Source of the DNA: a virus
DNA length: 64,000 bases
IMG/VR virus record: IMGVR_UViG_3300050016_000100
Coordinates: 1 to 64,000 of that record
Strand: one strand, 5' to 3'
Position numbers and translations under genes: made by a program. The notes beneath the pieces were generated by a model. That model saw nothing but the letters and a program-made list of their open reading frames with translations, ran no database searches and had not been told where the DNA came from. This document shows, one piece after another, positions 1-64,000 of the stretch; position 1 is the stretch's first letter, and each line of letters starts with the position of its first letter.

Positions 1-489
1 GACGGGACGAACACCTACACTGCTGCGGTCAGCTCGACGTCAGGCGGAGAGGTGTGGAAGTCTGGCATCCTGACGGGAACGCTCGCCTCCAACACGACCA
101 TCACCGTCACGTTCTCCGGAACACCGATCATCGCCGAGTACCTCTCGATTGCCTACGTCACTGGTCTGTCCAGCGCCGCCGCCGACAAGACGGCCAGCGC
201 AGATGCTGGTACTGGGTCGAGCTACAGCGTGTCGACCGGGACGCTCGGCAAGGCCAACGAGGTCGTGTTCGGGAACCTGATAATCGCGAACGTGTCCGGG
301 GAAACGATAACCGAGGGTGCTGGGTTCACAACCATCGACCACGTCAACGGCTTCGGCGCATCAGGGCAGGAGAGCTACACGTTCGCTTACAAGATAGTCA
401 GCTCGACCGCCTCCGTAACGTACAATCCGACTAGCAACCTGGCGTCCGCAGCCGGGGCGATCTGCGTCGCCAGCTTCAAGGGTTTCTGA
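1..489 (+). CDS. Tail fibre/virion structural protein, C-terminal part (ORF open from window start)
   Basis: Frame open from base 1; Ser/Thr/Gly/Ala-rich beta-strand composition; upstream of other fibre genes. Confidence 0.6.
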   Translation, partial: DGTNTYTAAVSSTSGGEVWKSGILTGTLASNTTITVTFSGTPIIAEYLSIAYVTGLSSAAADKTASADAGTGSSYSVSTGTLGKANEVVFGNLIIANVSGETITEGAGFTTIDHVNGFGASGQESYTFAYKIVSSTASVTYNPTSNLASAAGAICVASFKGF

Positions 490-495
490 CCGCCA

Positions 496-2112
496 ATGAC
501 GACGCGCACCACGCTCAACCCGGCGGACTGCGGCGCGAACATCTTGCTGCTGAACGGGCACCTGCAAGCGGAGAAGATAGCAGCAGATAATGCGTTCACG
601 TTGGTCCGGTCGACCACCGCGCGCAATACTGGGAAGGTCTACTTCGAGTTCACGTCGTGGGTTCCAACAGGTGTCCCGCAGAACTCCTTCAACTATGTTG
701 GATTGTCGGACAGCGTTGCTCCCGTCAACGGCCTCATCGGTGCGCCTGGTAGCGTCGGATGCTGCTGGGGTTACGGCCCATTCGGCGGGGCGATGTACAC
801 AGGTGCCCCGCCAGACAGCAGCGGATTCAGCGGAGCAGCACTTCCCTCCACGGCGATCGCGAACGGCACGCACGGCATCGCCGTCGATTTCGATACCGGG
901 AAGGTATGGTTTACCGACGACTCTGGTGCCTGGTTACAAGGTGATCCGGTTGCAGGTACGTCCCCGTCGATGCAGCAGACCTCTGGCATCGGGTCGACGC
1001 CTCTGTACGCCGCTGCTATGTTCTTCAGCAACGACGGGTTCTTCATATTCAATTTCGGCGCCCAGCCGCTCGCCTACCTGCCGCCGAATGGATTTCAATC
1101 GTGGGACCCCCCTCCGCCTGGTCCGCACCAAGTGATCCCGGGGAGTTCGCCGCTTAACTTCTATGCTGGTATTTCGGCCCCCGGCGTGCGTCTAAGCCTT
1201 CAGAGCGACAGTGCTATACCGACGGTCGACGTCCCGTCGGCGAGCATCATCTACGTGTGGCCGTGCAACGGTTCGATTCTCCCGGTCTACAATGGCGACC
1301 ATTTTGCATCTTTCGACATGAGCGTCGGGGCGTCGATCCGGCTCGATGCTACAAATTATCCTGCTGGATGTCTGTTCGACGTCTGGGGATTCGCCAGCGG
1401 GGATGGAGCCAGCGGAAGCGTCGGCACCAGCGGAAGCTACACGCCGATCGTTGGGAACGTCGGGGTGTGCTCGCTTCTTGGCGGCATCGAGGTCAACGCC
1501 AACCAGACCACGATGCGCAACGGGACCGGCACGATGGTCGTGCCCGAGATGCAGGCGACTTATCTGGGGACGTTCTATACGACCACGGCCGGCCACACCG
1601 CGATGGTGAGGTTCCCAGCGGCGGTCTTGGGCGGGGCCAACAATGTGCTCGGCCTGTGGAACAACTACAATCGTGTGCGGATCGTCGCTCAGTGCCGCGA
1701 CCTCGGCGTCTTGCTAACGATGCCGGTGACAAACCTCGGATGGACAAACGCGTCCGCGACCTGGGCATATGCGGACGCCAGCGCGAACAACAGCATCACC
1801 TGGGTCGATGGCCTCGGCAAGTCACGAGTTCGCGGCGTCTACAGATCGTCCTTTGCCACCCAGAGCGTAAGCCCGTCTGCCTTCGGCGTCGGGATCGCGC
1901 TCGATGCTGACCTCACGTTCGCGAACGGCTCGGCGATCGGCGGCAAGAATGGTGCTGCGGACGCCTCGTTCATGGCAACCGCGATGGCAAACCGTGCCGA
2001 CGGGCCGCAGCGAGGTCTGCACAAGTACACCGCCGCTGAGATCGGAACGACGGAGCCGGTATGGGTGATCGGCGATCCATTCAGCGGCCTCGAGATCGAA
2101 CTGGATATGTAG
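496..2112 (+). CDS. SPRY/ConA-like domain tail fibre or receptor-binding protein
   Basis: N-terminal SPRY-like motifs (TGKVYFEF, GIAVDFDTGKVWF, FNFGAQPLAY.PP.GF); 538 aa. Confidence 0.7.
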   Translation: MTTRTTLNPADCGANILLLNGHLQAEKIAADNAFTLVRSTTARNTGKVYFEFTSWVPTGVPQNSFNYVGLSDSVAPVNGLIGAPGSVGCCWGYGPFGGAMYTGAPPDSSGFSGAALPSTAIANGTHGIAVDFDTGKVWFTDDSGAWLQGDPVAGTSPSMQQTSGIGSTPLYAAAMFFSNDGFFIFNFGAQPLAYLPPNGFQSWDPPPPGPHQVIPGSSPLNFYAGISAPGVRLSLQSDSAIPTVDVPSASIIYVWPCNGSILPVYNGDHFASFDMSVGASIRLDATNYPAGCLFDVWGFASGDGASGSVGTSGSYTPIVGNVGVCSLLGGIEVNANQTTMRNGTGTMVVPEMQATYLGTFYTTTAGHTAMVRFPAAVLGGANNVLGLWNNYNRVRIVAQCRDLGVLLTMPVTNLGWTNASATWAYADASANNSITWVDGLGKSRVRGVYRSSFATQSVSPSAFGVGIALDADLTFANGSAIGGKNGAADASFMATAMANRADGPQRGLHKYTAAEIGTTEPVWVIGDPFSGLEIELDM

Positions 2113-2129
2113 GCAGCAAAGGAAACACC

Positions 2130-3092
2130 ATGCGCATCATCGACTTCGGAGCCAGCCTCACGATGGAGATCGCCACCGGACCCAACTCCATCGGGTACCG
2201 GCACGCCAACGCGATCATCTTCGGCAGGCCGTACAACGCGGCCGACAATCACGCCGTCAGCGGATCGTCCTTCGCCGATATCAGCAGGCAAGTGTTCAAT
2301 CTGGTGCCGATGGACGGCGACATCTACTGCGAGCTTTCGGCGATCAACGACGAGCTCTCCTACAGCTCCGGCGTCCCTATGCCGGCGGGCTACCTGACGC
2401 TGCTCCGCGAGATCATCGCGACGCACATCGCTTCGGCGTGCAGCGCGACGCGCCTGCTGGCAACCGACCCGAGCGTGGTCAAGGCCGGGAGCTGGTCTAG
2501 CTACGCGCCGCTGGCCATGCCGAACGAGATGTGCACCTCCAGCGGCGGGACCATCGACTTCCCGCTGACGGTGATCGACGGGAAGTTCGGCGTCTGCATC
2601 TACACCATCTTCAATGACAGCAGTTCGTTCGATGTTCTGGTGGACGGCGTCAAGGTCGGCAATATCTCGTCGAACTGTGCAGTGGACCCGTCGACCGTGC
2701 TGTACAAGGGCGGCGGCATCGGTGTCGGCGTCAACGTCGGAACGCGGATCGCGTACTTCAACTGCGCGTCCGGTGCCCGCACCGTCAGACTTGTCGCGCA
2801 GGAAGTCGGCGGCAATCCAGAGGCCGTGGCGTTCGTGTGTACCGGCGCCAGCGTCAGGCCTTTCACGCTCCTCGGATCGCCGATCAGTCATCTGGCCGGT
2901 GACGACACACCGAACATCAACGCGAACACCAGCGCCGCCGTTGCGGACGCCGTTGCGCAGGGCTACGCTGCCGCCTACTACGACGTCGGCAGTGCTGCCA
3001 GTCTGATCTATCCGGACGACTACATGGACCAGGTGCATCCCAAGAGCAGCGGCAACGTAAAACTTGGTCTTGTGCTGGGTTCGACACGATAG
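2130..3092 (+). CDS. SGNH/GDSL-like hydrolase, probably tail-associated
   Basis: Block I-like IIDFGASLT at N-terminus and block V DQVHP near C-terminus; AAGGA RBS before ATG 2130. Confidence 0.55.
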   Translation: MRIIDFGASLTMEIATGPNSIGYRHANAIIFGRPYNAADNHAVSGSSFADISRQVFNLVPMDGDIYCELSAINDELSYSSGVPMPAGYLTLLREIIATHIASACSATRLLATDPSVVKAGSWSSYAPLAMPNEMCTSSGGTIDFPLTVIDGKFGVCIYTIFNDSSSFDVLVDGVKVGNISSNCAVDPSTVLYKGGGIGVGVNVGTRIAYFNCASGARTVRLVAQEVGGNPEAVAFVCTGASVRPFTLLGSPISHLAGDDTPNINANTSAAVADAVAQGYAAAYYDVGSAASLIYPDDYMDQVHPKSSGNVKLGLVLGSTR

Positions 3093-3101
3093 GGCGACAA
3101 C

Positions 3102-4154
3102 ATGACCGTGAATCTGAAGCCAAATGTGGTTGATCTCAGTCACTACGACAATGTGACAGACTGGGACGCTGTCAAAGCGTTCGGCATCCTTGGCGTCATC
3201 AACAAAGCGACCGAAGGTCCTGGCATGGCCGATCGGACCTTTGCGATCCGCCGTCCGGAGGCCGCCAAACGCGGAATCCTTTTCGGTGCTTATCATTATC
3301 TTAGGCCCGGGAGCGTCACCGCGCAGGTCCGCCACATGCTCGATGTCATCGGCGATCCCGCCGGCATCGGGCTGGCGTTGGACCATGAGGACCCGAATGT
3401 GCCGCTGGCCAGCGCGCAAGCGTTCTGCGAGTGCATGAAGGAAGAGGTTGGCCGGTATCCGTGGCTCTACAGCGGATTCCTCATCAAACAGCAGCTTGGC
3501 CAGCGAATTAATCCGTTCTGGCGCGGCATCCAGTTGTGGCTCTCGCACTACTCGACCCACCCGACTTGGCCGCCATGCTGGGATAAGCCATTCTTGATTC
3601 AATTTACCGGCGATGGCGTGGGTCCAGGACCGCATCATGTGGATGGCATCGCGCCGCGCAGCGGCATCGACATTGATAGCTTTGACGGCACTGCCGAGCA
3701 GCTCGCGGCCGCGTGGGCCGGTGGCGTCACGCTCGCCGCAGCGGCCGCCGATCCGGCCACCGTCGCGCCGCCCATTGTGGTCGCAGGGCGCCGGCAGACC
3801 GGCATCACCATGACCAACTTCGGCGGCCCTGGCGACGTAAACGAAAGCGCCTATGAGCCGGGCAAGTTTGTCGATCCGACCAAGCCCGGCGTCGCGCTTC
3901 CGTTCCACCTCGCGGGCACACTGCCAAAGGTTCGCGTCTATTACGGCGACAAGTCCGTGGTCTGCGACATCGTTGACGTCGGCCCGCACAACACCCGCGA
4001 CGACTACTGGACGACTGGTGCGCGGCCGCTGGCCGAGAGCCAAGGCGGCAATCGCGCCGGCATCGACGGCACTCCGGCCGTGTTCGACGCGTTCAACATC
4101 GCGCCGAACGACCCGGCCTATGGCAAGATTGAGGTGGACTGGGAGTTCGTTTAA
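3102..4154 (+). CDS. Endolysin: GH25 muramidase plus C-terminal RlpA/DPBB-like domain
   Basis: VDLSHY, INKATEG, GAYHY, LDHE motifs of GH25; C-terminal CDIVDVGP...GIDGTPAVF. Confidence 0.85.
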   Translation: MTVNLKPNVVDLSHYDNVTDWDAVKAFGILGVINKATEGPGMADRTFAIRRPEAAKRGILFGAYHYLRPGSVTAQVRHMLDVIGDPAGIGLALDHEDPNVPLASAQAFCECMKEEVGRYPWLYSGFLIKQQLGQRINPFWRGIQLWLSHYSTHPTWPPCWDKPFLIQFTGDGVGPGPHHVDGIAPRSGIDIDSFDGTAEQLAAAWAGGVTLAAAAADPATVAPPIVVAGRRQTGITMTNFGGPGDVNESAYEPGKFVDPTKPGVALPFHLAGTLPKVRVYYGDKSVVCDIVDVGPHNTRDDYWTTGARPLAESQGGNRAGIDGTPAVFDAFNIAPNDPAYGKIEVDWEFV

Positions 4155-4177
4155 CAGTTTTACAAAAGGAGTTTCCG

Positions 4178-4918
4178 ATGAGGGCGATCATCTTCGCTGC
4201 TTTCCTTCTACTCGCGCCTGTGGCTGCGGTCGCCCAGGCATCACCGCCGCCAGCTTCGACCGGGCCCGTCGCGGTTGGCCAGGCGATGGCGCACGTCGAT
4301 CAGCAGGGCCAGGTCGCAATCGTTCAGGCACCGGCCAGTGTCAGTTTCGGTTCCCTTGGCGGTGAGCTACTTCAGTGGCTCGCGCTGGTGTTCGGTGCTC
4401 CGATCGCGACCTTCATCACGCTTTGGATGAAGGCACTCGCGAAACGTGCCGGAGTCGAAGTAACCGCGGCGATGAGCGATAAGCTCGACGGTATCATCCA
4501 GAACGGCCTAATGGCGGGCGCGCACAACATCGGCGCGGATATGAAGGGCAGACTGAACGTAGACGTTCGCAACGACATGGTGGCGCAGGCCGTGGCCTAT
4601 GCACAGGCGCACGGCGCGGACACGATCAAGGATCTGTCCAATAGCAACACTTCGTTCGCATGGATGAAGTCCTTCGACCCGAACTCGGCGGCTGTTCAGG
4701 AAGCGCTGCGAGCTCGCGCCGCGAAGGTGCTCAACGATGTCTCGCCTCCGGGCGCGGTGACGAAACCACCGGCGACCACTACGGACACGGCCGCGCCAGC
4801 GCCGGCGCCAGGCGGCGCCGCCGCCGCGCCATTGGCTGGCGATCCGCCACCGACTCCGTCAGCTGCTCCGCCGGCGGCTTCACCGGCTCCGGCACCCGCG
4901 GGAGCGTCGCCAGCCTGA
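4178..4918 (+). CDS. Membrane protein, holin-like, with Pro/Ala-rich tail
   Basis: Signal/TM segment plus second TM segment; directly downstream of endolysin. Confidence 0.5.
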   Translation: MRAIIFAAFLLLAPVAAVAQASPPPASTGPVAVGQAMAHVDQQGQVAIVQAPASVSFGSLGGELLQWLALVFGAPIATFITLWMKALAKRAGVEVTAAMSDKLDGIIQNGLMAGAHNIGADMKGRLNVDVRNDMVAQAVAYAQAHGADTIKDLSNSNTSFAWMKSFDPNSAAVQEALRARAAKVLNDVSPPGAVTKPPATTTDTAAPAPAPGGAAAAPLAGDPPPTPSAAPPAASPAPAPAGASPA

Positions 4919-4920
4919 GA

Positions 4921-4936
4921 CGTTTCACGTGAAACA
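4921..4936. promoter_or_regulatory. parS-like ParB-binding palindrome
   Basis: CGTTTCACGTGAAACA, 15/16 match to canonical TGTTTCACGTGAAACA; intergenic. Confidence 0.7.
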
Positions 4937-4956
4937 TTTTTAAGCCGAGGTCCGCG

Positions 4957-5718
4957 ATGACGATCTTGAAGTATGGAAAAAAACCGGCGCGCATCGGAGC
5001 AGTGAAGATGCGCTTCGGCGCGTTCTTCGACTCGCGTAAGCTACCGGTGCCCCCCAGGCGGTTCGGCCACTATTCGATAGGGCAGCCTTGGGGAATGTTG
5101 GCCAATGATAAATACTCGAATTGCATCTTCGCGGGCGCTGCGCATGAGACGATGGTGTGGAAGCACGAGGCCGGCATCATTGTGCCGTTCCGCGACCAGG
5201 ATGTTCTCGCCGATTATGCGGCCGTAACTGGATTCGATCCGGAGAAACCGGAGACGGACCAAGGCGGCGATATGCAGGCGGCCGCATCCTACCGGCGCAA
5301 GATCGGCATCATCGATGCCCATGGAGTTCGCCACAAGATTGATGCTTACAATGCGCTGCGTCCTGGCTACGAACGCGACCTGGCGCTCGCTGTCTATCTA
5401 ACCGGTGCCGCCGGTGTCGGCCTGATGCTGCCGCCAAGCGCTGAGGCGCAGTTCGCCGCCGGCGAGGTGTGGGACGTGGTGCCTGGCGAAACCGGAAAGG
5501 ACGGCCATTATGTGCCATGCGTGGGTCGCAACAGTGCTGGCGACTACCTGGTGGCCACATGGGAACGGCTTCATGCGATGACGCCCGACTTTTATGCGGC
5601 GTATTGCGACGAGGCGACGGTCTATATATCGTTCGATGCGCTCGACGCCAAAGGCCTTACGCCCGAGGGCTATGCGGCGGATCAACTAAGGGCAAGCGTG
5701 GCGGCGATCGCCGCCTGA
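4957..5718 (+). CDS. Papain-like cysteine peptidase-like protein
   Basis: ND.YSNC.FAGAAH (Cys), GHYVPCVG (His), VATW pattern. Confidence 0.6.
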   Translation: MTILKYGKKPARIGAVKMRFGAFFDSRKLPVPPRRFGHYSIGQPWGMLANDKYSNCIFAGAAHETMVWKHEAGIIVPFRDQDVLADYAAVTGFDPEKPETDQGGDMQAAASYRRKIGIIDAHGVRHKIDAYNALRPGYERDLALAVYLTGAAGVGLMLPPSAEAQFAAGEVWDVVPGETGKDGHYVPCVGRNSAGDYLVATWERLHAMTPDFYAAYCDEATVYISFDALDAKGLTPEGYAADQLRASVAAIAA

Positions 5719-5733
5719 AAAGGGAGTGACTTC

Positions 5734-6069
5734 ATGTTCAAGAATGTTCTACGCATGGGATTGCTCGGGGCGGCCCTTCTCACGGCCGGCTGCACCCCGG
5801 GAACCCTTCCGCAACTCGTCGTTCCGACCGTGGCGCAGGTCCAAGCTGCAACCGTTCAAGCCTGCAGCTATCTGCCGGACGTCGTGGCCGTCGCAAACAT
5901 CATCTCGGCGACCAACACGATGATCTCGACCGCCGCCGGGATTGCGTCGCAAATATGTAGTGTCGTGTTCGCGCCGCCGAAGAGTGCCGCCCGCTTTGGC
6001 GCCACGCTGCCGACCGTCAATGGTGTCGTCGTCACCGGACATTTCGTAGCCGGAAGACGCCTAAGATGA
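5734..6069 (+). CDS. Lipoprotein (possible spanin component)
   Basis: Lipobox LTAGC after hydrophobic signal; lysis region. Confidence 0.55.
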   Translation: MFKNVLRMGLLGAALLTAGCTPGTLPQLVVPTVAQVQAATVQACSYLPDVVAVANIISATNTMISTAAGIASQICSVVFAPPKSAARFGATLPTVNGVVVTGHFVAGRRLR

Positions 6070-6344
6070 TCAGGCTGCTACTTCTCGCAGCGATGATCTC
6101 GGCCGTCGCCCCTTCCCGGGCGGCGGCCTCCGATCTGACCCTCGAGGACGTCCGCGCGCTGGTCGCCGCGATGGGATTCAATCCCGGGACCAGCCGGTTA
6201 TTCGGCAACCGCGGCGTACAGACACTGACCAACGTCGACGTCGATAAAGGCGAAAAGCGGGGCGAGTTCGTGATCCGGGTCCGCATTTTGGGACCGAAGG
6301 CAGCGAGGCGACACCATTCTGCCGAGGCAATCCCGCCTCATTGA
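6066..6344 (+). CDS. Secreted hypothetical protein
   Basis: Signal peptide; ATGA overlap with previous gene. Confidence 0.5.
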   Translation: MIRLLLLAAMISAVAPSRAAASDLTLEDVRALVAAMGFNPGTSRLFGNRGVQTLTNVDVDKGEKRGEFVIRVRILGPKAARRHHSAEAIPPH

Positions 6345-6628
6345 CGGGAGATACCATCATGAGAGTTATGCCGCTGATCACGTTCTATGAGAAGCACGGC
6401 GCCCAGGTGAAGGCAAAGTTCGACGAGCTTGCCGGCAGGGGAGCACCGGGCTCGCACCTGGGCCTGGATCTTGCCGACACCGCCCTGGACTTCATCAAGA
6501 AGCACTGGCCGGCCTGGAACGAGGACAACCTGATCGACGACTTCAAGACCATGATCCACGAGGAGCTGGCACCGGAGCCGGCAGCCGGGCAGGTGCCTCC
6601 TCGCGACCAGGCCCAGGGGGATCGCTGA
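6341..6628 (+). CDS. Hypothetical protein
   Basis: Coupled ORF with phage-like codon use. Confidence 0.55.
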   Translation: MTGDTIMRVMPLITFYEKHGAQVKAKFDELAGRGAPGSHLGLDLADTALDFIKKHWPAWNEDNLIDDFKTMIHEELAPEPAAGQVPPRDQAQGDR

Positions 6629-6629
6629 C

Positions 6630-7037
6630 GTGGCTGCCAAGGGCAGCACCGGGCAGACCGTGCTCGTCATCGGGATCATCGCCAGCGTGGCCATGGGCGT
6701 GGGAAGCACATTCCTACAGCTCCTGAACCCGAAGGGCGACTACGACAAGATGACCGTGAGGGTGGACACACTCGAGCGCGACATCCGCTGGAACTTCATC
6801 ACCAAGGAGTCCGAGGGCAAGGACGTTGGTCACATCAAGGACATCGAGGCCAAGGACGTCGCCCGCATCGACCGCGACATCTCCGAGCTGAAGGTGGCTC
6901 TGTCTGACCTGAACAAGTCGATCAACACCACCTACTCAGCCAAGGACGTGTTGGTCTCCCTCCAGAACAGGATCGCCGAGCTGGAGCGCGTCATCCGCGA
7001 CACTACCCGGCAGCCAGTCCCAGTCACGCAGAAGTAG
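6630..7037 (+). CDS. Membrane-anchored coiled-coil protein
   Basis: N-terminal TM segment followed by heptad pattern. Confidence 0.6.
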   Translation: MAAKGSTGQTVLVIGIIASVAMGVGSTFLQLLNPKGDYDKMTVRVDTLERDIRWNFITKESEGKDVGHIKDIEAKDVARIDRDISELKVALSDLNKSINTTYSAKDVLVSLQNRIAELERVIRDTTRQPVPVTQK

Positions 7038-7041
7038 AGAC

Positions 7042-7314
7042 ATGAACATCGCCAGTGTAGTCATGGTCGTGCTCCTGCTGTCCGTCACGGCGGTGGAGGC
7101 ACGCTTCTACTGGCCGTGGGAGCAGCCGCACGGGCGCCGCCACGCCCAGCGCGGCAACAGCGAGGCGATCAAGCCGCTGGGGGAGCCGAACTGTCAGCAG
7201 ATAAGGGAGGCCATCAAGACCCTGGAGCCGGACCGCCTGGAGAGGGCGCTGAGGTCGGCGTCGAGGAGGCAGCGCGACGCCATCGACAAGTGCCAGCAGG
7301 AGACTGGACCATGA
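7042..7314 (+). CDS. Secreted hypothetical protein
   Basis: Signal peptide ending AVEA. Confidence 0.55.
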   Translation: MNIASVVMVVLLLSVTAVEARFYWPWEQPHGRRHAQRGNSEAIKPLGEPNCQQIREAIKTLEPDRLERALRSASRRQRDAIDKCQQETGP

Positions 7315-7643
7315 CGAGCGAGAACGGACTGCGCGCGTCCGGGATACGAATTACGCTGCCGACTCTGGGTGCAATCTCGTCGATCATCGGCGTGTTCATA
7401 TTCGTCAGCGGGTGGGTCATCGGCTACCTAACGTTCCGCGCCGACATGCGCACCATCAGCGAGGGCGTGGTGTCTCTAAAGACAGAGATAGCCTCCCTTC
7501 AGACCCGCAACAACATCATGAGCCAGACGATCACCGACGACCGCCAGACCTTGTCTAACCGGCTCACAGCCATCGAGATTGACAGCAAGTACATCAGCCA
7601 GGGCATCGCTGAGCTGAAGATCGCCATTGTCCCGAAACGTTAA
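7311..7643 (+). CDS. Membrane-anchored coiled-coil protein
   Basis: AGGAG RBS; TM segment plus coiled coil. Confidence 0.6.
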   Translation: MTSENGLRASGIRITLPTLGAISSIIGVFIFVSGWVIGYLTFRADMRTISEGVVSLKTEIASLQTRNNIMSQTITDDRQTLSNRLTAIEIDSKYISQGIAELKIAIVPKR

Positions 7644-7662
7644 AACCAGCGGAGAATCCGTC

Positions 7663-7842
7663 ATGTCCCTACTTGGCTTAATCCTCGTCATCATCCTCGT
7701 TCTATTCCTGCTCGGCGGTGTTGCGCCGTGGGGCAACTATCCCGGCCCCTATCACGGCTACGGCTTCGGCGGTGGCGGCATCAGCCTGGTCGGCGTCGTG
7801 CTTATTGTTGTTCTCGTCCTCGTACTGCTCGGGAGGCTGTGA
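7663..7842 (+). CDS. DUF3309-like small membrane protein
   Basis: LILVIILVLFLLGG.PW...GYG.GG...VLIVVLVLVLLGRL pattern. Confidence 0.75.
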   Translation: MSLLGLILVIILVLFLLGGVAPWGNYPGPYHGYGFGGGGISLVGVVLIVVLVLVLLGRL

Positions 7843-7961
7843 TGCCGGCCACGATTTCGCTACAGCTTATCGGCATCTGGATCTGCGTCGGATTCTTCAC
7901 CGGCATCGGCTGGGCGATCGCGAACGTCATCATCAGCCGATTGCTGTTCCGAGGAATCTGA
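7842..7961 (+). CDS. Small membrane peptide (39 aa)
   Basis: TGATG overlap with previous gene; hydrophobic sequence. Confidence 0.5.
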   Translation: MPATISLQLIGIWICVGFFTGIGWAIANVIISRLLFRGI

Positions 7962-8159
7962 CTTTACGCGTTTAGAGATTTTCGGTCCGCCGGGGTTGTG
8001 CGCCCCGGCGACCTTCGCTATTGTGCCGACTTCCCCCACAACACGGAACGAATCACGAGTCCCTGTCCCGCGCTTGACCGCGCGCCCCGCAACCAGCACT
8101 TCCGTTTTTCGATCAATTTATAGGTCGAAAAAGTGAAGTGTCCGACAACGGAGCAAGAC

Positions 8160-9818
8160 ATGAACACGCGCTTCACCATCATCGCCGCATTGACGGCCGC
8201 ATCCATCGCTACCATCGCATCGCCGGCGGACGCCCGCCGATACCACGATACGAAAACCGGTCCCCACTTTTCGACGCCGGGCGCGCAGCCCGGATTTAAC
8301 TTCTTCGGTTCCCACATGGTCGAAAGGAATGGCCAGTGGGTCTATGCCCCCCCGGGGACCGCCCAGCCGGCAGTTCGGCCCGTATGGCACCACCGCAAGG
8401 CCCGAAAACCAGCCCGCGCCCCAAGCCGGGCGGTCAGCCATCAGGCGGCGCCGATCCTGGCGTCTATTCCCCTGCCAACCCCCCGAAACTCAACCCATGG
8501 CATTCCTATTGGCAGCCCGGAACCACTGCCGCCACCGCCCGATCTAATTGTGGCGGCTAGGATTTTCGAACCAATGGGCAGGCGCGCGGTCCCCGACATC
8601 CTCACCGAGCCGGTGCTCGGCCACGAGATAGCGCCGCCAGACCTGGTCGCCGCGATGAAGGTAGACCTCGGCCGGAACCCGACCGGCTGGGGACATCTGT
8701 GGTGCGCGCGCTACCTCAATATGGTGCTAGCTCGCCTCGGTCTGCGACCGATGACCGGAGATTCGCGGAATATCGCCAGATCATTCCGTGGCTACGGCAA
8801 CGCCGCCCAGCCCGGCACGAAGGGCGCGATCGTGGTGAGCTCCGGACACGTTGCCGTAGCCACCGGTCGCACCTGCAAGGGCGGCAACGTCGAGACGATC
8901 TCAGGTAACTCGACCGGCCGCGTGGTCGCGATTAACTGCGAAATGAGGGCGAGAATCATAGCGTGGCGGATGCCCATCGGCGTTCCGGAGGTCGTCCGGA
9001 ATCGCGATCAGATCGATCTCGCAGATCGATCTGCCAAGCCGATACTGCGCACGCCGACAAAACTCACGGATCTCGCGCTCTACGCTTACAACGAGTATCT
9101 CGCGGAGAAACCGGCGCGTATCGCGTTGGCGACCATCGGCGCCGCACCGATCGGTGATGCCAGGAAGGAATTGCTGCTGGCCGCCGATGCCTTCGGCCTC
9201 AATCGCGACTACATGCTCGCGGTAGCCAAGGTCGAGTCCGGCTTCGCCTGTAAGCAAACGACCGGCCAATACAAGGGCACTTTCCAGCTCAGCAACCATG
9301 AGTTCGACACCCATCTGGGCGGCGGTGGGATCATGGACTGCCGGCGCAACGCCTTTGCCGCGGCGAGCAAGTTTGTGACCGAGAAGATTCTGTTCGAGCA
9401 CTTCGTCGGCCGCGAGGCTGCGTTCGAGGACATGTACCTCGTCCACCAGCAGGGACTCGGCGGCGCCATCGCTCACCTGACGCATCCCGACCGGATCGCG
9501 TGGCGGTCGATGTGCGCGACCGAGGAGGGCATCGAGAAGGGCGCCGCGTGGTGCAAGCGGGCGATCTGGGGCAACACGCTGCCGGCGATCAAGGCCCGCG
9601 CCGGCTCCGTCGAGAAGCTGACCAGCGGCGAGTTCGTCGATCACTGGAACCGACGCATCGCCGGCCTTGTCGGCGGAACGGCTCCCGCGTTCGAGACGGC
9701 ATCCGTCAAACCGGCATCAGCCGATCGCCGGAAACGTGCCCACCATCGCGGTGCCCGCATGGCCTACTACCAGTCCAGCAAGGAGAGCTACAATGCAGGG
9801 GCAGAGATTCCTCGCTAA
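8160..9818 (+). CDS. Secreted cell-wall enzyme: TIGR02594/CHAP-like peptidase fused to SLT-like lytic transglycosylase
   Basis: Signal peptide; WCARYLN...GHVAV...ISGN; then AKVESGF...GTFQLS...YLVHQQG. Confidence 0.75.
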   Translation: MNTRFTIIAALTAASIATIASPADARRYHDTKTGPHFSTPGAQPGFNFFGSHMVERNGQWVYAPPGTAQPAVRPVWHHRKARKPARAPSRAVSHQAAPILASIPLPTPRNSTHGIPIGSPEPLPPPPDLIVAARIFEPMGRRAVPDILTEPVLGHEIAPPDLVAAMKVDLGRNPTGWGHLWCARYLNMVLARLGLRPMTGDSRNIARSFRGYGNAAQPGTKGAIVVSSGHVAVATGRTCKGGNVETISGNSTGRVVAINCEMRARIIAWRMPIGVPEVVRNRDQIDLADRSAKPILRTPTKLTDLALYAYNEYLAEKPARIALATIGAAPIGDARKELLLAADAFGLNRDYMLAVAKVESGFACKQTTGQYKGTFQLSNHEFDTHLGGGGIMDCRRNAFAAASKFVTEKILFEHFVGREAAFEDMYLVHQQGLGGAIAHLTHPDRIAWRSMCATEEGIEKGAAWCKRAIWGNTLPAIKARAGSVEKLTSGEFVDHWNRRIAGLVGGTAPAFETASVKPASADRRKRAHHRGARMAYYQSSKESYNAGAEIPR

Positions 9819-10245
9819 GGCGGCCGCGGTCTGCATCGCGCTCGCGGTGACGATCTCGGTGGCGGATGCCGGGTGGGACTATGTCGGAACGCATAAGCCG
9901 CATCCGAGCAGCTGCGGCGGTGCGCGGATGGTCGCGCTCTCACGCTATAACCTCCCGGGAAGTCAGGTCTCGATCAGCACGAGGGCCCGCCCGGTCTACT
10001 TCAACGCCGAGGCCAATACCTGCGCGTCGAACATGCCGGATGGATTCCAAAAGGGCAGAACGGTGAACCTAAGAAACCCGCGCACCGGGCAGACCAGCCA
10101 CTGCATCATCAACGACACACTGCCACGAACTGGTGACGCGTGGCGTGTCGGAGTCCGCCTCGATGCGACGCCACTGGTCTTCCGGCAGCTTGGCCCTCTT
10201 GGGCCCGGCCGCAGGAAGGAATCGGGATGGGTGTGCGCGTCATGA
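9793..10245 (+). CDS. Secreted RlpA-like (DPBB) protein
   Basis: Signal peptide; V.LRNPRTG...CIINDT.P...RLDATPLVFRQLG. Confidence 0.6.
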   Translation: MQGQRFLAKAAAVCIALAVTISVADAGWDYVGTHKPHPSSCGGARMVALSRYNLPGSQVSISTRARPVYFNAEANTCASNMPDGFQKGRTVNLRNPRTGQTSHCIINDTLPRTGDAWRVGVRLDATPLVFRQLGPLGPGRRKESGWVCAS

Positions 10246-10580
10246 CGATCCACCGCCGCATCATATTATTCGTCATCGCCGTCGCCGCGTGCTGCCTCAT
10301 CGGGGTCAAATTTGCTCCGGCCGGAACGCTCGTTCAGATGCCGCCGGCGAAGTGGAAGGGCTGCAAGCCGAAGGGCCATGTCACGATCCGGCACCATGTC
10401 GGGTTCGTCAGTTGCGGCGGCGTGATGGCGCCGTCCTGCGTGACCTGGCGCGGGAAGAATTATGTCATCGACCTGCAAAGCGACGTCGACGCCTGCGTTC
10501 GCGGAAAGATGCTGGCGCACGAGATGGCACACACTTGCGGGTGGAACCATGAAGGCATGACGTGGGAACGATGTCCGTGA
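10242..10580 (+). CDS. Secreted small zincin-like metallopeptidase
   Basis: LAHEMAHTCG (HExxH); signal peptide. Confidence 0.55.
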   Translation: MTIHRRIILFVIAVAACCLIGVKFAPAGTLVQMPPAKWKGCKPKGHVTIRHHVGFVSCGGVMAPSCVTWRGKNYVIDLQSDVDACVRGKMLAHEMAHTCGWNHEGMTWERCP

Positions 10581-10640
10581 TCTAGCGGCACGCTTCTAAT
10601 AATGCTATGCGCGAAGGCGGGCTCTGGTCTTTCGTATGTG

Positions 10641-10720
10641 GCCGGCGCCCGTGCCCTCCTTGGGCGTTTCCTCCCTAGACTTGGCCGCCGGTTCTTAGAA
10701 GGCTCCGGCGGCCTTTTTTT
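10641..10720 (+). ncRNA. mmgR: MmgR/suhB (alpha-r8) family small RNA
   Basis: Core CCCTCCTTGGGCGTTTCCTCCCTAGACTTG followed by GC-rich terminator hairpin and U-tract; family recognised from memory; 5' end approximate. Confidence 0.75.
10683..10720 (+). terminator. Rho-independent terminator
   Basis: GGCCGCCGG...CCGGCGGCC followed by T7, at convergence of the two gene blocks. Confidence 0.85.
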
Positions 10721-10722
10721 GT

Positions 10723-11262
10723 TCATTGATCAACGATAGGCAAAAGCAGCATCAGCACATCGAGCGGGATCGGATTCGCCTGCGGACATTTCGGCGTGAC
10801 GTCGAGGCATAGGTCCTCGCGTTTGATCCGGACCATGAGCGCGGACGACGGTGCGGTGAAGGCCTTGTCCATGTCAGCCAGGAACGCCTCGCGTTTCGGG
10901 TCCGGCTCGCCTTCCTTTGGCAATTTATCGGCTGATCCGTAATGCTGCTTGATCAGTGCCGCGTGGGCGTCCTGATAGGCCTTGAGCACGATGTCGGACT
11001 GCTGCAGGTCGACCGACATTGCGAACATGACATCGCCGCCGAAGCGGTACGGCGTCGGCCGATCGGGGCCGTAGGGGACGTTCGCGATCTGCCCTTCCTT
11101 CCCGACCGAGACGTAGTATGTCAGGCGCCTAAGCGCTTGTCCGACGCCGGTCACCTGCGCCACTGTCAGGCTCGATGCTTTCGCAGCCTTCGGCGGTTCG
11201 GCGGAGAACGCCGCAGTAGCGCAGCCGATCAGCATCACCGCCATCATCATCGTCTTCATCAT
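10723..11262 (-). CDS. Secreted hypothetical protein
   Basis: AGGAG RBS; signal peptide MMKTMMMAVML...AFSA. Confidence 0.6.
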   Translation of the reverse strand: MMKTMMMAVMLIGCATAAFSAEPPKAAKASSLTVAQVTGVGQALRRLTYYVSVGKEGQIANVPYGPDRPTPYRFGGDVMFAMSVDLQQSDIVLKAYQDAHAALIKQHYGSADKLPKEGEPDPKREAFLADMDKAFTAPSSALMVRIKREDLCLDVTPKCPQANPIPLDVLMLLLPIVDQ

Positions 11263-11459
11263 GTCGCCTCTCCTCGTTTCTGATTCACATTGCTGGACAC
11301 GCTCCACGCCAGGCACACCACCCATCCGATCATCGTCCATCCGAAAAACAGGTTCACGATCAGGATCGACGCTCGGTTCATGTGATCGCGTCGATAGGCG
11401 ATCATCGCCGGCAGCATGTAAACGAAGGGCACGAGAAACATCCATAGCGGAGCGTCCAT
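11259..11459 (-). CDS. Superinfection immunity protein (T4 Imm-like)
   Basis: YMLPAMIA.RR.H.N...I...NLFFGWT.IGWVV.L.W signature. Confidence 0.85.
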   Translation of the reverse strand: MDAPLWMFLVPFVYMLPAMIAYRRDHMNRASILIVNLFFGWTMIGWVVCLAWSVSSNVNQKRGEAT

Positions 11460-11469
11460 TGGATTCCTC

Positions 11470-12024
11470 CTAAGCTGTGTTCGCCTTTGCGAACATCTTG
11501 AATGGAACGCCACCGGGCTCCCGGTACTCAGCCCACGGCCAGCGGCGCAGGATTGACTCGTCTTGCGCGCGGAGCAGCCCAGCTCGAGCCGCATCAGGAC
11601 CAAGCGCAAAAATCCAACGATCTTTCACCGATTGCTTTTCGCCTTCGATCCATGATCCGTTGCCGGTCGGCGGCGGCCGGAGCCGATGCCACGTTGGTGC
11701 CCACCACCAATTACACGCGCGATAGAGCGCGCCAGTATGACCTTGGCTCGGATCACTATAGCTGACGATAGTTGTAACTTCTGGGCGAGACTGACGCAGC
11801 GCGCGGACAAACGCCGCCCACTGGCGACTGCCATCGTTCGGTTGCCTGCGCGTAAGGCACCAACGGACGAGCTCAAGCCAATGCTGCGGAAGCCGCCGAG
11901 CAGTTGGCGGTGCTACGATGATCGCCCCAAACTCGTCGTGCCACGCCATGCCGCGATTAATCGGGCCGAGATAATGGTTCTCGGTCAGCAACCCGGCGAC
12001 AGATCGACAGCTAGTCCAAGCCAC
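11470..12024 (-). CDS. Mom-like adenine-modifying GNAT-fold enzyme
   Basis: HYLG, WLELVRWC, IVSYSDPSQGHTGALYRACNW motifs. Confidence 0.8.
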   Translation of the reverse strand: MAWTSCRSVAGLLTENHYLGPINRGMAWHDEFGAIIVAPPTARRLPQHWLELVRWCLTRRQPNDGSRQWAAFVRALRQSRPEVTTIVSYSDPSQGHTGALYRACNWWWAPTWHRLRPPPTGNGSWIEGEKQSVKDRWIFALGPDAARAGLLRAQDESILRRWPWAEYREPGGVPFKMFAKANTA

Positions 12025-12032
12025 AGTCGCTC

Positions 12033-12239
12033 CTATCTCGGCTCGTGCTGTTCGCACCATTTGTCCGCGTGCGTAAGTGGCACGGCGTCATTCCATTTCA
12101 GTCCGCGCCACTTTGCAAAGCAGATTGCCGCGTGTCCGGGCGAGAGTGGAGCAAAATGCCTACACGTCGCACAAGTTGGGGTTAGATAATCGTGCGCCAC
12201 CTCTGCAGCCTCTCGATCTTGCGGTGCGCCGCGCATCAA
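12033..12239 (-). CDS. Small Cys-rich hypothetical protein
   Basis: CATCRHF...C...WC; TAGGAG RBS. Confidence 0.55.
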   Translation of the reverse strand: MMRGAPQDREAAEVAHDYLTPTCATCRHFAPLSPGHAAICFAKWRGLKWNDAVPLTHADKWCEQHEPR

Positions 12240-12245
12240 ATTCTC

Positions 12246-12419
12246 CTATTTCTTTAGCGCGTTCATAACGAAACGGGCCTGCCGTCGATACTCTTTCCTC
12301 TCACGCGCAGCAAAAGCCTCGCGCCAATAGCGGTCGCTAAACTCACGGCGGCCTTTGTCGGTTAGACCGGCGCGGGCGAGTGCCTTAGCTGCAATCTCAG
12401 TTTGGCTTTCCTTACGCAC
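12246..12419 (-). CDS. Small basic hypothetical protein
   Basis: AGGAGG RBS before GTG. Confidence 0.5.
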   Translation of the reverse strand: MRKESQTEIAAKALARAGLTDKGRREFSDRYWREAFAARERKEYRRQARFVMNALKK

Positions 12420-12429
12420 CGATTTCCTC

Positions 12430-12645
12430 CTATATATCGTCGGACTTATCTGGGCAAACGTGAGCCATCGTCTTTTCAAGACGCACAACGCGCTCTTCAA
12501 GTGACGGCTTATCGTAAGAATCATTTTCCGGCACAATCCGGTAGCCGATGTTGGCGGCGATCCGCGTGGCGAACACTTCCTGCGCTTCGCAGCGCAGTTT
12601 AAGAATTTCCGCTAATAGACCATTTTCGCCGTGCGTTAAGATCAC
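12430..12645 (-). CDS. Hypothetical protein
   Basis: AAGGAG RBS; part of short-gene array. Confidence 0.5.
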   Translation of the reverse strand: MILTHGENGLLAEILKLRCEAQEVFATRIAANIGYRIVPENDSYDKPSLEERVVRLEKTMAHVCPDKSDDI

Positions 12646-12656
12646 GAAATTCTCCT

Positions 12657-12857
12657 TTATCTCTTGACCGTATCAGCGGCAATCTTGAGCGCCAACGATA
12701 TTGCGTTCCATTCGGTCTTGTTCATGTACCAAACCGGAGCGTTGCGCGGCAGCTTGCGTTGCCGGTCAAATTCTTTCTTGACCTTGAGATAGGTCGCACG
12801 GCTGAAATTGCGCCGTTCCTTTTTGTAAGCCGCCTTCTGCTTTGCGGTCCACGACAT
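12657..12857 (-). CDS. Small basic hypothetical protein
   Basis: AGGAG RBS; part of short-gene array. Confidence 0.5.
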   Translation of the reverse strand: MSWTAKQKAAYKKERRNFSRATYLKVKKEFDRQRKLPRNAPVWYMNKTEWNAISLALKIAADTVKR

Positions 12858-13140
12858 CAAATTCTCCTGCTCTGTTAGTCACGCTTTCCGAAATGCGTGT
12901 ACATCCAACCGCGCTTAATCCACCTCAACCCTAGAGCATGGATTGCGGCCAATGCCTCCTTTTCCTACTCAGTTAACCGGCGGCGACCATCGGCTCGCAC
13001 CAGGCAGTCGCCTCCCCTACAGCCATTTTAGCGCCACCGATCTTGTGTCTAAAATTGACATGCAAGCAACCGTCCACATGGCAGAAGCATAACGGTTCGG
13101 TGAGTGCGATTGAGTGCGGCTGAGCCGCGCCGGGTTCCTC

Positions 13141-13407
13141 CTAAGATGGGTGGTTGTATTGGAGAACATATTTTTTGGCTTCATCCTTGTTCACGTCCTT
13201 GCCATCCCAATCGAGGTGGATGGTCTCGCAATCAAGTTGGTCAATTAGCTCGCACAGAATGAGCCGCCGATCAGCGTCAGGATGATCCATCGCGCAGGAC
13301 ATCGAGACACCATCCGCAAAAAACCGCTCAAGGATTTTGACGGACTTATCGGTGAAGCCGCCCCATCCCTTGATCGTTCCCCACTTAAGCGTCAGCGACT
13401 CGGCCAT
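13141..13407 (-). CDS. Hypothetical protein
   Basis: TAGGAG RBS; LTLKWGTIKGW N-terminus. Confidence 0.6.
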   Translation of the reverse strand: MAESLTLKWGTIKGWGGFTDKSVKILERFFADGVSMSCAMDHPDADRRLILCELIDQLDCETIHLDWDGKDVNKDEAKKYVLQYNHPS

Positions 13408-13419
13408 CGTGATCAGCTC

Positions 13420-13665
13420 CTACTTTGTTAAGCGATAGCCGTAGCAATCGCGGCCCCAGAACAAGCGCGAGCCACATACGAAAGAGTCTGGTTCCGGCAC
13501 TTCATGGCAATAATAGTATTTGGTGTCGGCCTCATTCGCAGACATGGCATTGCTGATGCGCGTCGAAACTTTCTCACAGCTTTCCAGGCTATCGAAATCC
13601 GAGACGTTGACCCGTCGCTCCATCGGGGTGCCTGCAAGAAACACCACCATGAGAAGATATTTCAC
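13420..13665 (-). CDS. Small secreted Cys-containing protein
   Basis: TAGGAG RBS; hydrophobic N-terminus. Confidence 0.5.
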   Translation of the reverse strand: MKYLLMVVFLAGTPMERRVNVSDFDSLESCEKVSTRISNAMSANEADTKYYYCHEVPEPDSFVCGSRLFWGRDCYGYRLTK

Positions 13666-13673
13666 GGTCACTC

Positions 13674-13898
13674 CTATGCCTCGTTGGCGATTACGGACAA
13701 CTTGCTCGCTGCCGATATGGTGACGTGGACTTCCTCTTTGCGATCTGGAAACGCCAAGCCAATCCACAAGGTCTTGTCGTCCATCATTTCCATGTGGACA
13801 AACGGACCAGCCGCGACAAGTTCATCGAACGCGCCAGCTTCGTCGGGCCGCGTAAAGATTTTGCCATCCACCCACGTCTTGTCGATATGTTTGCCCAA
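13674..13898 (-). CDS. Hypothetical protein
   Basis: AAGGAG RBS. Confidence 0.5.
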   Translation of the reverse strand: MGKHIDKTWVDGKIFTRPDEAGAFDELVAAGPFVHMEMMDDKTLWIGLAFPDRKEEVHVTISAASKLSVIANEA

Positions 13899-13911
13899 GT
13901 CGGCTCCTTTT

Positions 13912-14100
13912 TCACCAACTCATGTGCGGTAAGAAATGTGACGCGGCGATCAGCGCCGCAACGATCAGGCCGCCGATCACGTAGGGCGCAACGCCGGAAG
14001 TTTGACCTGGCGCGTCACTCATGCCAGAAGCGAACAGCCCAAGCAGCCCGAGAGCGAGTGAGAGTAACGCGACGATTCCTGCGATTATAAATGCAACCAT
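13912..14100 (-). CDS. Two-TM small membrane protein
   Basis: Two hydrophobic segments; AGGAG RBS. Confidence 0.6.
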   Translation of the reverse strand: MVAFIIAGIVALLSLALGLLGLFASGMSDAPGQTSGVAPYVIGGLIVAALIAASHFLPHMSW

Positions 14101-14115
14101 GTTTCAGTCTCCTGC

Positions 14116-14445
14116 TCATTCAACGGTTGCGTGAACTTTTGACGGCGCGAGCATCTTCACGAAGATACTGATGTCGGTTTTCTTCTCGATGACCGGGCGG
14201 AACGCTTCTGCCCAAAACCATTTCTCTTGATCCGGTGCGTCTCTGAATGGGACAATCGGATTCACAATCTCGGCCAAGTGAACATGCTGCCGACCATCCT
14301 TGCCGATGCGGGTATCGCGCACGGTGTAAATCAAACCGCGCTTCGGCGTGACGACTTTCCAATAGGCACACCATGCGGCCCAATCGAAGCCGGGGCTACC
14401 TTCGGTTCCGATGCACACTACTTTCTGTCCAACGGTGAAAGCCAC
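14116..14445 (-). CDS. Hypothetical protein, paralogue of 39411..39746
   Basis: Shared G..VVCI, EIVNP and FRPV...TDIS motifs. Confidence 0.65.
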   Translation of the reverse strand: MAFTVGQKVVCIGTEGSPGFDWAAWCAYWKVVTPKRGLIYTVRDTRIGKDGRQHVHLAEIVNPIVPFRDAPDQEKWFWAEAFRPVIEKKTDISIFVKMLAPSKVHATVE

Positions 14446-14454
14446 GAAAATCTC

Positions 14455-15042
14455 CTAATCCAGTAGCCCGCGACTGCGAGCAACATTTTCAAGTTGATAC
14501 AGAAACCACGTCCGCCCAGGTATCGGATCAATGCCGAGCTTTTTCATGGCCGCTCGGCGCGTGCGCCAGTTCTTGTACTTGACGCTTTCCTTGACGCGCA
14601 TCAGGTCACGTAGATCGTTGTCCGAGTATCGTTCCGCAAGCGGCGGCGTGCCCTTGCGGCCGTTGAATATCGACTTGCGGCCCTGCGCCAGTCTGCGGCA
14701 TATCTCGCAGCCGTCGCGCTTCATTGCCGCCCAATTCTTGCGGCTATCCCGGCCGTTGGCATCCACCACCCATCGCCCGCGCTTGTGGATCGCCGTCTTG
14801 GTCGTAACCAGGCTATCGGTCCGGTCGAGCTTGCTGCCCTTGTTCTCGGCCAGCATTGCCGGGACAGCCACCAGCGCCACGCGCGGCGCTCGCATCATCT
14901 TGGCGTAGTCCTCAAGATTGCCGTCTTTGCCGATTACAAACCAATCTGTCGGCTCGAACCGCGCCAGCATCACCCGCTGCTTATCGTCGGGGAACCCCGA
15001 AACCGGGTTTATCAGGGCGATATATTCGGGTTTATCCACCAT
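14455..15042 (-). CDS. Divergent serine-recombinase (resolvase)-fold protein with degenerate catalytic motif
   Basis: Collinear with resolvase pattern (YIALINPVS..Q...L; MRAPRVALV; RG..VV; GRKGTPP; C-terminal HTH-like region); canonical YxRxS absent. Confidence 0.45.
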   Translation of the reverse strand: MVDKPEYIALINPVSGFPDDKQRVMLARFEPTDWFVIGKDGNLEDYAKMMRAPRVALVAVPAMLAENKGSKLDRTDSLVTTKTAIHKRGRWVVDANGRDSRKNWAAMKRDGCEICRRLAQGRKSIFNGRKGTPPLAERYSDNDLRDLMRVKESVKYKNWRTRRAAMKKLGIDPIPGRTWFLYQLENVARSRGLLD

Positions 15043-15051
15043 TTCCCGCAT

Positions 15052-15096
15052 ATCATAAAACAGGGGTGGACAAATAGCAAGGCCCGTGCTTATATT
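15052..15096. promoter_or_regulatory. Overlapping divergent sigma70-type promoters
   Basis: Minus strand TTGCTA-17-TATGAT (15080-15052); plus strand TGGACA-18-TATATT (15067-15096). Confidence 0.6.
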
Positions 15097-15201
15097 CTCC
15101 CCAGGCCCCACGGGTTGCCCATTATTGGGAACAACGGCCAAGCCGACTAGAAGCAAATCCGGTGCATCGTGGGAAAGCCGGGCTTCTAAAGGAAAACGCC
15201 G

Positions 15202-15306
15202 ATGAAACGATGGCTTTACTGGCGCGTCGTATGGCTGAATGACAGAACCAATGGCCGATATTTGCGGCTGCAATCGCGGCTGTGGATTGCTGGTTGGAGC
15301 GATTGA
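15202..15306 (+). CDS. Small Trp/Arg-rich peptide (first gene of plus-strand array)
   Basis: AAGGA RBS; MKRWLYWRVVWL...; below ORF-track cutoff. Confidence 0.4.
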   Translation: MKRWLYWRVVWLNDRTNGRYLRLQSRLWIAGWSD

Positions 15307-15320
15307 AGGAACAGGCCGCC

Positions 15321-15698
15321 ATGAAATTCGCCACGGATGCAGTGCTCGGAACCTCGACAGGCCGCCTTTTGGGCGACATTGGCGGCATCTACAAGGTGCT
15401 TTCCTTCATGATCGGGCGCGCCGCCTATACGCACGATCTAGCATTCTATGGCCGTCAGGCCAGCAAGGCGCTCAAGGCCGCGCTCCCCGATCTGCCGATT
15501 GAGAAAGATGCCGGTCATGTGACCGGCGAGAATTACCGCGATTGCTTGGAAACGTGGGTCAAGCAATTCGGTCCTGAAATCGACCTGCCTGACAGCCTGC
15601 GCGACTGTCTCGCGGACGACAAGAGCGCGATGCAGACGCTTACCGAAATGGTCGATCCGAAAAAGATAATTCCGATCACCGTCGGTCGCGAGGAATAG
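15321..15698 (+). CDS. Conserved phage hypothetical protein
   Basis: TGRLL...GGIY.VL.FM.G...YTH.L pattern; AAGGA RBS. Confidence 0.65.
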   Translation: MKFATDAVLGTSTGRLLGDIGGIYKVLSFMIGRAAYTHDLAFYGRQASKALKAALPDLPIEKDAGHVTGENYRDCLETWVKQFGPEIDLPDSLRDCLADDKSAMQTLTEMVDPKKIIPITVGREE

Positions 15699-15915
15699 GC
15701 CGGACTTCCGGCAACATGCGCCTCGGTGATGCAGGGGCAGAGTAAATCAGATGGTCAATCATCCTAACCGCAGCAAAACCAAACTTTTGAAGTTCAATGT
15801 TCTCAATCGTTATTCTGGCGAAGTTCAATTCACAGCCGAGATTGATTGCGCGGATGATGCCAAGGCTTCGGTCAAACTTGGCTTGGCAGTAAAGTGGGCG
15901 ATTGAAAGCCGGGCC
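15697..15915. repeat. 219-bp inverted repeat, copy 1 (partner 17668..17886)
   Basis: Reverse-complement identity of leader plus 5' part of pentapeptide gene. Confidence 0.95.
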
Positions 15916-16395
15916 GACCTGAGCGGGGCCGACCTGAGCGGGGCCGACCTGAGCGGGGCCGACCTGAGCGGGGCCGACCTGAGCGGGGCCGACCTGAGCG
16001 GGGCCAACCTGAGCCGGGCCAACCTGAGCGGGGCCAACCTGAGCGGGGCCGACCTGAGCGGGGCCAAAGACGCGGATTACGCCATCGCCTGCACGCGCAT
16101 TTTACCTGATGGCGAGCTGATCGGCTGGAAAAAGTGCAAAGAGAGCGTCATTGTCAAACTGCGCATCCCAGAGGCGGCAAAGCGCAGCCATGCGTTCGGT
16201 CGTAAATGCCGCGCTGAATTTGCGGACGTGATCGAAGTCATTGGCGGGGAAATTGGCTACGCGCTACATGACGGAAAGACTGAATACAAACCCGGCCAGC
16301 GCGTGACCCCCGACAAGTGGGACGATAACTGGATTGACGAATGCTCCAATGGCATTCACTTTTACATCACCCGCGCCGAAGCCGAGGCGCATTGA
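15751..16395 (+). CDS. Pentapeptide-repeat protein with DUF5758-like C-terminal domain
   Basis: 10 A(D/N)LS(G/R) repeats; IGWKK, RKCRAE, ECSNGIHF motifs. Confidence 0.85.
   Translation: MVNHPNRSKTKLLKFNVLNRYSGEVQFTAEIDCADDAKASVKLGLAVKWAIESRADLSGADLSGADLSGADLSGADLSGADLSGANLSRANLSGANLSGADLSGAKDADYAIACTRILPDGELIGWKKCKESVIVKLRIPEAAKRSHAFGRKCRAEFADVIEVIGGEIGYALHDGKTEYKPGQRVTPDKWDDNWIDECSNGIHFYITRAEAEAH
15913..16062 (+). repeat. 15-bp tandem repeat x10
   Basis: GCCGACCTGAGCGGG units. Confidence 0.95.
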
Positions 16396-16404
16396 AGGAT
16401 TAGC

Positions 16405-16487
16405 CCGCATCCGGGCGACACCTTCTGGCACCCGATCCATCCATTGAATGTATGGTCACACCATTCTATTTTTGAATTTTCACCCAT
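16405..16487 (-). pseudogene. 5' remnant of Gp37Gp68/DUF5131 radical SAM gene
   Basis: MGENSKIEWCDHTFNGWIGCQKVSPGC, then abrupt junction with the plus-strand array. Confidence 0.8.
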
Positions 16488-16600
16488 CGGTTCTCTCCAG
16501 ATAGGCAACGGCGGCACGAATCAAATCGACGCGATCTTCAAACTGTCCGAGGCCTACATTGCAGCGACTGCATATCAACCCGCGAACTTTGCCAGTACCA
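16480..16600 (-). pseudogene. 3' remnant of endonuclease VII-domain gene
   Basis: TGKVRGLICSRCNVGLGQFED...AVAYL without N-terminal CxxC/DH. Confidence 0.7.
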
Positions 16601-16610
16601 TCTCGCCCAT

Positions 16611-16793
16611 TTATTTCGGCCTCCCACATTCCGGACAGCCGTGGACCCAGACATCGGCGATCTTGCGTGATGACCATCCCTCGCGCTGCGCGGCCGGCCA
16701 GACCTCGGACCACTCGCCGCTCACGCCTTCGAACGTCGTGTCGCAGGAATCGCACTCGATAACAATTTTGTTATATTGCCGGTCCACGCTCAT
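16611..16793 (-). CDS. Small zinc-ribbon protein
   Basis: CDSC...GW...CPEC. Confidence 0.65.
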   Translation of the reverse strand: MSVDRQYNKIVIECDSCDTTFEGVSGEWSEVWPAAQREGWSSRKIADVWVHGCPECGRPK

Positions 16794-17356
16794 TTTGCCT
16801 TCCTCCTGAACGGTCGCTGGCCCTTCCCCGGCAGGCGGTTGGCGCTGCGCAGCGGCCGCGATGTAATCTGCTTTACCTGGGACGGCCTTTTCGGGAATCC
16901 ACTTGCTTTTCGCCGAGCTTGGCCTTTCGCCCTGTTCTTCGCGATCCGCTTGTTCTTCCGCGCCAGCCCGAGATCGCTGTGCTGTCCGTGCTGGCCCCGG
17001 ACGCGGGTCTCGACGTCGTGGTCGGCCTCGGGCAGCCAGAACAGGTGCGCGGGCGAGTTCGCCGGCGGCCTGTAGCCGACGATGATGCCGCCGCGTTTAA
17101 TTTTCTCCCGGTTTACCAGCGCGGGACGGTGATGCAGTTCGGCCTTCTGGTTTCCGAACAGCAACCGCAAAAACATATCGAGCTGCTCGCGCAGAGACGA
17201 TCTTCCCTTCCAGTGTTCGCGATCTACGAATGAACGGAAGACCGAGGCGGCGCGTTCTCCGTTTTCATGCGCGAACGACTTGGCAGCGTCGAACTGCCGC
17301 TCCGCGACATGCACGCGGATCTTGAGCGGAATGTGCGGGCGCGGCAGGCGGCTCAT
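16790..17356 (-). CDS. HNH-like nuclease-family protein
   Basis: LHHRPAL...ANSP.HL.WL...H...T; basic C-terminal tail. Confidence 0.55.
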   Translation of the reverse strand: MSRLPRPHIPLKIRVHVAERQFDAAKSFAHENGERAASVFRSFVDREHWKGRSSLREQLDMFLRLLFGNQKAELHHRPALVNREKIKRGGIIVGYRPPANSPAHLFWLPEADHDVETRVRGQHGQHSDLGLARKNKRIAKNRAKGQARRKASGFPKRPSQVKQITSRPLRSANRLPGKGQRPFRRKAK

Positions 17357-17832
17357 GATTTCCCCCTATGAATCGCGTCGACCATGCTCAGCCGAACGGA
17401 TGGTCCTAGCTTCGGTGTCTTTCGATTTACTTTGCGAGGCCGATAGACAAAAGTTTTCGAGGCATCCGCTGCGTCCTCGGCCTGCACGATCTCGGCCCAC
17501 GCCTTTCCATCGCGCCGGAATAGCGGGAAGTCCGCATGGTCCCCACCGACGATGTAGATCGGATAACCCTTGCTCTTGCCGGATGCGTTTAGGCGAAGGC
17601 CCCATCCGACGCCGGTCGGGTCGATCCGGCTCAGGTTGGCCCCGCTCAGGTCGGCCCCGCTCAGGTAGGCCCGGCTTTCAATCGCCCACTTTACTGCCAA
17701 GCCAAGTTTGACCGAAGCCTTGGCATCATCCGCGCAATCAATCTCGGCTGTGAATTGAACTTCGCCAGAATAACGATTGAGAACATTGAACTTCAAAAGT
17801 TTGGTTTTGCTGCGGTTAGGATGATTGACCAT
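17353..17832 (-). pseudogene. Chimeric ORF: pentapeptide-protein N-terminus fused to internal HerA-like fragment
   Basis: First ~68 aa copy 15751..; then IDPTGVGWGLR...YIVGGDHAD. Confidence 0.8.
17558..17625. repeat. 68-bp direct repeat, copy 1 (partner 21123..21190)
   Basis: Identical ATCGGATAACCC...GGGTCGAT flanking the 3.5-kb small-gene array. Confidence 0.95.
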
Positions 17833-17886
17833 CTGATTTACTCTGCCCCTGCATCACCGAGGCGCATGTTGCCGGAAGTCCGGCCT
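17668..17886. repeat. 219-bp inverted repeat, copy 2
   Basis: Reverse complement of 15697..15915. Confidence 0.95.
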
Positions 17887-18078
17887 CTACTGACTGAAAA
17901 CGCGGGTGGCGATATTTGCGGGGATCGTGAAGGGCCATGGTGCAGCGGAGATAAAAGCACAGATAGCAAAGCTCTCGCCATTTCTGATGCAGACGGGGCG
18001 ATTGTAAAAGTAGCCGGTGCCGACAGCCCAACCAAAAATGTATATCCAAAACATCGTTATTGCTGCTCGATCCGACAC
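17887..18078 (-). CDS. Small membrane protein (array gene)
   Basis: Hydrophobic; preceded by GAAGGATTAGCCCGCC. Confidence 0.55.
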   Translation of the reverse strand: MSDRAAITMFWIYIFGWAVGTGYFYNRPVCIRNGESFAICAFISAAPWPFTIPANIATRVFSQ

Positions 18079-18084
18079 GGCGGG

Positions 18085-18264
18085 CTAATCCTTCAAATTG
18101 CGGATGGTCTGAGCGATGTCGTGGCCGATGGTTGGTTCGCCTAATACTCTGCCGCGCTGATACGCTGTCTCGGCGCATCGTTCCCGCTCTTTTGCCCTAA
18201 CGGCGTCAAAGCGATCACCAACGCGCTCCATCGCTTCTTTCAGAATGTTAGGCGTATGTGTCAT
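18085..18264 (-). CDS. Hypothetical protein, paralogue of 37257..37442
   Basis: AMERVGDRFDAVR..ERERCA shared. Confidence 0.6.
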   Translation of the reverse strand: MTHTPNILKEAMERVGDRFDAVRAKERERCAETAYQRGRVLGEPTIGHDIAQTIRNLKD

Positions 18265-18298
18265 ACATATCCCTTTCGGGCCTCTATATCCAAGTTGA

Positions 18299-18544
18299 TT
18301 ACGCGAGAAGCCCCTTGAGAGCTTCAGCGAATTTTCTCGTTTCTTCGTTATCCAGCTCGCGATGACAAAGTTGCTCGCGCTTGCCGTCGTTTTGCGCGGT
18401 CGGCTCTGTCCGGTAGACGCGGAAGGACGTGCGGCCCATCGCGCAAAGAGTAGTGGAAAACTCAATCTCCACCGATCCCCAACGCATCGGTCCCGGCTCA
18501 CCTTTCCCGGCTTCGGTCCCGCAATAAAGTGAAACGCTTGCCAT
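18299..18544 (-). CDS. Hypothetical protein (duplicated gene B)
   Basis: MASVSLYCGTE...; GAGGA RBS. Confidence 0.55.
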   Translation of the reverse strand: MASVSLYCGTEAGKGEPGPMRWGSVEIEFSTTLCAMGRTSFRVYRTEPTAQNDGKREQLCHRELDNEETRKFAEALKGLLA

Positions 18545-18558
18545 GTGTGGGTAATCCT

Positions 18559-18738
18559 CTAGGTGTGAGCGTGACTTTTCAACCATGCCAAAACTTCGAC
18601 AACGGCGGGGTCTGGTTTGTCGGGCCATAGTACCGGGTCAAAGGCTCCGTAACCGCGAATGACCTGATGCTGCGCCTCATATCGCGAAAGTGTCTCGAAG
18701 CATTCGAGGAACCGGGCAATTTGCGCTGCGGTTGGCAT
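18559..18738 (-). CDS. Hypothetical protein (duplicated gene A)
   Basis: MPTAAQIARF...; AAGGA RBS. Confidence 0.55.
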   Translation of the reverse strand: MPTAAQIARFLECFETLSRYEAQHQVIRGYGAFDPVLWPDKPDPAVVEVLAWLKSHAHT

Positions 18739-18745
18739 GGCGGCC

Positions 18746-18949
18746 CTAATCCTTCAACTGATCGAGTTGTTCTTGCAGGCGATCGCGCTGGGCAAAAGCG
18801 TCACCCAATCCACAGGCATAGGGAACGCCCCAAGGCGTCTCTGTGTTCAGCGGATTCATCTTGAACTGCCGAATATCGCCCTCAAAGACCAGGGTGAAGG
18901 CTTCGGTAAATTCCTTTTTATCGCGCGGATCGAGCGGATGGCTTGGCAT
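18746..18949 (-). CDS. Hypothetical protein (array gene)
   Basis: TAGGAG RBS; MPSHPLDPRDK. Confidence 0.55.
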   Translation of the reverse strand: MPSHPLDPRDKKEFTEAFTLVFEGDIRQFKMNPLNTETPWGVPYACGLGDAFAQRDRLQEQLDQLKD

Positions 18950-18960
18950 CGGGCCTTCTC

Positions 18961-19215
18961 CTACAACGTGACGCCGAGCTTTTTTAGCTCGGCCTGAATG
19001 ATCTTTTTGGCGGCGGCGACGATCAACGCGCCGGTCTTGCAATCGACCACGACCGAAGCATCGTTGTTGTCCACATATCGGTCGCTGGCTAGACCGCCGA
19101 CTAGAAACTCAAGACCGCGATCAGTGTCATGCTTGCGGCAGGCGCGAGCGAGTTTGTTCCACCCGCCGAGAGCATCAACCAAAAATCCAGGCCGATAAGC
19201 TTCGTTCGCTTTCAC
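18961..19215 (-). CDS. Hypothetical protein (array gene)
   Basis: GAGGA RBS; junction motif. Confidence 0.55.
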   Translation of the reverse strand: MKANEAYRPGFLVDALGGWNKLARACRKHDTDRGLEFLVGGLASDRYVDNNDASVVVDCKTGALIVAAAKKIIQAELKKLGVTL

Positions 19216-19221
19216 GGCGGC

Positions 19222-19437
19222 CTAATCCTCTAAAACATGCGCGGCAAAATAGTTGCCAGCCATACAGTCAGCTTGAGACGAATAACCGCTGCGGGTTTTT
19301 CCAGTATGGGAAATGACACGACCACCCGGCATCGGCCAATCTGGATCATAGCTAACGACCGTGCGCGACTTCAATTCGCGAGAGCCATAGCCCTTGAAGC
19401 GGTATGTCTTGCCCACCTGAATGTCGCGCGACTCCAT
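19222..19437 (-). CDS. Hypothetical SH3-like small protein (array gene)
   Basis: DIQVGKTYRFK N-terminus. Confidence 0.5.
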   Translation of the reverse strand: MESRDIQVGKTYRFKGYGSRELKSRTVVSYDPDWPMPGGRVISHTGKTRSGYSSQADCMAGNYFAAHVLED

Positions 19438-19450
19438 TTGCGGGCCCTTT

Positions 19451-19738
19451 CTAACAGGGTTGGCTGACGCGAATTTCGTCAGCGTTGGAGTAGTCGCACA
19501 GGTGCAATTCCCAACTCTCGATAGGCTCCATTAGGGCCGCCATCGAGGCGAGAAACCCACTATCGTTAAAACTGTATTGCTTGTTCTGTTCAGGGTGTGC
19601 CGCCAGCCATTCGTCACGCAGCCGCTCAACGTCAATTTCCGCACGCGCCAGGAATACTCCCTGCACCATAAAGTCGCTGTAGCAGCCCGAAGTCACGGTA
19701 AAGGTCGCGCCCTTTGGGATCGGAACTTGCTTGCTCAT
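19451..19738 (-). CDS. Hypothetical protein (array gene)
   Basis: IPKG.TF.VTSG.YSD pattern. Confidence 0.55.
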   Translation of the reverse strand: MSKQVPIPKGATFTVTSGCYSDFMVQGVFLARAEIDVERLRDEWLAAHPEQNKQYSFNDSGFLASMAALMEPIESWELHLCDYSNADEIRVSQPC

Positions 19739-19745
19739 TTCCGGG

Positions 19746-19931
19746 CTATTTTGACTGATCGAGGCAGAATGTCATAATAATGCGATGCTCATTCCCAACA
19801 TGAAGTTTTTTGCCTTCGGCTATACAGCCGTCCTCAGTACGGAACCCCGGCACTGAACTAATGGCTGCGGCTGGACTAGAATTGTAAAGTCCGCCCTGCG
19901 CGAAAGCGATCACAACTAAAATCCATGTCAT
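19746..19931 (-). CDS. Small secreted Cys-pair protein (array gene)
   Basis: MTWILVVI...F.T...C...C; resembles 13420..13665 type. Confidence 0.55.
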   Translation of the reverse strand: MTWILVVIAFAQGGLYNSSPAAAISSVPGFRTEDGCIAEGKKLHVGNEHRIIMTFCLDQSK

Positions 19932-19946
19932 AGCGGCCTCTCTCCT

Positions 19947-20204
19947 TCAATCGAGGGGGTCTGGAATTAGACCAGTTATTTCGCTGTACGTCGACAGCAT
20001 CATAAGCGGCGGCACTAGAAATATGTCCCACCCGCCATCGTCGCCTCTAAGCATTGCGATAAGACAGAGAAGGCCCCAGATCGGGAACGCTACGATGTCG
20101 AAAACAATCCCGAGCGGCACCCATAACAAGGCCAGCGCCAAGAACGGAAGCGATAAAATGAAAATTGCGGATACTCGGGCGGCGTTTTTAAGTGACCAAT
20201 CCAT
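19947..20204 (-). CDS. Membrane protein (array gene)
   Basis: Multiple hydrophobic segments. Confidence 0.55.
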   Translation of the reverse strand: MDWSLKNAARVSAIFILSLPFLALALLWVPLGIVFDIVAFPIWGLLCLIAMLRGDDGGWDIFLVPPLMMLSTYSEITGLIPDPLD

Positions 20205-20217
20205 CGGGGCTATTCCT

Positions 20218-20424
20218 CTAGGCCGCTACTTGGTTCGGGCAGACAAACTTGCAATCGAAAAACCGCTCGATGTTTGGCCGTTCATAAATCTGCAATTCAG
20301 CGTGGGGAAACACCGGCCCGACCCATCCGCCGCCCGGCGGCGGCCCCTCCTTGCGCCAGCGATACGTGCTCTCCATGACCTTGCGCTCTTGCCGGACCGC
20401 GCCACACTTTTTGCATTTCGTCAC
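20218..20424 (-). CDS. Small zinc-binding protein (array gene)
   Basis: CKKC...C...C. Confidence 0.5.
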   Translation of the reverse strand: MTKCKKCGAVRQERKVMESTYRWRKEGPPPGGGWVGPVFPHAELQIYERPNIERFFDCKFVCPNQVAA

Positions 20425-20429
20425 GGCGG

Positions 20430-20612
20430 CTATCCTGACAATGCCGTGTCGATCTTATCGAGCAGCGGCTTTAGGGTTTGAGAGTTTTCGGAAAGTAGCT
20501 GTTTCTCGACCGCCGCCAACCACGCCCGCGCTTCCACCAACGCCTCTCGGACCTGCGTATAAGCCTCGCAGGGCTCCGCGCCATCTGGCATCATGCAACC
20601 GGGTAACGACAT
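20430..20612 (-). CDS. Hypothetical protein (array gene)
   Basis: GCMMPDGAEPC.AY motif. Confidence 0.55.
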   Translation of the reverse strand: MSLPGCMMPDGAEPCEAYTQVREALVEARAWLAAVEKQLLSENSQTLKPLLDKIDTALSG

Positions 20613-20616
20613 TTCC

Positions 20617-21082
20617 GGCCTCTATATCCAAGTTGATTACGCGAGAAGCCCCTTGAGAGCTTCAGCGAATTTTCTCGTTTCTTCGTTACCCAGCTCGCGA
20701 TGACAAAGTTGCTCGCGCTTGCCGTCGTTTTGCGCGGTCGGCTCTGTCCGGTAGACGCGGAAGGACGTGCGGCCCATCGCGCAAAGAGTAGTGGAAAACT
20801 CAATCTCCACCGATCCCCAACGCATCGGTCCCGGCTCACCTTTCCCGGCTTCGGTCCCGCAATAAAGTGAAACGCTTGCCATGTGTGGGTAATCCTCTAG
20901 GTGTGAGCGTGACTTTTCAACCATGCCAAAACTTCGACAACGGCGGGGTCTGGTTTGTCGGGCCATAGTACCGGGTCAAAGGCTCCGTAACCGCGAATGA
21001 CCTGATGCTGCGCCTCATATCGCGAAAGTGTCTCGAAGCATTCGAGGAACCGGGCAATTTGCGCTGCGGTTGGCATGGCGGC
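20617..21082. repeat. 466-bp direct repeat, copy 2
   Basis: Matches 18279..18744. Confidence 0.95.
20637..20882 (-). CDS. Hypothetical protein (gene B)
   Basis: Duplicate of 18299..18544. Confidence 0.55.
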   Translation of the reverse strand: MASVSLYCGTEAGKGEPGPMRWGSVEIEFSTTLCAMGRTSFRVYRTEPTAQNDGKREQLCHRELGNEETRKFAEALKGLLA

Positions 21083-21331
21083 TTCTTCGCCACAGTAAAA
21101 GCAATGCCTCATTTTCGGTGCCATCGGATAACCCTTGCTCTTGCCGGATGCGTTTAGGCGAAGGCCCCATCCGACGCCGGTCGGGTCGATGTTGCAGACG
21201 CGTTCACCGGCTGCGAGTGCCGGCTCGATGATCTGGCTCTTGGCGACCGATGTCTTGCCGCTTCCGTTCATGCCGAGGATGGCGATGTGCTTCTTCAGCG
21301 CGGACTCCGGAATCAAGTTCTTCGCCATCAT
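20897..21331 (-). pseudogene. HerA/DUF87-like ATPase 5' fragment fused in frame to array gene A
   Basis: HIAILGMNGSGKT Walker A and IDPTG; homology breaks after 68-bp repeat. Confidence 0.8.
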
Positions 21332-21648
21332 GATTCCCCCCCGAACCGCTCGAGCGCCTGCTTCACCGTAGGCCAGCGGCCAATCAGTTCCTCAGCGATG
21401 CCGACGAGCGCCCCGCGGTCGTAGCCCAGCCTCGTTTTCGAACGATGCGCGAACACGATCCTTCGCTCTAGTTCGGCCAATGCGATACTCGGCGCTCCAC
21501 CCAGGCGGCCGCGCAGGTCTGCGGCGATGGATCGGACGATCCGAATCTGACGATAATTGTCCTCGGTGGCGGCTAACCTGCGGAGCGCCTCGATCTGGCG
21601 CTCGACCTCGGCGAGCTTTTCCTCCGTCGTGAATGTGTAAAGGGTCAC
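21328..21648 (-). CDS. Hypothetical protein
   Basis: Coupled ORF; FTTEEKLAEVER.I motif. Confidence 0.65.
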   Translation of the reverse strand: MTLYTFTTEEKLAEVERQIEALRRLAATEDNYRQIRIVRSIAADLRGRLGGAPSIALAELERRIVFAHRSKTRLGYDRGALVGIAEELIGRWPTVKQALERFGGES

Positions 21649-22001
21649 GGGACCAGCTCCGCCGCGGCTTTGATACCTGCATCGGTCAGCTTCCAGACGA
21701 TGGCCGGACTCCCGCTCGGTGCCGGACGGTGATCTTGTGTCGCGAAGACGAGGCCGGCATCGCGGAGTTCGCCACGCCGTTTGCCGGCGCTGGTCTGCTG
21801 GCGTCCTATGGCGTCCCCGAGTTCGAAGTCGGTTAGGCCGGACGGCGCATTGGCAAGCGCGAGAAGTGCCTGCTTGCGGACCGTGCGGCGGTTCGACCGG
21901 TTGCGGCTCGCTGTCTGGTGGCTGGTCTCCGGATCAGTCGTGCGGGCGCCGGGACCAACCGAGAAAAGGTCCGGAGCTAGTTTCTCGTGTGTCCGGCTCA
22001 T
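21645..22001 (-). CDS. Winged-helix DNA-binding protein
   Basis: ARTTDPETS...GLTD.EL...KRRGEL...GLV...VW. Confidence 0.7.
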   Translation of the reverse strand: MSRTHEKLAPDLFSVGPGARTTDPETSHQTASRNRSNRRTVRKQALLALANAPSGLTDFELGDAIGRQQTSAGKRRGELRDAGLVFATQDHRPAPSGSPAIVWKLTDAGIKAAAELVP

Positions 22002-22543
22002 GCCGACCTCCCTGCCTCTTTTTTCAATGTCGCGCGAGTCGTCCCGGTCATCGTCGCGAGTAGGTCGAGGACGTCGCGCTTTGACTTCTCGAAGGGCTCC
22101 TTCGCCATCGATGCCGCGCTCTGCGACTTGGCGGTTCTGACGATAACCTTCTTCCCGCTCAGATGGATTCTAGCGTACTCGTCGACGCTCCGAATGAAGG
22201 TCGCCAGATTCCGCGCGTGCGATGGCGTGTCGCAATCGAAGTCCTTCTCGTCGAACCATCCGGTCTCGATCAGCGCCCACTTCCTTAAGTGCTCCGCAGA
22301 AGGCCATCGCGCCGCGATTGATTCCGGAAGGTTGTGCCATGCGTCGTCGATGGCGGCGAAGTATTGGTTATGACTCGCGCGGGATCGCGCCTCGAGGACG
22401 ACGAGTGGGTAATCCTCATTCTCGTGAAACTGGCGCCGCGCGACCTTTTCATATCGGGTCTCCGGCATCATAACGAGCTTGAGTTCGCCGCTATCCGGGA
22501 GCGCCGCCCATGTCCACCGAAAGACAACCGGGACCATCCTCAT
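21998..22543 (-). CDS. Recombination-associated protein (NinB/Orf-like)
   Basis: RSRASHNQYFA...EHLRK..L...S...M.K..F; next to exonuclease/ERF. Confidence 0.5.
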   Translation of the reverse strand: MRMVPVVFRWTWAALPDSGELKLVMMPETRYEKVARRQFHENEDYPLVVLEARSRASHNQYFAAIDDAWHNLPESIAARWPSAEHLRKWALIETGWFDEKDFDCDTPSHARNLATFIRSVDEYARIHLSGKKVIVRTAKSQSAASMAKEPFEKSKRDVLDLLATMTGTTRATLKKEAGRSA

Positions 22544-23289
22544 CGCGGGATCGCCTCCTTCGCGACGTCGGCCGGTTTGCGCTTCCCGCCGAGCATCGAG
22601 CGGACCTTCTCGACGAGCTGCTTCAGGTCGTAGTCGAAGCGCTCGATCTCGCTCTCGATCTGCTTGATAAAGGCATCGTCGCGCGCGACGGTAAAGACGA
22701 GGGCGCCCGGCATCCCGCGGTAGAAGATCACGAGGTCGACCTCCTCGAGCTCGGCGACGAGCATCGTCCCCTGGACCTGCGCGCGGTGCTCGGGAGGAAT
22801 CCCACCGCGCATGAGCTGCTCGATCATCAGGCGCGGAATCTGCGTCTTGATCTCGAGGCCCTTGGCTCTCTTCGTGAAGTCGTTGACGACGAAGCCGTCC
22901 GGCGACGCTCCGACGATCTGCCCGCGCGGGAGCTTGTTACGAACGAAGCCGACCCGCTCGACCTCGACGCCTCGGGTGAACGCGTAGTGTTCCCGCGCCT
23001 CGGCCTCCATTATCTTGCCGCGCTCCATCGCGGGGCCGGACCAATTCTCGGCCGGCTCGCCGGTCAAGAGTTCGCCCGCGAGGTCGTAGAGGAGTTTGCG
23101 CCGGGTCAGGCTCTCGCCCCCGTCCTTCCCGGACGCCATGATCGTCCCGAAGTTCGAGGCGGTCGGGAGGCCGAGCCGGAGTTTTATCCATTCCTCAGAG
23201 CCTTGTTCGCAATAGAAAATCTCAGGCGAACTCTTCGTAGAGTTCTTTGCGTTTGGCCGCATAGATGAGGCGAGCTTCTTCTCGATCAC
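22540..23289 (-). CDS. YqaJ/lambda-exonuclease family nuclease
   Basis: QGSEEW..LRLG.PTAS, GASPDG, LEIK, QVQG motifs. Confidence 0.9.
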   Translation of the reverse strand: MIEKKLASSMRPNAKNSTKSSPEIFYCEQGSEEWIKLRLGLPTASNFGTIMASGKDGGESLTRRKLLYDLAGELLTGEPAENWSGPAMERGKIMEAEAREHYAFTRGVEVERVGFVRNKLPRGQIVGASPDGFVVNDFTKRAKGLEIKTQIPRLMIEQLMRGGIPPEHRAQVQGTMLVAELEEVDLVIFYRGMPGALVFTVARDDAFIKQIESEIERFDYDLKQLVEKVRSMLGGKRKPADVAKEAIPR

Positions 23290-24188
23290 TTCTTCGCCTC
23301 CGGCGCCTTCGCGCGTGCGGCAGCGTTCGCCTCGTAGCTCCGGATCGCCGCGACCGTCTCATCGAACCGCCCGCGCGGTAGTTTCGCGAGGCCGTCGATC
23401 TCCGGGTGGCCCTTCGGGCGCGTCTTGTTCATGTGGACGACGAGCCGATCCTTCGGGCAGCCGGCAGCGTCGGCGAGCGCGATGATCTGCTCTAGCTCGT
23501 CTTGCAGGAGCGGGTCGCCAAGGACGACCGGACGCCCGCTCTTCTTCCCGTCGTCATCTTCGCCCTTGGTGACGATATTGAGGACCGCGCAAGCGGTGTG
23601 CCGTTTCGCGTAGCTGACGGACGATGCCCATGCCTGGGCGTTGTTCTTGCTTCCGGTCGTATCGGCACCGAGGTCGAAGTAGCAGGATTCGTCGGTGTGG
23701 CCGTGGCCGATCAGAATGGCAGTGACGCGGACGCGACCATCGGGTGCGGTCCCGATCCGATGCCGAAGGCCAAAGCCGTACTTGTGCAGTATCGGCTTGA
23801 TCACCGGCATCATAATTTCCCATTTCGCATACGGGGTGTCCTGCGACACTTCGCCTGTCCGCTTGCCCGTCGCGTCCTTCTCCCGGACAACAATCGCTCC
23901 GCTTTTCGTGACGACCGGGAGCTCCGGTTGCATTTCGATCATCGCGTGATCGAACGCATCGCGCGCGGCGCGGTTAAGTACCCGCTCTTGGAAGTCAAGG
24001 ATCGGACCAAGGGTCGCTGCTGCTGCCGGGTTAACCGCAAGCCGCTCAACCATCGCAAGGAAGTCTCCGCCGAACCGGACCATCGCTATCCGATCAGGTG
24101 GAAGCGTCGCGACCTCCTGCTTAGCGACCGGTGGGCTTTCGAATAACCAGTCCTCGTCCACCTTCTCATTCACCTGCACCTTCGTCAT
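23286..24188 (-). CDS. erf: ERF family single-strand annealing protein
   Basis: YAKWE...PIL.KYG; SKN.AQ..ASSVSYAKRH...L.I...EDDDG. Confidence 0.9.
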   Translation of the reverse strand: MTKVQVNEKVDEDWLFESPPVAKQEVATLPPDRIAMVRFGGDFLAMVERLAVNPAAAATLGPILDFQERVLNRAARDAFDHAMIEMQPELPVVTKSGAIVVREKDATGKRTGEVSQDTPYAKWEIMMPVIKPILHKYGFGLRHRIGTAPDGRVRVTAILIGHGHTDESCYFDLGADTTGSKNNAQAWASSVSYAKRHTACAVLNIVTKGEDDDGKKSGRPVVLGDPLLQDELEQIIALADAAGCPKDRLVVHMNKTRPKGHPEIDGLAKLPRGRFDETVAAIRSYEANAAARAKAPEAKK

Positions 24189-24208
24189 GATATTCTCCCT
24201 GGGTTAAA

Positions 24209-24517
24209 TTATTCTTCGACCTCGGCCATCGGCCATCGATCGGCCGAGAAAGTAAACTTCGCGTCGATGCTCGGACCCTTTCGGTCGCCATTGAGTGGTG
24301 GCGCACCGTTCGCATCGATGAAGGCTGCGAGTGGCGCCACTTGGGTCGCCCGGACATAGCCGATGTGCTTGCTCTGCGCCCATATTTGAACCGCGTTCCG
24401 GTCGAACTTGTTCGACGGCTCGCGGATCAGCGTCAGTGGCTCGCCCTTCGGTAGCGATGCGACCAAGGCTTCGCTGCCGCGGTGTTTCATGCCGACGATC
24501 GAGTAGAGGCCTTTCAT
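24209..24517 (-). CDS. HIRAN domain protein
   Basis: IVGM.HR...L.REPSNKFDRNAV......IGYV. Confidence 0.85.
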   Translation of the reverse strand: MKGLYSIVGMKHRGSEALVASLPKGEPLTLIREPSNKFDRNAVQIWAQSKHIGYVRATQVAPLAAFIDANGAPPLNGDRKGPSIDAKFTFSADRWPMAEVEE

Positions 24518-24519
24518 CT

Positions 24520-24942
24520 TTATCCCCTTTGATGTCCTCTCGGCGGCTTGAATGTTGCAATCGGCAATGACTCAGCTCGTTCTTTTATGCTCGCGACCTC
24601 TACAAGCGTACGGCGGCCGGATTTTTTAGCTTTAAGGACGCCGCGACGTAAAAGGTCTTCGATGGTCCAGGTAGACTCGCTCGTATAACGCGCTGCGTTT
24701 TCTATGCTAAGGAACGCAGGCTCAAGTTGTTCACCACTGAGGGCTTCGGCGATATGCTCGCAAAGTCCGTATAGCAGTGTCGGGTGAATGTAGGTCTCGT
24801 TCGACGCGCCGAGCGTTTTCCCGATGATCTCCTGCGCTTTGCTCCATTGACCGGAGCTAATCGCGCTCGTCTTGATCGGCAGGTTACCGTCGACGATCTT
24901 CCGGGCGACCTCAAGATATTCCTTGTTGGTCACGGTTTTCAT
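24520..24942 (-). CDS. Excisionase-like HTH DNA-binding protein
   Basis: C-terminal LSIENAA...T...L...G.L.A.K.GRRTLV. Confidence 0.65.
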   Translation of the reverse strand: MKTVTNKEYLEVARKIVDGNLPIKTSAISSGQWSKAQEIIGKTLGASNETYIHPTLLYGLCEHIAEALSGEQLEPAFLSIENAARYTSESTWTIEDLLRRGVLKAKKSGRRTLVEVASIKERAESLPIATFKPPRGHQRG

Positions 24943-25856
24943 CGGACGACCGACTTCGGCTTCTTGCCGATGCTCGCCCCGGCCATCTGGACGGTATAGC
25001 CGTTATTTTTCGCCCAACCGCGTACCGCCTTCTCGATGGCGTCGAGGGAGAAGTACGGGCCGAGCGTCACGAAGTCGAGCTTCGTCCGATCCTCGACGAG
25101 CGCGTATGGCTCCGTCGTCATCGTTGATAGCGTGCCGTCGCTCCCGCGCTGGCGCATTAAATCGGCCGGCTTCGCGAGCGTGTCGATATGGGCGGTCTGT
25201 GCGGCGCCGGCGGCGACATCGGCATGGGCCGACGCGGCAGATGCCTTAACTTCCTGGGCTTCGGCGGCGGCGGTCTTCTCCTCGATCTTCGCCGGCGCCC
25301 GTGCCCGCTCGGCTTCCTGGCGCCGCGCCTCGGCGGCGGCCAGTTCCTCAGCCTCCTTCTTACGAGCGATCTCGGCCTCGCGTTCCGCGGCCGCGGCGAT
25401 CCGATTCAGCTCAGCTTGCTTCTCTGCAAGGATGCGATTGTCGTAGTCCGTGAGCCTGGCGTTCAGTATGTCGGCAGCGCCGGGCTTGTTCGTCTTGACG
25501 CGCCGCGCCAGTTTGTCGATCGGACCGAAGAAAGTTTGATCAACGGCTTGGCCGCCGCGATAATACGCCATCTTTTCCTTCTCGTGGAACGCGGTGAGAG
25601 CCTTGGCGTGATCGCGGATTCGTTTGATCAGGCTGGTGTACTTGCCTTTGGTTTCATCGCTGTCGATCTGCTCCGGCAGCGCGCGCGCTTCGTCGAGAAG
25701 CGTGGTGGTGAGCGCGAGTGAATCTTTGAACTCGTCGCTCAAGTATTCGGTAACCACCTGCGCGAAGTCGCCCTCCTGTTCGGCGATTAGCTTCGGAAGC
25801 GGCGGTTGATTATGCCCCATCGGCGGCGGGGCGACGGTCTCAGTTTTTGCGTCCAT
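24939..25856 (-). CDS. Coiled-coil phage protein (Gam/Gp157-like)
   Basis: GHNQPP N-terminus; EK..Y..G...VD.FF; long coiled coil. Confidence 0.55.
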   Translation of the reverse strand: MDAKTETVAPPPMGHNQPPLPKLIAEQEGDFAQVVTEYLSDEFKDSLALTTTLLDEARALPEQIDSDETKGKYTSLIKRIRDHAKALTAFHEKEKMAYYRGGQAVDQTFFGPIDKLARRVKTNKPGAADILNARLTDYDNRILAEKQAELNRIAAAAEREAEIARKKEAEELAAAEARRQEAERARAPAKIEEKTAAAEAQEVKASAASAHADVAAGAAQTAHIDTLAKPADLMRQRGSDGTLSTMTTEPYALVEDRTKLDFVTLGPYFSLDAIEKAVRGWAKNNGYTVQMAGASIGKKPKSVVR

Positions 25857-26022
25857 CGGTCTCTCCCTTGATGATCTTGATCGCCTTGTTGTAACCCTCG
25901 ATCTCGCCTTCGCCGCGAGCGATCTCAAGCATCCCGGCGAGCAGGTCGATCGCGACGCCCGTCGAGCCGCCGCGTATGTAGTCGATGTTGTCCTTCGCGC
26001 GCTGCTGCGCCCAGTCGCTCAT
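25840..26022 (-). CDS. Hypothetical protein
   Basis: Coupled ORF with AAGGAG RBS. Confidence 0.55.
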   Translation of the reverse strand: MSDWAQQRAKDNIDYIRGGSTGVAIDLLAGMLEIARGEGEIEGYNKAIKIIKGETDGRKN

Positions 26023-26597
26023 CGGTTTTCTCCTTCGTTAAAAGCAGCCGAGGACGCGAGACCGGTCCCGGCCGCTTCCCCCACGTTGGGGCTATCGCGA
26101 AAGCCGCGCTTGAACTCGCGCAGCCTGATCTTCTCCGGCGCCGACAGGTGGCCGGCCTCGGTGTTGCAAAGGACGCAAGCGAGGAAGATGTTCGAGATGT
26201 GGTTCGGGCCGCCGTGAGCCTGCGCGATCAGATGCTCGCGCGTCCGCGCTTCGGGCGTTCGGAACGCCATCCCGCAATAGAAGCACTCGTCGCCGTCGCG
26301 AGCGATCAGCGTCTCGATCACGGGTGGGTTGCGCTTATTGCGCTGAAGGAAGGCATCGGGCGGCCGCTGCACAGCGAGCCGGAAGTCAGGGTCGTTCTTC
26401 TTGAACGCTTCCCACGCCGCCTGCGCCTGCCCGGTGAACGTCCGCTGACCCGTCAGCTTTTGATAAATGATGGACGTCACGCCGCCGCCCTTGAAGCGGA
26501 CGACCTCCCACTCGTTCGTCGTGACGAGAAGCTCGGCTCCCCGGCCGACGAGCCACGCCTTGAAATTGTCGACCTCGTCGCGCTTGCGAGACTTCAC
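26019..26597 (-). CDS. HNH endonuclease
   Basis: RDG..CFYC...TREH....GG....N..LAC..CN. Confidence 0.85.
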   Translation of the reverse strand: MKSRKRDEVDNFKAWLVGRGAELLVTTNEWEVVRFKGGGVTSIIYQKLTGQRTFTGQAQAAWEAFKKNDPDFRLAVQRPPDAFLQRNKRNPPVIETLIARDGDECFYCGMAFRTPEARTREHLIAQAHGGPNHISNIFLACVLCNTEAGHLSAPEKIRLREFKRGFRDSPNVGEAAGTGLASSAAFNEGENR

Positions 26598-26749
26598 AGG
26601 ATGCTACCGTGCAGGAGAAGGTGGATCGCTGCGAACAGTGACGCGCTCGCCAACGCGAGGCAGACCAGCAAGACCACGGTCTGCCGGTCCTCCGGCTTGA
26701 CGCGCCGGAGAGGATTAAATCCATAAGGTGTGTCGGGAGTCAGGTTCAT
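26594..26749 (-). CDS. Small membrane protein, first leftward early gene
   Basis: MNLTPDTPY... with C-terminal TM segment. Confidence 0.45.
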   Translation of the reverse strand: MNLTPDTPYGFNPLRRVKPEDRQTVVLLVCLALASASLFAAIHLLLHGSIL

Positions 26750-26888
26750 CGTCCGCCCCTATACGATTCGGTTGCGACGCCCGATCAATATAGTCGACTT
26801 TTCTCCCCACGGGAAGGCCCTGCGCGGGTAACCGGGGATAAGTTGCCCTTGTGCAACACCCGCCACGTCTGCTATTTAGGCGACCGCC

Positions 26889-27173
26889 ATGTTCGAGAAG
26901 GTGTGCCGAGAGAACCTGATAAAGCTCGCCGACGGCTTCGCCGCGGCGACCGGCCTCTCGCTCTCGACGGTCGGCCGGAGATTCCACGGCAACCAGGCCT
27001 TCTTCACGGAGTTCAAGCGCGGCGAGTGCTCCCTGACCGTCTCGAAGTACGACGAGATGGTCGAGACCTTCCGGGCAGAATGGCCGAAGGACGCCCATTG
27101 GCCGTTCCTCCGGCCCGCGATGATCTCCCGCCCGAAGGGTAAAAAGTCGCTGGATAACAACTCTCGCCGCTAG
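26889..27173 (+). CDS. Cro-like HTH regulator
   Basis: GLSLSTVG...GN..FF...G...T......F...WP..A.WP; first rightward gene. Confidence 0.7.
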   Translation: MFEKVCRENLIKLADGFAAATGLSLSTVGRRFHGNQAFFTEFKRGECSLTVSKYDEMVETFRAEWPKDAHWPFLRPAMISRPKGKKSLDNNSRR

Positions 27174-27207
27174 TGCGGATTTCCCGAATCGCTTAAATCT
27201 TCGCTCC

Positions 27208-27423
27208 ATGAGCGACCCGTTCTACGACCGCGACGATCAGGTGACCTTCATCCAGGTCCCCCTCGACGACGCTACCTTCGCGTGGGTCATCGAGCTCGCG
27301 GAGCTTTGCCACGTCGAGCCGAGGCTCGTCATCGCGGCGATCCTTCGCGACGTCCGCGTCGACGATCAGACCGAGCACATGAACGAGCCGAGGCGGAGCG
27401 GCGGCGGGATACCGTTGCATTGA
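27208..27423 (+). CDS. Hypothetical protein
   Basis: AILRDV..DD motif; operon position. Confidence 0.6.
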   Translation: MSDPFYDRDDQVTFIQVPLDDATFAWVIELAELCHVEPRLVIAAILRDVRVDDQTEHMNEPRRSGGGIPLH

Positions 27424-27445
27424 TCCACAACAGAGAAGACGAACG

Positions 27446-27913
27446 ATGTCGAAGAACCGGAAGAAGGCGAAGAGCGGAAAGGCGGCACCGAAGCAGGAGC
27501 CGGTCAAGTCGTCGGAGGTCACGCAGCAGATCAGCGCCCGGAAGCTCTGTTCTCTGCTGGCGACAGCGCGCTCGACCTACAAGGACGTCCGCGAGATCGC
27601 CGGCGCGTTCGGCGCCGAGGTCAAGAACGCGGCCGAGCACGAGCATCTGAACAAGAAGGCGTTCAGCATGGTCAAGACGCTAGACCGGATGGAACCGGAG
27701 AAGCTCGCCGACACGCTCGACTCGCTCGACTATTACCTCGACGTCTCCGGTCTGCGGAAGCGGGCCTCACAGGTCCAACGCCTGCCGATGGGCGGCGGCG
27801 ATGAGGCGGCCGAGGAAGAACACGACACCGAGCCGGCGCGCGAGGGCGCGAAGGCCGGTAACGGTCATGCGGACAAACCGATGCCGGCGCCCGTCGGCGC
27901 GAGCGCAGACTGA
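27446..27913 (+). CDS. GapR/DUF2312-like DNA-binding protein
   Basis: VK.A....LNKKAF.....L.RM.........LDYYL...GL pattern. Confidence 0.5.
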   Translation: MSKNRKKAKSGKAAPKQEPVKSSEVTQQISARKLCSLLATARSTYKDVREIAGAFGAEVKNAAEHEHLNKKAFSMVKTLDRMEPEKLADTLDSLDYYLDVSGLRKRASQVQRLPMGGGDEAAEEEHDTEPAREGAKAGNGHADKPMPAPVGASAD

Positions 27914-27916
27914 TCG

Positions 27917-28348
27917 GTGCGGTGGACGGCGAAGCAGCTAGCCGAGCACGACGCGCGGCGGGGGATCAAACGGCCTCCCGCAGCGCCCGCGTCGAAGACG
28001 CCTGGTCACGCCCGGCTCGCGCTCGGGCGCCTCCCGACCGGGACGATGAACAAGACCGAGGCGGCCTACGACGCCCGCCTCCGGGAGCTCACCCACGCCG
28101 GCGAGGTCCTCTGGCACAAGTTCGAGGGGATCAAGCTCCGGCTCGCGGATAATACGTTCTACACTTGCGACTTCGCCGTCCTGCCGAGGTCGGGAATCCT
28201 TGAGCTGCATGAAGTGAAAGGCGGCTTCTGGACGGACGACGCACGGGTAAAGATTAAGGTCGCGGCGGCGCTCTATCCGTTCAAGTTCATCGCGGTTAAG
28301 GTCAGGGCGAAGAAGCGCGGCGGCGGCTGGGAGACGGAGGAGTTCTGA
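27917..28348 (+). CDS. DUF1064-like PD-(D/E)XK nuclease
   Basis: MNKTEA.Y...FEG.KLRLA....YT.DF...HEVKG.W.DDARVKIK. Confidence 0.8.
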   Translation: MRWTAKQLAEHDARRGIKRPPAAPASKTPGHARLALGRLPTGTMNKTEAAYDARLRELTHAGEVLWHKFEGIKLRLADNTFYTCDFAVLPRSGILELHEVKGGFWTDDARVKIKVAAALYPFKFIAVKVRAKKRGGGWETEEF

Positions 28349-29670
28349 TGAAGGGCCTGCGCTCGATCCGCCCCCTCCCGCGCGATTCGCTCCGCGGCAT
28401 CGAGTTCGCGAAGGTCGGGAAGAAACTCCCGAAGTTCGAGATCATCGACCCGGAGTCGATCTACGTCGAGGATTCCTACCAGCGCGCGATCATGAAGACC
28501 GGGCAATCCCTGATCCGGAAGATTTGTGAGAACTTCGACTGGAGCCACTACAAACCGCCGGTCTGCGTCCGCGTGAAGGAAAGCGGCAACGTTCTCGTTT
28601 GCATCGACGGCCAGCACACCGCGACGGCCAGCGCGTGCCACCCCGACATCGAGAAGATCCCGGTCATGGTCGTCGACGCTGCCGACGTCCCGAAACGCGC
28701 GGCCGCCTTCGTCGGGCACAACAAGGACCGGATCGGGCTGACGACGGTGATGATCTACCACGCCGAGCTCGCCGCGCAGGACCCGGACGCGGTCGTCATC
28801 GATCGCGCGCTGCGCGCGACCGGAGCGTCGATCCCGAAGCGCGCGATCTCGACTTCTGGGAAGGAAAAGCACCCGGTCGGCGTGACGATGTCGATCGGCG
28901 CGATCCGCGCGATCGCGAAGCGGCAGGGCCAGGACGCGCTCGAGCGCGTCCTTCGGCTCATGGTCGCGGTCGGGCGAGGACCGATCAAGTCGGTCGAGAT
29001 TACGGCGGCGGCGTTGATCTTCGCGATCTACCCGCCGCCGATCGACGACAAGCTCCGCAAAATCATCATGCGGAAAACGGCGGAGGAGTGGACTGCCTTA
29101 GGCTACGCCGAATCCGTCGCAAGCGGAAAGGCGATCGCCGTCGCCGTCGCGGCGATGTGGTGCCGCGAGCTCGGCGTCGAAGCTCCGGACCCGGGCGTGA
29201 AGGGCAACGCGACGGACCACGCCCGGCTGATCGTCGGACAGGCGCAGAAGAAGATCGCCCCCGCGCCGAAGCCGATTCCGCCGCCGCCAGCACCAGCGGC
29301 GAAAGGTAACAATCCCGCGCCTAAAGGTTACAATCCGCCCGTCTCGGCGGCCGCTCCGGCACCGGCGGCGCCGCAGCTCATCGAGCGGAACGGCGTCAAG
29401 GTCGACCTCGAGCTCGGCGCTATCTTCCACCGGAAGAAGGCCGCACGCCTCTCGGACGAAGGCGCTACCCTGGTCGGTGCGCTCGCGCGCGTTATGCCGG
29501 CGATGCTAGTCAACGACGACCTGGCGCGGAAGGTCTGGGGCAGCGCGATCGACTCGACTAACCGGATCGACGAGCTCGTTAAGCAAGTCGCCCCCGCGCT
29601 CGCGTCTGTTGACTTAAAAGTCAACACCGTCCCGAAGCTCGGCCGGACCCTCGCGGCGGTCGGGGGATAG
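28348..29670 (+). CDS. ParB-like (DUF6551-type) protein with C-terminal winged helix
   Basis: YQR, FDW, IDGQHT, A..F...N motifs; Pro-rich linker. Confidence 0.75.
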   Translation: MKGLRSIRPLPRDSLRGIEFAKVGKKLPKFEIIDPESIYVEDSYQRAIMKTGQSLIRKICENFDWSHYKPPVCVRVKESGNVLVCIDGQHTATASACHPDIEKIPVMVVDAADVPKRAAAFVGHNKDRIGLTTVMIYHAELAAQDPDAVVIDRALRATGASIPKRAISTSGKEKHPVGVTMSIGAIRAIAKRQGQDALERVLRLMVAVGRGPIKSVEITAAALIFAIYPPPIDDKLRKIIMRKTAEEWTALGYAESVASGKAIAVAVAAMWCRELGVEAPDPGVKGNATDHARLIVGQAQKKIAPAPKPIPPPPAPAAKGNNPAPKGYNPPVSAAAPAPAAPQLIERNGVKVDLELGAIFHRKKAARLSDEGATLVGALARVMPAMLVNDDLARKVWGSAIDSTNRIDELVKQVAPALASVDLKVNTVPKLGRTLAAVGG

Positions 29671-29738
29671 CGGGGACATTGGCTGGACCGGCTCCCCGAT
29701 CCGACGCTAGGCTCGGTCGGTCGAATCGGGACCCCTTC

Positions 29739-30404
29739 ATGCAAGAGCTATTTCGAGGTGCGCGGCGCGGTCACTTCGCTTGCATAGCAATCGACGATGA
29801 TTCGGCTATGCTCGAACGCGGAACGGCGGCCGAGCACATCGTCTGCGCTGATTTGCTCCTGCGGCGTTATCGGGCCTATTTGGCCGGACATGGGCTTCCC
29901 TATGACGTCGTCGCGGATTGCTTCGGCCGCCTTTCCAGGATTCAGGTAAAGGGAACGCTCCAGCCGAAGAACGTCAGCGCGAAAGGTCGCGCTCCTCGGC
30001 TCGCTTATAGCTGGAACATTAGGAAGCGCGGGAAACTTCGGGCACGGAGACTGACCAATGATCAGTGCGACGTTATTGCGCTGGTGGCACTAGACATCCG
30101 CGCGGTTGCCTATTTCCCGGTCGCAGTCTGTAAGCAGACTGTTCAGCTTTTAGCTCCTGGCGGTCGACGCGCGCGAAGTGGCCGGCGTGGATTTTTGGGT
30201 GATGTCAGTCAATACCCGCCCGAACCCGCGATCCGTCAGCGCCACGGGTTTTATAAACTGGCGCCGCTCCCTCTCGAATGTCCCCACGGTCATAAATGGA
30301 CGAAGCGAAACACGATTCAGCAAAAGGGTAGCGGGCGATCATGCCGTGAATGTCTTCGAGCATCGGCACTTCGCCGTTCGCATCGGAGATCAAAAGGTGA
30401 CTGA
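29739..30404 (+). CDS. PD-(D/E)XK homing endonuclease with C-terminal zinc finger
   Basis: G.AAE...C..L...PYD.V.D....L.RIQVK; CPHGH...N......R.CREC. Confidence 0.75.
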   Translation: MQELFRGARRGHFACIAIDDDSAMLERGTAAEHIVCADLLLRRYRAYLAGHGLPYDVVADCFGRLSRIQVKGTLQPKNVSAKGRAPRLAYSWNIRKRGKLRARRLTNDQCDVIALVALDIRAVAYFPVAVCKQTVQLLAPGGRRARSGRRGFLGDVSQYPPEPAIRQRHGFYKLAPLPLECPHGHKWTKRNTIQQKGSGRSCRECLRASALRRSHRRSKGD

Positions 30405-31005
30405 TCTTTTTCGGGGTGCAAAAAAACATCATTATGGCTGCATCGCCGTCGACCCGCCGTGGCATCACGGGACATGGTCCGACAAGGGCCGCGGGCGATC
30501 CGCAAAATACGACACGATGACCCTCGCCGAGATCGCCGACCTGCCGGTCGCCGACTACGCGGCGAAGAACGCGTTCCTCTTCCTCTGGATCACCGGACCG
30601 TTCCTCGCGCTCAGCGTTCACGCCTCGATCATGCAGGCCTGGGGCTTCGAACCAAGCGCGGTCGCTTACGTCTGGATGAAGCCGACCCGCAAGGGCTACG
30701 AGCAAGGCCACCTGTTCAACTTCCTCGACGATCCGAAGCTGTTCAAGATGGGCATGGGAAAAACGACCAGGCAGAACGCCGAGTTCGCGATCCTTGGCCG
30801 ACGCGGATCGCCGCGGCGCCTGAGCGCTGGCGTACGGCAGGAAATTATCGAACCGGCACGCGAGCACTCGCGCAAGCCCGAGCAGTTCTACGAGAAGGTC
30901 GAAGCCTTCTGCGCCGGGCCGAGGCTCGACATATTCGGCCGGCAGCGTCGGCCCGGCTGGACCGTCATCGGCAACCAGGCCGACAAGTTCGGAAGGGCCG
31001 CATGA
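30397..31005 (+). CDS. MT-A70 family N6-adenine methyltransferase
   Basis: DPPW, LFLW, WGF, GMG..TR.N.E, REHSRKPE, DIFGR..RPGW..GN. Confidence 0.9.
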   Translation: MTDLFRGAKKHHYGCIAVDPPWHHGTWSDKGRGRSAKYDTMTLAEIADLPVADYAAKNAFLFLWITGPFLALSVHASIMQAWGFEPSAVAYVWMKPTRKGYEQGHLFNFLDDPKLFKMGMGKTTRQNAEFAILGRRGSPRRLSAGVRQEIIEPAREHSRKPEQFYEKVEAFCAGPRLDIFGRQRRPGWTVIGNQADKFGRAA

Positions 31006-31210
31006 CGAAACGGATGCGCGCTCACGAGATCGAACGGAGGGCCCGAGCGAAGCGGTCATCCGCGCTGGCGCGTAACGAATTGCGCCAGCCTTCGGTCCCG
31101 CGCGTCTCCGCTGCTGGGCCGACATCGCCTGCGATCAAGGCCGAGGACCCGGCGATCCGCGCGATGATTGACGCCGCAATCGCGGAACGGAAGGCGCCCG
31201 TCGATGATTA
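31002..31210 (+). CDS. Hypothetical protein
   Basis: ATGA-coupled ORF MTKRMRAHE... Confidence 0.5.
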
Positions 31211-31485
31211 GGGTGCCCCCGCCGGAGCAATATACCGCCGCGCCGAAGCTGACGATGCAGATGCGCGCCCTACTCTGGAAGTTACAAGAGACGGGCGGGA
31301 ATCTGAGATCGACCTACGGCACCGGATTCGTCATCAGGTCGCACAATAGATTCGAGGACCGTGCCGTTCTTGTGTTCTGGACGCCAAAACGAGTCCGCGA
31401 TGCGGCGATCCGATTTGGTTACGTGGACGAGCGCGGTCGACTCACCTCCGCTGGCCGTGCAGCACTGAAGGAAGGGACGTCATGA
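31203..31485 (+). CDS. Hypothetical protein
   Basis: C-terminal LT.AGR.AL wHTH-like motif; start approximate. Confidence 0.5.
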
Positions 31486-32291
31486 CCGATGATCGATTGC
31501 CTTGGTTTCATTGCTATCCGGAAAAGTGGCTTGCTGCGCTCGCCGAAATGAAACCTGACCAAGGATATGTCTATTGGATCATCTGCTTGCGCATCTATGA
31601 AAAACGCGGCCCGATCCCCGACAGCACCGAAGCATTGGCGCGGCGCATTGGCTATCGGCCATCGCACATTCAACGCATTGTCGAAACCCTTTGCGCGCTC
31701 GGCAAGCTAATCCGGACGCCGGATGGTCGGCTGACAAACCCATTTTCTGAGCAGGAAATTCTCTCCGGTGCGCAGATTGCGTCACGAACGCGTACGATTC
31801 GAACACACGCCGCGAATATATCGTGGCAAAAACGTAAACAAAATCAACACAACGGCCATGCACATGCAATGCAAAACGGTACACAGTTAGATATAGACTC
31901 AGAGACAGAGATAAAAGAAGAAGGAAAAGAACCATCGCTCGCCCTAACGGGCGGCGATTCTACTCCCTCGGACGGATGGCCTAGTCATGCGTGGGAACAG
32001 TTCTGGGGCAAATATCTGCACAAGGTCGGGAAGGCTGATGCCAAAAAAGCGTTTGACCGCGTTCGACGCGCGCGGATCGTAACATGGGCCGAGCTCGAGG
32101 CTGGACTTGATCGCTATCTCGCGAAGACTGACGACCGGCCGTGGTGCAATCCTTCGACGTGGCTGAATCAGCACCGATGGGCGGACCAGCCAGCGCAAGT
32201 GGTATCGACACGCGCGCGCAGTGGAGGTGGGTTTGCAGCGGTTGCACGGCGACTAGGACAATCTGAGCGAAACCAGGGAGGCGAACGATGA
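31482..32291 (+). CDS. Replication initiator (YdaU/DUF1376-like)
   Basis: PWF..YP..WL...G.Y...; C-terminal FW..Y..KVGK..A...P.TWLN..RW.D. Confidence 0.8.
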   Translation: MTDDRLPWFHCYPEKWLAALAEMKPDQGYVYWIICLRIYEKRGPIPDSTEALARRIGYRPSHIQRIVETLCALGKLIRTPDGRLTNPFSEQEILSGAQIASRTRTIRTHAANISWQKRKQNQHNGHAHAMQNGTQLDIDSETEIKEEGKEPSLALTGGDSTPSDGWPSHAWEQFWGKYLHKVGKADAKKAFDRVRRARIVTWAELEAGLDRYLAKTDDRPWCNPSTWLNQHRWADQPAQVVSTRARSGGGFAAVARRLGQSERNQGGER

Positions 32292-33106
32292 CGGCTATGC
32301 CAGCGGTCCGAACGACCGGTGAACTCTATCCGGCGACAACAAGCGTCGAGATGCACCAGTTCATGTCGGCGGTTATTACAGGCGAGCGGGACGACCGCTA
32401 CAATGCGATCCTGCGAAGGGCGCTGACGCCAGCGGAACGGCAGGCGCTGACGAAGCGCGCAGGTGAGATCGCGCCGCTTCTGGAACGGGCGCAGTACCGG
32501 AAGTCGGCGAAGATCATCTCCGAGATGCTGGCGGGGTTCGGATCGTCGCGGGCGAGTGAGGACGAAGCCGAAGTTGTCGCCGCGCAATATGCTGCAGCAC
32601 TCGCTGGACATCCGCTCTGGGCTATCGAACGGGCGTGCGGGCGGTTCTCGCGTGGCGAAGTCGATGCCGACGAGGTCGGCGCGAAACACCTGGACCGTGC
32701 GTTCGCGCCGTCGACTGCGCAGCTCGCGATGATCGCGAAGAAAATCGTCAAGCCATTCGAGGACGACCTCATTCGGATCAAGATGATCTGCGGCGGAACG
32801 GTTGTGCCGGAGGAGATCAGCCCGGAGGAGCGCGAGCGTGTCGGCAAGAAGGTCGCAGCCTTCGCTGCCGAGCGCCGGCGCGAAGAGGACTCGGCCGACG
32901 AAGAGCGGCGCCAGTCAACGCAGCGTTCGCTCGAGAACACGCGCAATCTGGTTCTGGCCGAGTATCGGCAGGCCGGCATCGCGCCAGTCTATAGCGATAA
33001 TGGAACGCTCTGCTCGATCTCGCTCTACCGCTCGCTCGGCTACACGATCGAGGAGATTGACGGAAGGCGCGCGCTCGTCGCACCGGCGAAGGCGGCCGCG
33101 CCATGA
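32288..33106 (+). CDS. Replication accessory protein (helicase-loader-like)
   Basis: Y..AL...PLWAIE.AC...FAPS; follows initiator. Confidence 0.55.
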   Translation: MTAMPAVRTTGELYPATTSVEMHQFMSAVITGERDDRYNAILRRALTPAERQALTKRAGEIAPLLERAQYRKSAKIISEMLAGFGSSRASEDEAEVVAAQYAAALAGHPLWAIERACGRFSRGEVDADEVGAKHLDRAFAPSTAQLAMIAKKIVKPFEDDLIRIKMICGGTVVPEEISPEERERVGKKVAAFAAERRREEDSADEERRQSTQRSLENTRNLVLAEYRQAGIAPVYSDNGTLCSISLYRSLGYTIEEIDGRRALVAPAKAAAP

Positions 33107-33196
33107 GCGACCATCCGATCATATTCAGTGGGAATTATACGCTTGACTCCCGTGCCGTTTTGGGCTAGATTTTGAGCCTGAAAAGAGGTGTAAATC

Positions 33197-33829
33197 ATGA
33201 GTAAATCCACTGTTTCGACCTTCGAGATTTTCGCCATGTTTCCCGACCAAGAGGCCGCCCGGACCTACCTTGAAGGCCAGCTTTGGCCCAATGGTCCTAC
33301 ATGCCCGGTCTGCGGCCTTGGCGAGCGCATTACAGCGCGCAAGGGCGGCTTCTTCAGGTGCAATCAATGCCAAGAGGACTTTACCGTCCGCACGGGCACC
33401 ATTTTCGAGCGCAGCCACATTCCGCTGCACAAGTGGCTTTACGCCATGTATCTGCTGCTCACCGCCCGCAAGGGAATTTCCAGCCTTCAACTCTCGAAAG
33501 AGATCGGCATCCGCCAAGGCTCGGCGTGGTTCATGCTTCACAGAATCCGTGAAGCCTGCGGCGGCGACCTGACCAAGCTGCAAGGCATCGTCGAAATCGA
33601 CGAAACTTACATGGGCGGCATCGAAGGCAACAAACACAAATCCAAGAAGCTGAATGTCGGCGGCGGCACGGGCGGCAAGGCCGCCGTCCTCGGCATGAAA
33701 GAGCGCGGCAAAGGCGGTCGCACTAAGGGCTTCAAGATCGAAGCAACCGACGCGCAAACGATCCGGGACGTGATCGTGCAGAACGTCGAGGTTGGTTCGA
33801 CGCTGCACACCGATGAACACCTTGCCTAT
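33197..33829 (+). pseudogene. IS1595 transposase, N-terminal part
   Basis: Zinc ribbon WP.GP.CP.C...C..C, FTVRTGTIFE, VEIDETY.GG, LHTDE. Confidence 0.9.
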
Positions 33830-35113
33830 CATGCCTATCCGGTTGACGCACACAGGTACTAGATGTTGATGGAACACACCGAGATTTTGGCGGAAGGCAT
33901 CACCCAATATGTAGGGGATTGCCGCGACGTGCTGCGCACGTTGCCGCCCGAGTCCGTGCATTGCTGCGTAACCAGCCCGCCCTATTTCGGCCTGCGGGAC
34001 TATGGCACCGCGACATGGGAGGGCGGAGACCCTACTTGCGACCATCTGAGGCCCGCCGCGCACGGTTACAAGCCGTTTGAAACCTCTACCCTCGGACCTA
34101 AAGCCGATGGAATTTCCGCCGACAATTCCGCCCATGCCGATGCCGTCAAGCGCCAGCAATACAAGGGCACTTGCTCCAAGTGCGGCGCTCACAGGATCGA
34201 TAGTCAGATCGGTCTTGAGCCGACGCCCGCCGCCTTCGTTTCCGAGTTGGTAGGTGTGTTCCGCGAGGTCCGGCGCGTTCTCCGCACGGACGGGACGCTG
34301 TGGCTCAACCTTGGGGATTGCTACTGCGGAGCAGGGTACTCGAATCACACGTTGGAACGGAACGGTGCGGCGCAACGCGCGGACGGCGGCAAACAAAAGC
34401 ACGGCACCGTGTGCCTGGATGGCCTCAAATCCAAGGATTTGATCGGTATCCCGTGGATGGTTGCCTTTGCCCTTCGTGATGATGGCTGGTTCCTGCGTTC
34501 CGACATCGTGTGGAACAAGCCGAACCCAATGCCGGAAAGCGTGACCGACAGGCCGACACGCTCCCATGAATACCTGTTTTTGTTGACCAAATCGGCACGG
34601 TATTTTTACGATCACGAAGCCATTGCCGAACCCGCCACAATGAAGCCGCAGGCTCGGTTGACGCCGCGCGATTTTGTGAACGGGAAAGACGCTGGCAGGG
34701 CCGCGCACCGCCGTCCCGATTATCGAATCCGTGACGATGCCGAACAGGAAAACGCGACCCGCAATAAACGATCCGTTTGGGAGGTCACTACCAAGCCTTT
34801 CGCGGGTGCCCACTTTGCAACCTTCCCGCCCGACCTGATCGAGCCGTGCATCCTCGCTGGATGCCCTGCGGATGGCACTGTGCTCGATCCTTTCGGCGGG
34901 GCTGGCACAACAGCCCTTGTCGCTGATCGCCTGCACCGCCGCGCCATTCTGATCGAACTGAACCCCGAATATGCGGCGATGGCCGAACGGCGTTTCCGGT
35001 CGGACGCGGGAATGTTTGCGCGTGTCGAAACCGTCAACACTACAGGTAGACCATGAAGGGAACACTAGATGTGGTGTCATTTTCGACCTGTGTGCGTCAA
35101 CCGGATAGGCATG
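33830..35113. mobile_element. Non-autonomous TIR cassette carrying a DNA methyltransferase
   Basis: Perfect 28-bp TIRs (33830-33857, 35086-35113); 8-bp TSD TTGCCTAT (33822-33829, 35114-35121). Confidence 0.92.
33863..35056 (+). CDS. N4-C/N6-A DNA methyltransferase (beta class)
   Basis: VTSPPY, LWLNLGD, HFATFP, VLDPFGGAGTT. Confidence 0.92.
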   Translation: MLMEHTEILAEGITQYVGDCRDVLRTLPPESVHCCVTSPPYFGLRDYGTATWEGGDPTCDHLRPAAHGYKPFETSTLGPKADGISADNSAHADAVKRQQYKGTCSKCGAHRIDSQIGLEPTPAAFVSELVGVFREVRRVLRTDGTLWLNLGDCYCGAGYSNHTLERNGAAQRADGGKQKHGTVCLDGLKSKDLIGIPWMVAFALRDDGWFLRSDIVWNKPNPMPESVTDRPTRSHEYLFLLTKSARYFYDHEAIAEPATMKPQARLTPRDFVNGKDAGRAAHRRPDYRIRDDAEQENATRNKRSVWEVTTKPFAGAHFATFPPDLIEPCILAGCPADGTVLDPFGGAGTTALVADRLHRRAILIELNPEYAAMAERRFRSDAGMFARVETVNTTGRP

Positions 35114-35412
35114 TTGCCTATGCCGGAATGGGCGGGCTGTTTTTCAATCACGAAACGATCAATCACGGCAACGGCGAGTATGTCCGCGACGGCGTGACGA
35201 CCAACTCGATTGAGTCCGTGTTCGCCGTTCTTAAGCGCGGGATCATCGGCGTGTACCACCACGCCAGCAAAAAGCACATTGGCCGTTACGTCGATGAATT
35301 TGCTTTCCGCTTGAACGAAGGCAACGTGCAGCACCACACCATGACCCGCCTGCAAAGCCTTGTCGGCGCAGTCAAGGGCAAACGGCTGACCTACAAAACA
35401 TTGACGGCATAG
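35114..35412 (+). pseudogene. IS1595 transposase, C-terminal part
   Basis: H.TINH..GEYVR..VTTNSIES.FA.LKRGI.GVYH..S.KH..RY..EF.FR.N. Confidence 0.9.
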
Positions 35413-35421
35413 GAGAACACA

Positions 35422-35628
35422 ATGGCTCGCGTGATTTTTATCTGTGATGGCTGCGGTAAGCAGGGTGACGGTTATTTCGGCCAGCTTTGCGAAGCTCACA
35501 AGCCATCCGATTGGTTCGCTCGGCGCGACAAAGATGGCGAGCGCGAAGTTCAAATAGCTTGCTCTCGGCGCTGTATTGGTATTGTCGCATCTAAAACCGG
35601 CAAGACTGCCTGCATTCTGCCAGTCTGA
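35422..35628 (+). CDS. Small zinc-binding passenger protein
   Basis: CDGCG...ACS..C; TAGGAG RBS. Confidence 0.6.
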   Translation: MARVIFICDGCGKQGDGYFGQLCEAHKPSDWFARRDKDGEREVQIACSRRCIGIVASKTGKTACILPV

Positions 35629-35733
35629 GCGAACGCATGAAAACACCAAAATCATTCGACGCGATGACAAAGATCGTCCTTGCCTATCGACCGAAACCGA
35701 AAACCAAAAAAGCGCGAGCGCGCAAGAGGAAAC

Positions 35734-36894
35734 GTGACCGTTCAAATCCTCAAAGGTGATTGCAGGGACGTGTTGCGGACGCTGCCAGCGGAGTCCGTGC
35801 ATTGCGTCGTTACAAGCCCGCCCTATTGGGGCTTGCGGGACTACGGCATTCCTCCGTCGATTTGGGATGACGACCCGGACTGCGATCATCAATGGGGCGA
35901 GACTATTTCGGTCAACGCGACCAATCACACCACGAAGGCCCGATGGAATCACACGCGCAATGGCCGCGACGAATTGCAGCCGACAGAAAAGCGCGTTTCG
36001 TGGTTGCGCACCGAAGTTAAGCAGGGCCAATTCTGCCAACGCTGCGGCGCATGGGCTGGCGCGTTCGGCCTTGAGCCTACCTATCAGCTTTACGTCGATC
36101 ATGCCGTCGATGTGTTCCGCGAAGTTAGCCGCGTCCTGCGGCCGGACGGAACGCTTTGGCTTAACCTGGGTGACTCGTATTGCTCCGGCGGGCGCGCGAC
36201 GTGGCGCAGCGGCGCGAGCGAGAACAAGGGGCAAGACGTTCTCAATGATATGCCGCGTCCGGCGCAGCCGACCGACTTGAAGCCGAAAGACCTGATCGGG
36301 ATTCCGTGGCGGGTTGCCTTCGCATTGCAATCCGATGGCTGGTGGCTGCGGCAGGACGTGATCTGGGCCAAGCCCAATCCTATGCCGGAAAGCGTGACCG
36401 ACCGCTGTACCAAGGCGCACGAATATCTTTTCCTGATGACGAAGAGCGAGCGGTACTACTTCGACGCCGCCATGATTGCCGAAGATGCCACTACGGACGC
36501 CGCTCACAAGCATTGGACAGAACGCAAATACGATCAATCCATGCTTGCGAACAAACAAGAAAATGGTGTCAAAGGCCGTCCGATTGGAGTTGCTGGATAT
36601 ACCGCACCAGGAAAGCGGAATAAGAGGTCGGTTTGGACGGTCAATACTCAACCCTTCCCGGAGGCTCATTTTGCGACCTTCCCTACGGCTCTCGTCGAGC
36701 CTTGCATCAAGGCCGGCTGCCCGAAAGGCGGTGTCGTTCTGGACCCATTCGGCGGCGCGGGTACGACTGGCATGGTGGCTGACAGACTTGAACGAGACGC
36801 GATCCTAATTGAGCTCAATCCAGAGTATGCAGCGATGGCTGACCGGCGCATTCGTGCCGACGCAGGCATGTTCGCTAGCGGTGAGAATGGATGA
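35734..36894 (+). CDS. N4-C/N6-A DNA methyltransferase (beta class), paralogue of 33863..35056
   Basis: VTSPPYWGLRDY, LWLNLGDSY, HFATFP, VLDPFGGAGTT. Confidence 0.92.
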   Translation: MTVQILKGDCRDVLRTLPAESVHCVVTSPPYWGLRDYGIPPSIWDDDPDCDHQWGETISVNATNHTTKARWNHTRNGRDELQPTEKRVSWLRTEVKQGQFCQRCGAWAGAFGLEPTYQLYVDHAVDVFREVSRVLRPDGTLWLNLGDSYCSGGRATWRSGASENKGQDVLNDMPRPAQPTDLKPKDLIGIPWRVAFALQSDGWWLRQDVIWAKPNPMPESVTDRCTKAHEYLFLMTKSERYYFDAAMIAEDATTDAAHKHWTERKYDQSMLANKQENGVKGRPIGVAGYTAPGKRNKRSVWTVNTQPFPEAHFATFPTALVEPCIKAGCPKGGVVLDPFGGAGTTGMVADRLERDAILIELNPEYAAMADRRIRADAGMFASGENG

Positions 36895-37056
36895 TGGCGT
36901 GCGCGGCAGCACTCAAGGCTGTAAGTCGAGTCATCTCGACGGAGCCGAAAACGGCCGAGGAAATTTTTTCAAAGGTGAATTGGTGGACGTTCGACACAAT
37001 AGCGGAGGCGCTTCAAGAACTGGGCGATTATGCACTTGACAATACCAGTAGTTAGT

Positions 37057-37260
37057 TTAGGCGATCCGATCAGCTGTCCGATTGTCCCGTGCTTCATTGG
37101 TCTCGGATTGAAGGATTGCGCGAGCTTCTCGGACCGTGATCTCGCGCGAGAATGGACCCTGCATTTTGCCGGCCAGACGTGATGCCGAGCAAATATCATC
37201 GTACTCCGCCGGAGTGACGTGCATCGTAATCTTGACTCTCCCGTCTTTCGGGCTGGTCAC
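37057..37260 (-). CDS. Small ribbon-helix-helix-like protein
   Basis: VKITMHVTPAEYD.I..A pattern. Confidence 0.45.
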   Translation of the reverse strand: MTSPKDGRVKITMHVTPAEYDDICSASRLAGKMQGPFSREITVREARAILQSETNEARDNRTADRIA

Positions 37261-37442
37261 GAAACCACACCGTTTCGGATTAACTTTGCGATGTAGAGGC
37301 CCACGGCTGGTTCCTGTAATTCGCGGCCGCCGATCTCAGCCAACTTTGCGCATCGCTCCCGTTCGTCGGATCGCACGGCGTCGAACTTATCACCCACTCG
37401 ATCCATCGCCTGCGCTAGAATAGAGTTGCCCATTTTCGGCAT
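37257..37442 (-). CDS. Hypothetical protein, paralogue of 18085..18264
   Basis: AMDRVGDKFDAVRSDERERCA. Confidence 0.55.
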   Translation of the reverse strand: MPKMGNSILAQAMDRVGDKFDAVRSDERERCAKLAEIGGRELQEPAVGLYIAKLIRNGVVS

Positions 37443-38082
37443 CCTGGTGTTGGGGTTATCCACAATGGAAATATCGCGTAACTCGCGCGGCATGTCCAGT
37501 AGCCCGCAGCGACTATTTTCCCTATGCTTCGAATCGTTCGGTTCGCCACGCAGCGGTCTCGACACCTACATCAAACGAAGGGCTAAGGCCCATTCAAGCA
37601 TGAGCACCATAGCGAGGCAGACTGGACCGCCGGCAGCGGCGTCACTGCTGCGACCTATTTGGCGGGCGTTCTGCATCTGGCGATCTCGCCGGGCTGCTGC
37701 CCGCGCCGTACGGGCGATGCACCGATGGAATCACCGCCGCGCAGCCCGTAACATTATCCTCGCATCGAAGTGGGAGCGCCGCGCATGACCGTCCGATGTT
37801 GGAAGCACAACATCGACATGGTCGTCGTGCGGCTCGATCACGGTAATCCAGTCCACCATTGTTCGGAGTGTGTGCGGATCGCACGCGAGAAGGTCGACGC
37901 CGTCTGCGCGGCATTTAGGGCGAAGGCGGGAAGATCCCGGCTCGGCGTTCGTCTTGCGGTTGACCAGAAACGACGAGCCTTGTAGAAACGCGGCAATCGC
38001 GAGAGTTGTCAGTAGTCGCGCCCGGACGTGCTTTGCGTATCCGCCCGGGCGCGCGTTCGTTTTCCAGGACCAACTGCCGCCA

Positions 38083-38622
38083 ATGGCCGACGATGCCCTC
38101 CGCTGGTACGCCGCCCGCGCCAAGCCTGGGCACGAGCGTGTCGCAATGGTGAATCTCGCGCGCCAAGACTTCCCCGCCTATTATCCGCAGATCACTATCG
38201 AGCGGCGCCGGCGCGACCGAATCGTGAACGACACCGAACCGCTTTTCCCTGGCTATATCCTGATCCAGTTCGAGCTCGCGGTGGGCGCGTGGAAAGCGAT
38301 CAACGGAACGCGTGGGATAATTCGGCTGCTAGGTTTCGGCGACGAGGGCACGCCATCGCCGCTTCCGATCGGTGAGATCGAGCGGCTCCAGGACCGCGAA
38401 ACATCCGGATCGCTGTGCGTTTCCGAGGTGGTGCGCATCAGCCGCGACGACGTCTGCCGGATCAAGTTCGGTAATGCCGTGGACAAGATCGGACCGGTGC
38501 TGCGCACCCGCGGCGAGCGGATCACGCTGCTTTTAGATTTACTCGGGCGCAAAGTTCCTGTAACGGTGCCAATGCACGCTCTCGAGGTTGTCCATCGGGC
38601 CGATTCACGCCCGATGCGGTAG
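38083..38622 (+). CDS. NusG/RfaH-like late antitermination factor
   Basis: WY.....PG.E, PLFPGY..I, I..TRG, KOW-like C-terminal domain LLGR.V.V. Confidence 0.85.
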   Translation: MADDALRWYAARAKPGHERVAMVNLARQDFPAYYPQITIERRRRDRIVNDTEPLFPGYILIQFELAVGAWKAINGTRGIIRLLGFGDEGTPSPLPIGEIERLQDRETSGSLCVSEVVRISRDDVCRIKFGNAVDKIGPVLRTRGERITLLLDLLGRKVPVTVPMHALEVVHRADSRPMR

Positions 38623-38946
38623 CCACTGACCGGAGAGAATCCAATGCGCTAAGGAAACGCGCGCGGCGTAGGGCGAGAAGGGCCATGCCCAAGTCCGCGA
38701 ATCATCTGAAGTGATTCATCGTCGCGCGCATCCTTCGGGGCCGGAACTAATAAGGCACTTTTAAGTGCTTTTTAAGTGCGAGTGCCGCGCCCACGAGTCC
38801 GAGAACATCCACCTACCCCCAAAACACACCTACGCAGTCGGGGTCAGCCATCTCGACGGCGTGGACGCGTCCCGTCCTCGGAACCGTCGCCCCCCGATGG
38901 GCGGGACGCACTTGAAAACTATTCGGAACAAAAGTAGCTTCGTGCA

Positions 38947-39417
38947 ATGCCACGAGCAGTTAAGGGCCAAAGGTTCGGCGGGCGCCTGAAGGGCGTGCCG
39001 AACAAAGCGACTATCGAGAGGGCGCTTCTCGCTGAGCGCGCGATTGCTGAGGCGAAGGCCAATGCGAAGCCGCTCGCGCGAGAAGTCCTCGATCAGTTCA
39101 TGCAGCTTTTCGCCGGGATGGCAGCGCATCACCAGCCGATGCCGGCAGGCCAGATGGCGCCACCGGATCGGAATCCGGATGAGACGAAGTTCGAGAAGTG
39201 GGCGCGGCTCGCCGTTCAATGCGCGAAGGACCTCGCGCCTTACCAGAGCCCGACGTTCCGCGCGATTGTGGTGGCGCCGACGCCTGAAAGCCCGAGGGGC
39301 AAGATCACGCGGTTTACGCTCGAGATATTTGATCGCACCGGACGCGGGCCGATCAAAGGGGCGAATGGCGCAGCCGGTAATGGAAAGGTGATCGAGCACG
39401 AGGCTGACGCATGGTGA
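38947..39417 (+). CDS. Probable terminase small subunit
   Basis: GGR.KG.PNK.T N-terminus; A..LAPY..P; upstream of TerL. Confidence 0.65.
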   Translation: MPRAVKGQRFGGRLKGVPNKATIERALLAERAIAEAKANAKPLAREVLDQFMQLFAGMAAHHQPMPAGQMAPPDRNPDETKFEKWARLAVQCAKDLAPYQSPTFRAIVVAPTPESPRGKITRFTLEIFDRTGRGPIKGANGAAGNGKVIEHEADAW

Positions 39418-39746
39418 ATTGGCAGTTTGAGATCGGCAAGCAAGTCGTCTGCATCAAAAAAGATGGCGACTGGACATGGGAGCCGCCCGAGATCGCGGCT
39501 GGATGTCGAGGGCCACTCCACGGCGATGTGCTGACGATCCGATCCATCAAGAATCATGAGCTCGGCGCGATCGGCATCGCTTTACAATTCTATGAGATCG
39601 TCAATCCGCCAGTGAAGTATTTGAACGGCGATCACGAGTGTCTATTTGACGCCGTTTACTTTCGACCTGTGAGGCGCACGGACATCTCCGAACTCCGCAA
39701 GCTGACGGTTCCGCGGCCGTCGGTGCGAGTGGCGGAGGACGCATAG
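39411..39746 (+). CDS. Hypothetical protein
   Basis: Paralogue of 14116..14445. Confidence 0.65.
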   Translation: MVNWQFEIGKQVVCIKKDGDWTWEPPEIAAGCRGPLHGDVLTIRSIKNHELGAIGIALQFYEIVNPPVKYLNGDHECLFDAVYFRPVRRTDISELRKLTVPRPSVRVAEDA

Positions 39747-41005
39747 TGGCCATTGCTGCGGACGAGCATCTGCTCAAATACAGCCGGCCGTTCCTTTACC
39801 CGAAACAGCGGGCCGCAATCTTCGACGCCAGGCGTTATTCGATCACCGAAGCATCGACAAAGTCCGGTAAGACTTCGGGTGCAATCGTCTGGATCACCGA
39901 GATGGCATTCGCTGGCTGTGCCGGGTGGAATTACTGGTGGGTTGCACCGGTCAGCGGCCAGGCCGACATCGCCTTCCGCCGATGCTTGCGCGCGATCCCG
40001 CGCGAGCTCGCGACACCGAACATCACGCTCAAGACGATCACGCTCGTCAACGGCGCGATCATCTGGTTCAAGTCCGGCGACAAGCCCGACTCGCTCTACG
40101 GCGAGGACGTCTACGCCGCCGTAGTCGACGAGGCCTCCCGCACGAAGGAGGATGCGTGGTACGCGCTGCGTACAACGCTGACCGCCACGCGCGGGCCGGT
40201 CCGGATCATCGGCAACGTCAAGGGGCGCCGGAACTGGTTCTTTCAGATGGCGCGGCGGGCAGAGGCCGGAGCGCCCGACATGGGCTACCATAAGCTGGTC
40301 GCGGCTGACGCTATCGAAGCCGGCGTTCTCGATGCCGACGAGGTCGAAGACGCGCGGCGCAATTTGCCGGACCGGGTGTTCCGCGAACTCTATCTCGCCG
40401 AGCCATCGGATGACGAAGGCAACCCGTTCGGCCTTGCGGCCATCGCCGAGTGCATACAGCCACTTCAACCTGGCGTTCCTACCGTATGGGGGTGGGACCT
40501 CGCGAAGCACGTCGACTGGACCGTGGGCATCGCGTTCGACAAGCAAGGGCAGACCTGCCGGTTCGATCGTTTTCAGATGCCGTGGGACGAGACGATGACG
40601 AGAATCCACGCCGCGACCGGCCGCACCCCGGCGCTGGTGGATTCCACCGGTGTCGGCGATCCGATTGTCGAGATGCTGCAGAAGAAACCAGGATCGAAGT
40701 TCGAGGGCTACGGCTTCACCGGCCCATCGAAGCAGAAACTAATGGAAGGCCTGGCGGTCGCGATCCAATCGAAGTCGATCACGTTTCCGGCCGGACCGAT
40801 CACCCTCGAGCTCGAGCAATTCGAATATGAATACACCAAGACCGGCGTGCGCTATGGTGCGCCGGAGGGTTTTCACGATGACTGCGTCTGCGCGCTCGCG
40901 CTCGCGGTCATGCACAAGGGACACGCGCGGATGCCGATGAAGATCAGCAACGAAGCCATCGCGCGCGCCCACCGCGGCGGTTTGCGTGGAGCGCTGCGAC
41001 CGTGA
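39746..41005 (+). CDS. terL: Terminase large subunit
   Basis: Walker A STKSGKT, Walker B VVDEA, nuclease GWDLA..D.T, HDD.V.ALAL. Confidence 0.92.
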   Translation: MAIAADEHLLKYSRPFLYPKQRAAIFDARRYSITEASTKSGKTSGAIVWITEMAFAGCAGWNYWWVAPVSGQADIAFRRCLRAIPRELATPNITLKTITLVNGAIIWFKSGDKPDSLYGEDVYAAVVDEASRTKEDAWYALRTTLTATRGPVRIIGNVKGRRNWFFQMARRAEAGAPDMGYHKLVAADAIEAGVLDADEVEDARRNLPDRVFRELYLAEPSDDEGNPFGLAAIAECIQPLQPGVPTVWGWDLAKHVDWTVGIAFDKQGQTCRFDRFQMPWDETMTRIHAATGRTPALVDSTGVGDPIVEMLQKKPGSKFEGYGFTGPSKQKLMEGLAVAIQSKSITFPAGPITLELEQFEYEYTKTGVRYGAPEGFHDDCVCALALAVMHKGHARMPMKISNEAIARAHRGGLRGALRP

Positions 41006-42591
41006 AACGCAAGAACGTCGAGCAGCTGGTATTCGATGTCGTGGCGAAGATCGACGCCAAACGCGAAAAGGCTGCGCCGGCATCGGAGCCCGCGCCAGTA
41101 AAGGCCGCGCGCAAGCCGGTCAAGATCGGCGACATCGCGCTCGGTCGCGCCAAGGCGAATCGTCGTCGCGCCATCAATCCGTTCATCCTGGCGAACCATC
41201 CGCCGAGCGTCTTTCCTAAGGGCGTCAAGCCCACGATGGCGCAGGATAAGGCGATTAACGATTCGCTGGACTGGGCGGCACAGTCGATTCAGTCCGGGTT
41301 ATTCGAGGAAGGGCTCGCGTTCCTGGGTTACCCGTACCTGGCCGAGCTCGCGCAGCGGGCGGAGTATCGCGTCATCAGCGAGACGCTCGCGACCGAGGCC
41401 ACGCGCAAGTGGATTAAGATCGAGGCCGCCGGCGATACCGACAAGACCGATGAGATCAAGGCGATCGAGGCCGAGTTCGTCCGGCTCAAGGTCCAGGACA
41501 TATTCCGCGAAATATCGGAACAGGACGGATTCTTCGGTCGCAGCCATCTCTACATCGACACGGGCGAGGGCGACGATCGCAAGGAACTCATCACGCCGAT
41601 CGGTGACGGTCGCAATGACGTCACCACGGCGAAGTTCAAGAAGGGATCGCTTACTCGACTCAAGGCAGTCGAGCCGGTGTGGTGCTACCCGGCCCGGTAC
41701 AATTCGAACGATCCGCTCGCGGTCGACTGGTACAAGCCCGAGTCGTGGTTCGTGATGGGCAAGGAACTCCACGCCTCGCGCCTGCTGACATTCGTCGGTC
41801 GCGAGGTGCCGGACATGCTCAAGCCGGCGTATTCGTTCGGCGGTCTGTCAATGTCGCAGATGGCGAAGCCTACCGTCGACAACTGGCTTCGCACACGGGC
41901 GAGCGTTTCGGACCTCATCAAAGCGTTCTCGGTGATGGTGATATCGACCGATATGAGCGAGGTCCTATCTGGTGGTGGCGATGAGTTCTTCAGGCGCCTC
42001 GATTTTTTCAATGCGAACCGCGACAACAACGGCATCATGGCGGTTAACAAGGATTCCGAGGAACTCACAAACGTTTCGGCCCCGCTCGGCACGCTCGACA
42101 CTCTTCAGGCGCAATCGCAGGAGCACATGGCGTCGGTGAGCCGAACGCCTATCGTCAAGCTGCTCGGTATCCAGCCGGCGGGCCTGAATGCGTCGTCGGA
42201 AGGCGAGATCAAGACCTGGGACGACTGGGTTGCGGCCTACCAGCAGCGTTTCTTCCTCGAGCCGCTCACCCGGATTCTTGGGTTCGCGCAGATGAACTTG
42301 TACGGCAAGGTCGATCCGGACATCACAATCGCATTCGAACCGCTCAGGCAGATGACCGAGAAGGAGATCGGCGAGATCGACAAGGCCGAGGCCGAGGCGG
42401 ACCAGATTCGCATCGACACCGGGGTGATCTCGGCCGAGGAAGCGCGCAGGGCGCTCGCGGCGAAGGAAGACTCTCGTTATGCCGGCATCGACGTCGAAGA
42501 CGTCCCGGACCTCAAGGAAGAGGAAGCCGAGGGTCTCCAGCCGAAAGGCCAGAAAGGCTCCGGCGGTGAGGGCGGAGACGATGGCGATTAA
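41002..42591 (+). CDS. Portal protein (DUF1073 family)
   Basis: FLGYPYLAELAQRAEYR; KLLGI.P.GLNASSEGE. Confidence 0.88.
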   Translation: MKRKNVEQLVFDVVAKIDAKREKAAPASEPAPVKAARKPVKIGDIALGRAKANRRRAINPFILANHPPSVFPKGVKPTMAQDKAINDSLDWAAQSIQSGLFEEGLAFLGYPYLAELAQRAEYRVISETLATEATRKWIKIEAAGDTDKTDEIKAIEAEFVRLKVQDIFREISEQDGFFGRSHLYIDTGEGDDRKELITPIGDGRNDVTTAKFKKGSLTRLKAVEPVWCYPARYNSNDPLAVDWYKPESWFVMGKELHASRLLTFVGREVPDMLKPAYSFGGLSMSQMAKPTVDNWLRTRASVSDLIKAFSVMVISTDMSEVLSGGGDEFFRRLDFFNANRDNNGIMAVNKDSEELTNVSAPLGTLDTLQAQSQEHMASVSRTPIVKLLGIQPAGLNASSEGEIKTWDDWVAAYQQRFFLEPLTRILGFAQMNLYGKVDPDITIAFEPLRQMTEKEIGEIDKAEAEADQIRIDTGVISAEEARRALAAKEDSRYAGIDVEDVPDLKEEEAEGLQPKGQKGSGGEGGDDGD

Positions 42592-43468
42592 ACTCCGCGA
42601 ACCAGACCTTAACGACATGTATCAGCGGCCCTATATGGCGCCGCGCCCGGCCACCGCACCGATCGCCAAGGACGCCGCCCCGCGAAAGAAGGGGGCAACC
42701 GTTCTTCCTTCGGTCCAGCCGAACGTCGGCATCGAGGCAGCCTACCGCAGGCGCATGTATGCGCTGATCGAGGCGATGCACAACTCGATCATCTATTGGA
42801 TCAAGGCAGCCTACAAAAAGAACGCGCCGGCGATCGCCCAGGATACTGCGGCCGACGAGCTGCGGATCGCCATGCGCAAGCTCGCGCGGCAGTGGCGCAA
42901 GAACTTCGATGAGGCAGCCCCGGAGCTCGCCGATTACTTCGCGACGGAAGCGTCTGAGCGGTCAGATGGCTCGCTGCGGTCAATCCTGCGGCGGGCCGGC
43001 ATGTCGGTCAGGTTCAAGATGACGGCCGCAGCGCGCGACATAATGGACGCGACGATCAATGCGCAGGTTGGGCTGATCCGGTCGATCTCGCAGGAATACC
43101 TCACCGCCGTCGAGGGCATCGTCATGCGATCGGTCCAGACCGGGGGCGATCTCGGGCAGCTATCGCAGGATTTACAGGCGCAGTTCGGCGTTACGAAACG
43201 CCGCGCCGCGCTGATCGCGCGCCACCAGAACAACATGGCGACGTCCGCAATGACCCGCGCGCGCCAGCAGGAGCTCGGGCTCAATACCGCCCGCTGGCGG
43301 CATAGCCACGCTGGCAAGGAACCCCGCCCGACGCACGTTGCTATGGACGGGAAGACCTATGACGTGCGAAAGGGAATGTGGGACCCCGCGGAAGGGCGCC
43401 GCGTGTGGCCGGGCGAACTAATAAACTGCCGATGCACGTCGCAGACGGTGGTGCCGGGATTCGGATAA
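42581..43468 (+). CDS. Minor head morphogenesis protein (Mu gpF-like)
   Basis: RA.LIAR.Q, W.HS..G..PRP.H, PG..INCRC. Confidence 0.88.
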   Translation: MAIKLREPDLNDMYQRPYMAPRPATAPIAKDAAPRKKGATVLPSVQPNVGIEAAYRRRMYALIEAMHNSIIYWIKAAYKKNAPAIAQDTAADELRIAMRKLARQWRKNFDEAAPELADYFATEASERSDGSLRSILRRAGMSVRFKMTAAARDIMDATINAQVGLIRSISQEYLTAVEGIVMRSVQTGGDLGQLSQDLQAQFGVTKRRAALIARHQNNMATSAMTRARQQELGLNTARWRHSHAGKEPRPTHVAMDGKTYDVRKGMWDPAEGRRVWPGELINCRCTSQTVVPGFG

Positions 43469-43819
43469 ATGCCTACGCTGCGAACGCTCGACGCGACCTT
43501 CATCAAACACGAAGTGCGGGACGGTCACGACTATCACGTTCACGTCGACCGGATCGAAGACGCCCAGGGCGTCCAGTTCCTATGCCCGAAGTGTTTCGTG
43601 GCTAATGGCGGCGCTGTCGGCACCCACCAGGTCATCTGCTGGTCGCGCAGCCGCGGTGTGCCTGACGAGGTCCGCCCGCAGCCCGGTAGGTGGAAGATCG
43701 ACGGCACCAGCATCGATGACCTGACCCTGAACGCCGATCCGCCGGCGACGCAGCGATCAGTTGCGATCACTGGCGGGTGTGGGTGGCACGGCCACGTCAC
43801 GAACGGAGCCGCAGAATGA
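43469..43819 (+). CDS. DUF6527-like zinc-binding protein
   Basis: F.CPKC...H...W...LTL...S....C.WHG.VTNG. Confidence 0.55.
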   Translation: MPTLRTLDATFIKHEVRDGHDYHVHVDRIEDAQGVQFLCPKCFVANGGAVGTHQVICWSRSRGVPDEVRPQPGRWKIDGTSIDDLTLNADPPATQRSVAITGGCGWHGHVTNGAAE

Positions 43820-44007
43820 TGGCGCGCATGATCATCGATCAGAATGGCTACTTCGCCGCTCCGCCGGCACTCATCGGCGCAACCGACGCGGAGATCGTCG
43901 CCATGTACGAAAACAGGCTGCCGGCTGATCGCGCGACTGTGATCGCCAACGGTCTTCTGAGCGCTGCGATCGCGCTCAACAACACGCAACCCGCAGGACG
44001 ATGCTGA
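43816..44007 (+). CDS. Hypothetical protein
   Basis: Coupled ORF. Confidence 0.45.
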   Translation: MMARMIIDQNGYFAAPPALIGATDAEIVAMYENRLPADRATVIANGLLSAAIALNNTQPAGRC

Positions 44008-44008
44008 C

Positions 44009-45970
44009 GTGACGACGATTGCGACTGACCCTCCAGTATCTGAGAAACAGCGCCGCGCGATGTTCGCCGCACGCGAGGGCCGCAGCACGCTGGGGATTCC
44101 GAAGAAGGTCGGCGAGGAGTTCGTCGGTAGCAAGGACGCCAAGCCCGCGGCTGGGGTCGCCATCACCGGCCCAGGAAACACGGCGCTGTTCCTGAAGCGG
44201 GCGCGCACTGCCGATCATCCGGGCGAATGGTGCTGGCCTGGTGGCGGCATCGAGGCAGGAGAGAAGCCGGAGGATGCGGCCCGCCGCGAGACCGCCGAGG
44301 AAACCGGATATAAACTGAACGGCATCAAGCCAATTCATCGCGCGATCAGCGACGATGGCGTCGACTTCACGACCTTTCACCAAGACGTCGGCGAACATTT
44401 CGTCCCGAAGGTCAATGACGAACATGCCGGATGGGCGTGGGCGTCGATGAGCGACCCGCCGCAGCCGCTTCACCCAGGCGTCAAGGCGATGCTCGAGAAG
44501 GTTACGAAGGACGCGGACGTGCGTGCCCATGATCAGGCACTCGCCCTCGATCGCTCGTCGGTCCGGTCATACGATAAGGATGGCCGGATGCGCGTCGAAC
44601 GCGCGCACATCAGTAAGGCGAACGTCTGCCCGTATAACGGCAGCGAGATCCCGGATTACGAGGCGCTCGGTCTCGATCCGAACAAAGTCTACCAGCTATT
44701 CCGCGATCCGGACGAGCTCGCCAAGGCGGCGCCGACGTTCAACGGAATCCAGCTCCTGCTCAAACACGTCCCGGTCAACGCGGACGATCACCAGCCAGAC
44801 CTGGTCGTCGGCACGACGGCGACCGGCGCGGAGTTCAATGCTCCGTACCTCGACAATGGTCTCATCGTCTGGGTGCGTGAAGGCATCGATGCAATCGAAT
44901 CCGAGAAGCAGAAGGAACTGTCCAGCGCGTATCGCTACCGCGCCGACATGACGCCGGGCGCCTATCAAGGCGTCCCCTACGATGGCGTCATGCGGGACAT
45001 CGTCGGAAACCACGTAGCGCTCGTAGAAGAAGGCAGAGCCGGGGCCGATGTGGTCGTCGGCGATGCCGCCACCCAAAAACTAGAGGAGCTATTCATGACG
45101 AAGCCTGTCGTGCTGTCACGCAAGGCGGCGATGGTTCAGGGGGCGCTCGCCGTCTACCTGAAGCCGAAGCTCGCCAACGACGCGAAGATCGACCTGGTGC
45201 CGACGCTCAAGGATCTCACCAGTAAGAACTTCGCGGAAAAGAAACCGGGGGTCATCACCAGCCTGAAGGAGATCACAAAGGACAAGCTCGCAAAGGACGC
45301 GAGCCTCGACGATGTGACCGGCCTGCTCGACGCGCTCGAGAAGGCTGAGATGGCCGAAGGCGATGCGACCGAGCCGAACTCCGGGCTTCCGCTTGTCGGC
45401 GGCAAGAAGGACGAGACGATGGACGCTGCCACCGAGTTCCTGAAGGGCAAGCTCTCATCCGACGACTTTTCCAAGTTCGAGGAGATGTCGAAGGAGAAGA
45501 AGGCTGGCGACGCGACCGAGACCCCTGAGGAAAAGGCGGCGCGCGAGGCCAAGGACAAGGCAGCGAAGGATGCCGCCGACAAAAAGGCGAAGGACGAGGC
45601 CGAAGCCGAGAAGGACAAGCCGACGAAAGCCGGCATGGACGCGGCGATCGCCAAGGCGACCCAGGACACCGAAGCACGCGTACTCAAGACCCAGCGCGAT
45701 CTCCGGGAAGCCGAGGAAGCCGTCCGACCCTACGTCGGCAAGCTCGCCATCGCGCACGATAGCGCCGAGTCGGTCTACCGCACCGCGCTCACGACTCTCG
45801 GCGTCGACAAGGCGGACGTCGAAGGGCTCGCCATTGGCGGCCTGAAGGCGATCCTCAAGCAGATGCCGTTGGCCGATGCCAAGGACAAGAAGCCGATCGC
45901 GATGGATGCGTCGGCACTCAAAGACTTCAGCGCGCGTTATCCCGACGCCGCGAAAATCACGCTCGGATAA
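44009..45970 (+). CDS. Prohead protease/scaffold (DUF2213) with N-terminal Nudix hydrolase
   Basis: Nudix box GGGIEAGEKPEDAARRETAEETG; ISKANVCPY.G.EIP, ELS..Y, NHVALVE.GRAG. Confidence 0.88.
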   Translation: MTTIATDPPVSEKQRRAMFAAREGRSTLGIPKKVGEEFVGSKDAKPAAGVAITGPGNTALFLKRARTADHPGEWCWPGGGIEAGEKPEDAARRETAEETGYKLNGIKPIHRAISDDGVDFTTFHQDVGEHFVPKVNDEHAGWAWASMSDPPQPLHPGVKAMLEKVTKDADVRAHDQALALDRSSVRSYDKDGRMRVERAHISKANVCPYNGSEIPDYEALGLDPNKVYQLFRDPDELAKAAPTFNGIQLLLKHVPVNADDHQPDLVVGTTATGAEFNAPYLDNGLIVWVREGIDAIESEKQKELSSAYRYRADMTPGAYQGVPYDGVMRDIVGNHVALVEEGRAGADVVVGDAATQKLEELFMTKPVVLSRKAAMVQGALAVYLKPKLANDAKIDLVPTLKDLTSKNFAEKKPGVITSLKEITKDKLAKDASLDDVTGLLDALEKAEMAEGDATEPNSGLPLVGGKKDETMDAATEFLKGKLSSDDFSKFEEMSKEKKAGDATETPEEKAAREAKDKAAKDAADKKAKDEAEAEKDKPTKAGMDAAIAKATQDTEARVLKTQRDLREAEEAVRPYVGKLAIAHDSAESVYRTALTTLGVDKADVEGLAIGGLKAILKQMPLADAKDKKPIAMDASALKDFSARYPDAAKITLG

Positions 45971-45982
45971 GGAGAGACCCTC

Positions 45983-46939
45983 ATGGGTGACTTTCAGAAG
46001 CAAGTGAACGCGAACCAGGCTCCCGCGGTTGCGGGCGACTACGCCAGTTCGAATCCGCGATCCTCGGTTCTTGCCGGGGCTGGCGGACTCGTCGCCGGCG
46101 CCCCCGGCGTGACCGTCGGCCGATTCGCATGGCTGAGCTATGCGACGAGCGACAACGACAATGCTCCGGCAACCGTCTTCAGCTTTGGTTCCGGACCCGT
46201 TGCAGGCATCGTGCCGCGGAAGCAGCAGGCGCTGATCACGAAGTACCTCGCCTCGGCGAGTAACGTCATCGCCCCGGGCTTCGGCATGTGGCTCGATAGC
46301 TCCGGCGACTTCTGGATGCAAAATGACGGCATCACACCGGCGCTGATCGGCCAGAAGGCGTTCGCGAACTATGCGGACGGCAAGGCCATCTTCGCCGCCG
46401 CAGGCGCCACGCCCGCGACCGCGTCGGTCACCGGCACCGTTGCCGGCCAGACCGCGTCGGTCACCGGATCGATCCTGGGCAATCTGCTCACGGTCAGCGC
46501 GGTCGGCTCCGGTTCACTCGTTCCAGGTGCAGTCCTTGCTTCCGGTACGGCGGTCGCTACCGGCACGAAGATCGTGCAGCAGATGTCCGGCACCATCGGC
46601 GGCGTCGGCACTTACCTGGTCGACATTCCGAACCAGAACACCACACCTAACCTGACGATCACGGCCGCCTATGGCCTGCTGACTGTCTCGGCCGTCGGTT
46701 CGGGTGCTCTTGACGTTGGCGATGTCCTCGCGTCCGGAACTGCCATCACTGCCGGCACGGTCATCACCGGCCTCGGCACTGGCACCGGCCTCACCGGCAC
46801 TTACTACGTCAGCCAGGCGACCGACTCGACGCCTGGAATCACCATCACCGCCGCGCGCGCCATCGAGACCAAGTGGTACGCGAGGTCAGCCGGGCTCCCG
46901 GGCGAGCTCGTCAAGATTTCCTCACAGCCGCTCGGCTAA
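45983..46939 (+). CDS. Head decoration/cement protein
   Basis: FQ.QVN...A.AVAGD.AS.NPR; between scaffold and MCP. Confidence 0.75.
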   Translation: MGDFQKQVNANQAPAVAGDYASSNPRSSVLAGAGGLVAGAPGVTVGRFAWLSYATSDNDNAPATVFSFGSGPVAGIVPRKQQALITKYLASASNVIAPGFGMWLDSSGDFWMQNDGITPALIGQKAFANYADGKAIFAAAGATPATASVTGTVAGQTASVTGSILGNLLTVSAVGSGSLVPGAVLASGTAVATGTKIVQQMSGTIGGVGTYLVDIPNQNTTPNLTITAAYGLLTVSAVGSGALDVGDVLASGTAITAGTVITGLGTGTGLTGTYYVSQATDSTPGITITAARAIETKWYARSAGLPGELVKISSQPLG

Positions 46940-46953
46940 AGGAGCAACGCATC

Positions 46954-48045
46954 ATGAACCGACAAGAAGCAATGCAGGCTTGGGGCGCGGACTCCGCGCA
47001 CCTGGCCGCCCGTGGGTTGGTCCTTCTGGACGCGAAGTCGTATATCCCGGACGAGTTCCGGCACGACTTTGCGCTCGCGATGGACGCGCAACCTGCGCTC
47101 GCGACATCGGCGAACGCCGGCATCCCGGCTTATCTGACGATGTTCGTCGATCCGGAGCAGGTCAAAATCCTGTTCTCTCCGACCAACGCCGCGAAAATTA
47201 TCGGCGAAATGAAGAAGGGCACGTGGCTCGACGAAACCGCGATATTCACGGTGATCGAACACACCGGCGAGGTGACCAGCTACGGCGACTACGCCGAGGG
47301 TGGCAGTTCCGGTGTCAACACCAACTTCCCGCAGCGCCAATCGTATCTATTCCAGACGATGAAGCGCTACGGCGAGCGTGAGCTCGAACGCGCTGGTCTC
47401 GCCCGCCTCAACTATGTGAGCGAGATCGACGTCGCGGCGTCGATGAGCCTGAACAGGCTTGCCAACCTCTCCTACTTCTTCGGTATTGACGGCCTGCAGA
47501 ACTATGGGCTGATCAACGACCCGAACCTGTCGGCGGCGATCACCCCGGCGACGAAGTCGAACGGCGGCACCGGCTGGTTCACGACCGGCGGCGGCGTCAA
47601 CGCGACGGCGAACGAGGTCTACAACGACATCGTCGCGATGTTCAAACTGCTGGTCGATCAGTCCGGTGGCAACCTCGACAAGGAAGCGAGTTGCGTCCTA
47701 GCGATGTCGCCCGACTCGGCACTCGCCCTGCAGTTCACGAACACCTTCAACGTCAACGTGGAGGATCTGCTGAAGAAGAACTTCAAGAACCTCCGCCTCC
47801 AGACCGCCGTGCAGTACGGCGCCACGTCGGCGACCAACCCGCAGGGCGTCGCCGCCGGCAATCTCGTTCAGCTGATCGCTGAGAACGTGGAAGGCCAGAA
47901 AACCGGCACCTGCGCGTTCAACGAAAAGATGCGCTCGCATCCGATCATCCGGGCGACCTCGTCCTTCCAACAGAAGGCAACCGCGGGAACCTTCGGGGCC
48001 GTGATCAAGCAGCCCTTCGCGTTCGCGCAAATGGTGGGAGTGTAA
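46954..48045 (+). CDS. Major capsid protein (DUF2184-like)
   Basis: AMDAQP.L.T..N.GIP, YGD, RQSY..QT...YGE.E, YFFG..GL.NYGL.NDP. Confidence 0.88.
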   Translation: MNRQEAMQAWGADSAHLAARGLVLLDAKSYIPDEFRHDFALAMDAQPALATSANAGIPAYLTMFVDPEQVKILFSPTNAAKIIGEMKKGTWLDETAIFTVIEHTGEVTSYGDYAEGGSSGVNTNFPQRQSYLFQTMKRYGERELERAGLARLNYVSEIDVAASMSLNRLANLSYFFGIDGLQNYGLINDPNLSAAITPATKSNGGTGWFTTGGGVNATANEVYNDIVAMFKLLVDQSGGNLDKEASCVLAMSPDSALALQFTNTFNVNVEDLLKKNFKNLRLQTAVQYGATSATNPQGVAAGNLVQLIAENVEGQKTGTCAFNEKMRSHPIIRATSSFQQKATAGTFGAVIKQPFAFAQMVGV

Positions 48046-48051
48046 GATCCA

Positions 48052-48582
48052 ATGGCTGATAAGCAGAAGCAGAACGTCAAGACCGCGGGGGCCGTAGCGG
48101 CTCCCGCGATCGCGGCAGCGAAAGCGACCAAGACTGTCACCGTCGCGTGCAAGATGCCGAGCGGCCTCCTGCTCCGCATCTTCAAGATGGTCGACCAATC
48201 CGTCCAGGTCATGGGCGGCGGCAGCCGCATCGAGAAGCAGGCCGAACAGATCGGCAAGGCCGTAAAGATCAACGGCTACGCCAGCCCGTTCGGTAAGGCG
48301 CCGAAGCACACCGTCCTCGAGCAGACCTACGGCGGCTACGGGCTCACGCCCGGAGTCGACGCGGAGTTCTTCGCCAAGTGGATGCACGACAATGCGGAGA
48401 GCGATCTGGTGAAGAACAGGATCGTATTCGCGGCGTCCGACTCGGATCGAGTCGAAGCTGAAGCGGATGACTACAAGAAGGAATGGGACGGGATGCACCC
48501 GATCACGCCCGACACCGACAAACGCATCCCACGCGGTGTCAAGACCGCCGACGAACAGAAGAAACCACAGGCGGCGGCCTGA
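48052..48582 (+). CDS. Conserved head-associated hypothetical protein
   Basis: VTVACK.P.GL; YGLTPGVD.EFF.KW. Confidence 0.75.
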   Translation: MADKQKQNVKTAGAVAAPAIAAAKATKTVTVACKMPSGLLLRIFKMVDQSVQVMGGGSRIEKQAEQIGKAVKINGYASPFGKAPKHTVLEQTYGGYGLTPGVDAEFFAKWMHDNAESDLVKNRIVFAASDSDRVEAEADDYKKEWDGMHPITPDTDKRIPRGVKTADEQKKPQAAA

Positions 48583-48586
48583 TCCG

Positions 48587-49039
48587 ATGGGCGCCGTCGC
48601 CACCTTCGACTATGCGGCATGGCTCGCGCGCTATCCTGAGTTCGGCCCGAGCGGGCAGCAGCCCGTCTCGGCCGACCAGGCGGCGATGTATTTCGCGGAG
48701 GCAACGGACAATCATCGCAACGACGGATTCGGGCCCGTCGAAGATGCGACCACGCAGCTTCGGCTACTGAATATGCTGACCGCACACATCGCGGTCCGCA
48801 ACGCAGCAAACGCTAATGGATCTCCGGCATCCGGGCTGGTCGGGCGAATCTCGTCCGCGACCGAGGGCTCGGTATCGGTATCAACCGATGCTCCGGGGAT
48901 TCCCGCATCGGCGGCATGGTTAGCGCAGACCAAATATGGACTAGACTACTGGAACGCGACGAAGTCGTACCGGACGGCCCGCTATCGCGCGCGCCCGACG
49001 AGGGTCATCAACGGCCCCTACCCGTTTTTTAGGCAGTAG
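48587..49039 (+). CDS. Head-tail adaptor (DUF4054)
   Basis: F......YPEF, LL..L.AH, VGRI.SATEGSVSVS, QT.YG..YW. Confidence 0.85.
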   Translation: MGAVATFDYAAWLARYPEFGPSGQQPVSADQAAMYFAEATDNHRNDGFGPVEDATTQLRLLNMLTAHIAVRNAANANGSPASGLVGRISSATEGSVSVSTDAPGIPASAAWLAQTKYGLDYWNATKSYRTARYRARPTRVINGPYPFFRQ

Positions 49040-49041
49040 CC

Positions 49042-49491
49042 GTGGCGAGGTTCAAGGGCGGCGCGAAACTCACTGCCGCGCTGCGCGAGCTGGCGGAGAA
49101 GGTCACGAAACCCGGCACGCTCCGCGTCGGGTTCCTCGAAGGCGCGACCTATCTGGACACCACGCCGGTCGCGATGATCGCGGCGATCCAGAACTGGGGA
49201 GCGCCGAAGGCCAACATCCCGCCGCGACCGTTTTTCTCGAACATGGTCCGCGACAAGAGTCCGGGATGGGGAAAAGCCGTCGAGACGAACTTGAAGGACA
49301 CCGGGTACGACGCTACGGTGGCGCTCAAGCGAGTCGGTAAAGGAATTGCGGGACAGCTGCGACAATCAATCCTCGATACGACCACCCCGCCGCTTAAGCC
49401 GGCGACGGTCCGTCGAAAAGGATTCGACAAGCCGCTGGAAGATACCGGCCACATGCTCAACAGAGTAAACTTCGAAGTTAAGGGCGACTGA
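49042..49491 (+). CDS. Neck/tail completion protein
   Basis: RVGF, IPPRPF, KGFDKPL.DTGHM. Confidence 0.8.
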   Translation: MARFKGGAKLTAALRELAEKVTKPGTLRVGFLEGATYLDTTPVAMIAAIQNWGAPKANIPPRPFFSNMVRDKSPGWGKAVETNLKDTGYDATVALKRVGKGIAGQLRQSILDTTTPPLKPATVRRKGFDKPLEDTGHMLNRVNFEVKGD

Positions 49492-49494
49492 CCG

Positions 49495-50715
49495 ATGCGA
49501 GGAATCTACGCCAGCCTCCCGATATGGGGGGGCGCGCACGTCGCGCTCTGGAGCCGCTATGCGCTTCCGGCCATGCTGGCGCCAGGCAATCTGCCGGCGA
49601 TCTCGCGGATCGCGCCGACGACGGTGCTGATCTACACGAACGCGATGGACAGGAACGTTATTGAGGCGCTTCCCGAGTTTAACGACCTGATGGACGTCTG
49701 CGCGGTATCGTTCGTCATCATCGGCGTCGACGCGAACGAAATGGTGGAGCTCCTTCACCCCCAGGCCCGCCACGGTGGAACCTGCTACAAAAATTGTCAG
49801 AACATGGCAATCAAGCGCGCGTGGGAGGACGACTGCGGCAACGTCTTTATGACCGCCGACACGATCTGGTCGAACAACGGCGCGGCCAAGATCGAGGAGG
49901 CGCTCGCCGCAGAGAAACGCGGACTCGTACACGTCGGCTATTGCACGGGCGGGCGGGCACTCACGGCGAATCCGGATGCGCTCGGCCGCGAGATGGCGGC
50001 GTGGGCGGCCGATGCAACACCGCTCGAGATGTCGCGGCGCTTCCTGCGCGCAAGCGGCGGCGGGGCGCTGCCGCCATCGATCACGGAGCCGAAGTTCGGA
50101 CGTAACCCGTCGAACCTACGATGGTCGACGGGGGACGGGCGCGGGATGATGGTCCGGCCGATCCATCTCAACCTCAGCTTCGCGTACCCGCAGATGGGGC
50201 CGATCGCGATGAACCACGGCGTCGACCACGACTTCGCGAACCGGGCGTTCACCAGCCGGGACCAGCTGATGCTGATCCAGGACACGACCGAGTTCATGGT
50301 GCTCAGCATCGATACGCTCGGCGATAGCGCACCGGTCTATGATCCTGGGCAGGAGCCGGACTATCCGGACTACAGCCCGGAACTCGTGGCGGCCTACATG
50401 AAGGATTCGGCGTCGCCGTGGCAGCGGGAGTGGATGCGCGATTACTGGTGGTGCCACGATGGCACGCTTGCGCTTGACGACCCCGATCGCCAGCGCGTCG
50501 AACGCGAGAGCGATCTAGCGGTTGATGAGATGTTCGCTTGCTACAACCGCGCGGCCACCATTGCGTTCTGGGCGAATCGGCGGCAACAAGGATTGCCAAT
50601 GACTCACAGAACGGAAGTGGGACACAAGAAACACAGCGCGACTATGCGTGCGCGACATCAACTAGGGCGATCTCGCCCCAACCGCTCGGCGGTGATAGGA
50701 AGGGAGGTGGGTTGA
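49495..50715 (+). CDS. Putative GT-A-like glycosylation-locus protein
   Basis: LP.WG......LP..LAPGNLP, IYT, F..AD..W pattern seen in glycan loci. Confidence 0.45.
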   Translation: MRGIYASLPIWGGAHVALWSRYALPAMLAPGNLPAISRIAPTTVLIYTNAMDRNVIEALPEFNDLMDVCAVSFVIIGVDANEMVELLHPQARHGGTCYKNCQNMAIKRAWEDDCGNVFMTADTIWSNNGAAKIEEALAAEKRGLVHVGYCTGGRALTANPDALGREMAAWAADATPLEMSRRFLRASGGGALPPSITEPKFGRNPSNLRWSTGDGRGMMVRPIHLNLSFAYPQMGPIAMNHGVDHDFANRAFTSRDQLMLIQDTTEFMVLSIDTLGDSAPVYDPGQEPDYPDYSPELVAAYMKDSASPWQREWMRDYWWCHDGTLALDDPDRQRVERESDLAVDEMFACYNRAATIAFWANRRQQGLPMTHRTEVGHKKHSATMRARHQLGRSRPNRSAVIGREVG

Positions 50716-50720
50716 CGGAA

Positions 50721-51648
50721 ATGAAGTTTCTCGTCAACCTTTGACCTCTTTAATCACAATGAGACCGGGCAGCGGTCGCTCGAGGACGTGGTCGGCATCT
50801 TCGGCCACCAGCTTCGCGCGCTCGGCCACAAGATCGTATGGGCGCCGGATAACAAAAAATGGCTTCCGCGCGATGCTGGTGTGAACATCATCGTCGAGGG
50901 GTTCTCGAAGGAAGCTGTTGCGTCGATTGCTAACGGTCACGCGCAGGGTGCGCGATTCTTGATCCTCGCGACGGAAGAGCCCACACCGAAGGGGTTCAAC
51001 CACGGCACGCAGGAAGAGATGGTCCGGCGCCAGGAGTTATTTCCGGAGGCCGCTAAGTATGCGGAGGGGATCCTTCACTTCGTTCCGGGCGACGCGGTCA
51101 CGCGCTGGTACGCGCAGTTCGCGCCGGCTGCGATGGTCGAGCTCGGCTACGCCGACACGCTTGTTCGCACTCCAGACAATAAGGAACCAGCCTACGACTT
51201 CGGTTTCTTCGGATCACTGTCGCCTCGCCGGCACAAGATTCTCAAGAAACTCGCGAAACGCATTGGCACCGTGAAGGCGGTCCGGATCGTCGCTGACTTT
51301 GCGACTCAGTTTGACCGCGATCAGGCCATGCGGGAGGCAAAGGTCATCGTCCAGATCAGGAAGTTCGATGAGATGGGGCTGGTCTCGTCGTCACGATGCA
51401 ACACTTCCCTGTGCATTGGGCGTCCGATCGTGGCGGAACCCCACTTGCTATCGAAGCCGTGGGACGAGATAGTGCGGTTCTCGACCACCCTAGACGGTTT
51501 CTACGATACGGCAATTATGATACGCGGAGCCTGGCGCGGCGTGCACGCGGATCAATTCGCCAAGTTTAAGCATCGGCTATCTCCCGAGCATTGCGTAGGC
51601 CGCGCGATGCGAGAGATCGGGTTCGACCTCGAAAGGTGTGCGGCGTGA
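50721..51648 (+). pseudogene. GT-B-like glycosyltransferase with 7-nt frameshifting insertion near start (or truncated start at 50788)
   Basis: YDFGFFGS...RR...SS.R; removing TTGACCT (50741-50747) restores MKFLVNLFNHNETGQRSLEDVV. Confidence 0.55.
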
Positions 51649-51670
51649 AGTAATTCAAAGGGGCGCGACA

Positions 51671-52099
51671 ATGGCTGACACGGTACGGGCTCGGAAGTAT
51701 CTTCCGACGCTCTCTGACCTCATCGACCGGCTGACGATCGTCCAGCTGAAGGCAGTCTTTATCCCGGCGCACCGGGACGAATACGTCGCCGAACGCAAGC
51801 TGATTGAGCACGACATCGACCTGATCCTATCGAAACAGAAACGCCGCATGACGGCAGCCGACATCCATGCGATCGTTGTCATCATGCTCGCGAACCGATT
51901 CATCTGGGAAAACGAATCGAAGGCCAGGGCCGGTGGCAAGGAACAGGACAAGCTCCTGAAGCTCACGCACTCGATCAACGGTGTGCGCGCGGCGGCAAAG
52001 AACGCGCTCGCACGATTCGACGGTGGCCGGAAGGATTACAAGATCGATGCCTTGGCGGCTGACTTGCCTCCGGAGTTCGGGAACTGGAAGGTGTTCTAG
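51671..52099 (+). CDS. Conserved helical protein of glycan loci
   Basis: L.DLIDRL.I..LK...N..IW..E...N..R...KN. Confidence 0.6.
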   Translation: MADTVRARKYLPTLSDLIDRLTIVQLKAVFIPAHRDEYVAERKLIEHDIDLILSKQKRRMTAADIHAIVVIMLANRFIWENESKARAGGKEQDKLLKLTHSINGVRAAAKNALARFDGGRKDYKIDALAADLPPEFGNWKVF

Positions 52100-52335
52100 T
52101 GACCGATGATCTCGAAACATTGATACGCAATAGGCAGAACGAATTGCGCGACCCGCGACGATTCACCCATCCGGTGATTGTTATCGACGAACGCTCGTTG
52201 ACAGAGCGAGTCGGCGACTGGATCGACGAACACGAATACGGATTGTTGAACTGGTCGATTGTGGCCACAGGCGCGGCTCTGATTCTCATTGTCGTCTGTC
52301 TGCTAGTAATGATCAGCGTCAGAGTTGTCAGTTGA
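52099..52335 (+). CDS. Small membrane protein
   Basis: C-terminal TM segment. Confidence 0.45.
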   Translation: MTDDLETLIRNRQNELRDPRRFTHPVIVIDERSLTERVGDWIDEHEYGLLNWSIVATGAALILIVVCLLVMISVRVVS

Positions 52336-52943
52336 AGACGATCGACCTGATCTCCTTCGAGGCCGACATCGCGGAAGCGTTCAATCGCGGCGAGATACGC
52401 GCGCCGGTCCACCTTGCGGGCGGAAACGAGGAACAGCTCATCGAGATATTCGAGGGCGTTCGGCCGATTGACTGGGTCTGCTGCTCGTGGCGATCGCATT
52501 ACCACTGCCTGCTCAAAGGCGTCCCACCGGAACGGCTGAAGGCCGACATCATCGCGGGCCGGTCGATAACGCTGACCTATCCGGAATACAGGATCGTCTC
52601 GTCGGCAATCGTCGGCGGCGTCCTACCGATTGCGCTCGGCCTCGCCTGGTCTATCGCGCGGGCGGGCGGCGATGAGCGGGTATTCGTCTTCGCTGGCGAC
52701 ATGACGTCGCTCGGCGGCATGTACGCAGAATGTAAACGCTATGCCGAGGGGTTCAACCTGCCGGTATTCTTCGTCGTCGAGGATAACGGCATCTCGGTCT
52801 GCACGGATACGAAAGACACGTGGGGCGAGCGGACGACGGTCTCAAAGCCTGAGGGAGTGCGCGCCGCGAATGGTGCGACGATGAGGTATCGCTACGTGCT
52901 GCCGTGGCCCCATGCCGGAGCAGGGAAGCGAGTTCAGTTTTGA
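52332..52943 (+). CDS. ThDP-dependent enzyme, E1-alpha-like subunit
   Basis: PVHL..G.E, WRSHYH.L.KG, AIVGG, GD...EDN motif. Confidence 0.88.
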   Translation: MKTIDLISFEADIAEAFNRGEIRAPVHLAGGNEEQLIEIFEGVRPIDWVCCSWRSHYHCLLKGVPPERLKADIIAGRSITLTYPEYRIVSSAIVGGVLPIALGLAWSIARAGGDERVFVFAGDMTSLGGMYAECKRYAEGFNLPVFFVVEDNGISVCTDTKDTWGERTTVSKPEGVRAANGATMRYRYVLPWPHAGAGKRVQF

Positions 52944-53461
52944 GCGCGTACTTCACCGAACTGTCACGCGCGATGGAGATGATCGGCTCCCACCCGCGCG
53001 CCGTGTTCATGGGCCAAGCGGTTGCCTGTGCCGGAACCGCAATGAGCCGAACACTTGCGGGCGTCCCGAAGAACAAGTTGATCGAGTTGCCCGTCGCTGA
53101 GGACATGCAGATGGGCATGGCGATCGGTGCAGCGATGAACGGCGATATGCCGGTGTGTATCTACCCGCGATTTAATTTTCTGCTGCTGGCGATGAGCCAG
53201 TTGGTGCTGCATCTCGATAAGCTGCCACTCTATTCCCGCTACCGGCCGCGCGTGATCATACGCACGGCGATCGCGACGCCGGACCCGCTCGATCCTGGAC
53301 CGCAGCACCTCGGCGACTATACCGAGGCGTTCGAACTGATGCTCACCACCGTCGTCGTGCGTAGGCTTGACGATGCCGCGCGGATCGTGCCGGAGTACAT
53401 GGACGCAACGCAGCGGTTGGAATCGACGCTGCTGGTCGAGCGGACGGAGCTCTACACATGA
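52940..53461 (+). CDS. ThDP-dependent enzyme, E1-beta-like pyrimidine-binding subunit (short)
   Basis: FMGQ, ELPVAE..Q.G.AIG.A..G, GPQH. Confidence 0.85.
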   Translation: MSAYFTELSRAMEMIGSHPRAVFMGQAVACAGTAMSRTLAGVPKNKLIELPVAEDMQMGMAIGAAMNGDMPVCIYPRFNFLLLAMSQLVLHLDKLPLYSRYRPRVIIRTAIATPDPLDPGPQHLGDYTEAFELMLTTVVVRRLDDAARIVPEYMDATQRLESTLLVERTELYT

Positions 53462-54597
53462 GTAGGCCGGAGATCAGATACCCCACAGCGTTCTCGGTGT
53501 GGGGCGACGAGGAGCGCGCGGCAATCGACCGTATTTTGAGGCGCGGCCAGTTAACGATGGGCGCCGAGGTCGCAACATTCGAACGCGAGTTTGCATCCTA
53601 TCACGACCGTAAGTACGCGATCATGGTCAACTCCGGAAGCTCGGCCAACCTGGTCGCCGTCGCGGCATTGTGTCACCGCACTGGATCTCGACCGATCAAA
53701 CGCGGGGATGTCGCATTGGTGCCTGCGCTGGCGTGGAGCACGACCTACGCTCCGATTATCCAGCACGGCCTCGATCTCGCGCTAATGGACTGCGACGGCG
53801 GATGGAACGCCGACGTTTATCATCCAAGACTCGATGCGAAGAATGCCCGCCTCGTTGTGGGATGCTCGATCCTCGGCAATCCAGCGAACCTGGAGGCGAT
53901 GCGCACTATGGCCGGTGTGCTCGATGCCGCATTCCTCGAAGACAACTGCGAGAGCATCGGCGCGCGGACGAGCGACGGGAAGCTATGCGGTACATTCGGC
54001 GATCTGAGCACCTTCTCGTTTTTCTATTCGCATCAAGTCAGCGCGATCGAGGGCGGCGCGATCCTGACCGACGACGAAGAGCTCGCCGGACTTTGCCGCA
54101 TCTTGCGGGCCCACGGATGGACGCGCGACGTCACGCCGCCGGTGTCGTTCGACGAGGAATACAATTTCGTCGCCTTCGGCTACAACGTGCGCCCGCTCGA
54201 GATGCACGCCGCGGTCGCGCGATGCCAGCTACGCAAGCTCGACGCCTTCACAATTCGCAGGCGGATGAACGCCGTCCTATTCCGCAAGCTGACCGCCGAC
54301 CTTCCGATCTTTCACCCGGACATCGATGGCGATCCGAGCCCGTTCGGTCTGCACTTCATGGTCAATGACCACGACGCCAGGAACCGGCTTGCGGTGGCCC
54401 TACGGGGCGATGGAATCGATTGCCGGCTGCCGACTGGCGGTAGCCTCACCCGGCATCCCTACGGGGCCCGCTGGAGCGCCCAGGAGACCCCTCGGGCGGA
54501 TGCGGTCCATGATCAGGGCATGTTTCTGGGCAACGGCCCGCTGGACCTGACCGATCAGATTACGGCGGCGGTCGAAGTCATGCGGAGGACGCTCTGA
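53458..54597 (+). CDS. DegT/DnrJ family PLP enzyme, ColD-like sugar 3-dehydratase
   Basis: VNSGSSANL, EDNCES.GA, FSFFYSHQ...EGG (His in place of Schiff-base Lys), GYN.RP. Confidence 0.85.
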   Translation: MSRPEIRYPTAFSVWGDEERAAIDRILRRGQLTMGAEVATFEREFASYHDRKYAIMVNSGSSANLVAVAALCHRTGSRPIKRGDVALVPALAWSTTYAPIIQHGLDLALMDCDGGWNADVYHPRLDAKNARLVVGCSILGNPANLEAMRTMAGVLDAAFLEDNCESIGARTSDGKLCGTFGDLSTFSFFYSHQVSAIEGGAILTDDEELAGLCRILRAHGWTRDVTPPVSFDEEYNFVAFGYNVRPLEMHAAVARCQLRKLDAFTIRRRMNAVLFRKLTADLPIFHPDIDGDPSPFGLHFMVNDHDARNRLAVALRGDGIDCRLPTGGSLTRHPYGARWSAQETPRADAVHDQGMFLGNGPLDLTDQITAAVEVMRRTL

Positions 54598-55529
54598 TGC
54601 GGATACTGATCACCGGCGGAGCCGGCTATATCGGATCGGTTCTCACGGCCGCGCTCCTGGAAGATGGCCACGATGTCACGGTTCTCGACAACTTCATGTA
54701 TCGGCAGACGTCGCTGAACATGCTTTGCGCGTACCATGACTTCGATGTAATTCGCGGAGACGCGCGGGATGCGGTGGCGCTATTGCCGCTGATCCGGAAG
54801 GCGGACGTGGTGATTCCCCTGGCGGGGCTTGTCGGCGCGTCGCTCTGCGCGAGCGACATGGCCGGCGCCGAGACGACGAACCTCGGCGCCGTGGTGACCG
54901 CGATCTCGTTGATGAGCCGGGAACAGTTGATGCTGATCCCGATCACGAACAGCGGTTACGGCGTAGGCGAACCAGGAATCGAGTGCACGGAAGAAACACC
55001 GATGCGGCCGATCAGTCTCTATGGGCGGACGAAGGTCGAAGCCGAGAAGATCGCACTCGATCATGGCAATGCGATCAGCTTCCGGCTCGCGACGGTCTTC
55101 GGTATGTCGGCCAGGATGCGGATCGACCTGTTGGTCAACGATTTCGTCTATCGCGCTGTGACAGACCGCGCGGTGGTGCTATTCGAGTCGCACTTCAAAC
55201 GGAATTACATTCACGTTCGCGACGTCGCCCGCGCGTTCTGTCACGGCATCGATAACTTCGACGCCATGAAGGGCCGACCCTATAATGTGGGGCTGTCCGA
55301 TGCTAACTTATCGAAGCTGGAACTATGCGAGCGGATCAAGGCGCGAATCCCGGCCTTTGTCTTTCTGGAGGCACCGATCGGTGAAGACCAGGACAAACGG
55401 GACTACATCGTCTCAAACGCACGCATCGAGGCGACCGGCTGGCGTCCGACATGGACGCTCGATGCTGGCATCGATGAGCTCGTCAAAGGCTACAGGATGA
55501 TCAGGAACACGATTCATGGGAACGCATAG
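54597..55529 (+). CDS. NAD-dependent epimerase/dehydratase/reductase (extended SDR)
   Basis: ITGGAGYIG; YGRTK. Confidence 0.9.
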   Translation: MRILITGGAGYIGSVLTAALLEDGHDVTVLDNFMYRQTSLNMLCAYHDFDVIRGDARDAVALLPLIRKADVVIPLAGLVGASLCASDMAGAETTNLGAVVTAISLMSREQLMLIPITNSGYGVGEPGIECTEETPMRPISLYGRTKVEAEKIALDHGNAISFRLATVFGMSARMRIDLLVNDFVYRAVTDRAVVLFESHFKRNYIHVRDVARAFCHGIDNFDAMKGRPYNVGLSDANLSKLELCERIKARIPAFVFLEAPIGEDQDKRDYIVSNARIEATGWRPTWTLDAGIDELVKGYRMIRNTIHGNA

Positions 55530-57000
55530 ACTCGACCTGATGCTGATCCACCCCGGTGCCGCGCATGGCATCTACGGGGCGCTCGGTGATGATCTGGTCG
55601 CGGTCGAACCGCCGCTGTGGTGCCGGCTGATCGCCGGATATGTGCGCGACCGAGGATTCTCAGTCCGGATCATCGATGCCGAGGCCGAGCGGTTGCATCC
55701 GGCGAGCGTTGCCGCGTTCGTGGCCGAGGCCGATCCACGGCTGGTCTGCATCGCGGCCTACGGTCACCAGCCATCGGCGTCGACTCAGCAGATGGTCGCC
55801 GCCGGCACCACAGCGCGCGAGATCACTGATCGTTCGGCCACCCCGATCCTGATGGTCGGCGGCCACGTTTCTGCGCTACCGGAACGGACGCTGAATGAGG
55901 AAATGATCGACTATGCCTGCGTCGGCGAAGGTCCGGAAACGGTCGCGAGCTTATTGCGCGGCAACTCGGTTGAGGAAGTGCCCGGCCTCGTCTGGCGCGA
56001 TTCGGAGACACTGAAGGTCCGGATCAATCCATCGGCGCCGCTGATCGAAGACCTCTCGCAGCTTCACGGCGATGCCTGGGACCTGCTGCCGATGGCGACC
56101 TACCGGGCGCACAACTGGCAATGCTTCGGCGAGCTCGGCCGGCGCAAACCATACGCCTCGATCTTCACGTCGCTCGGCTGCCCGTATCGATGTTCGTTCT
56201 GCTGCATCAACGCGCCGTTCGAGACGAATCGATACCGTATGCGCGATCCGCGTGATGTCGTTGACGAGATCCTCAGTCTCCGGAGTCGATACGGCGTCAC
56301 GACCTTCAAGATCGTCGACGAGATGTTCGTGCTCAACGAGCGGCACTACACGGCTATCGCCGAGGGCCTCGTCGCATCGGGGATCTCCGATGACCTGAAC
56401 ATCTGGGCCTATGCCCGCGTGGATACGGTTAAGCCGGATAAGCTCGCGCTCCTGCGCACCGCCGGCATCCGGTGGCTCGCACTCGGGATCGAATCGGCCA
56501 GCGCCTATGTTCGCGATGGCGCATCGAAACGGCTCAAGAACGACGACATCGTCGGCGTGGTGCGCACGATCCAGGCGGCCGGGATCAACGTGATCGGAAA
56601 CTACATCTTCGGGCTGCCGGACGATGATAGTGCATCGATGCAGGCCACGCTTGACCTTGCGCTCGAACTCAACACCGAGTTCGCTAACTTTTATTCAGCA
56701 ATGGCCTATCCGGGCTCCCGGCTCTATGACGAGGCGGTCGCGAAGGGATGGACGTTGCCGGAGACCTGGCGCGGATATAGTCAGCACAACGACGATTGTC
56801 GGCCGCTCGACACCACGCACGTCGATGCGGCCACCGTGTTGCGGTTCCGCGATGCGGCTTTTACCGCCTACTTCACCGATCCGGACTATCTCGACATGGT
56901 GCAGGATCGATTTGGTCTCGAGACGCTCGATCACGTCCGGCGCATGACTCAGTACCGGCTACGCCGGAAACTCCTCGAGCGCGCGCGGGCGGCGGCGTGA
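55516..57000 (+). CDS. Cobalamin-binding radical SAM enzyme (class B methyltransferase-like)
   Basis: N-terminal B12-binding-like domain; GCPYRCSFC; G.ES. Confidence 0.9.
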   Translation: MGTHRLDLMLIHPGAAHGIYGALGDDLVAVEPPLWCRLIAGYVRDRGFSVRIIDAEAERLHPASVAAFVAEADPRLVCIAAYGHQPSASTQQMVAAGTTAREITDRSATPILMVGGHVSALPERTLNEEMIDYACVGEGPETVASLLRGNSVEEVPGLVWRDSETLKVRINPSAPLIEDLSQLHGDAWDLLPMATYRAHNWQCFGELGRRKPYASIFTSLGCPYRCSFCCINAPFETNRYRMRDPRDVVDEILSLRSRYGVTTFKIVDEMFVLNERHYTAIAEGLVASGISDDLNIWAYARVDTVKPDKLALLRTAGIRWLALGIESASAYVRDGASKRLKNDDIVGVVRTIQAAGINVIGNYIFGLPDDDSASMQATLDLALELNTEFANFYSAMAYPGSRLYDEAVAKGWTLPETWRGYSQHNDDCRPLDTTHVDAATVLRFRDAAFTAYFTDPDYLDMVQDRFGLETLDHVRRMTQYRLRRKLLERARAAA

Positions 57001-57371
57001 ATCTACACGACATTGCGTCTGGCGCGATCGGTTCGGTCAACCCGACCGTGCTGGTAACGCTACAGCACAGCACCGGATCGACGACGGACGACGATGGCAA
57101 GCGGACCCCGACCTACGACACGACGACCGGGGTGCGCGCGCAAGTGCAGGCGCTGACGTTCACTGACCTGCACCAAATTGACGGGCTAAACCTGAACGGG
57201 ACTCGGCGTGCCATCTATCTATACGGCGCCGTCGCTGCTACGGTGCGCGCGAGCGGTCAGGGAGGCGACCTGATAACGCTACCAGACGGAAGCGTGTGGC
57301 TGGTCGCTTACGTCCTCGAACAGTGGCCTGATTGGTGCAAAGTAGTTTGCACCCTCCAGGACGGGTCATGA
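56997..57371 (+). CDS. Head-closure/joining protein
   Basis: NLH.IA...I..VNP, QVQAL, GGDL, W.V..VLE.WPDW. Confidence 0.8.
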   Translation: MNLHDIASGAIGSVNPTVLVTLQHSTGSTTDDDGKRTPTYDTTTGVRAQVQALTFTDLHQIDGLNLNGTRRAIYLYGAVAATVRASGQGGDLITLPDGSVWLVAYVLEQWPDWCKVVCTLQDGS

Positions 57372-57949
57372 ACTCTGGCATTTATGTAATCACGTCACCG
57401 TCCGGCGGGCAGTATATCGGAAGCGCCATTCACTTCGGCACCCGCTGGCGACAACATCAGTACGAACTTCGGAAGGGTTCTCACTTTAATCGCGCGCTAC
57501 AGCGGGCGATGGCTAAGTATGGAATCGAGCAGTTGCGGTTCGAAAAGTTACTGGTGTGTCATCCGACCGATTTGCTGATGTTCGAGCAGATCGCACTCGA
57601 CGGATTAAATCCGAGATACAATGCTTGTCCAATTGCTGGAAGCCAACTCGGGCGCCGCCATACCCACGACTCGAACGAAAAAAACGCCGCCGCTCATCGT
57701 GGCAAGAGTCTCACGCCAGAGCATAGAGAAAAGCTTCGGCAGAAGTCTCTTGGCAATCAGAACATGAAGGGGAAGCTGATGCCGTGCGAGGTTAGAGATA
57801 AAATCTCTGCGGCATTAAAAGGACGCGGCCCTTCCTCGGATCACATGCAACGTCTTCATCATAGTAACCGAGGCCGAAAAAAATCGGCTGAGGAGATAGC
57901 TCGGCGCCAAACGACTCGTGCGGCGAATCAGATGGCGGCAATGGCATGA
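57368..57949 (+). CDS. GIY-YIG homing endonuclease with NUMOD3 repeats
   Basis: SGIY.I.....YIGS...R...H; H.E...KLR; lower GC. Confidence 0.9.
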   Translation: MNSGIYVITSPSGGQYIGSAIHFGTRWRQHQYELRKGSHFNRALQRAMAKYGIEQLRFEKLLVCHPTDLLMFEQIALDGLNPRYNACPIAGSQLGRRHTHDSNEKNAAAHRGKSLTPEHREKLRQKSLGNQNMKGKLMPCEVRDKISAALKGRGPSSDHMQRLHHSNRGRKKSAEEIARRQTTRAANQMAAMA

Positions 57950-58674
57950 CGGCGCTGCTCGCTCCGACTCAGTCGAACATCATGAAAACGCTGCGGACGT
58001 TCATCTTGAGCGTCGTTCCGTCTGGCGTCGCAGTGGTCGATGGGCAAGACAACCGCGTGTCGGAACCGGCCGGTTCGGACTTCGTGGTGATGACTCCGAT
58101 CAGGCGCGACCGGCTTTCGACCAATGTGGACACATACGTCGACGCACTGTTCACCGGATCGATTGCCGGAAACATCCTAACCGTCTCCGCCGTATCGTTC
58201 GGCGCTATCAAGATTGGCAGTCCGGTCCTCGGCAGCGGGGTCATGGCGAACACGTCCGTCACGGCGCTCGGCAGCGGATCTGGGGGCACCGGGACTTACA
58301 CGATCAACAATCCCCAGAACCTCGGCAGCCGGCCGATCGCGTGCGGCGTCGCGGCGATCCTGCAGCCGACAAGGGTGATCGTCCAACTCGACGTCCACGG
58401 ACCAGGCAGCAACGATAACGCGCAGATCATCGCGACAGCGCTTCGCGACGAGTACGCGTACGAAAGTTTCAAGGCATCCGGATTCGACGTCACTCCGCTC
58501 TATGCGGAGGACCCGAGGCAGATACCTTTTCTGAACGATCAACAGCAGTACGAGACCCGGTGGGTGATCGAGGCCGCAATGCAGGCCAACCAAGTCGTGA
58601 CGGTTCCGCAGGAGTTCGCGGGCGTCGTGACGGTCCTCACCAAGAGCATCGAAGAGGCATTTCCAGCATCATGA
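57946..58674 (+). CDS. Tail terminator/neck protein
   Basis: GQ.NRV.EP, QLDVHGP, PLYA.DP.Q.PF...QQYE.RW. Confidence 0.75.
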   Translation: MTALLAPTQSNIMKTLRTFILSVVPSGVAVVDGQDNRVSEPAGSDFVVMTPIRRDRLSTNVDTYVDALFTGSIAGNILTVSAVSFGAIKIGSPVLGSGVMANTSVTALGSGSGGTGTYTINNPQNLGSRPIACGVAAILQPTRVIVQLDVHGPGSNDNAQIIATALRDEYAYESFKASGFDVTPLYAEDPRQIPFLNDQQQYETRWVIEAAMQANQVVTVPQEFAGVVTVLTKSIEEAFPAS

Positions 58675-58686
58675 GGAACTAAAACC

Positions 58687-60432
58687 ATGACAATTCCCGC
58701 AAACCAAGTCGTCACCGTCACCCCAGGCGTGCTCGCCGCAGGCGGCAATGCGCTCGACCTAATCGGAATCATGCTGACCGCGAACACGAGGGCACCGGCG
58801 GGCACGATCCTTTCATTCCCGGACCCGACGTCCGTTGGAAAATACTTCGGTTCATCGTCGGATGAGACCGCAAAGGCCAAGGTCTACTTCAAGGGGTTTG
58901 ATAATTCGAATGTCAAACCGGCCAAGTTGCGCATCGCGCAATACAACGCGGCGGCTGTCCCCGCCTATTTGCGCGGCGGCCAAGCATCGACGCTGACGTT
59001 GACACAACTCCAGGCGCTCAGTGGGTCACTGACCGTCGTGATGGACGGCTATCCGCACACCGCTAATGCGATCAACCTCTCGGCCGCGACAAGTTTCTCG
59101 TCGGCTGCGAGCATCATCGGAAGCGCGATTAACGCCTCCGAACCGGTCCAAGCTAACTTCACCGGCTCGATCTCTGGCAACCTCCTGACCGTTTCCGCGG
59201 TAGCTTCGGGCGTGCTCGCGATCGGTCAGACCGTGAGCGGCACCGGCGTCGTAGCTGCGACCATCATCACTGGACTCGGAACGGCAACCGGAAGCACCGG
59301 AACGTATAACGTCAATAACGCGCAGACGGCTATTAGTGCGGGCATGAGCTCGCTCGCGACCGCGCCCACCGTGAGCTACGACTCAATCTCCGGCGCGTTC
59401 GTCGTCACTTCCGGAATCGTTGGTGACGAATCGTCGGCGGCGTTCGGCAGTGGCACCATCGCTGCCGGACTGATGCTGACGTCCGTCACTGGTGCCGTGC
59501 TGAGTCAAGGCGCAGACGCGACCACGCCAGGCCCATTCATGGATTCGATCGTCAACCAGACCCAGGACTGGGCGACATTCTTCACGCTGTTCGATCCTGA
59601 TGGCGGCAACGGCCATGCGAACAAGCTAGCGTTCGCTCAGTGGACGAGCCTGACCATCGACCGCTACGCGTACATCTGTTGGGACAATGACATCGTCGCG
59701 ACGGAGATCGTTCCTGCGACGTCGACCCTCGGCTACGCGCTGCAGCAGGCCAACTATGACGGCACCTGCCTGATCTATTCACCCGACGCCGAAAAGGCGG
59801 CGTTTATCAGCGGCACGGTCGCATCGATTGACTTCACCGAGACGAACGGCCGTACCACCGGCGCGTTCCGCTCGCAGGCCGGGCTGCTTGCCGACGTCAC
59901 CGACGCCGCAACCGCGGTCAACCTTGCGGGCAATCCGCAGGTCGCTGGCGACTTCGGCAACGGATATAACTTCTATGGAGCCTATGCGACGGCGAACGAC
60001 CAGTTCGTGTTCTTCAATCGCGGCACCATCACCGGTCCGTGGGACTGGTTGGACAGCTACATCAACCAGATTTGGCTGAACAACCAGTTCCAACTCGATC
60101 TGATGCTGATGCTGACTCAGAACAAGTCCGTGCCGTACAACCCGCAGGGCTACGCGTTGATCGAAGCCGCGCTGATGGACACGATCCAGGAGGGCCTCAA
60201 CTTCGGCGCCTTCCGCGCCGGCGTCACGCTTTCCGCGCTACAGGCCGCAGAGGTCAACAACGCGGCGGGCAAGCCGATCGACAAGACGCTCAGCACACAG
60301 GGCTGGTACTTGCAGATCAAGGATGCCCTCCCGGCCGTTCGCCAGAACCGCGGCTCGCCGCCGTGCACGTTCTGGTACATGGACGGTGAGAGCGTCCAGG
60401 CCATCAACCTCGCCAGCATCGACGTCCAGTAA
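58687..60432 (+). CDS. Tail sheath protein (DUF3383)
   Basis: IPA...V.V.PGVL.AGG; WLD.Y.NQIWLN; PYN..G; WY.DG.SV. Confidence 0.88.
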   Translation: MTIPANQVVTVTPGVLAAGGNALDLIGIMLTANTRAPAGTILSFPDPTSVGKYFGSSSDETAKAKVYFKGFDNSNVKPAKLRIAQYNAAAVPAYLRGGQASTLTLTQLQALSGSLTVVMDGYPHTANAINLSAATSFSSAASIIGSAINASEPVQANFTGSISGNLLTVSAVASGVLAIGQTVSGTGVVAATIITGLGTATGSTGTYNVNNAQTAISAGMSSLATAPTVSYDSISGAFVVTSGIVGDESSAAFGSGTIAAGLMLTSVTGAVLSQGADATTPGPFMDSIVNQTQDWATFFTLFDPDGGNGHANKLAFAQWTSLTIDRYAYICWDNDIVATEIVPATSTLGYALQQANYDGTCLIYSPDAEKAAFISGTVASIDFTETNGRTTGAFRSQAGLLADVTDAATAVNLAGNPQVAGDFGNGYNFYGAYATANDQFVFFNRGTITGPWDWLDSYINQIWLNNQFQLDLMLMLTQNKSVPYNPQGYALIEAALMDTIQEGLNFGAFRAGVTLSALQAAEVNNAAGKPIDKTLSTQGWYLQIKDALPAVRQNRGSPPCTFWYMDGESVQAINLASIDVQ

Positions 60433-60448
60433 GGAAGGAACAAACATC

Positions 60449-60880
60449 ATGGGTCTCACCCTCACCGCGGCCAATTCCATCATCCAGATCACGGTCGCCG
60501 GCGTCGGCGGCGCCACGCTTGCAGGATTTGCTGCCGACGACATCTTCAACACCCCGTCGATCGCACCGACCGAAACGGTCATGGGCGTCGACGGCAACCT
60601 CTCCGGCGGATTCACCTTCCGCGAGATCAAGCAGGACTATTCGATCATGCCGGATAATCCGGCGACGAACGACCTGTTCACGCAATGGCAGCAGCAGCAG
60701 CAAAGCCAGCAGGACGCGTTTACGGCGAACGGTATCGCTATCGTGCCTGGTCTGCTTCAAAAGTGGATCATGACCAAGGGATTCCTGACCGGCTTCCCAC
60801 CGGTGCCGAGCGCCGGCAAGCTGTATAAGGCGCGCAAGTTCGAGATCACCTGGGAACGGGTCAATTCCGCGCCGACATGA
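60449..60880 (+). CDS. Tail tube protein
   Basis: GF.ADD.F...ETVMGVDG.LS.G; follows sheath. Confidence 0.8.
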   Translation: MGLTLTAANSIIQITVAGVGGATLAGFAADDIFNTPSIAPTETVMGVDGNLSGGFTFREIKQDYSIMPDNPATNDLFTQWQQQQQSQQDAFTANGIAIVPGLLQKWIMTKGFLTGFPPVPSAGKLYKARKFEITWERVNSAPT

Positions 60881-60892
60881 GGAGGACGTTAG

Positions 60893-61342
60893 ATGGGGCG
60901 AAAGACGAAGCCAATCGAGATCAAGGAAGAAGGTCGCGACAAGGGTAAAGTATTCGTCATCAAGGAGATGTCGGCGCGCGGCGCCTTTAAGTGGGGTTGC
61001 CGCGCGCTGTCTGCGATGTCTCGATCGGGCGTTCCGATGCCACCAAATATCGAAGGCACCGGTCTGCTCGGCGTCGCGGCGATCGGCATCCGCGGCATAT
61101 TCCTCGCGGACCCGGACGAGATCGAGCCGCTGCTCGATAAAGTCATGAGCGAGTGCATACGCTTTGCGCCCAGCAAGGAACCGGAGCTGACCCGACTCGT
61201 CAACGATGATCTTGATGACATCGAAGAAGTCGCAACGGTGATTTTTCTCTACATGGAGGTGCTCGACCTGCACGTGGGTTTTTCCGTGGCCGACGCCCTT
61301 TCGAAGCTGGCGTCGGCGAAGACGACGACGGACCAGAACTAG
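60893..61342 (+). CDS. Tail assembly chaperone
   Basis: GRD.GK.F.I.EM; PLLD..M; DIEEV.T; between tube and tape measure. Confidence 0.8.
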   Translation: MGRKTKPIEIKEEGRDKGKVFVIKEMSARGAFKWGCRALSAMSRSGVPMPPNIEGTGLLGVAAIGIRGIFLADPDEIEPLLDKVMSECIRFAPSKEPELTRLVNDDLDDIEEVATVIFLYMEVLDLHVGFSVADALSKLASAKTTTDQN

Positions 61343-61503
61343 TCGAGTACCCCAACGTAGACCCCGCCTGTGGAGCAGTAATTTCGGCCGGCAAAGCTAC
61401 GATGCACGAGCTCGACACGGTCTACGGGCTGGAGGACCTTTACGACTTGCTCGAGATACTGACCGTCGACACCCACAATCGCCGTTTGCTAAAAAGGGAA
61501 TGA
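61276..61503 (+). other. Programmed -1 frameshift site GGGTTTT and chaperone C-terminal extension
   Basis: X XXY YYZ heptamer at 61276-61282; -1 frame open to TGA 61503 with AT.HELDTVYGLED.Y.LLEI. Confidence 0.8.
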
Positions 61504-61507
61504 CGAC

Positions 61508-61714
61508 ATGCCATCACTAACTGCCGCCCAAGCCACCACGTTTGCTGACCAGATGCTGATCTCTCAGGCAGGCCAGAGATATATCCAGGTTGCCAATGAC
61601 CCTACCCTCCAGGACGCCTTCACTAAGGTAAATTCGTTCATAGCGAAGTACACCGTCGCGGCTGCTTTTCACGATGCTCTAATCGCCGACTCCAGGTTTG
61701 TGCCACCGGGCTGA
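61508..61714 (+). CDS. Hypothetical protein inserted in tail operon
   Basis: 68-aa ORF with lower GC. Confidence 0.5.
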   Translation: MPSLTAAQATTFADQMLISQAGQRYIQVANDPTLQDAFTKVNSFIAKYTVAAAFHDALIADSRFVPPG

Positions 61715-61726
61715 TAGAAAACCGTC

Positions 61727-63259
61727 ATGCCCACCATCATCGACTCCCTCATCGTCGAACTCGCGCTCGATCCTTCTAAGTTCACGCAGGGTCAGCGAGA
61801 AGCCGTCGACTCGCTTCGAAAGACCGAGGAAGCGGCGGTCGGGTCCGGCAAGAAGACCGAGGAGGCTGGCGCCAGGTCGTTCGAGGGCATGAACCGGCTC
61901 GGCAAGCAGGCGCTCGGGTTCTTCGCTCTCATCGCCGGCGGTGTTGGCATGAAGGAGTTCGCGCAGCGGATCGTCACCGGCGACGTTGAGATGGGGCGCA
62001 TGGCGCTGCGGCTCGGCCAGACCGTCAGCGGCCTCTCTGTCATGCGCGGCGCTGCGATTCTCGCCGGCGGCGACGCCGCAACGATGACGCAGTCGGCACT
62101 GAACCTGACCCAGCAGCTCCAGATGCTTTGGATCACCGGCACGTCGCAGGTGATCCCGTTCTTCCGCGCGCTGCACATTGACGTGCGCCGCGGCAATGGC
62201 ACGTTCAAGGACGCGACCGAGCTCTACCTTGAGATGGCGAAGCGATTCGAGGGAATGGACCCCGCGCGCGCCGGCGCCTTCATGTCGGCGATGGGCATCG
62301 ACAACACCACCATCGCCATGATCCTCAAGGGCCGCGACGCCTTCCAGTCTTACCTCGACGAAGCCAAGAAGTTCGGCCCGATCAATGAAGAAGATGCCGC
62401 CGCAGCCGAGACGATGCTGCGCGCCTGGCGCGCGATCGAAGTCCGGTCGCTGGCGCTGGGCGGCCGCCTAACGACCACGCTTCTGCCGACGATCAGGCGC
62501 ATTAAGGAAATCCTCGAACAGCCGATCTCGGAAGTCCCCGGCAATCTGGCGGCGTGGATTTCGCGCAAGTTCTCGCCTGACAAAAGCGTCGCCGCGATAG
62601 ACAAAATCAATCCGTTCGCGCCCATCATACTGCCGGAACCAAAGAAAACGCCGGGACTCGTGGATACGGTTACCACGCCGTTCCGCGAGATGTTCAAGGG
62701 TGCCACGACGACGCCGTCACCGTCGCCGCCTATCCAGCTACCCGAGCCGGAGAAGATGCCGGGACTCTGGGAGACGATCACCGCCCCATTCCGCGGCGAG
62801 CCTGAGCCGACGCCGTTGCCGAAGTCGCGCCCGATCCCGTCCCGCGCGTCCGGCGACTGGAAGGTCCCCGAGATTATGCTGGCGATGCTCCACCCCGGTG
62901 AGATGGTTGTGCCCGCGCCGATCGCCGATAAGGTTCGCGCTGGTGGCGATGGAGGCGGCTTGCCCGGTCGCGCTCCGGAAGACCGTGAGACGCGCCTACA
63001 CGGATGGGAAGGCATTGCGCTACGCGGCGTTCAAGGTCTGCTGCAGGGCGCGGCGGGCGCGGCGCAGGTGAACAACAGCCATACCGATAACCGTTCCGAA
63101 AGCAGCGTTCACAACAACACCGAGACCCACGTCGGCAACGTCCACATCCACACGACCGCGCAGGATGCCAGCGGCATCGCTCGCGACCTTCGCGCTGCGC
63201 TCGAGACATCGAATGAGCGGATCCGCCGGACCGCGCAAGCCAACAGCAGCCTGGTGTGA
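61727..63259 (+). CDS. Tape measure protein
   Basis: PTIIDSL.VEL.LD...F N-terminus; helical; position. Confidence 0.75.
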   Translation: MPTIIDSLIVELALDPSKFTQGQREAVDSLRKTEEAAVGSGKKTEEAGARSFEGMNRLGKQALGFFALIAGGVGMKEFAQRIVTGDVEMGRMALRLGQTVSGLSVMRGAAILAGGDAATMTQSALNLTQQLQMLWITGTSQVIPFFRALHIDVRRGNGTFKDATELYLEMAKRFEGMDPARAGAFMSAMGIDNTTIAMILKGRDAFQSYLDEAKKFGPINEEDAAAAETMLRAWRAIEVRSLALGGRLTTTLLPTIRRIKEILEQPISEVPGNLAAWISRKFSPDKSVAAIDKINPFAPIILPEPKKTPGLVDTVTTPFREMFKGATTTPSPSPPIQLPEPEKMPGLWETITAPFRGEPEPTPLPKSRPIPSRASGDWKVPEIMLAMLHPGEMVVPAPIADKVRAGGDGGGLPGRAPEDRETRLHGWEGIALRGVQGLLQGAAGAAQVNNSHTDNRSESSVHNNTETHVGNVHIHTTAQDASGIARDLRAALETSNERIRRTAQANSSLV

Positions 63260-63262
63260 CGC

Positions 63263-63754
63263 ATGGAATTACTGACCGCAGACGGCCCGAATCTTCCGGC
63301 CATCACCCAGTGGGGACTTTTCGGCGGTGGCGGCGCGGCCGTAACCGCTGACAATGTCGTCGCGTTCGAGCTCAAGAAGAATTGGTACTTGGCCGACTAC
63401 CCGGTCGAGGGCGGAGGATTCGAGAGCTACGACAAGGTTGCGGTGCCCTATGACGTCCGACTCCGTTTCTCGGCGGGCTACTCCGCAGGTAACCGCGCGG
63501 CGCTGCTCAATTCAATCGACCGGATCGCCGGAGACCTGAATCTCTACGATGCGGTGACGCCCGAAAAGACCTACCCGAACGTCAATGTCACGCACTACGA
63601 TTTTCGACGGACTGCCGATCGCGGCGCCGGGCTGATCCAGCTCGACGTGTGGCTGCTCGAAGTCCGATCCGGGTCGTCATCGGTGTTCGGCAGCGGTGCG
63701 CAGGGTGCAAGCGCGTCGAGCGCGAGCTTCGGCGGAAACGTGCAGGCGAAATAA
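63263..63754 (+). CDS. Baseplate hub/Dit-like protein
   Basis: DYPVEGG.F.SY.KV..P; VTPE..Y. Confidence 0.75.
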   Translation: MELLTADGPNLPAITQWGLFGGGGAAVTADNVVAFELKKNWYLADYPVEGGGFESYDKVAVPYDVRLRFSAGYSAGNRAALLNSIDRIAGDLNLYDAVTPEKTYPNVNVTHYDFRRTADRGAGLIQLDVWLLEVRSGSSSVFGSGAQGASASSASFGGNVQAK

Positions 63755-63755
63755 G

Positions 63756-64000
63756 ATGAAGACGATTCCTCTCCAGCCGCTTCCATGCCAGATCGTGGGC
63801 GTCACGCTTGCGAACCAGGTCTGCCAGATCAAGGTCTACCAGAAGTTCTTCGGCGTATTCATGGACCTCTACGTCAACAATAAGCTGATCATCGGCGGCG
63901 TCATCTGCGAGAACCTGAACCGGATCGTGCGATCGCTTTATCTCGGCTTCCTCGGCGACCTGCAATTTAAGGATACGCAGGGCTCCGCCGACGTGGAGTA
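63756..64000 (+). CDS. Baseplate protein (truncated by window end)
   Basis: MKTIPLQPLPCQ...YLGFLGDLQF.DTQG. Confidence 0.7.
   Translation, partial: MKTIPLQPLPCQIVGVTLANQVCQIKVYQKFFGVFMDLYVNNKLIIGGVICENLNRIVRSLYLGFLGDLQFKDTQGSADVE

Follow-up and report, generated by a model that had tools for sequence, protein, structure and literature searches.

A proposed hypervariable accessory-gene island in a phage, apparently closer to a shuffling hotspot than to an integron

Two known systems come closest to the locus analyzed here: the start-associated sequences (SAS) found in mycobacteriophages of Cluster K and the PeSL-mediated gene shuffling of T4-type phages. SAS have been described both in these mycobacteriophages (Pope et al. 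2011, PMC3203893) and in Microbacterium phages of Cluster EF (PMC7302621). In the parts of these accounts available to us, they are short asymmetric motifs at the position of the ribosome-binding site, a few nucleotides before the start and in a single orientation; they precede only non-structural genes, of various families, are conserved past the Shine-Dalgarno core, and may contain the upstream stop. In T4-type phages, the available part of the description has PeSLs, repeated regulatory motifs, flanking ORFan genes in hyperplastic regions, and proposes that recombination between copies deletes, inserts and shuffles genes with expression kept, insertions being expected to have a copy of the motif on either side (Arbiol et al. 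2010, PMC2839356). As described there, a PeSL is about 100 bp and combines a promoter with a terminator stem-loop, and the shuffled units are thus transcriptional.

The locus lies in the window, the 64,000-nt stretch analyzed here, which comprises bases 1–64,000 of a 73,144-nt virus record (a phage contig of about 73 kb). The first 100 nt of the record are found again 237 nt from its end. Genes were called with a crude script of our own. A preliminary description of the window had reported a resolvase-fold gene that shares divergent promoters with a plus-strand array (15202, 15321, 15751), a minus-strand array of about 14 tiny genes, and a common junction motif in which repeats end. These observations were confirmed overall, and both arrays are present. 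With a probability of roughly one half, we read the region as a hypervariable accessory-gene island, not an integron, whose junctions act both as translational stop-restart signals and as short patches of homology. Its genes are the following.

11259–14445, minus: type-2 array, 3' of the resolvase-fold gene, with TAGGAG-type junctions
11259–11459, minus: superinfection-immunity gene within the type-2 array
14455–15051, minus: resolvase-fold gene (AlphaFold2 and Foldseek), 198 aa; alternative start at 15042 (195 aa)
15052–15096: overlapping back-to-back sigma-70-like promoters (sequence match), conserved in eight loci
15202–15306, plus: 34-aa leader ORF, its TGA stop inside the first type-1 junction; a similar short ORF and junction occur in locus L006
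15321–15698, plus: DUF7736 gene (profile match)
15751–16395, plus: pentapeptide-repeat and DUF5758 gene (profile match)
16362–16517, minus: DUF5131 remnant (profile positions 1–25 of 243 only), abutting an orphan junction
16790–17356, minus: 188-aa backbone gene at the right edge of the island, common to loci L002 and L042
17353–17832, minus: chimeric ORF, a pentapeptide N-terminus fused to ATPase residues about 47–102
17887–20612, minus: type-1 array of 12 small genes with no Pfam matches, a GC content of about 54% and a TAG stop in most
20897–21331, minus: chimeric ORF, residues 1–69 of a HerA/FtsK-like ATPase, 16 further residues and copy B of a 59-aa gene

The 14–15 small ORFs at 17353–21331 (minus) gave no match in a Pfam scan, and the GC content of the array (54%) compares with about 61–63% in the backbone. 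Four genes of the region are remnants: the ATPase twice, DUF5131 and the pentapeptide gene.

The overlapping divergent promoters reported earlier correspond to two sigma-70-like sites, TGGACA-18-TATATT on the plus strand (15067–15096, 10/12 matches) and TTGCTA-17-TATGAT on the minus strand (15080–15052, 9/12 matches), in a region of about 55 nt that is conserved in the eight loci. From the promoter position, the predicted mRNA of the resolvase-fold gene has almost no leader. The two kinds of tiny-gene arrays would start from these back-to-back promoters.

The resolvase-fold ORF matched neither Pfam nor PHROG. Its AlphaFold2 model, based on 18 homologues, has a mean pLDDT of 87.3, and the best Foldseek matches in the PDB are serine recombinases: Sin (2r0q, E = 4.5e-4), 3pkz and gamma-delta resolvase (2gm4/1zr2). 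Among the 16 top matches in BFVD, 11 are named integrase, resolvase, invertase or recombinase and five are unnamed. The resolvase fold suggested earlier is thus borne out. The matches to Sin and gamma-delta resolvase are full-length, and the predicted architecture is that of a small serine recombinase, with a catalytic-domain fold, a long helix and C-terminal helices; fold and domain order are as in gamma-delta, Sin and Hin. In contrast to these enzymes, the protein shows no profile-level sequence similarity and lacks the catalytic serine. The position after strand 1 that should hold it is occupied by S in 5, A in 6, P in 6 and R in 1 of the 18 close members, and by a conserved N-P in the wider family, while S103, S127 and Y159 are invariant in the close members. 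Four distant members carry a C-terminal T5orf172/MUG113 domain, and two relatives, P0002 and P0003, are 85–86% identical to the protein.

The locus resembles an integron in having a conserved recombinase-fold gene beside a divergent promoter and promoterless small genes in one orientation. It differs in that arrays flank the gene on both sides, the catalytic position holds no nucleophile, and there is no attI. Neither an attC-like palindrome nor a tyrosine recombinase was found, as had been noted before, and the intergenic gaps at junctions are just 5–34 nt. The fold, and the fact that the gene and motif-bearing arrays strictly occur together, would suit an integron-like site-specific system in which the resolvase-fold protein cuts and joins at the junction motif and moves cassettes. 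We consider such a system highly improbable: no Ser or Thr is conserved at the nucleophile site, all 30 family members fail to match Pfam Resolvase, and hhalign against E. coli PinE gave a probability of 0.2. Moreover, the crossover sites of serine recombinases carry a dyad, and the junction motif is asymmetric and has none. Site-specific, integron-like recombination is therefore unsupported, and the part of recombinase that the preliminary description offered this protein is, judging by its sequence, an unlikely one. The loss of the nucleophile favors a shuffling hotspot over an integron. In transposons, tnpR adjoins res and the resolvase doubles as repressor; the gene here likewise lies beside a divergent promoter region. 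By this analogy, and by it only, the protein is probably a regulator: a serine-recombinase fold without its nucleophile that may now bind DNA at the adjacent promoters.

The junctions fall at these positions.

15307–15320, plus: type-1 junction AGGAACAGGCCGCC, preceding the ATG at 15321
16392–16408, plus: orphan junction TTGAAGGATTAGCCCGC, followed by no gene
18079–18092, 18739–18753, 19216–19229, 19932–19946 and 20425–20436, minus: strict junctions in the type-1 array

The strict motif, AGGA-N3-8-CCGC[CT]-[AG]TG, has six matches in 73 kb, every one within 15307–20436, and is absent from the other roughly 95 called starts. Its core, AGGAWTAG(N)SCCSC, has four matches against 0.02 expected, and none of 100 shuffles reached at least four; the motif is far more conserved than ordinary ribosome-binding-site spacers. 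The fit is not universal: of 13 listed junctions, six fit strictly and about four loosely, and three (18264, 18949, 19437) do not fit. A junction brings the upstream stop, TAG in most cases, together with a Shine-Dalgarno core and a G+C-rich spacer, all within some 20 nt of the start that follows; neither promoters nor terminators were found there. The sequence AGGATTAGCCCGC, already reported behind two unrelated genes, lies at 16396–16408 (plus) and 18080–18092 (minus) and provides a TGA stop in one frame and a TAG in the other, within a 17-nt junction that is identical behind both. The sequence CTGGATTAG at the end of the resolvase-fold gene encodes its C-terminal L-L-D-stop and continues into the next junction. 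TAG ends 52 of 78 array genes and 51 of 227 others (p = 4e-12), which points to a role of the stop itself. Predicted accessibility of the start region shows no difference between genes at junctions and the rest (Mann-Whitney p = 0.31), which leaves masking of the start by the G+C-rich spacer unsupported.

These junctions share with SAS all the properties listed above, and the co-directional ones (GGAATAGGAGCCG) resemble the SAS consensus in the published text available to us (GGGATAGGAGCCC). That consensus shows no enrichment in the window (13 matches at up to three mismatches, 17.9 expected, none at junctions), and no extended inverted repeat (ESAS) was seen. Unlike SAS, the main motif of the window has the Shine-Dalgarno sequence before TAG, with a GCCGCC spacer. 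It co-occurs with one conserved protein and a strong TAG bias, neither of which appears in the portion of the SAS description available to us. The host phylum also differs, one relative being a prophage of Pseudolabrys (Alphaproteobacteria). As with PeSLs, as far as their description was available, a repeated motif lies beside variable genes and shuffling is proposed; in contrast to those elements, the junctions lie within operons and would act on translation. A SAS-type translational stop-restart signal, at which ribosomes would terminate and then restart, accounts for the motif at least equally well.

It might be no more than such a signal, or a factor-binding site, with recombination showing no preference for junctions and repeats ending there because only gene-preserving rearrangements survive. 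The correspondence with published SAS in position, single orientation, restriction to non-structural genes, internal stop and conservation past the core, as far as the available text goes, is in line with this, as is the TAG bias; mosaic boundaries in phages also lie at gene ends in general. We nevertheless regard this explanation as somewhat unlikely. The variants of the junction are phage-specific and homogenized within each genome, which is unexpected if a common host ribosome reads the signal, and the identical 17-nt junction follows two unrelated genes whose stops are in different frames.

We compared the window with eight independent loci from other samples that carry the resolvase-fold gene (L001–L008, 45–63% protein identity; only eight exist) and with four related loci that lack it (L009, L010, L042, L043). 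In all eight, the gene is flanked by non-homologous small-gene arrays joined in the same style, so that its homologues are indeed linked to variable arrays. This co-occurrence in other phages is new here. By all-against-all blastp, the flanking genes of the loci are non-homologous save for two weak pairs, although their junctions are alike: SD-TAG-GCC in divergent arrays and TAGGAGCC in co-directional ones. SD-TAG-GCC junctions precede 12 of 27 genes in divergent arrays and 1 of 120 in gene-less loci (Fisher p = 1.5e-9); TAGGAG-type junctions precede 21 of 28 called genes in co-directional arrays and 2 of 120 in gene-less loci (p = 5e-17, run with 21/29). L042 is syntenic with the window (homologue of 27446, ATPase, 188-aa gene, homologue of 10723), lacks the island and has such junctions at 0 of 39 genes. 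DNA similarity between loci is confined to the promoter and the resolvase-fold gene, and ends 3–15 nt past the stop codon in all 13 pairs that reach the 3' end, including pairs at 82–83% nucleotide identity. No cassette is shared in a different context among nine loci, and exchange between phages is thus not directly seen. In the window and in L002 the island belongs to an early operon, and in L003 and L004 it lies beside putative tail/lysis genes, a difference in context that would also fit an integron-like system; a large ORF next to it in the latter two is an integrase by guess only.

The rearrangements within the island involve these repeats.

18274–18744, minus: duplication D2, copy A, two genes (59 aa and 81 aa)
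20612–21082, minus: D2, copy B, two mismatches; the ATPase N-terminus is joined in frame to its first gene
15697–15976, plus: inverted-repeat arm P, 280 nt, comprising the 5' part of the pentapeptide gene and the 54 nt before it
17607–17886, minus: arm P', 97% complementary to P
17558–17625: 68-nt perfect direct repeat, copy 1, within the ATPase coding sequence
21123–21190: copy 2 of the same repeat, within coding sequence

The 68-nt repeat is an addition to the preliminary description. Three of six repeat ends fall in junctions, which cover 7% of the array (binomial p = 0.006): both D2 ends, in the GCCGCC box and the TAGAGGCC box, and the start of the inverted copy, at TAG|GCCGGA, all as described before. 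The other three fall within coding sequence, as recombination indifferent to junctions would allow: the 68-nt repeat accounts for two of them and the inner end of the inverted repeat is the third. Rearrangement is thus not confined to the motif and, given the four remnant genes as well, illegitimate recombination acts away from it too. Yet D2 ends in junctions although ends that look non-viable are tolerated here, as the disrupted genes nearby show, and in L002 a 26-nt perfect direct repeat (the last codons of the resolvase-fold gene plus TAGGAG) flanks a 1,124-nt insert; both speak against junctions that are signals alone. Inserts between short direct repeats would also fit integron-like movement, but repeats of 68, 26 and 17 nt, varied in sequence and length, are expected of homology-driven events and not of one site.

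We return to the hotspot reading, in which the recurring 15–30-nt junction would serve as a homology patch for ordinary recombination, so that whole genes could be duplicated, inserted or swapped with expression intact. The agent could be host RecA or the ERF, YqaJ exonuclease and NinB-like proteins of the phage, encoded 2–3 kb away. Exchange at short homologies, by general recombination or of the ERF type as first proposed, would fit the data, and the earlier interpretation is in this sense partly supported. Selection for viable recombinants would also leave ends at gene boundaries.

Finally, the duplications, like the block enclosed by the 68-nt repeats, could be assembly artefacts, with strain variants or a separate circle threaded into the contig. 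In the one run containing the sequence, independent Logan contigs are interrupted at each repeat, with none bridging the 68-nt repeat, and an inversion between the 280-nt arms would share k-mers. Depth in the array (18.6–20.3) is below that of the flanks (22.8–27), so some genomes may lack the block, or it could be a separate 3.6-kb circle. We judge an artefact improbable, because the depths of the repeats are close to the sums of their contexts (35.1 against 18.6 + 20.3; 42.7 against 22.8 + 18.6), as fits two real copies per repeat over unique parts at 18.6–27. The flanks are not doubled in depth, which places both copies in one population of genomes. The D2 copies differ at two positions and the inverted arms at about 3%, and the evidence from the motif, the fold and the cross-locus comparison is independent of the assembly.

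The small array genes of the window are joined by a distinctive class of sequence. Junctions, the short stop/Shine-Dalgarno/spacer sequences between these genes, read in their strict form AGGA-N3-8-CCGC[CT]-[AG]TG. This pattern has six matches in the whole genome, all within 15307–20436, and its core, AGGAWTAG(N)SCCSC, occurs four times against 0.02 expected, a count that none of 100 shuffles reached. The spacer is absent from all of the other ~95 called starts (gene starts come largely from a simple caller written for this analysis and are approximate), and the junction motif put forward in the preliminary description thus holds. As a family, the 13 array junctions grade from strict (six) through loose (about four) to non-fitting (three), and the intergenic gaps in the arrays measure 5–34 nt. 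The 17-nt sequence TTGAAGGATTAGCCCGC is identical after two unrelated genes; because its stop is read as TGA in one frame and as TAG in the other, it is conserved as nucleotides and not as protein. We consider it highly probable (about 0.9) that the junctions are a real and selected class.

Two explanations at the level of translation were rejected. For a masked start, the unpaired probability of positions −15 to +6 was alike across gene classes (0.50 for junction genes, n = 13; 0.45 for other small genes, n = 39; 0.48 for longer genes, n = 60; p = 0.31). For TAG read-through fusing neighboring genes, the TAG-to-start gaps, worked by hand, were divisible by three in two of nine cases. No extra motif pairing with the 3′ end of 16S rRNA was seen by eye.

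The main new result comes from comparing loci that encode the resolvase-fold protein (ORF 14455–15051, minus strand, 198 aa). Eight independent loci were available, comprising three viral contigs, one Pseudolabrys prophage and four metagenome contigs, with 45–63% identity to the window protein. In an all-against-all blastp comparison, the resolvase-fold gene was the sole gene shared, and the flanking small genes were unrelated save for two weak pairs; the expectation of the preliminary description that homologs flank variable small-gene arrays is thus borne out at all eight loci. DNA similarity between the loci is limited to the promoter and the gene, and ends 3–15 nt past the stop codon in each of the 13 pairs whose similarity extends to the 3′ end, including pairs of 82–83% identity. 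The unrelated small genes are nonetheless joined by similar junctions. Divergent arrays carry (T)TGAAGGA(A/T)TAG(G)CC(G)CC-ATG or near variants, and a regular expression for this class matched 12 of 27 array genes versus 1 of 120 genes in a comparison set drawn from four related loci without the resolvase-fold gene (p = 1.5e-9). Co-directional arrays, which follow the gene on the strand that encodes it, carry (A/T)TAGGAGC(C/G)...ATG at 21 of 28 called genes versus 2 of the 120. Array genes also favor the TAG stop (52/78 versus 51/227 other genes, p = 4e-12). The strict window core was found again on the divergent strand in three loci (L001, L004 and L006), and the junctions of each phage are homogenized to its own local variant.

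A related locus without the gene, L042, is syntenic with the window over the whole early operon. It lacks the island (the resolvase-fold gene and arrays), with ~280 nt at the place where 5.5 kb lie in the window, and none of its 39 genes has such a junction. Taken together, the locus comparisons indicate that the junction grammar moves with the gene as one module. The window and L002 have this module in the early operon, and in L003 and L004 it is next to tail/lysis genes. Exact-motif scans of IMG/VR returned 12 and 17 single matches, approximately chance level by a rough estimate. The sole related-looking matches were L020 (the prophage already represented by L004) and L023, a 76% complete contig with four junction-like sites and no resolvase-fold gene. 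With matches near chance and two related-looking ones, the exact motif is not widespread.

The resolvase-fold protein had no match in Pfam or PHROG. Its family is rare, with 24 proteins in a collection clustered at 90% and 45 representatives in a library clustered at 50%, and tblastn against 50,697 deposited phage genomes recovered zero members. The nearest homologs, P0002 and P0003, show 85–86% identity. The structure model (pLDDT 87) contains the resolvase catalytic-domain fold, an E-helix and a C-terminal helical domain. Serine recombinases rank first in both structure libraries searched, and for Sin and gamma-delta resolvase the match covers the full length of the model. In the Foldseek PDB search, ranks 1–12 were all Sin or gamma-delta/Hin resolvase entries, and lower ranks still included serine recombinases (3guv, 4bqq and 9teq). 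Probabilities were 0.90–1.0, with target-normalized TM scores of 0.38–0.41 for full-length chains and 0.54–0.64 for catalytic-domain chains. In BFVD, 11 of the top 16 matches are named serine recombinase, resolvase, invertase or integrase. The resolvase fold assigned in the preliminary description was therefore correct.

The Pfam Resolvase profile (PF00239) matched none of 18 members at E up to 10 and none of 30 at E up to 0.1, and hhalign against E. coli PinE found no similarity (probability 0.2). In resolvases, strand 1 is followed by a loop that bears the nucleophilic serine. The loop following the strand at residues 9–14 reads N-P-V-S/A/P-G, with N-P conserved across the family; 5 of 18 members have Ser at the residue next but one after N-P, and the loop after strand 1 shows no conserved Ser/Thr column among 30 wider members, the nucleophile position being mapped via secondary structure. 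Given the missing Pfam Resolvase and PinE matches and the serine held by a minority of members, we regard the modeled protein as a putative degenerate resolvase, quite probably non-catalytic. Four distant family members (P0094, P0103, P0105 and P0118) have a T5orf172/MUG113 (GIY-YIG-like) domain at the C-terminus.

All eight loci share a conserved block of about 55 nt upstream of the resolvase-fold gene. This block is predicted from sequence to contain two overlapping consensus promoters facing outward. A distance of 9 nt separates the end of the −10 element in the gene's own promoter from the ATG, so the gene's mRNA would be near leaderless. A role for the protein as transcriptional regulator of the island is possible, at somewhat less than even odds.

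The region around the arrays has been rearranged (REARRANGEMENTS in the window). Homologs of a HerA/FtsK-like P-loop ATPase (more than 50) are 543–627 aa long, and the gene is intact in L042 (602 aa). Full-length homologs P0031, P0047 and P0064 are encoded on contigs of 56–72 kb. The window ATPase is split into two fragments, residues 1–69 (21328–21122) and ~47–102 (17625–17443). A perfect 68-nt direct repeat (17558–17625 and 21123–21190), missed by the preliminary description, encloses 3,497 nt with the main array. Two further gene remnants lie nearby:

16362–16755, minus strand: DUF5131 N-terminal stub and endonuclease VII ORF, overlap 16480-17

Of the 243 profile positions of DUF5131, 25 remain, the truncation falling exactly at the end of an orphan junction (16392–16408), and the endonuclease VII ORF matches profile positions 20–81 of 82. 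Separately, in P0084, a 218-aa database protein, a similar ATPase N-terminus is joined to a DUF5131 domain, a hint that the ATPase gene has been rearranged in other ways in relatives.

The two repeats of the preliminary description, with ends in the GCC motif, were confirmed as described. The first (D2, 18274–18744 and 20612–21082) duplicates two whole genes; it begins within GCCGCC, 6 nt ahead of the first start, and extends to TAGAGGCC in front of the next gene. The second is a 280-nt inverted pentapeptide copy (15697–15976 and 17607–17886), which starts directly after a TAG stop in both places. Three of the six ends of the D2, inverted and 68-nt repeats fall in junctions, and junctions account for 7% of the array (p = 0.006, uncorrected for survivorship); the other three lie inside coding sequence. 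In L002, a perfect 26-nt direct repeat (4992–5017 and 6116–6141), made of the final 23 nt of that locus's resolvase-fold gene followed by GAG, brackets inserted genes, with its copies 1,124 nt apart. The chances that junctions act as recombination patches appear evenly balanced. Tandem duplication does not fit as the origin of the block between the 68-nt repeats; Campbell-type circle insertion or template switching would fit.

The sequence occurs in one sequencing run, which is probably its source. Its Logan contigs break at every repeat, and their depths (D2, 35.1; inverted arm, 42.7; array, 18.6–20.3; flanks, 22.8–27) fit two copies in each genome, as opposed to two strains. The same depths equally allow an integrated block or a 3.6-kb circle, and the short k-mers agree equally well with an inversion isomer between the 280-nt arms. 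A minority of genomes may be without the block, as the array depth below that of the flanks allows. A depth-0 bin at 20682–21015 is a product of placing a shared contig on copy A. Within 13000–23000 of the window, one contig of run X1 diverges at 21282 inside the ATPase stub. A Logan joint at 16389/22745, with 18 nt on each side, was set aside, as were loose ends at 16372, 17364, 21282 and 22762: either the joined stretches are too short, or other variants gave rise to these contigs.

We compared the island with three known systems. The integron-like reading of the preliminary description extends to the general layout, in which predicted, conserved consensus promoters beside the resolvase-fold gene might drive promoterless genes, and other integron features are absent: no IntI-type tyrosine recombinase was found, the ORF folding like a serine recombinase and no integrase occurring among the ORFs scanned between positions 10.7 and 33 kb, and no attC imperfect palindromes were detected, the gaps between genes being 5–34 nt and the pentapeptide copies the only inverted repeats.

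A closer likeness is to the start-associated sequences (SAS) of Cluster K mycobacteriophages. These are 13 bp long (GGGATAGGAGCCC), lie 3–9 nt before the starts of non-structural genes of different families, have one orientation and sometimes include the upstream stop (PMC3203893). A motif analogous to SAS is mentioned for Cluster EF Microbacterium phages (PMC7302621). The window junctions are likewise asymmetric, a few nucleotides from starts, in one orientation and at non-structural genes only. The consensus itself is not enriched: GGGATAGGAGCCC had two window matches at up to two mismatches, neither at a junction, and 13 versus 17.9 expected at up to three. The co-directional junctions nevertheless strongly resemble the consensus, and junctions in related loci approach it (GGAATAGGAGCCG), a likeness outside this mismatch count. 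The principal motif of the window is a variant in rearranged form. Extended SAS, with 17-bp inverted repeats upstream, are absent, as the 5–34-nt gaps are too small and the repeat search found none. The junctions therefore behave like SAS but are a distinct motif.

The promoter-stem-loop cassettes (PeSLs) of T4-type phages are repeated promoter-terminator units where shuffling of ORFans and circle formation take place (PMC2839356). They share the logic of the junctions and are a different kind of element; a PeSL combines an early promoter and a terminator stem-loop (~100 bp), and no match to a promoter or a terminator fell at the junctions. The D2 ends and the L002 repeat fit the PeSL pattern of motif copies marking insertion/deletion ends.

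Within a limited literature search, the SAS-type junctions described to date are from actinobacteriophages. New here are start-associated junctions in phages of Alphaproteobacteria, their tie to a single conserved gene, their marked TAG-stop bias and their coincidence with duplication and insertion ends. It is conceivable, and in our estimate unlikely, that a catalytically dead resolvase-fold protein recognizes the junctions as DNA or RNA, the two together making a self-contained portable platform that holds, expresses and exchanges tiny accessory genes, many perhaps counter-defense. Such a platform would be a phage analog of the integron using short homology in place of attC, and the protein would be the first candidate reader of SAS-type motifs. 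Genes of the aca type serve as anchors for anti-CRISPR loci; the resolvase-fold gene and junction grammar could similarly guide metagenome searches for phage accessory genes that evolve fast.

The window covers bases 1–64000 of a 73,144-nt record. The first 100 nt of this record recur 237 nt before its end, so the phage genome is complete or nearly complete. The island lies in the leftward early region, among the following genes:

11259–11459, minus strand: superinfection-immunity gene (Pfam Imm_superinfect, E 7e-19), within the co-directional array downstream of the island's resolvase-fold gene
21998–22543, minus strand: NinB-like protein, upstream of the island
22540–23289, minus strand: YqaJ exonuclease, upstream of the island
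23286–24188, minus strand: ERF recombinase, upstream of the island
24209–24517: HIRAN-domain gene, early/middle region
26019–26597: HNH endonuclease gene, early/middle region
30397–31005: MT-A70 methyltransferase gene, early/middle region

Rfam at gathering threshold gave zero matches in 11000–27500, PADLOC gave none for 10 proteins of the region, and a tRNA search of the region found none. Megablast and blastn matches among 50,697 phage records were restricted to the pentapeptide repeats. The superinfection-immunity gene, the pentapeptide-repeat protein, the low G+C content and the turnover suggest that the arrays hold accessory host-interaction genes. The pentapeptide repeats at 15905–16070 are encoded by 11 tandem 15-nt units; the inverted copy has three, so the unit number differs between copies. 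The 12-mer GTCACGCTTTCC(G), which may be a regulatory site, has four genome copies, at 12878 and 60223 on the plus strand and at 34545 and 36398 on the minus strand.
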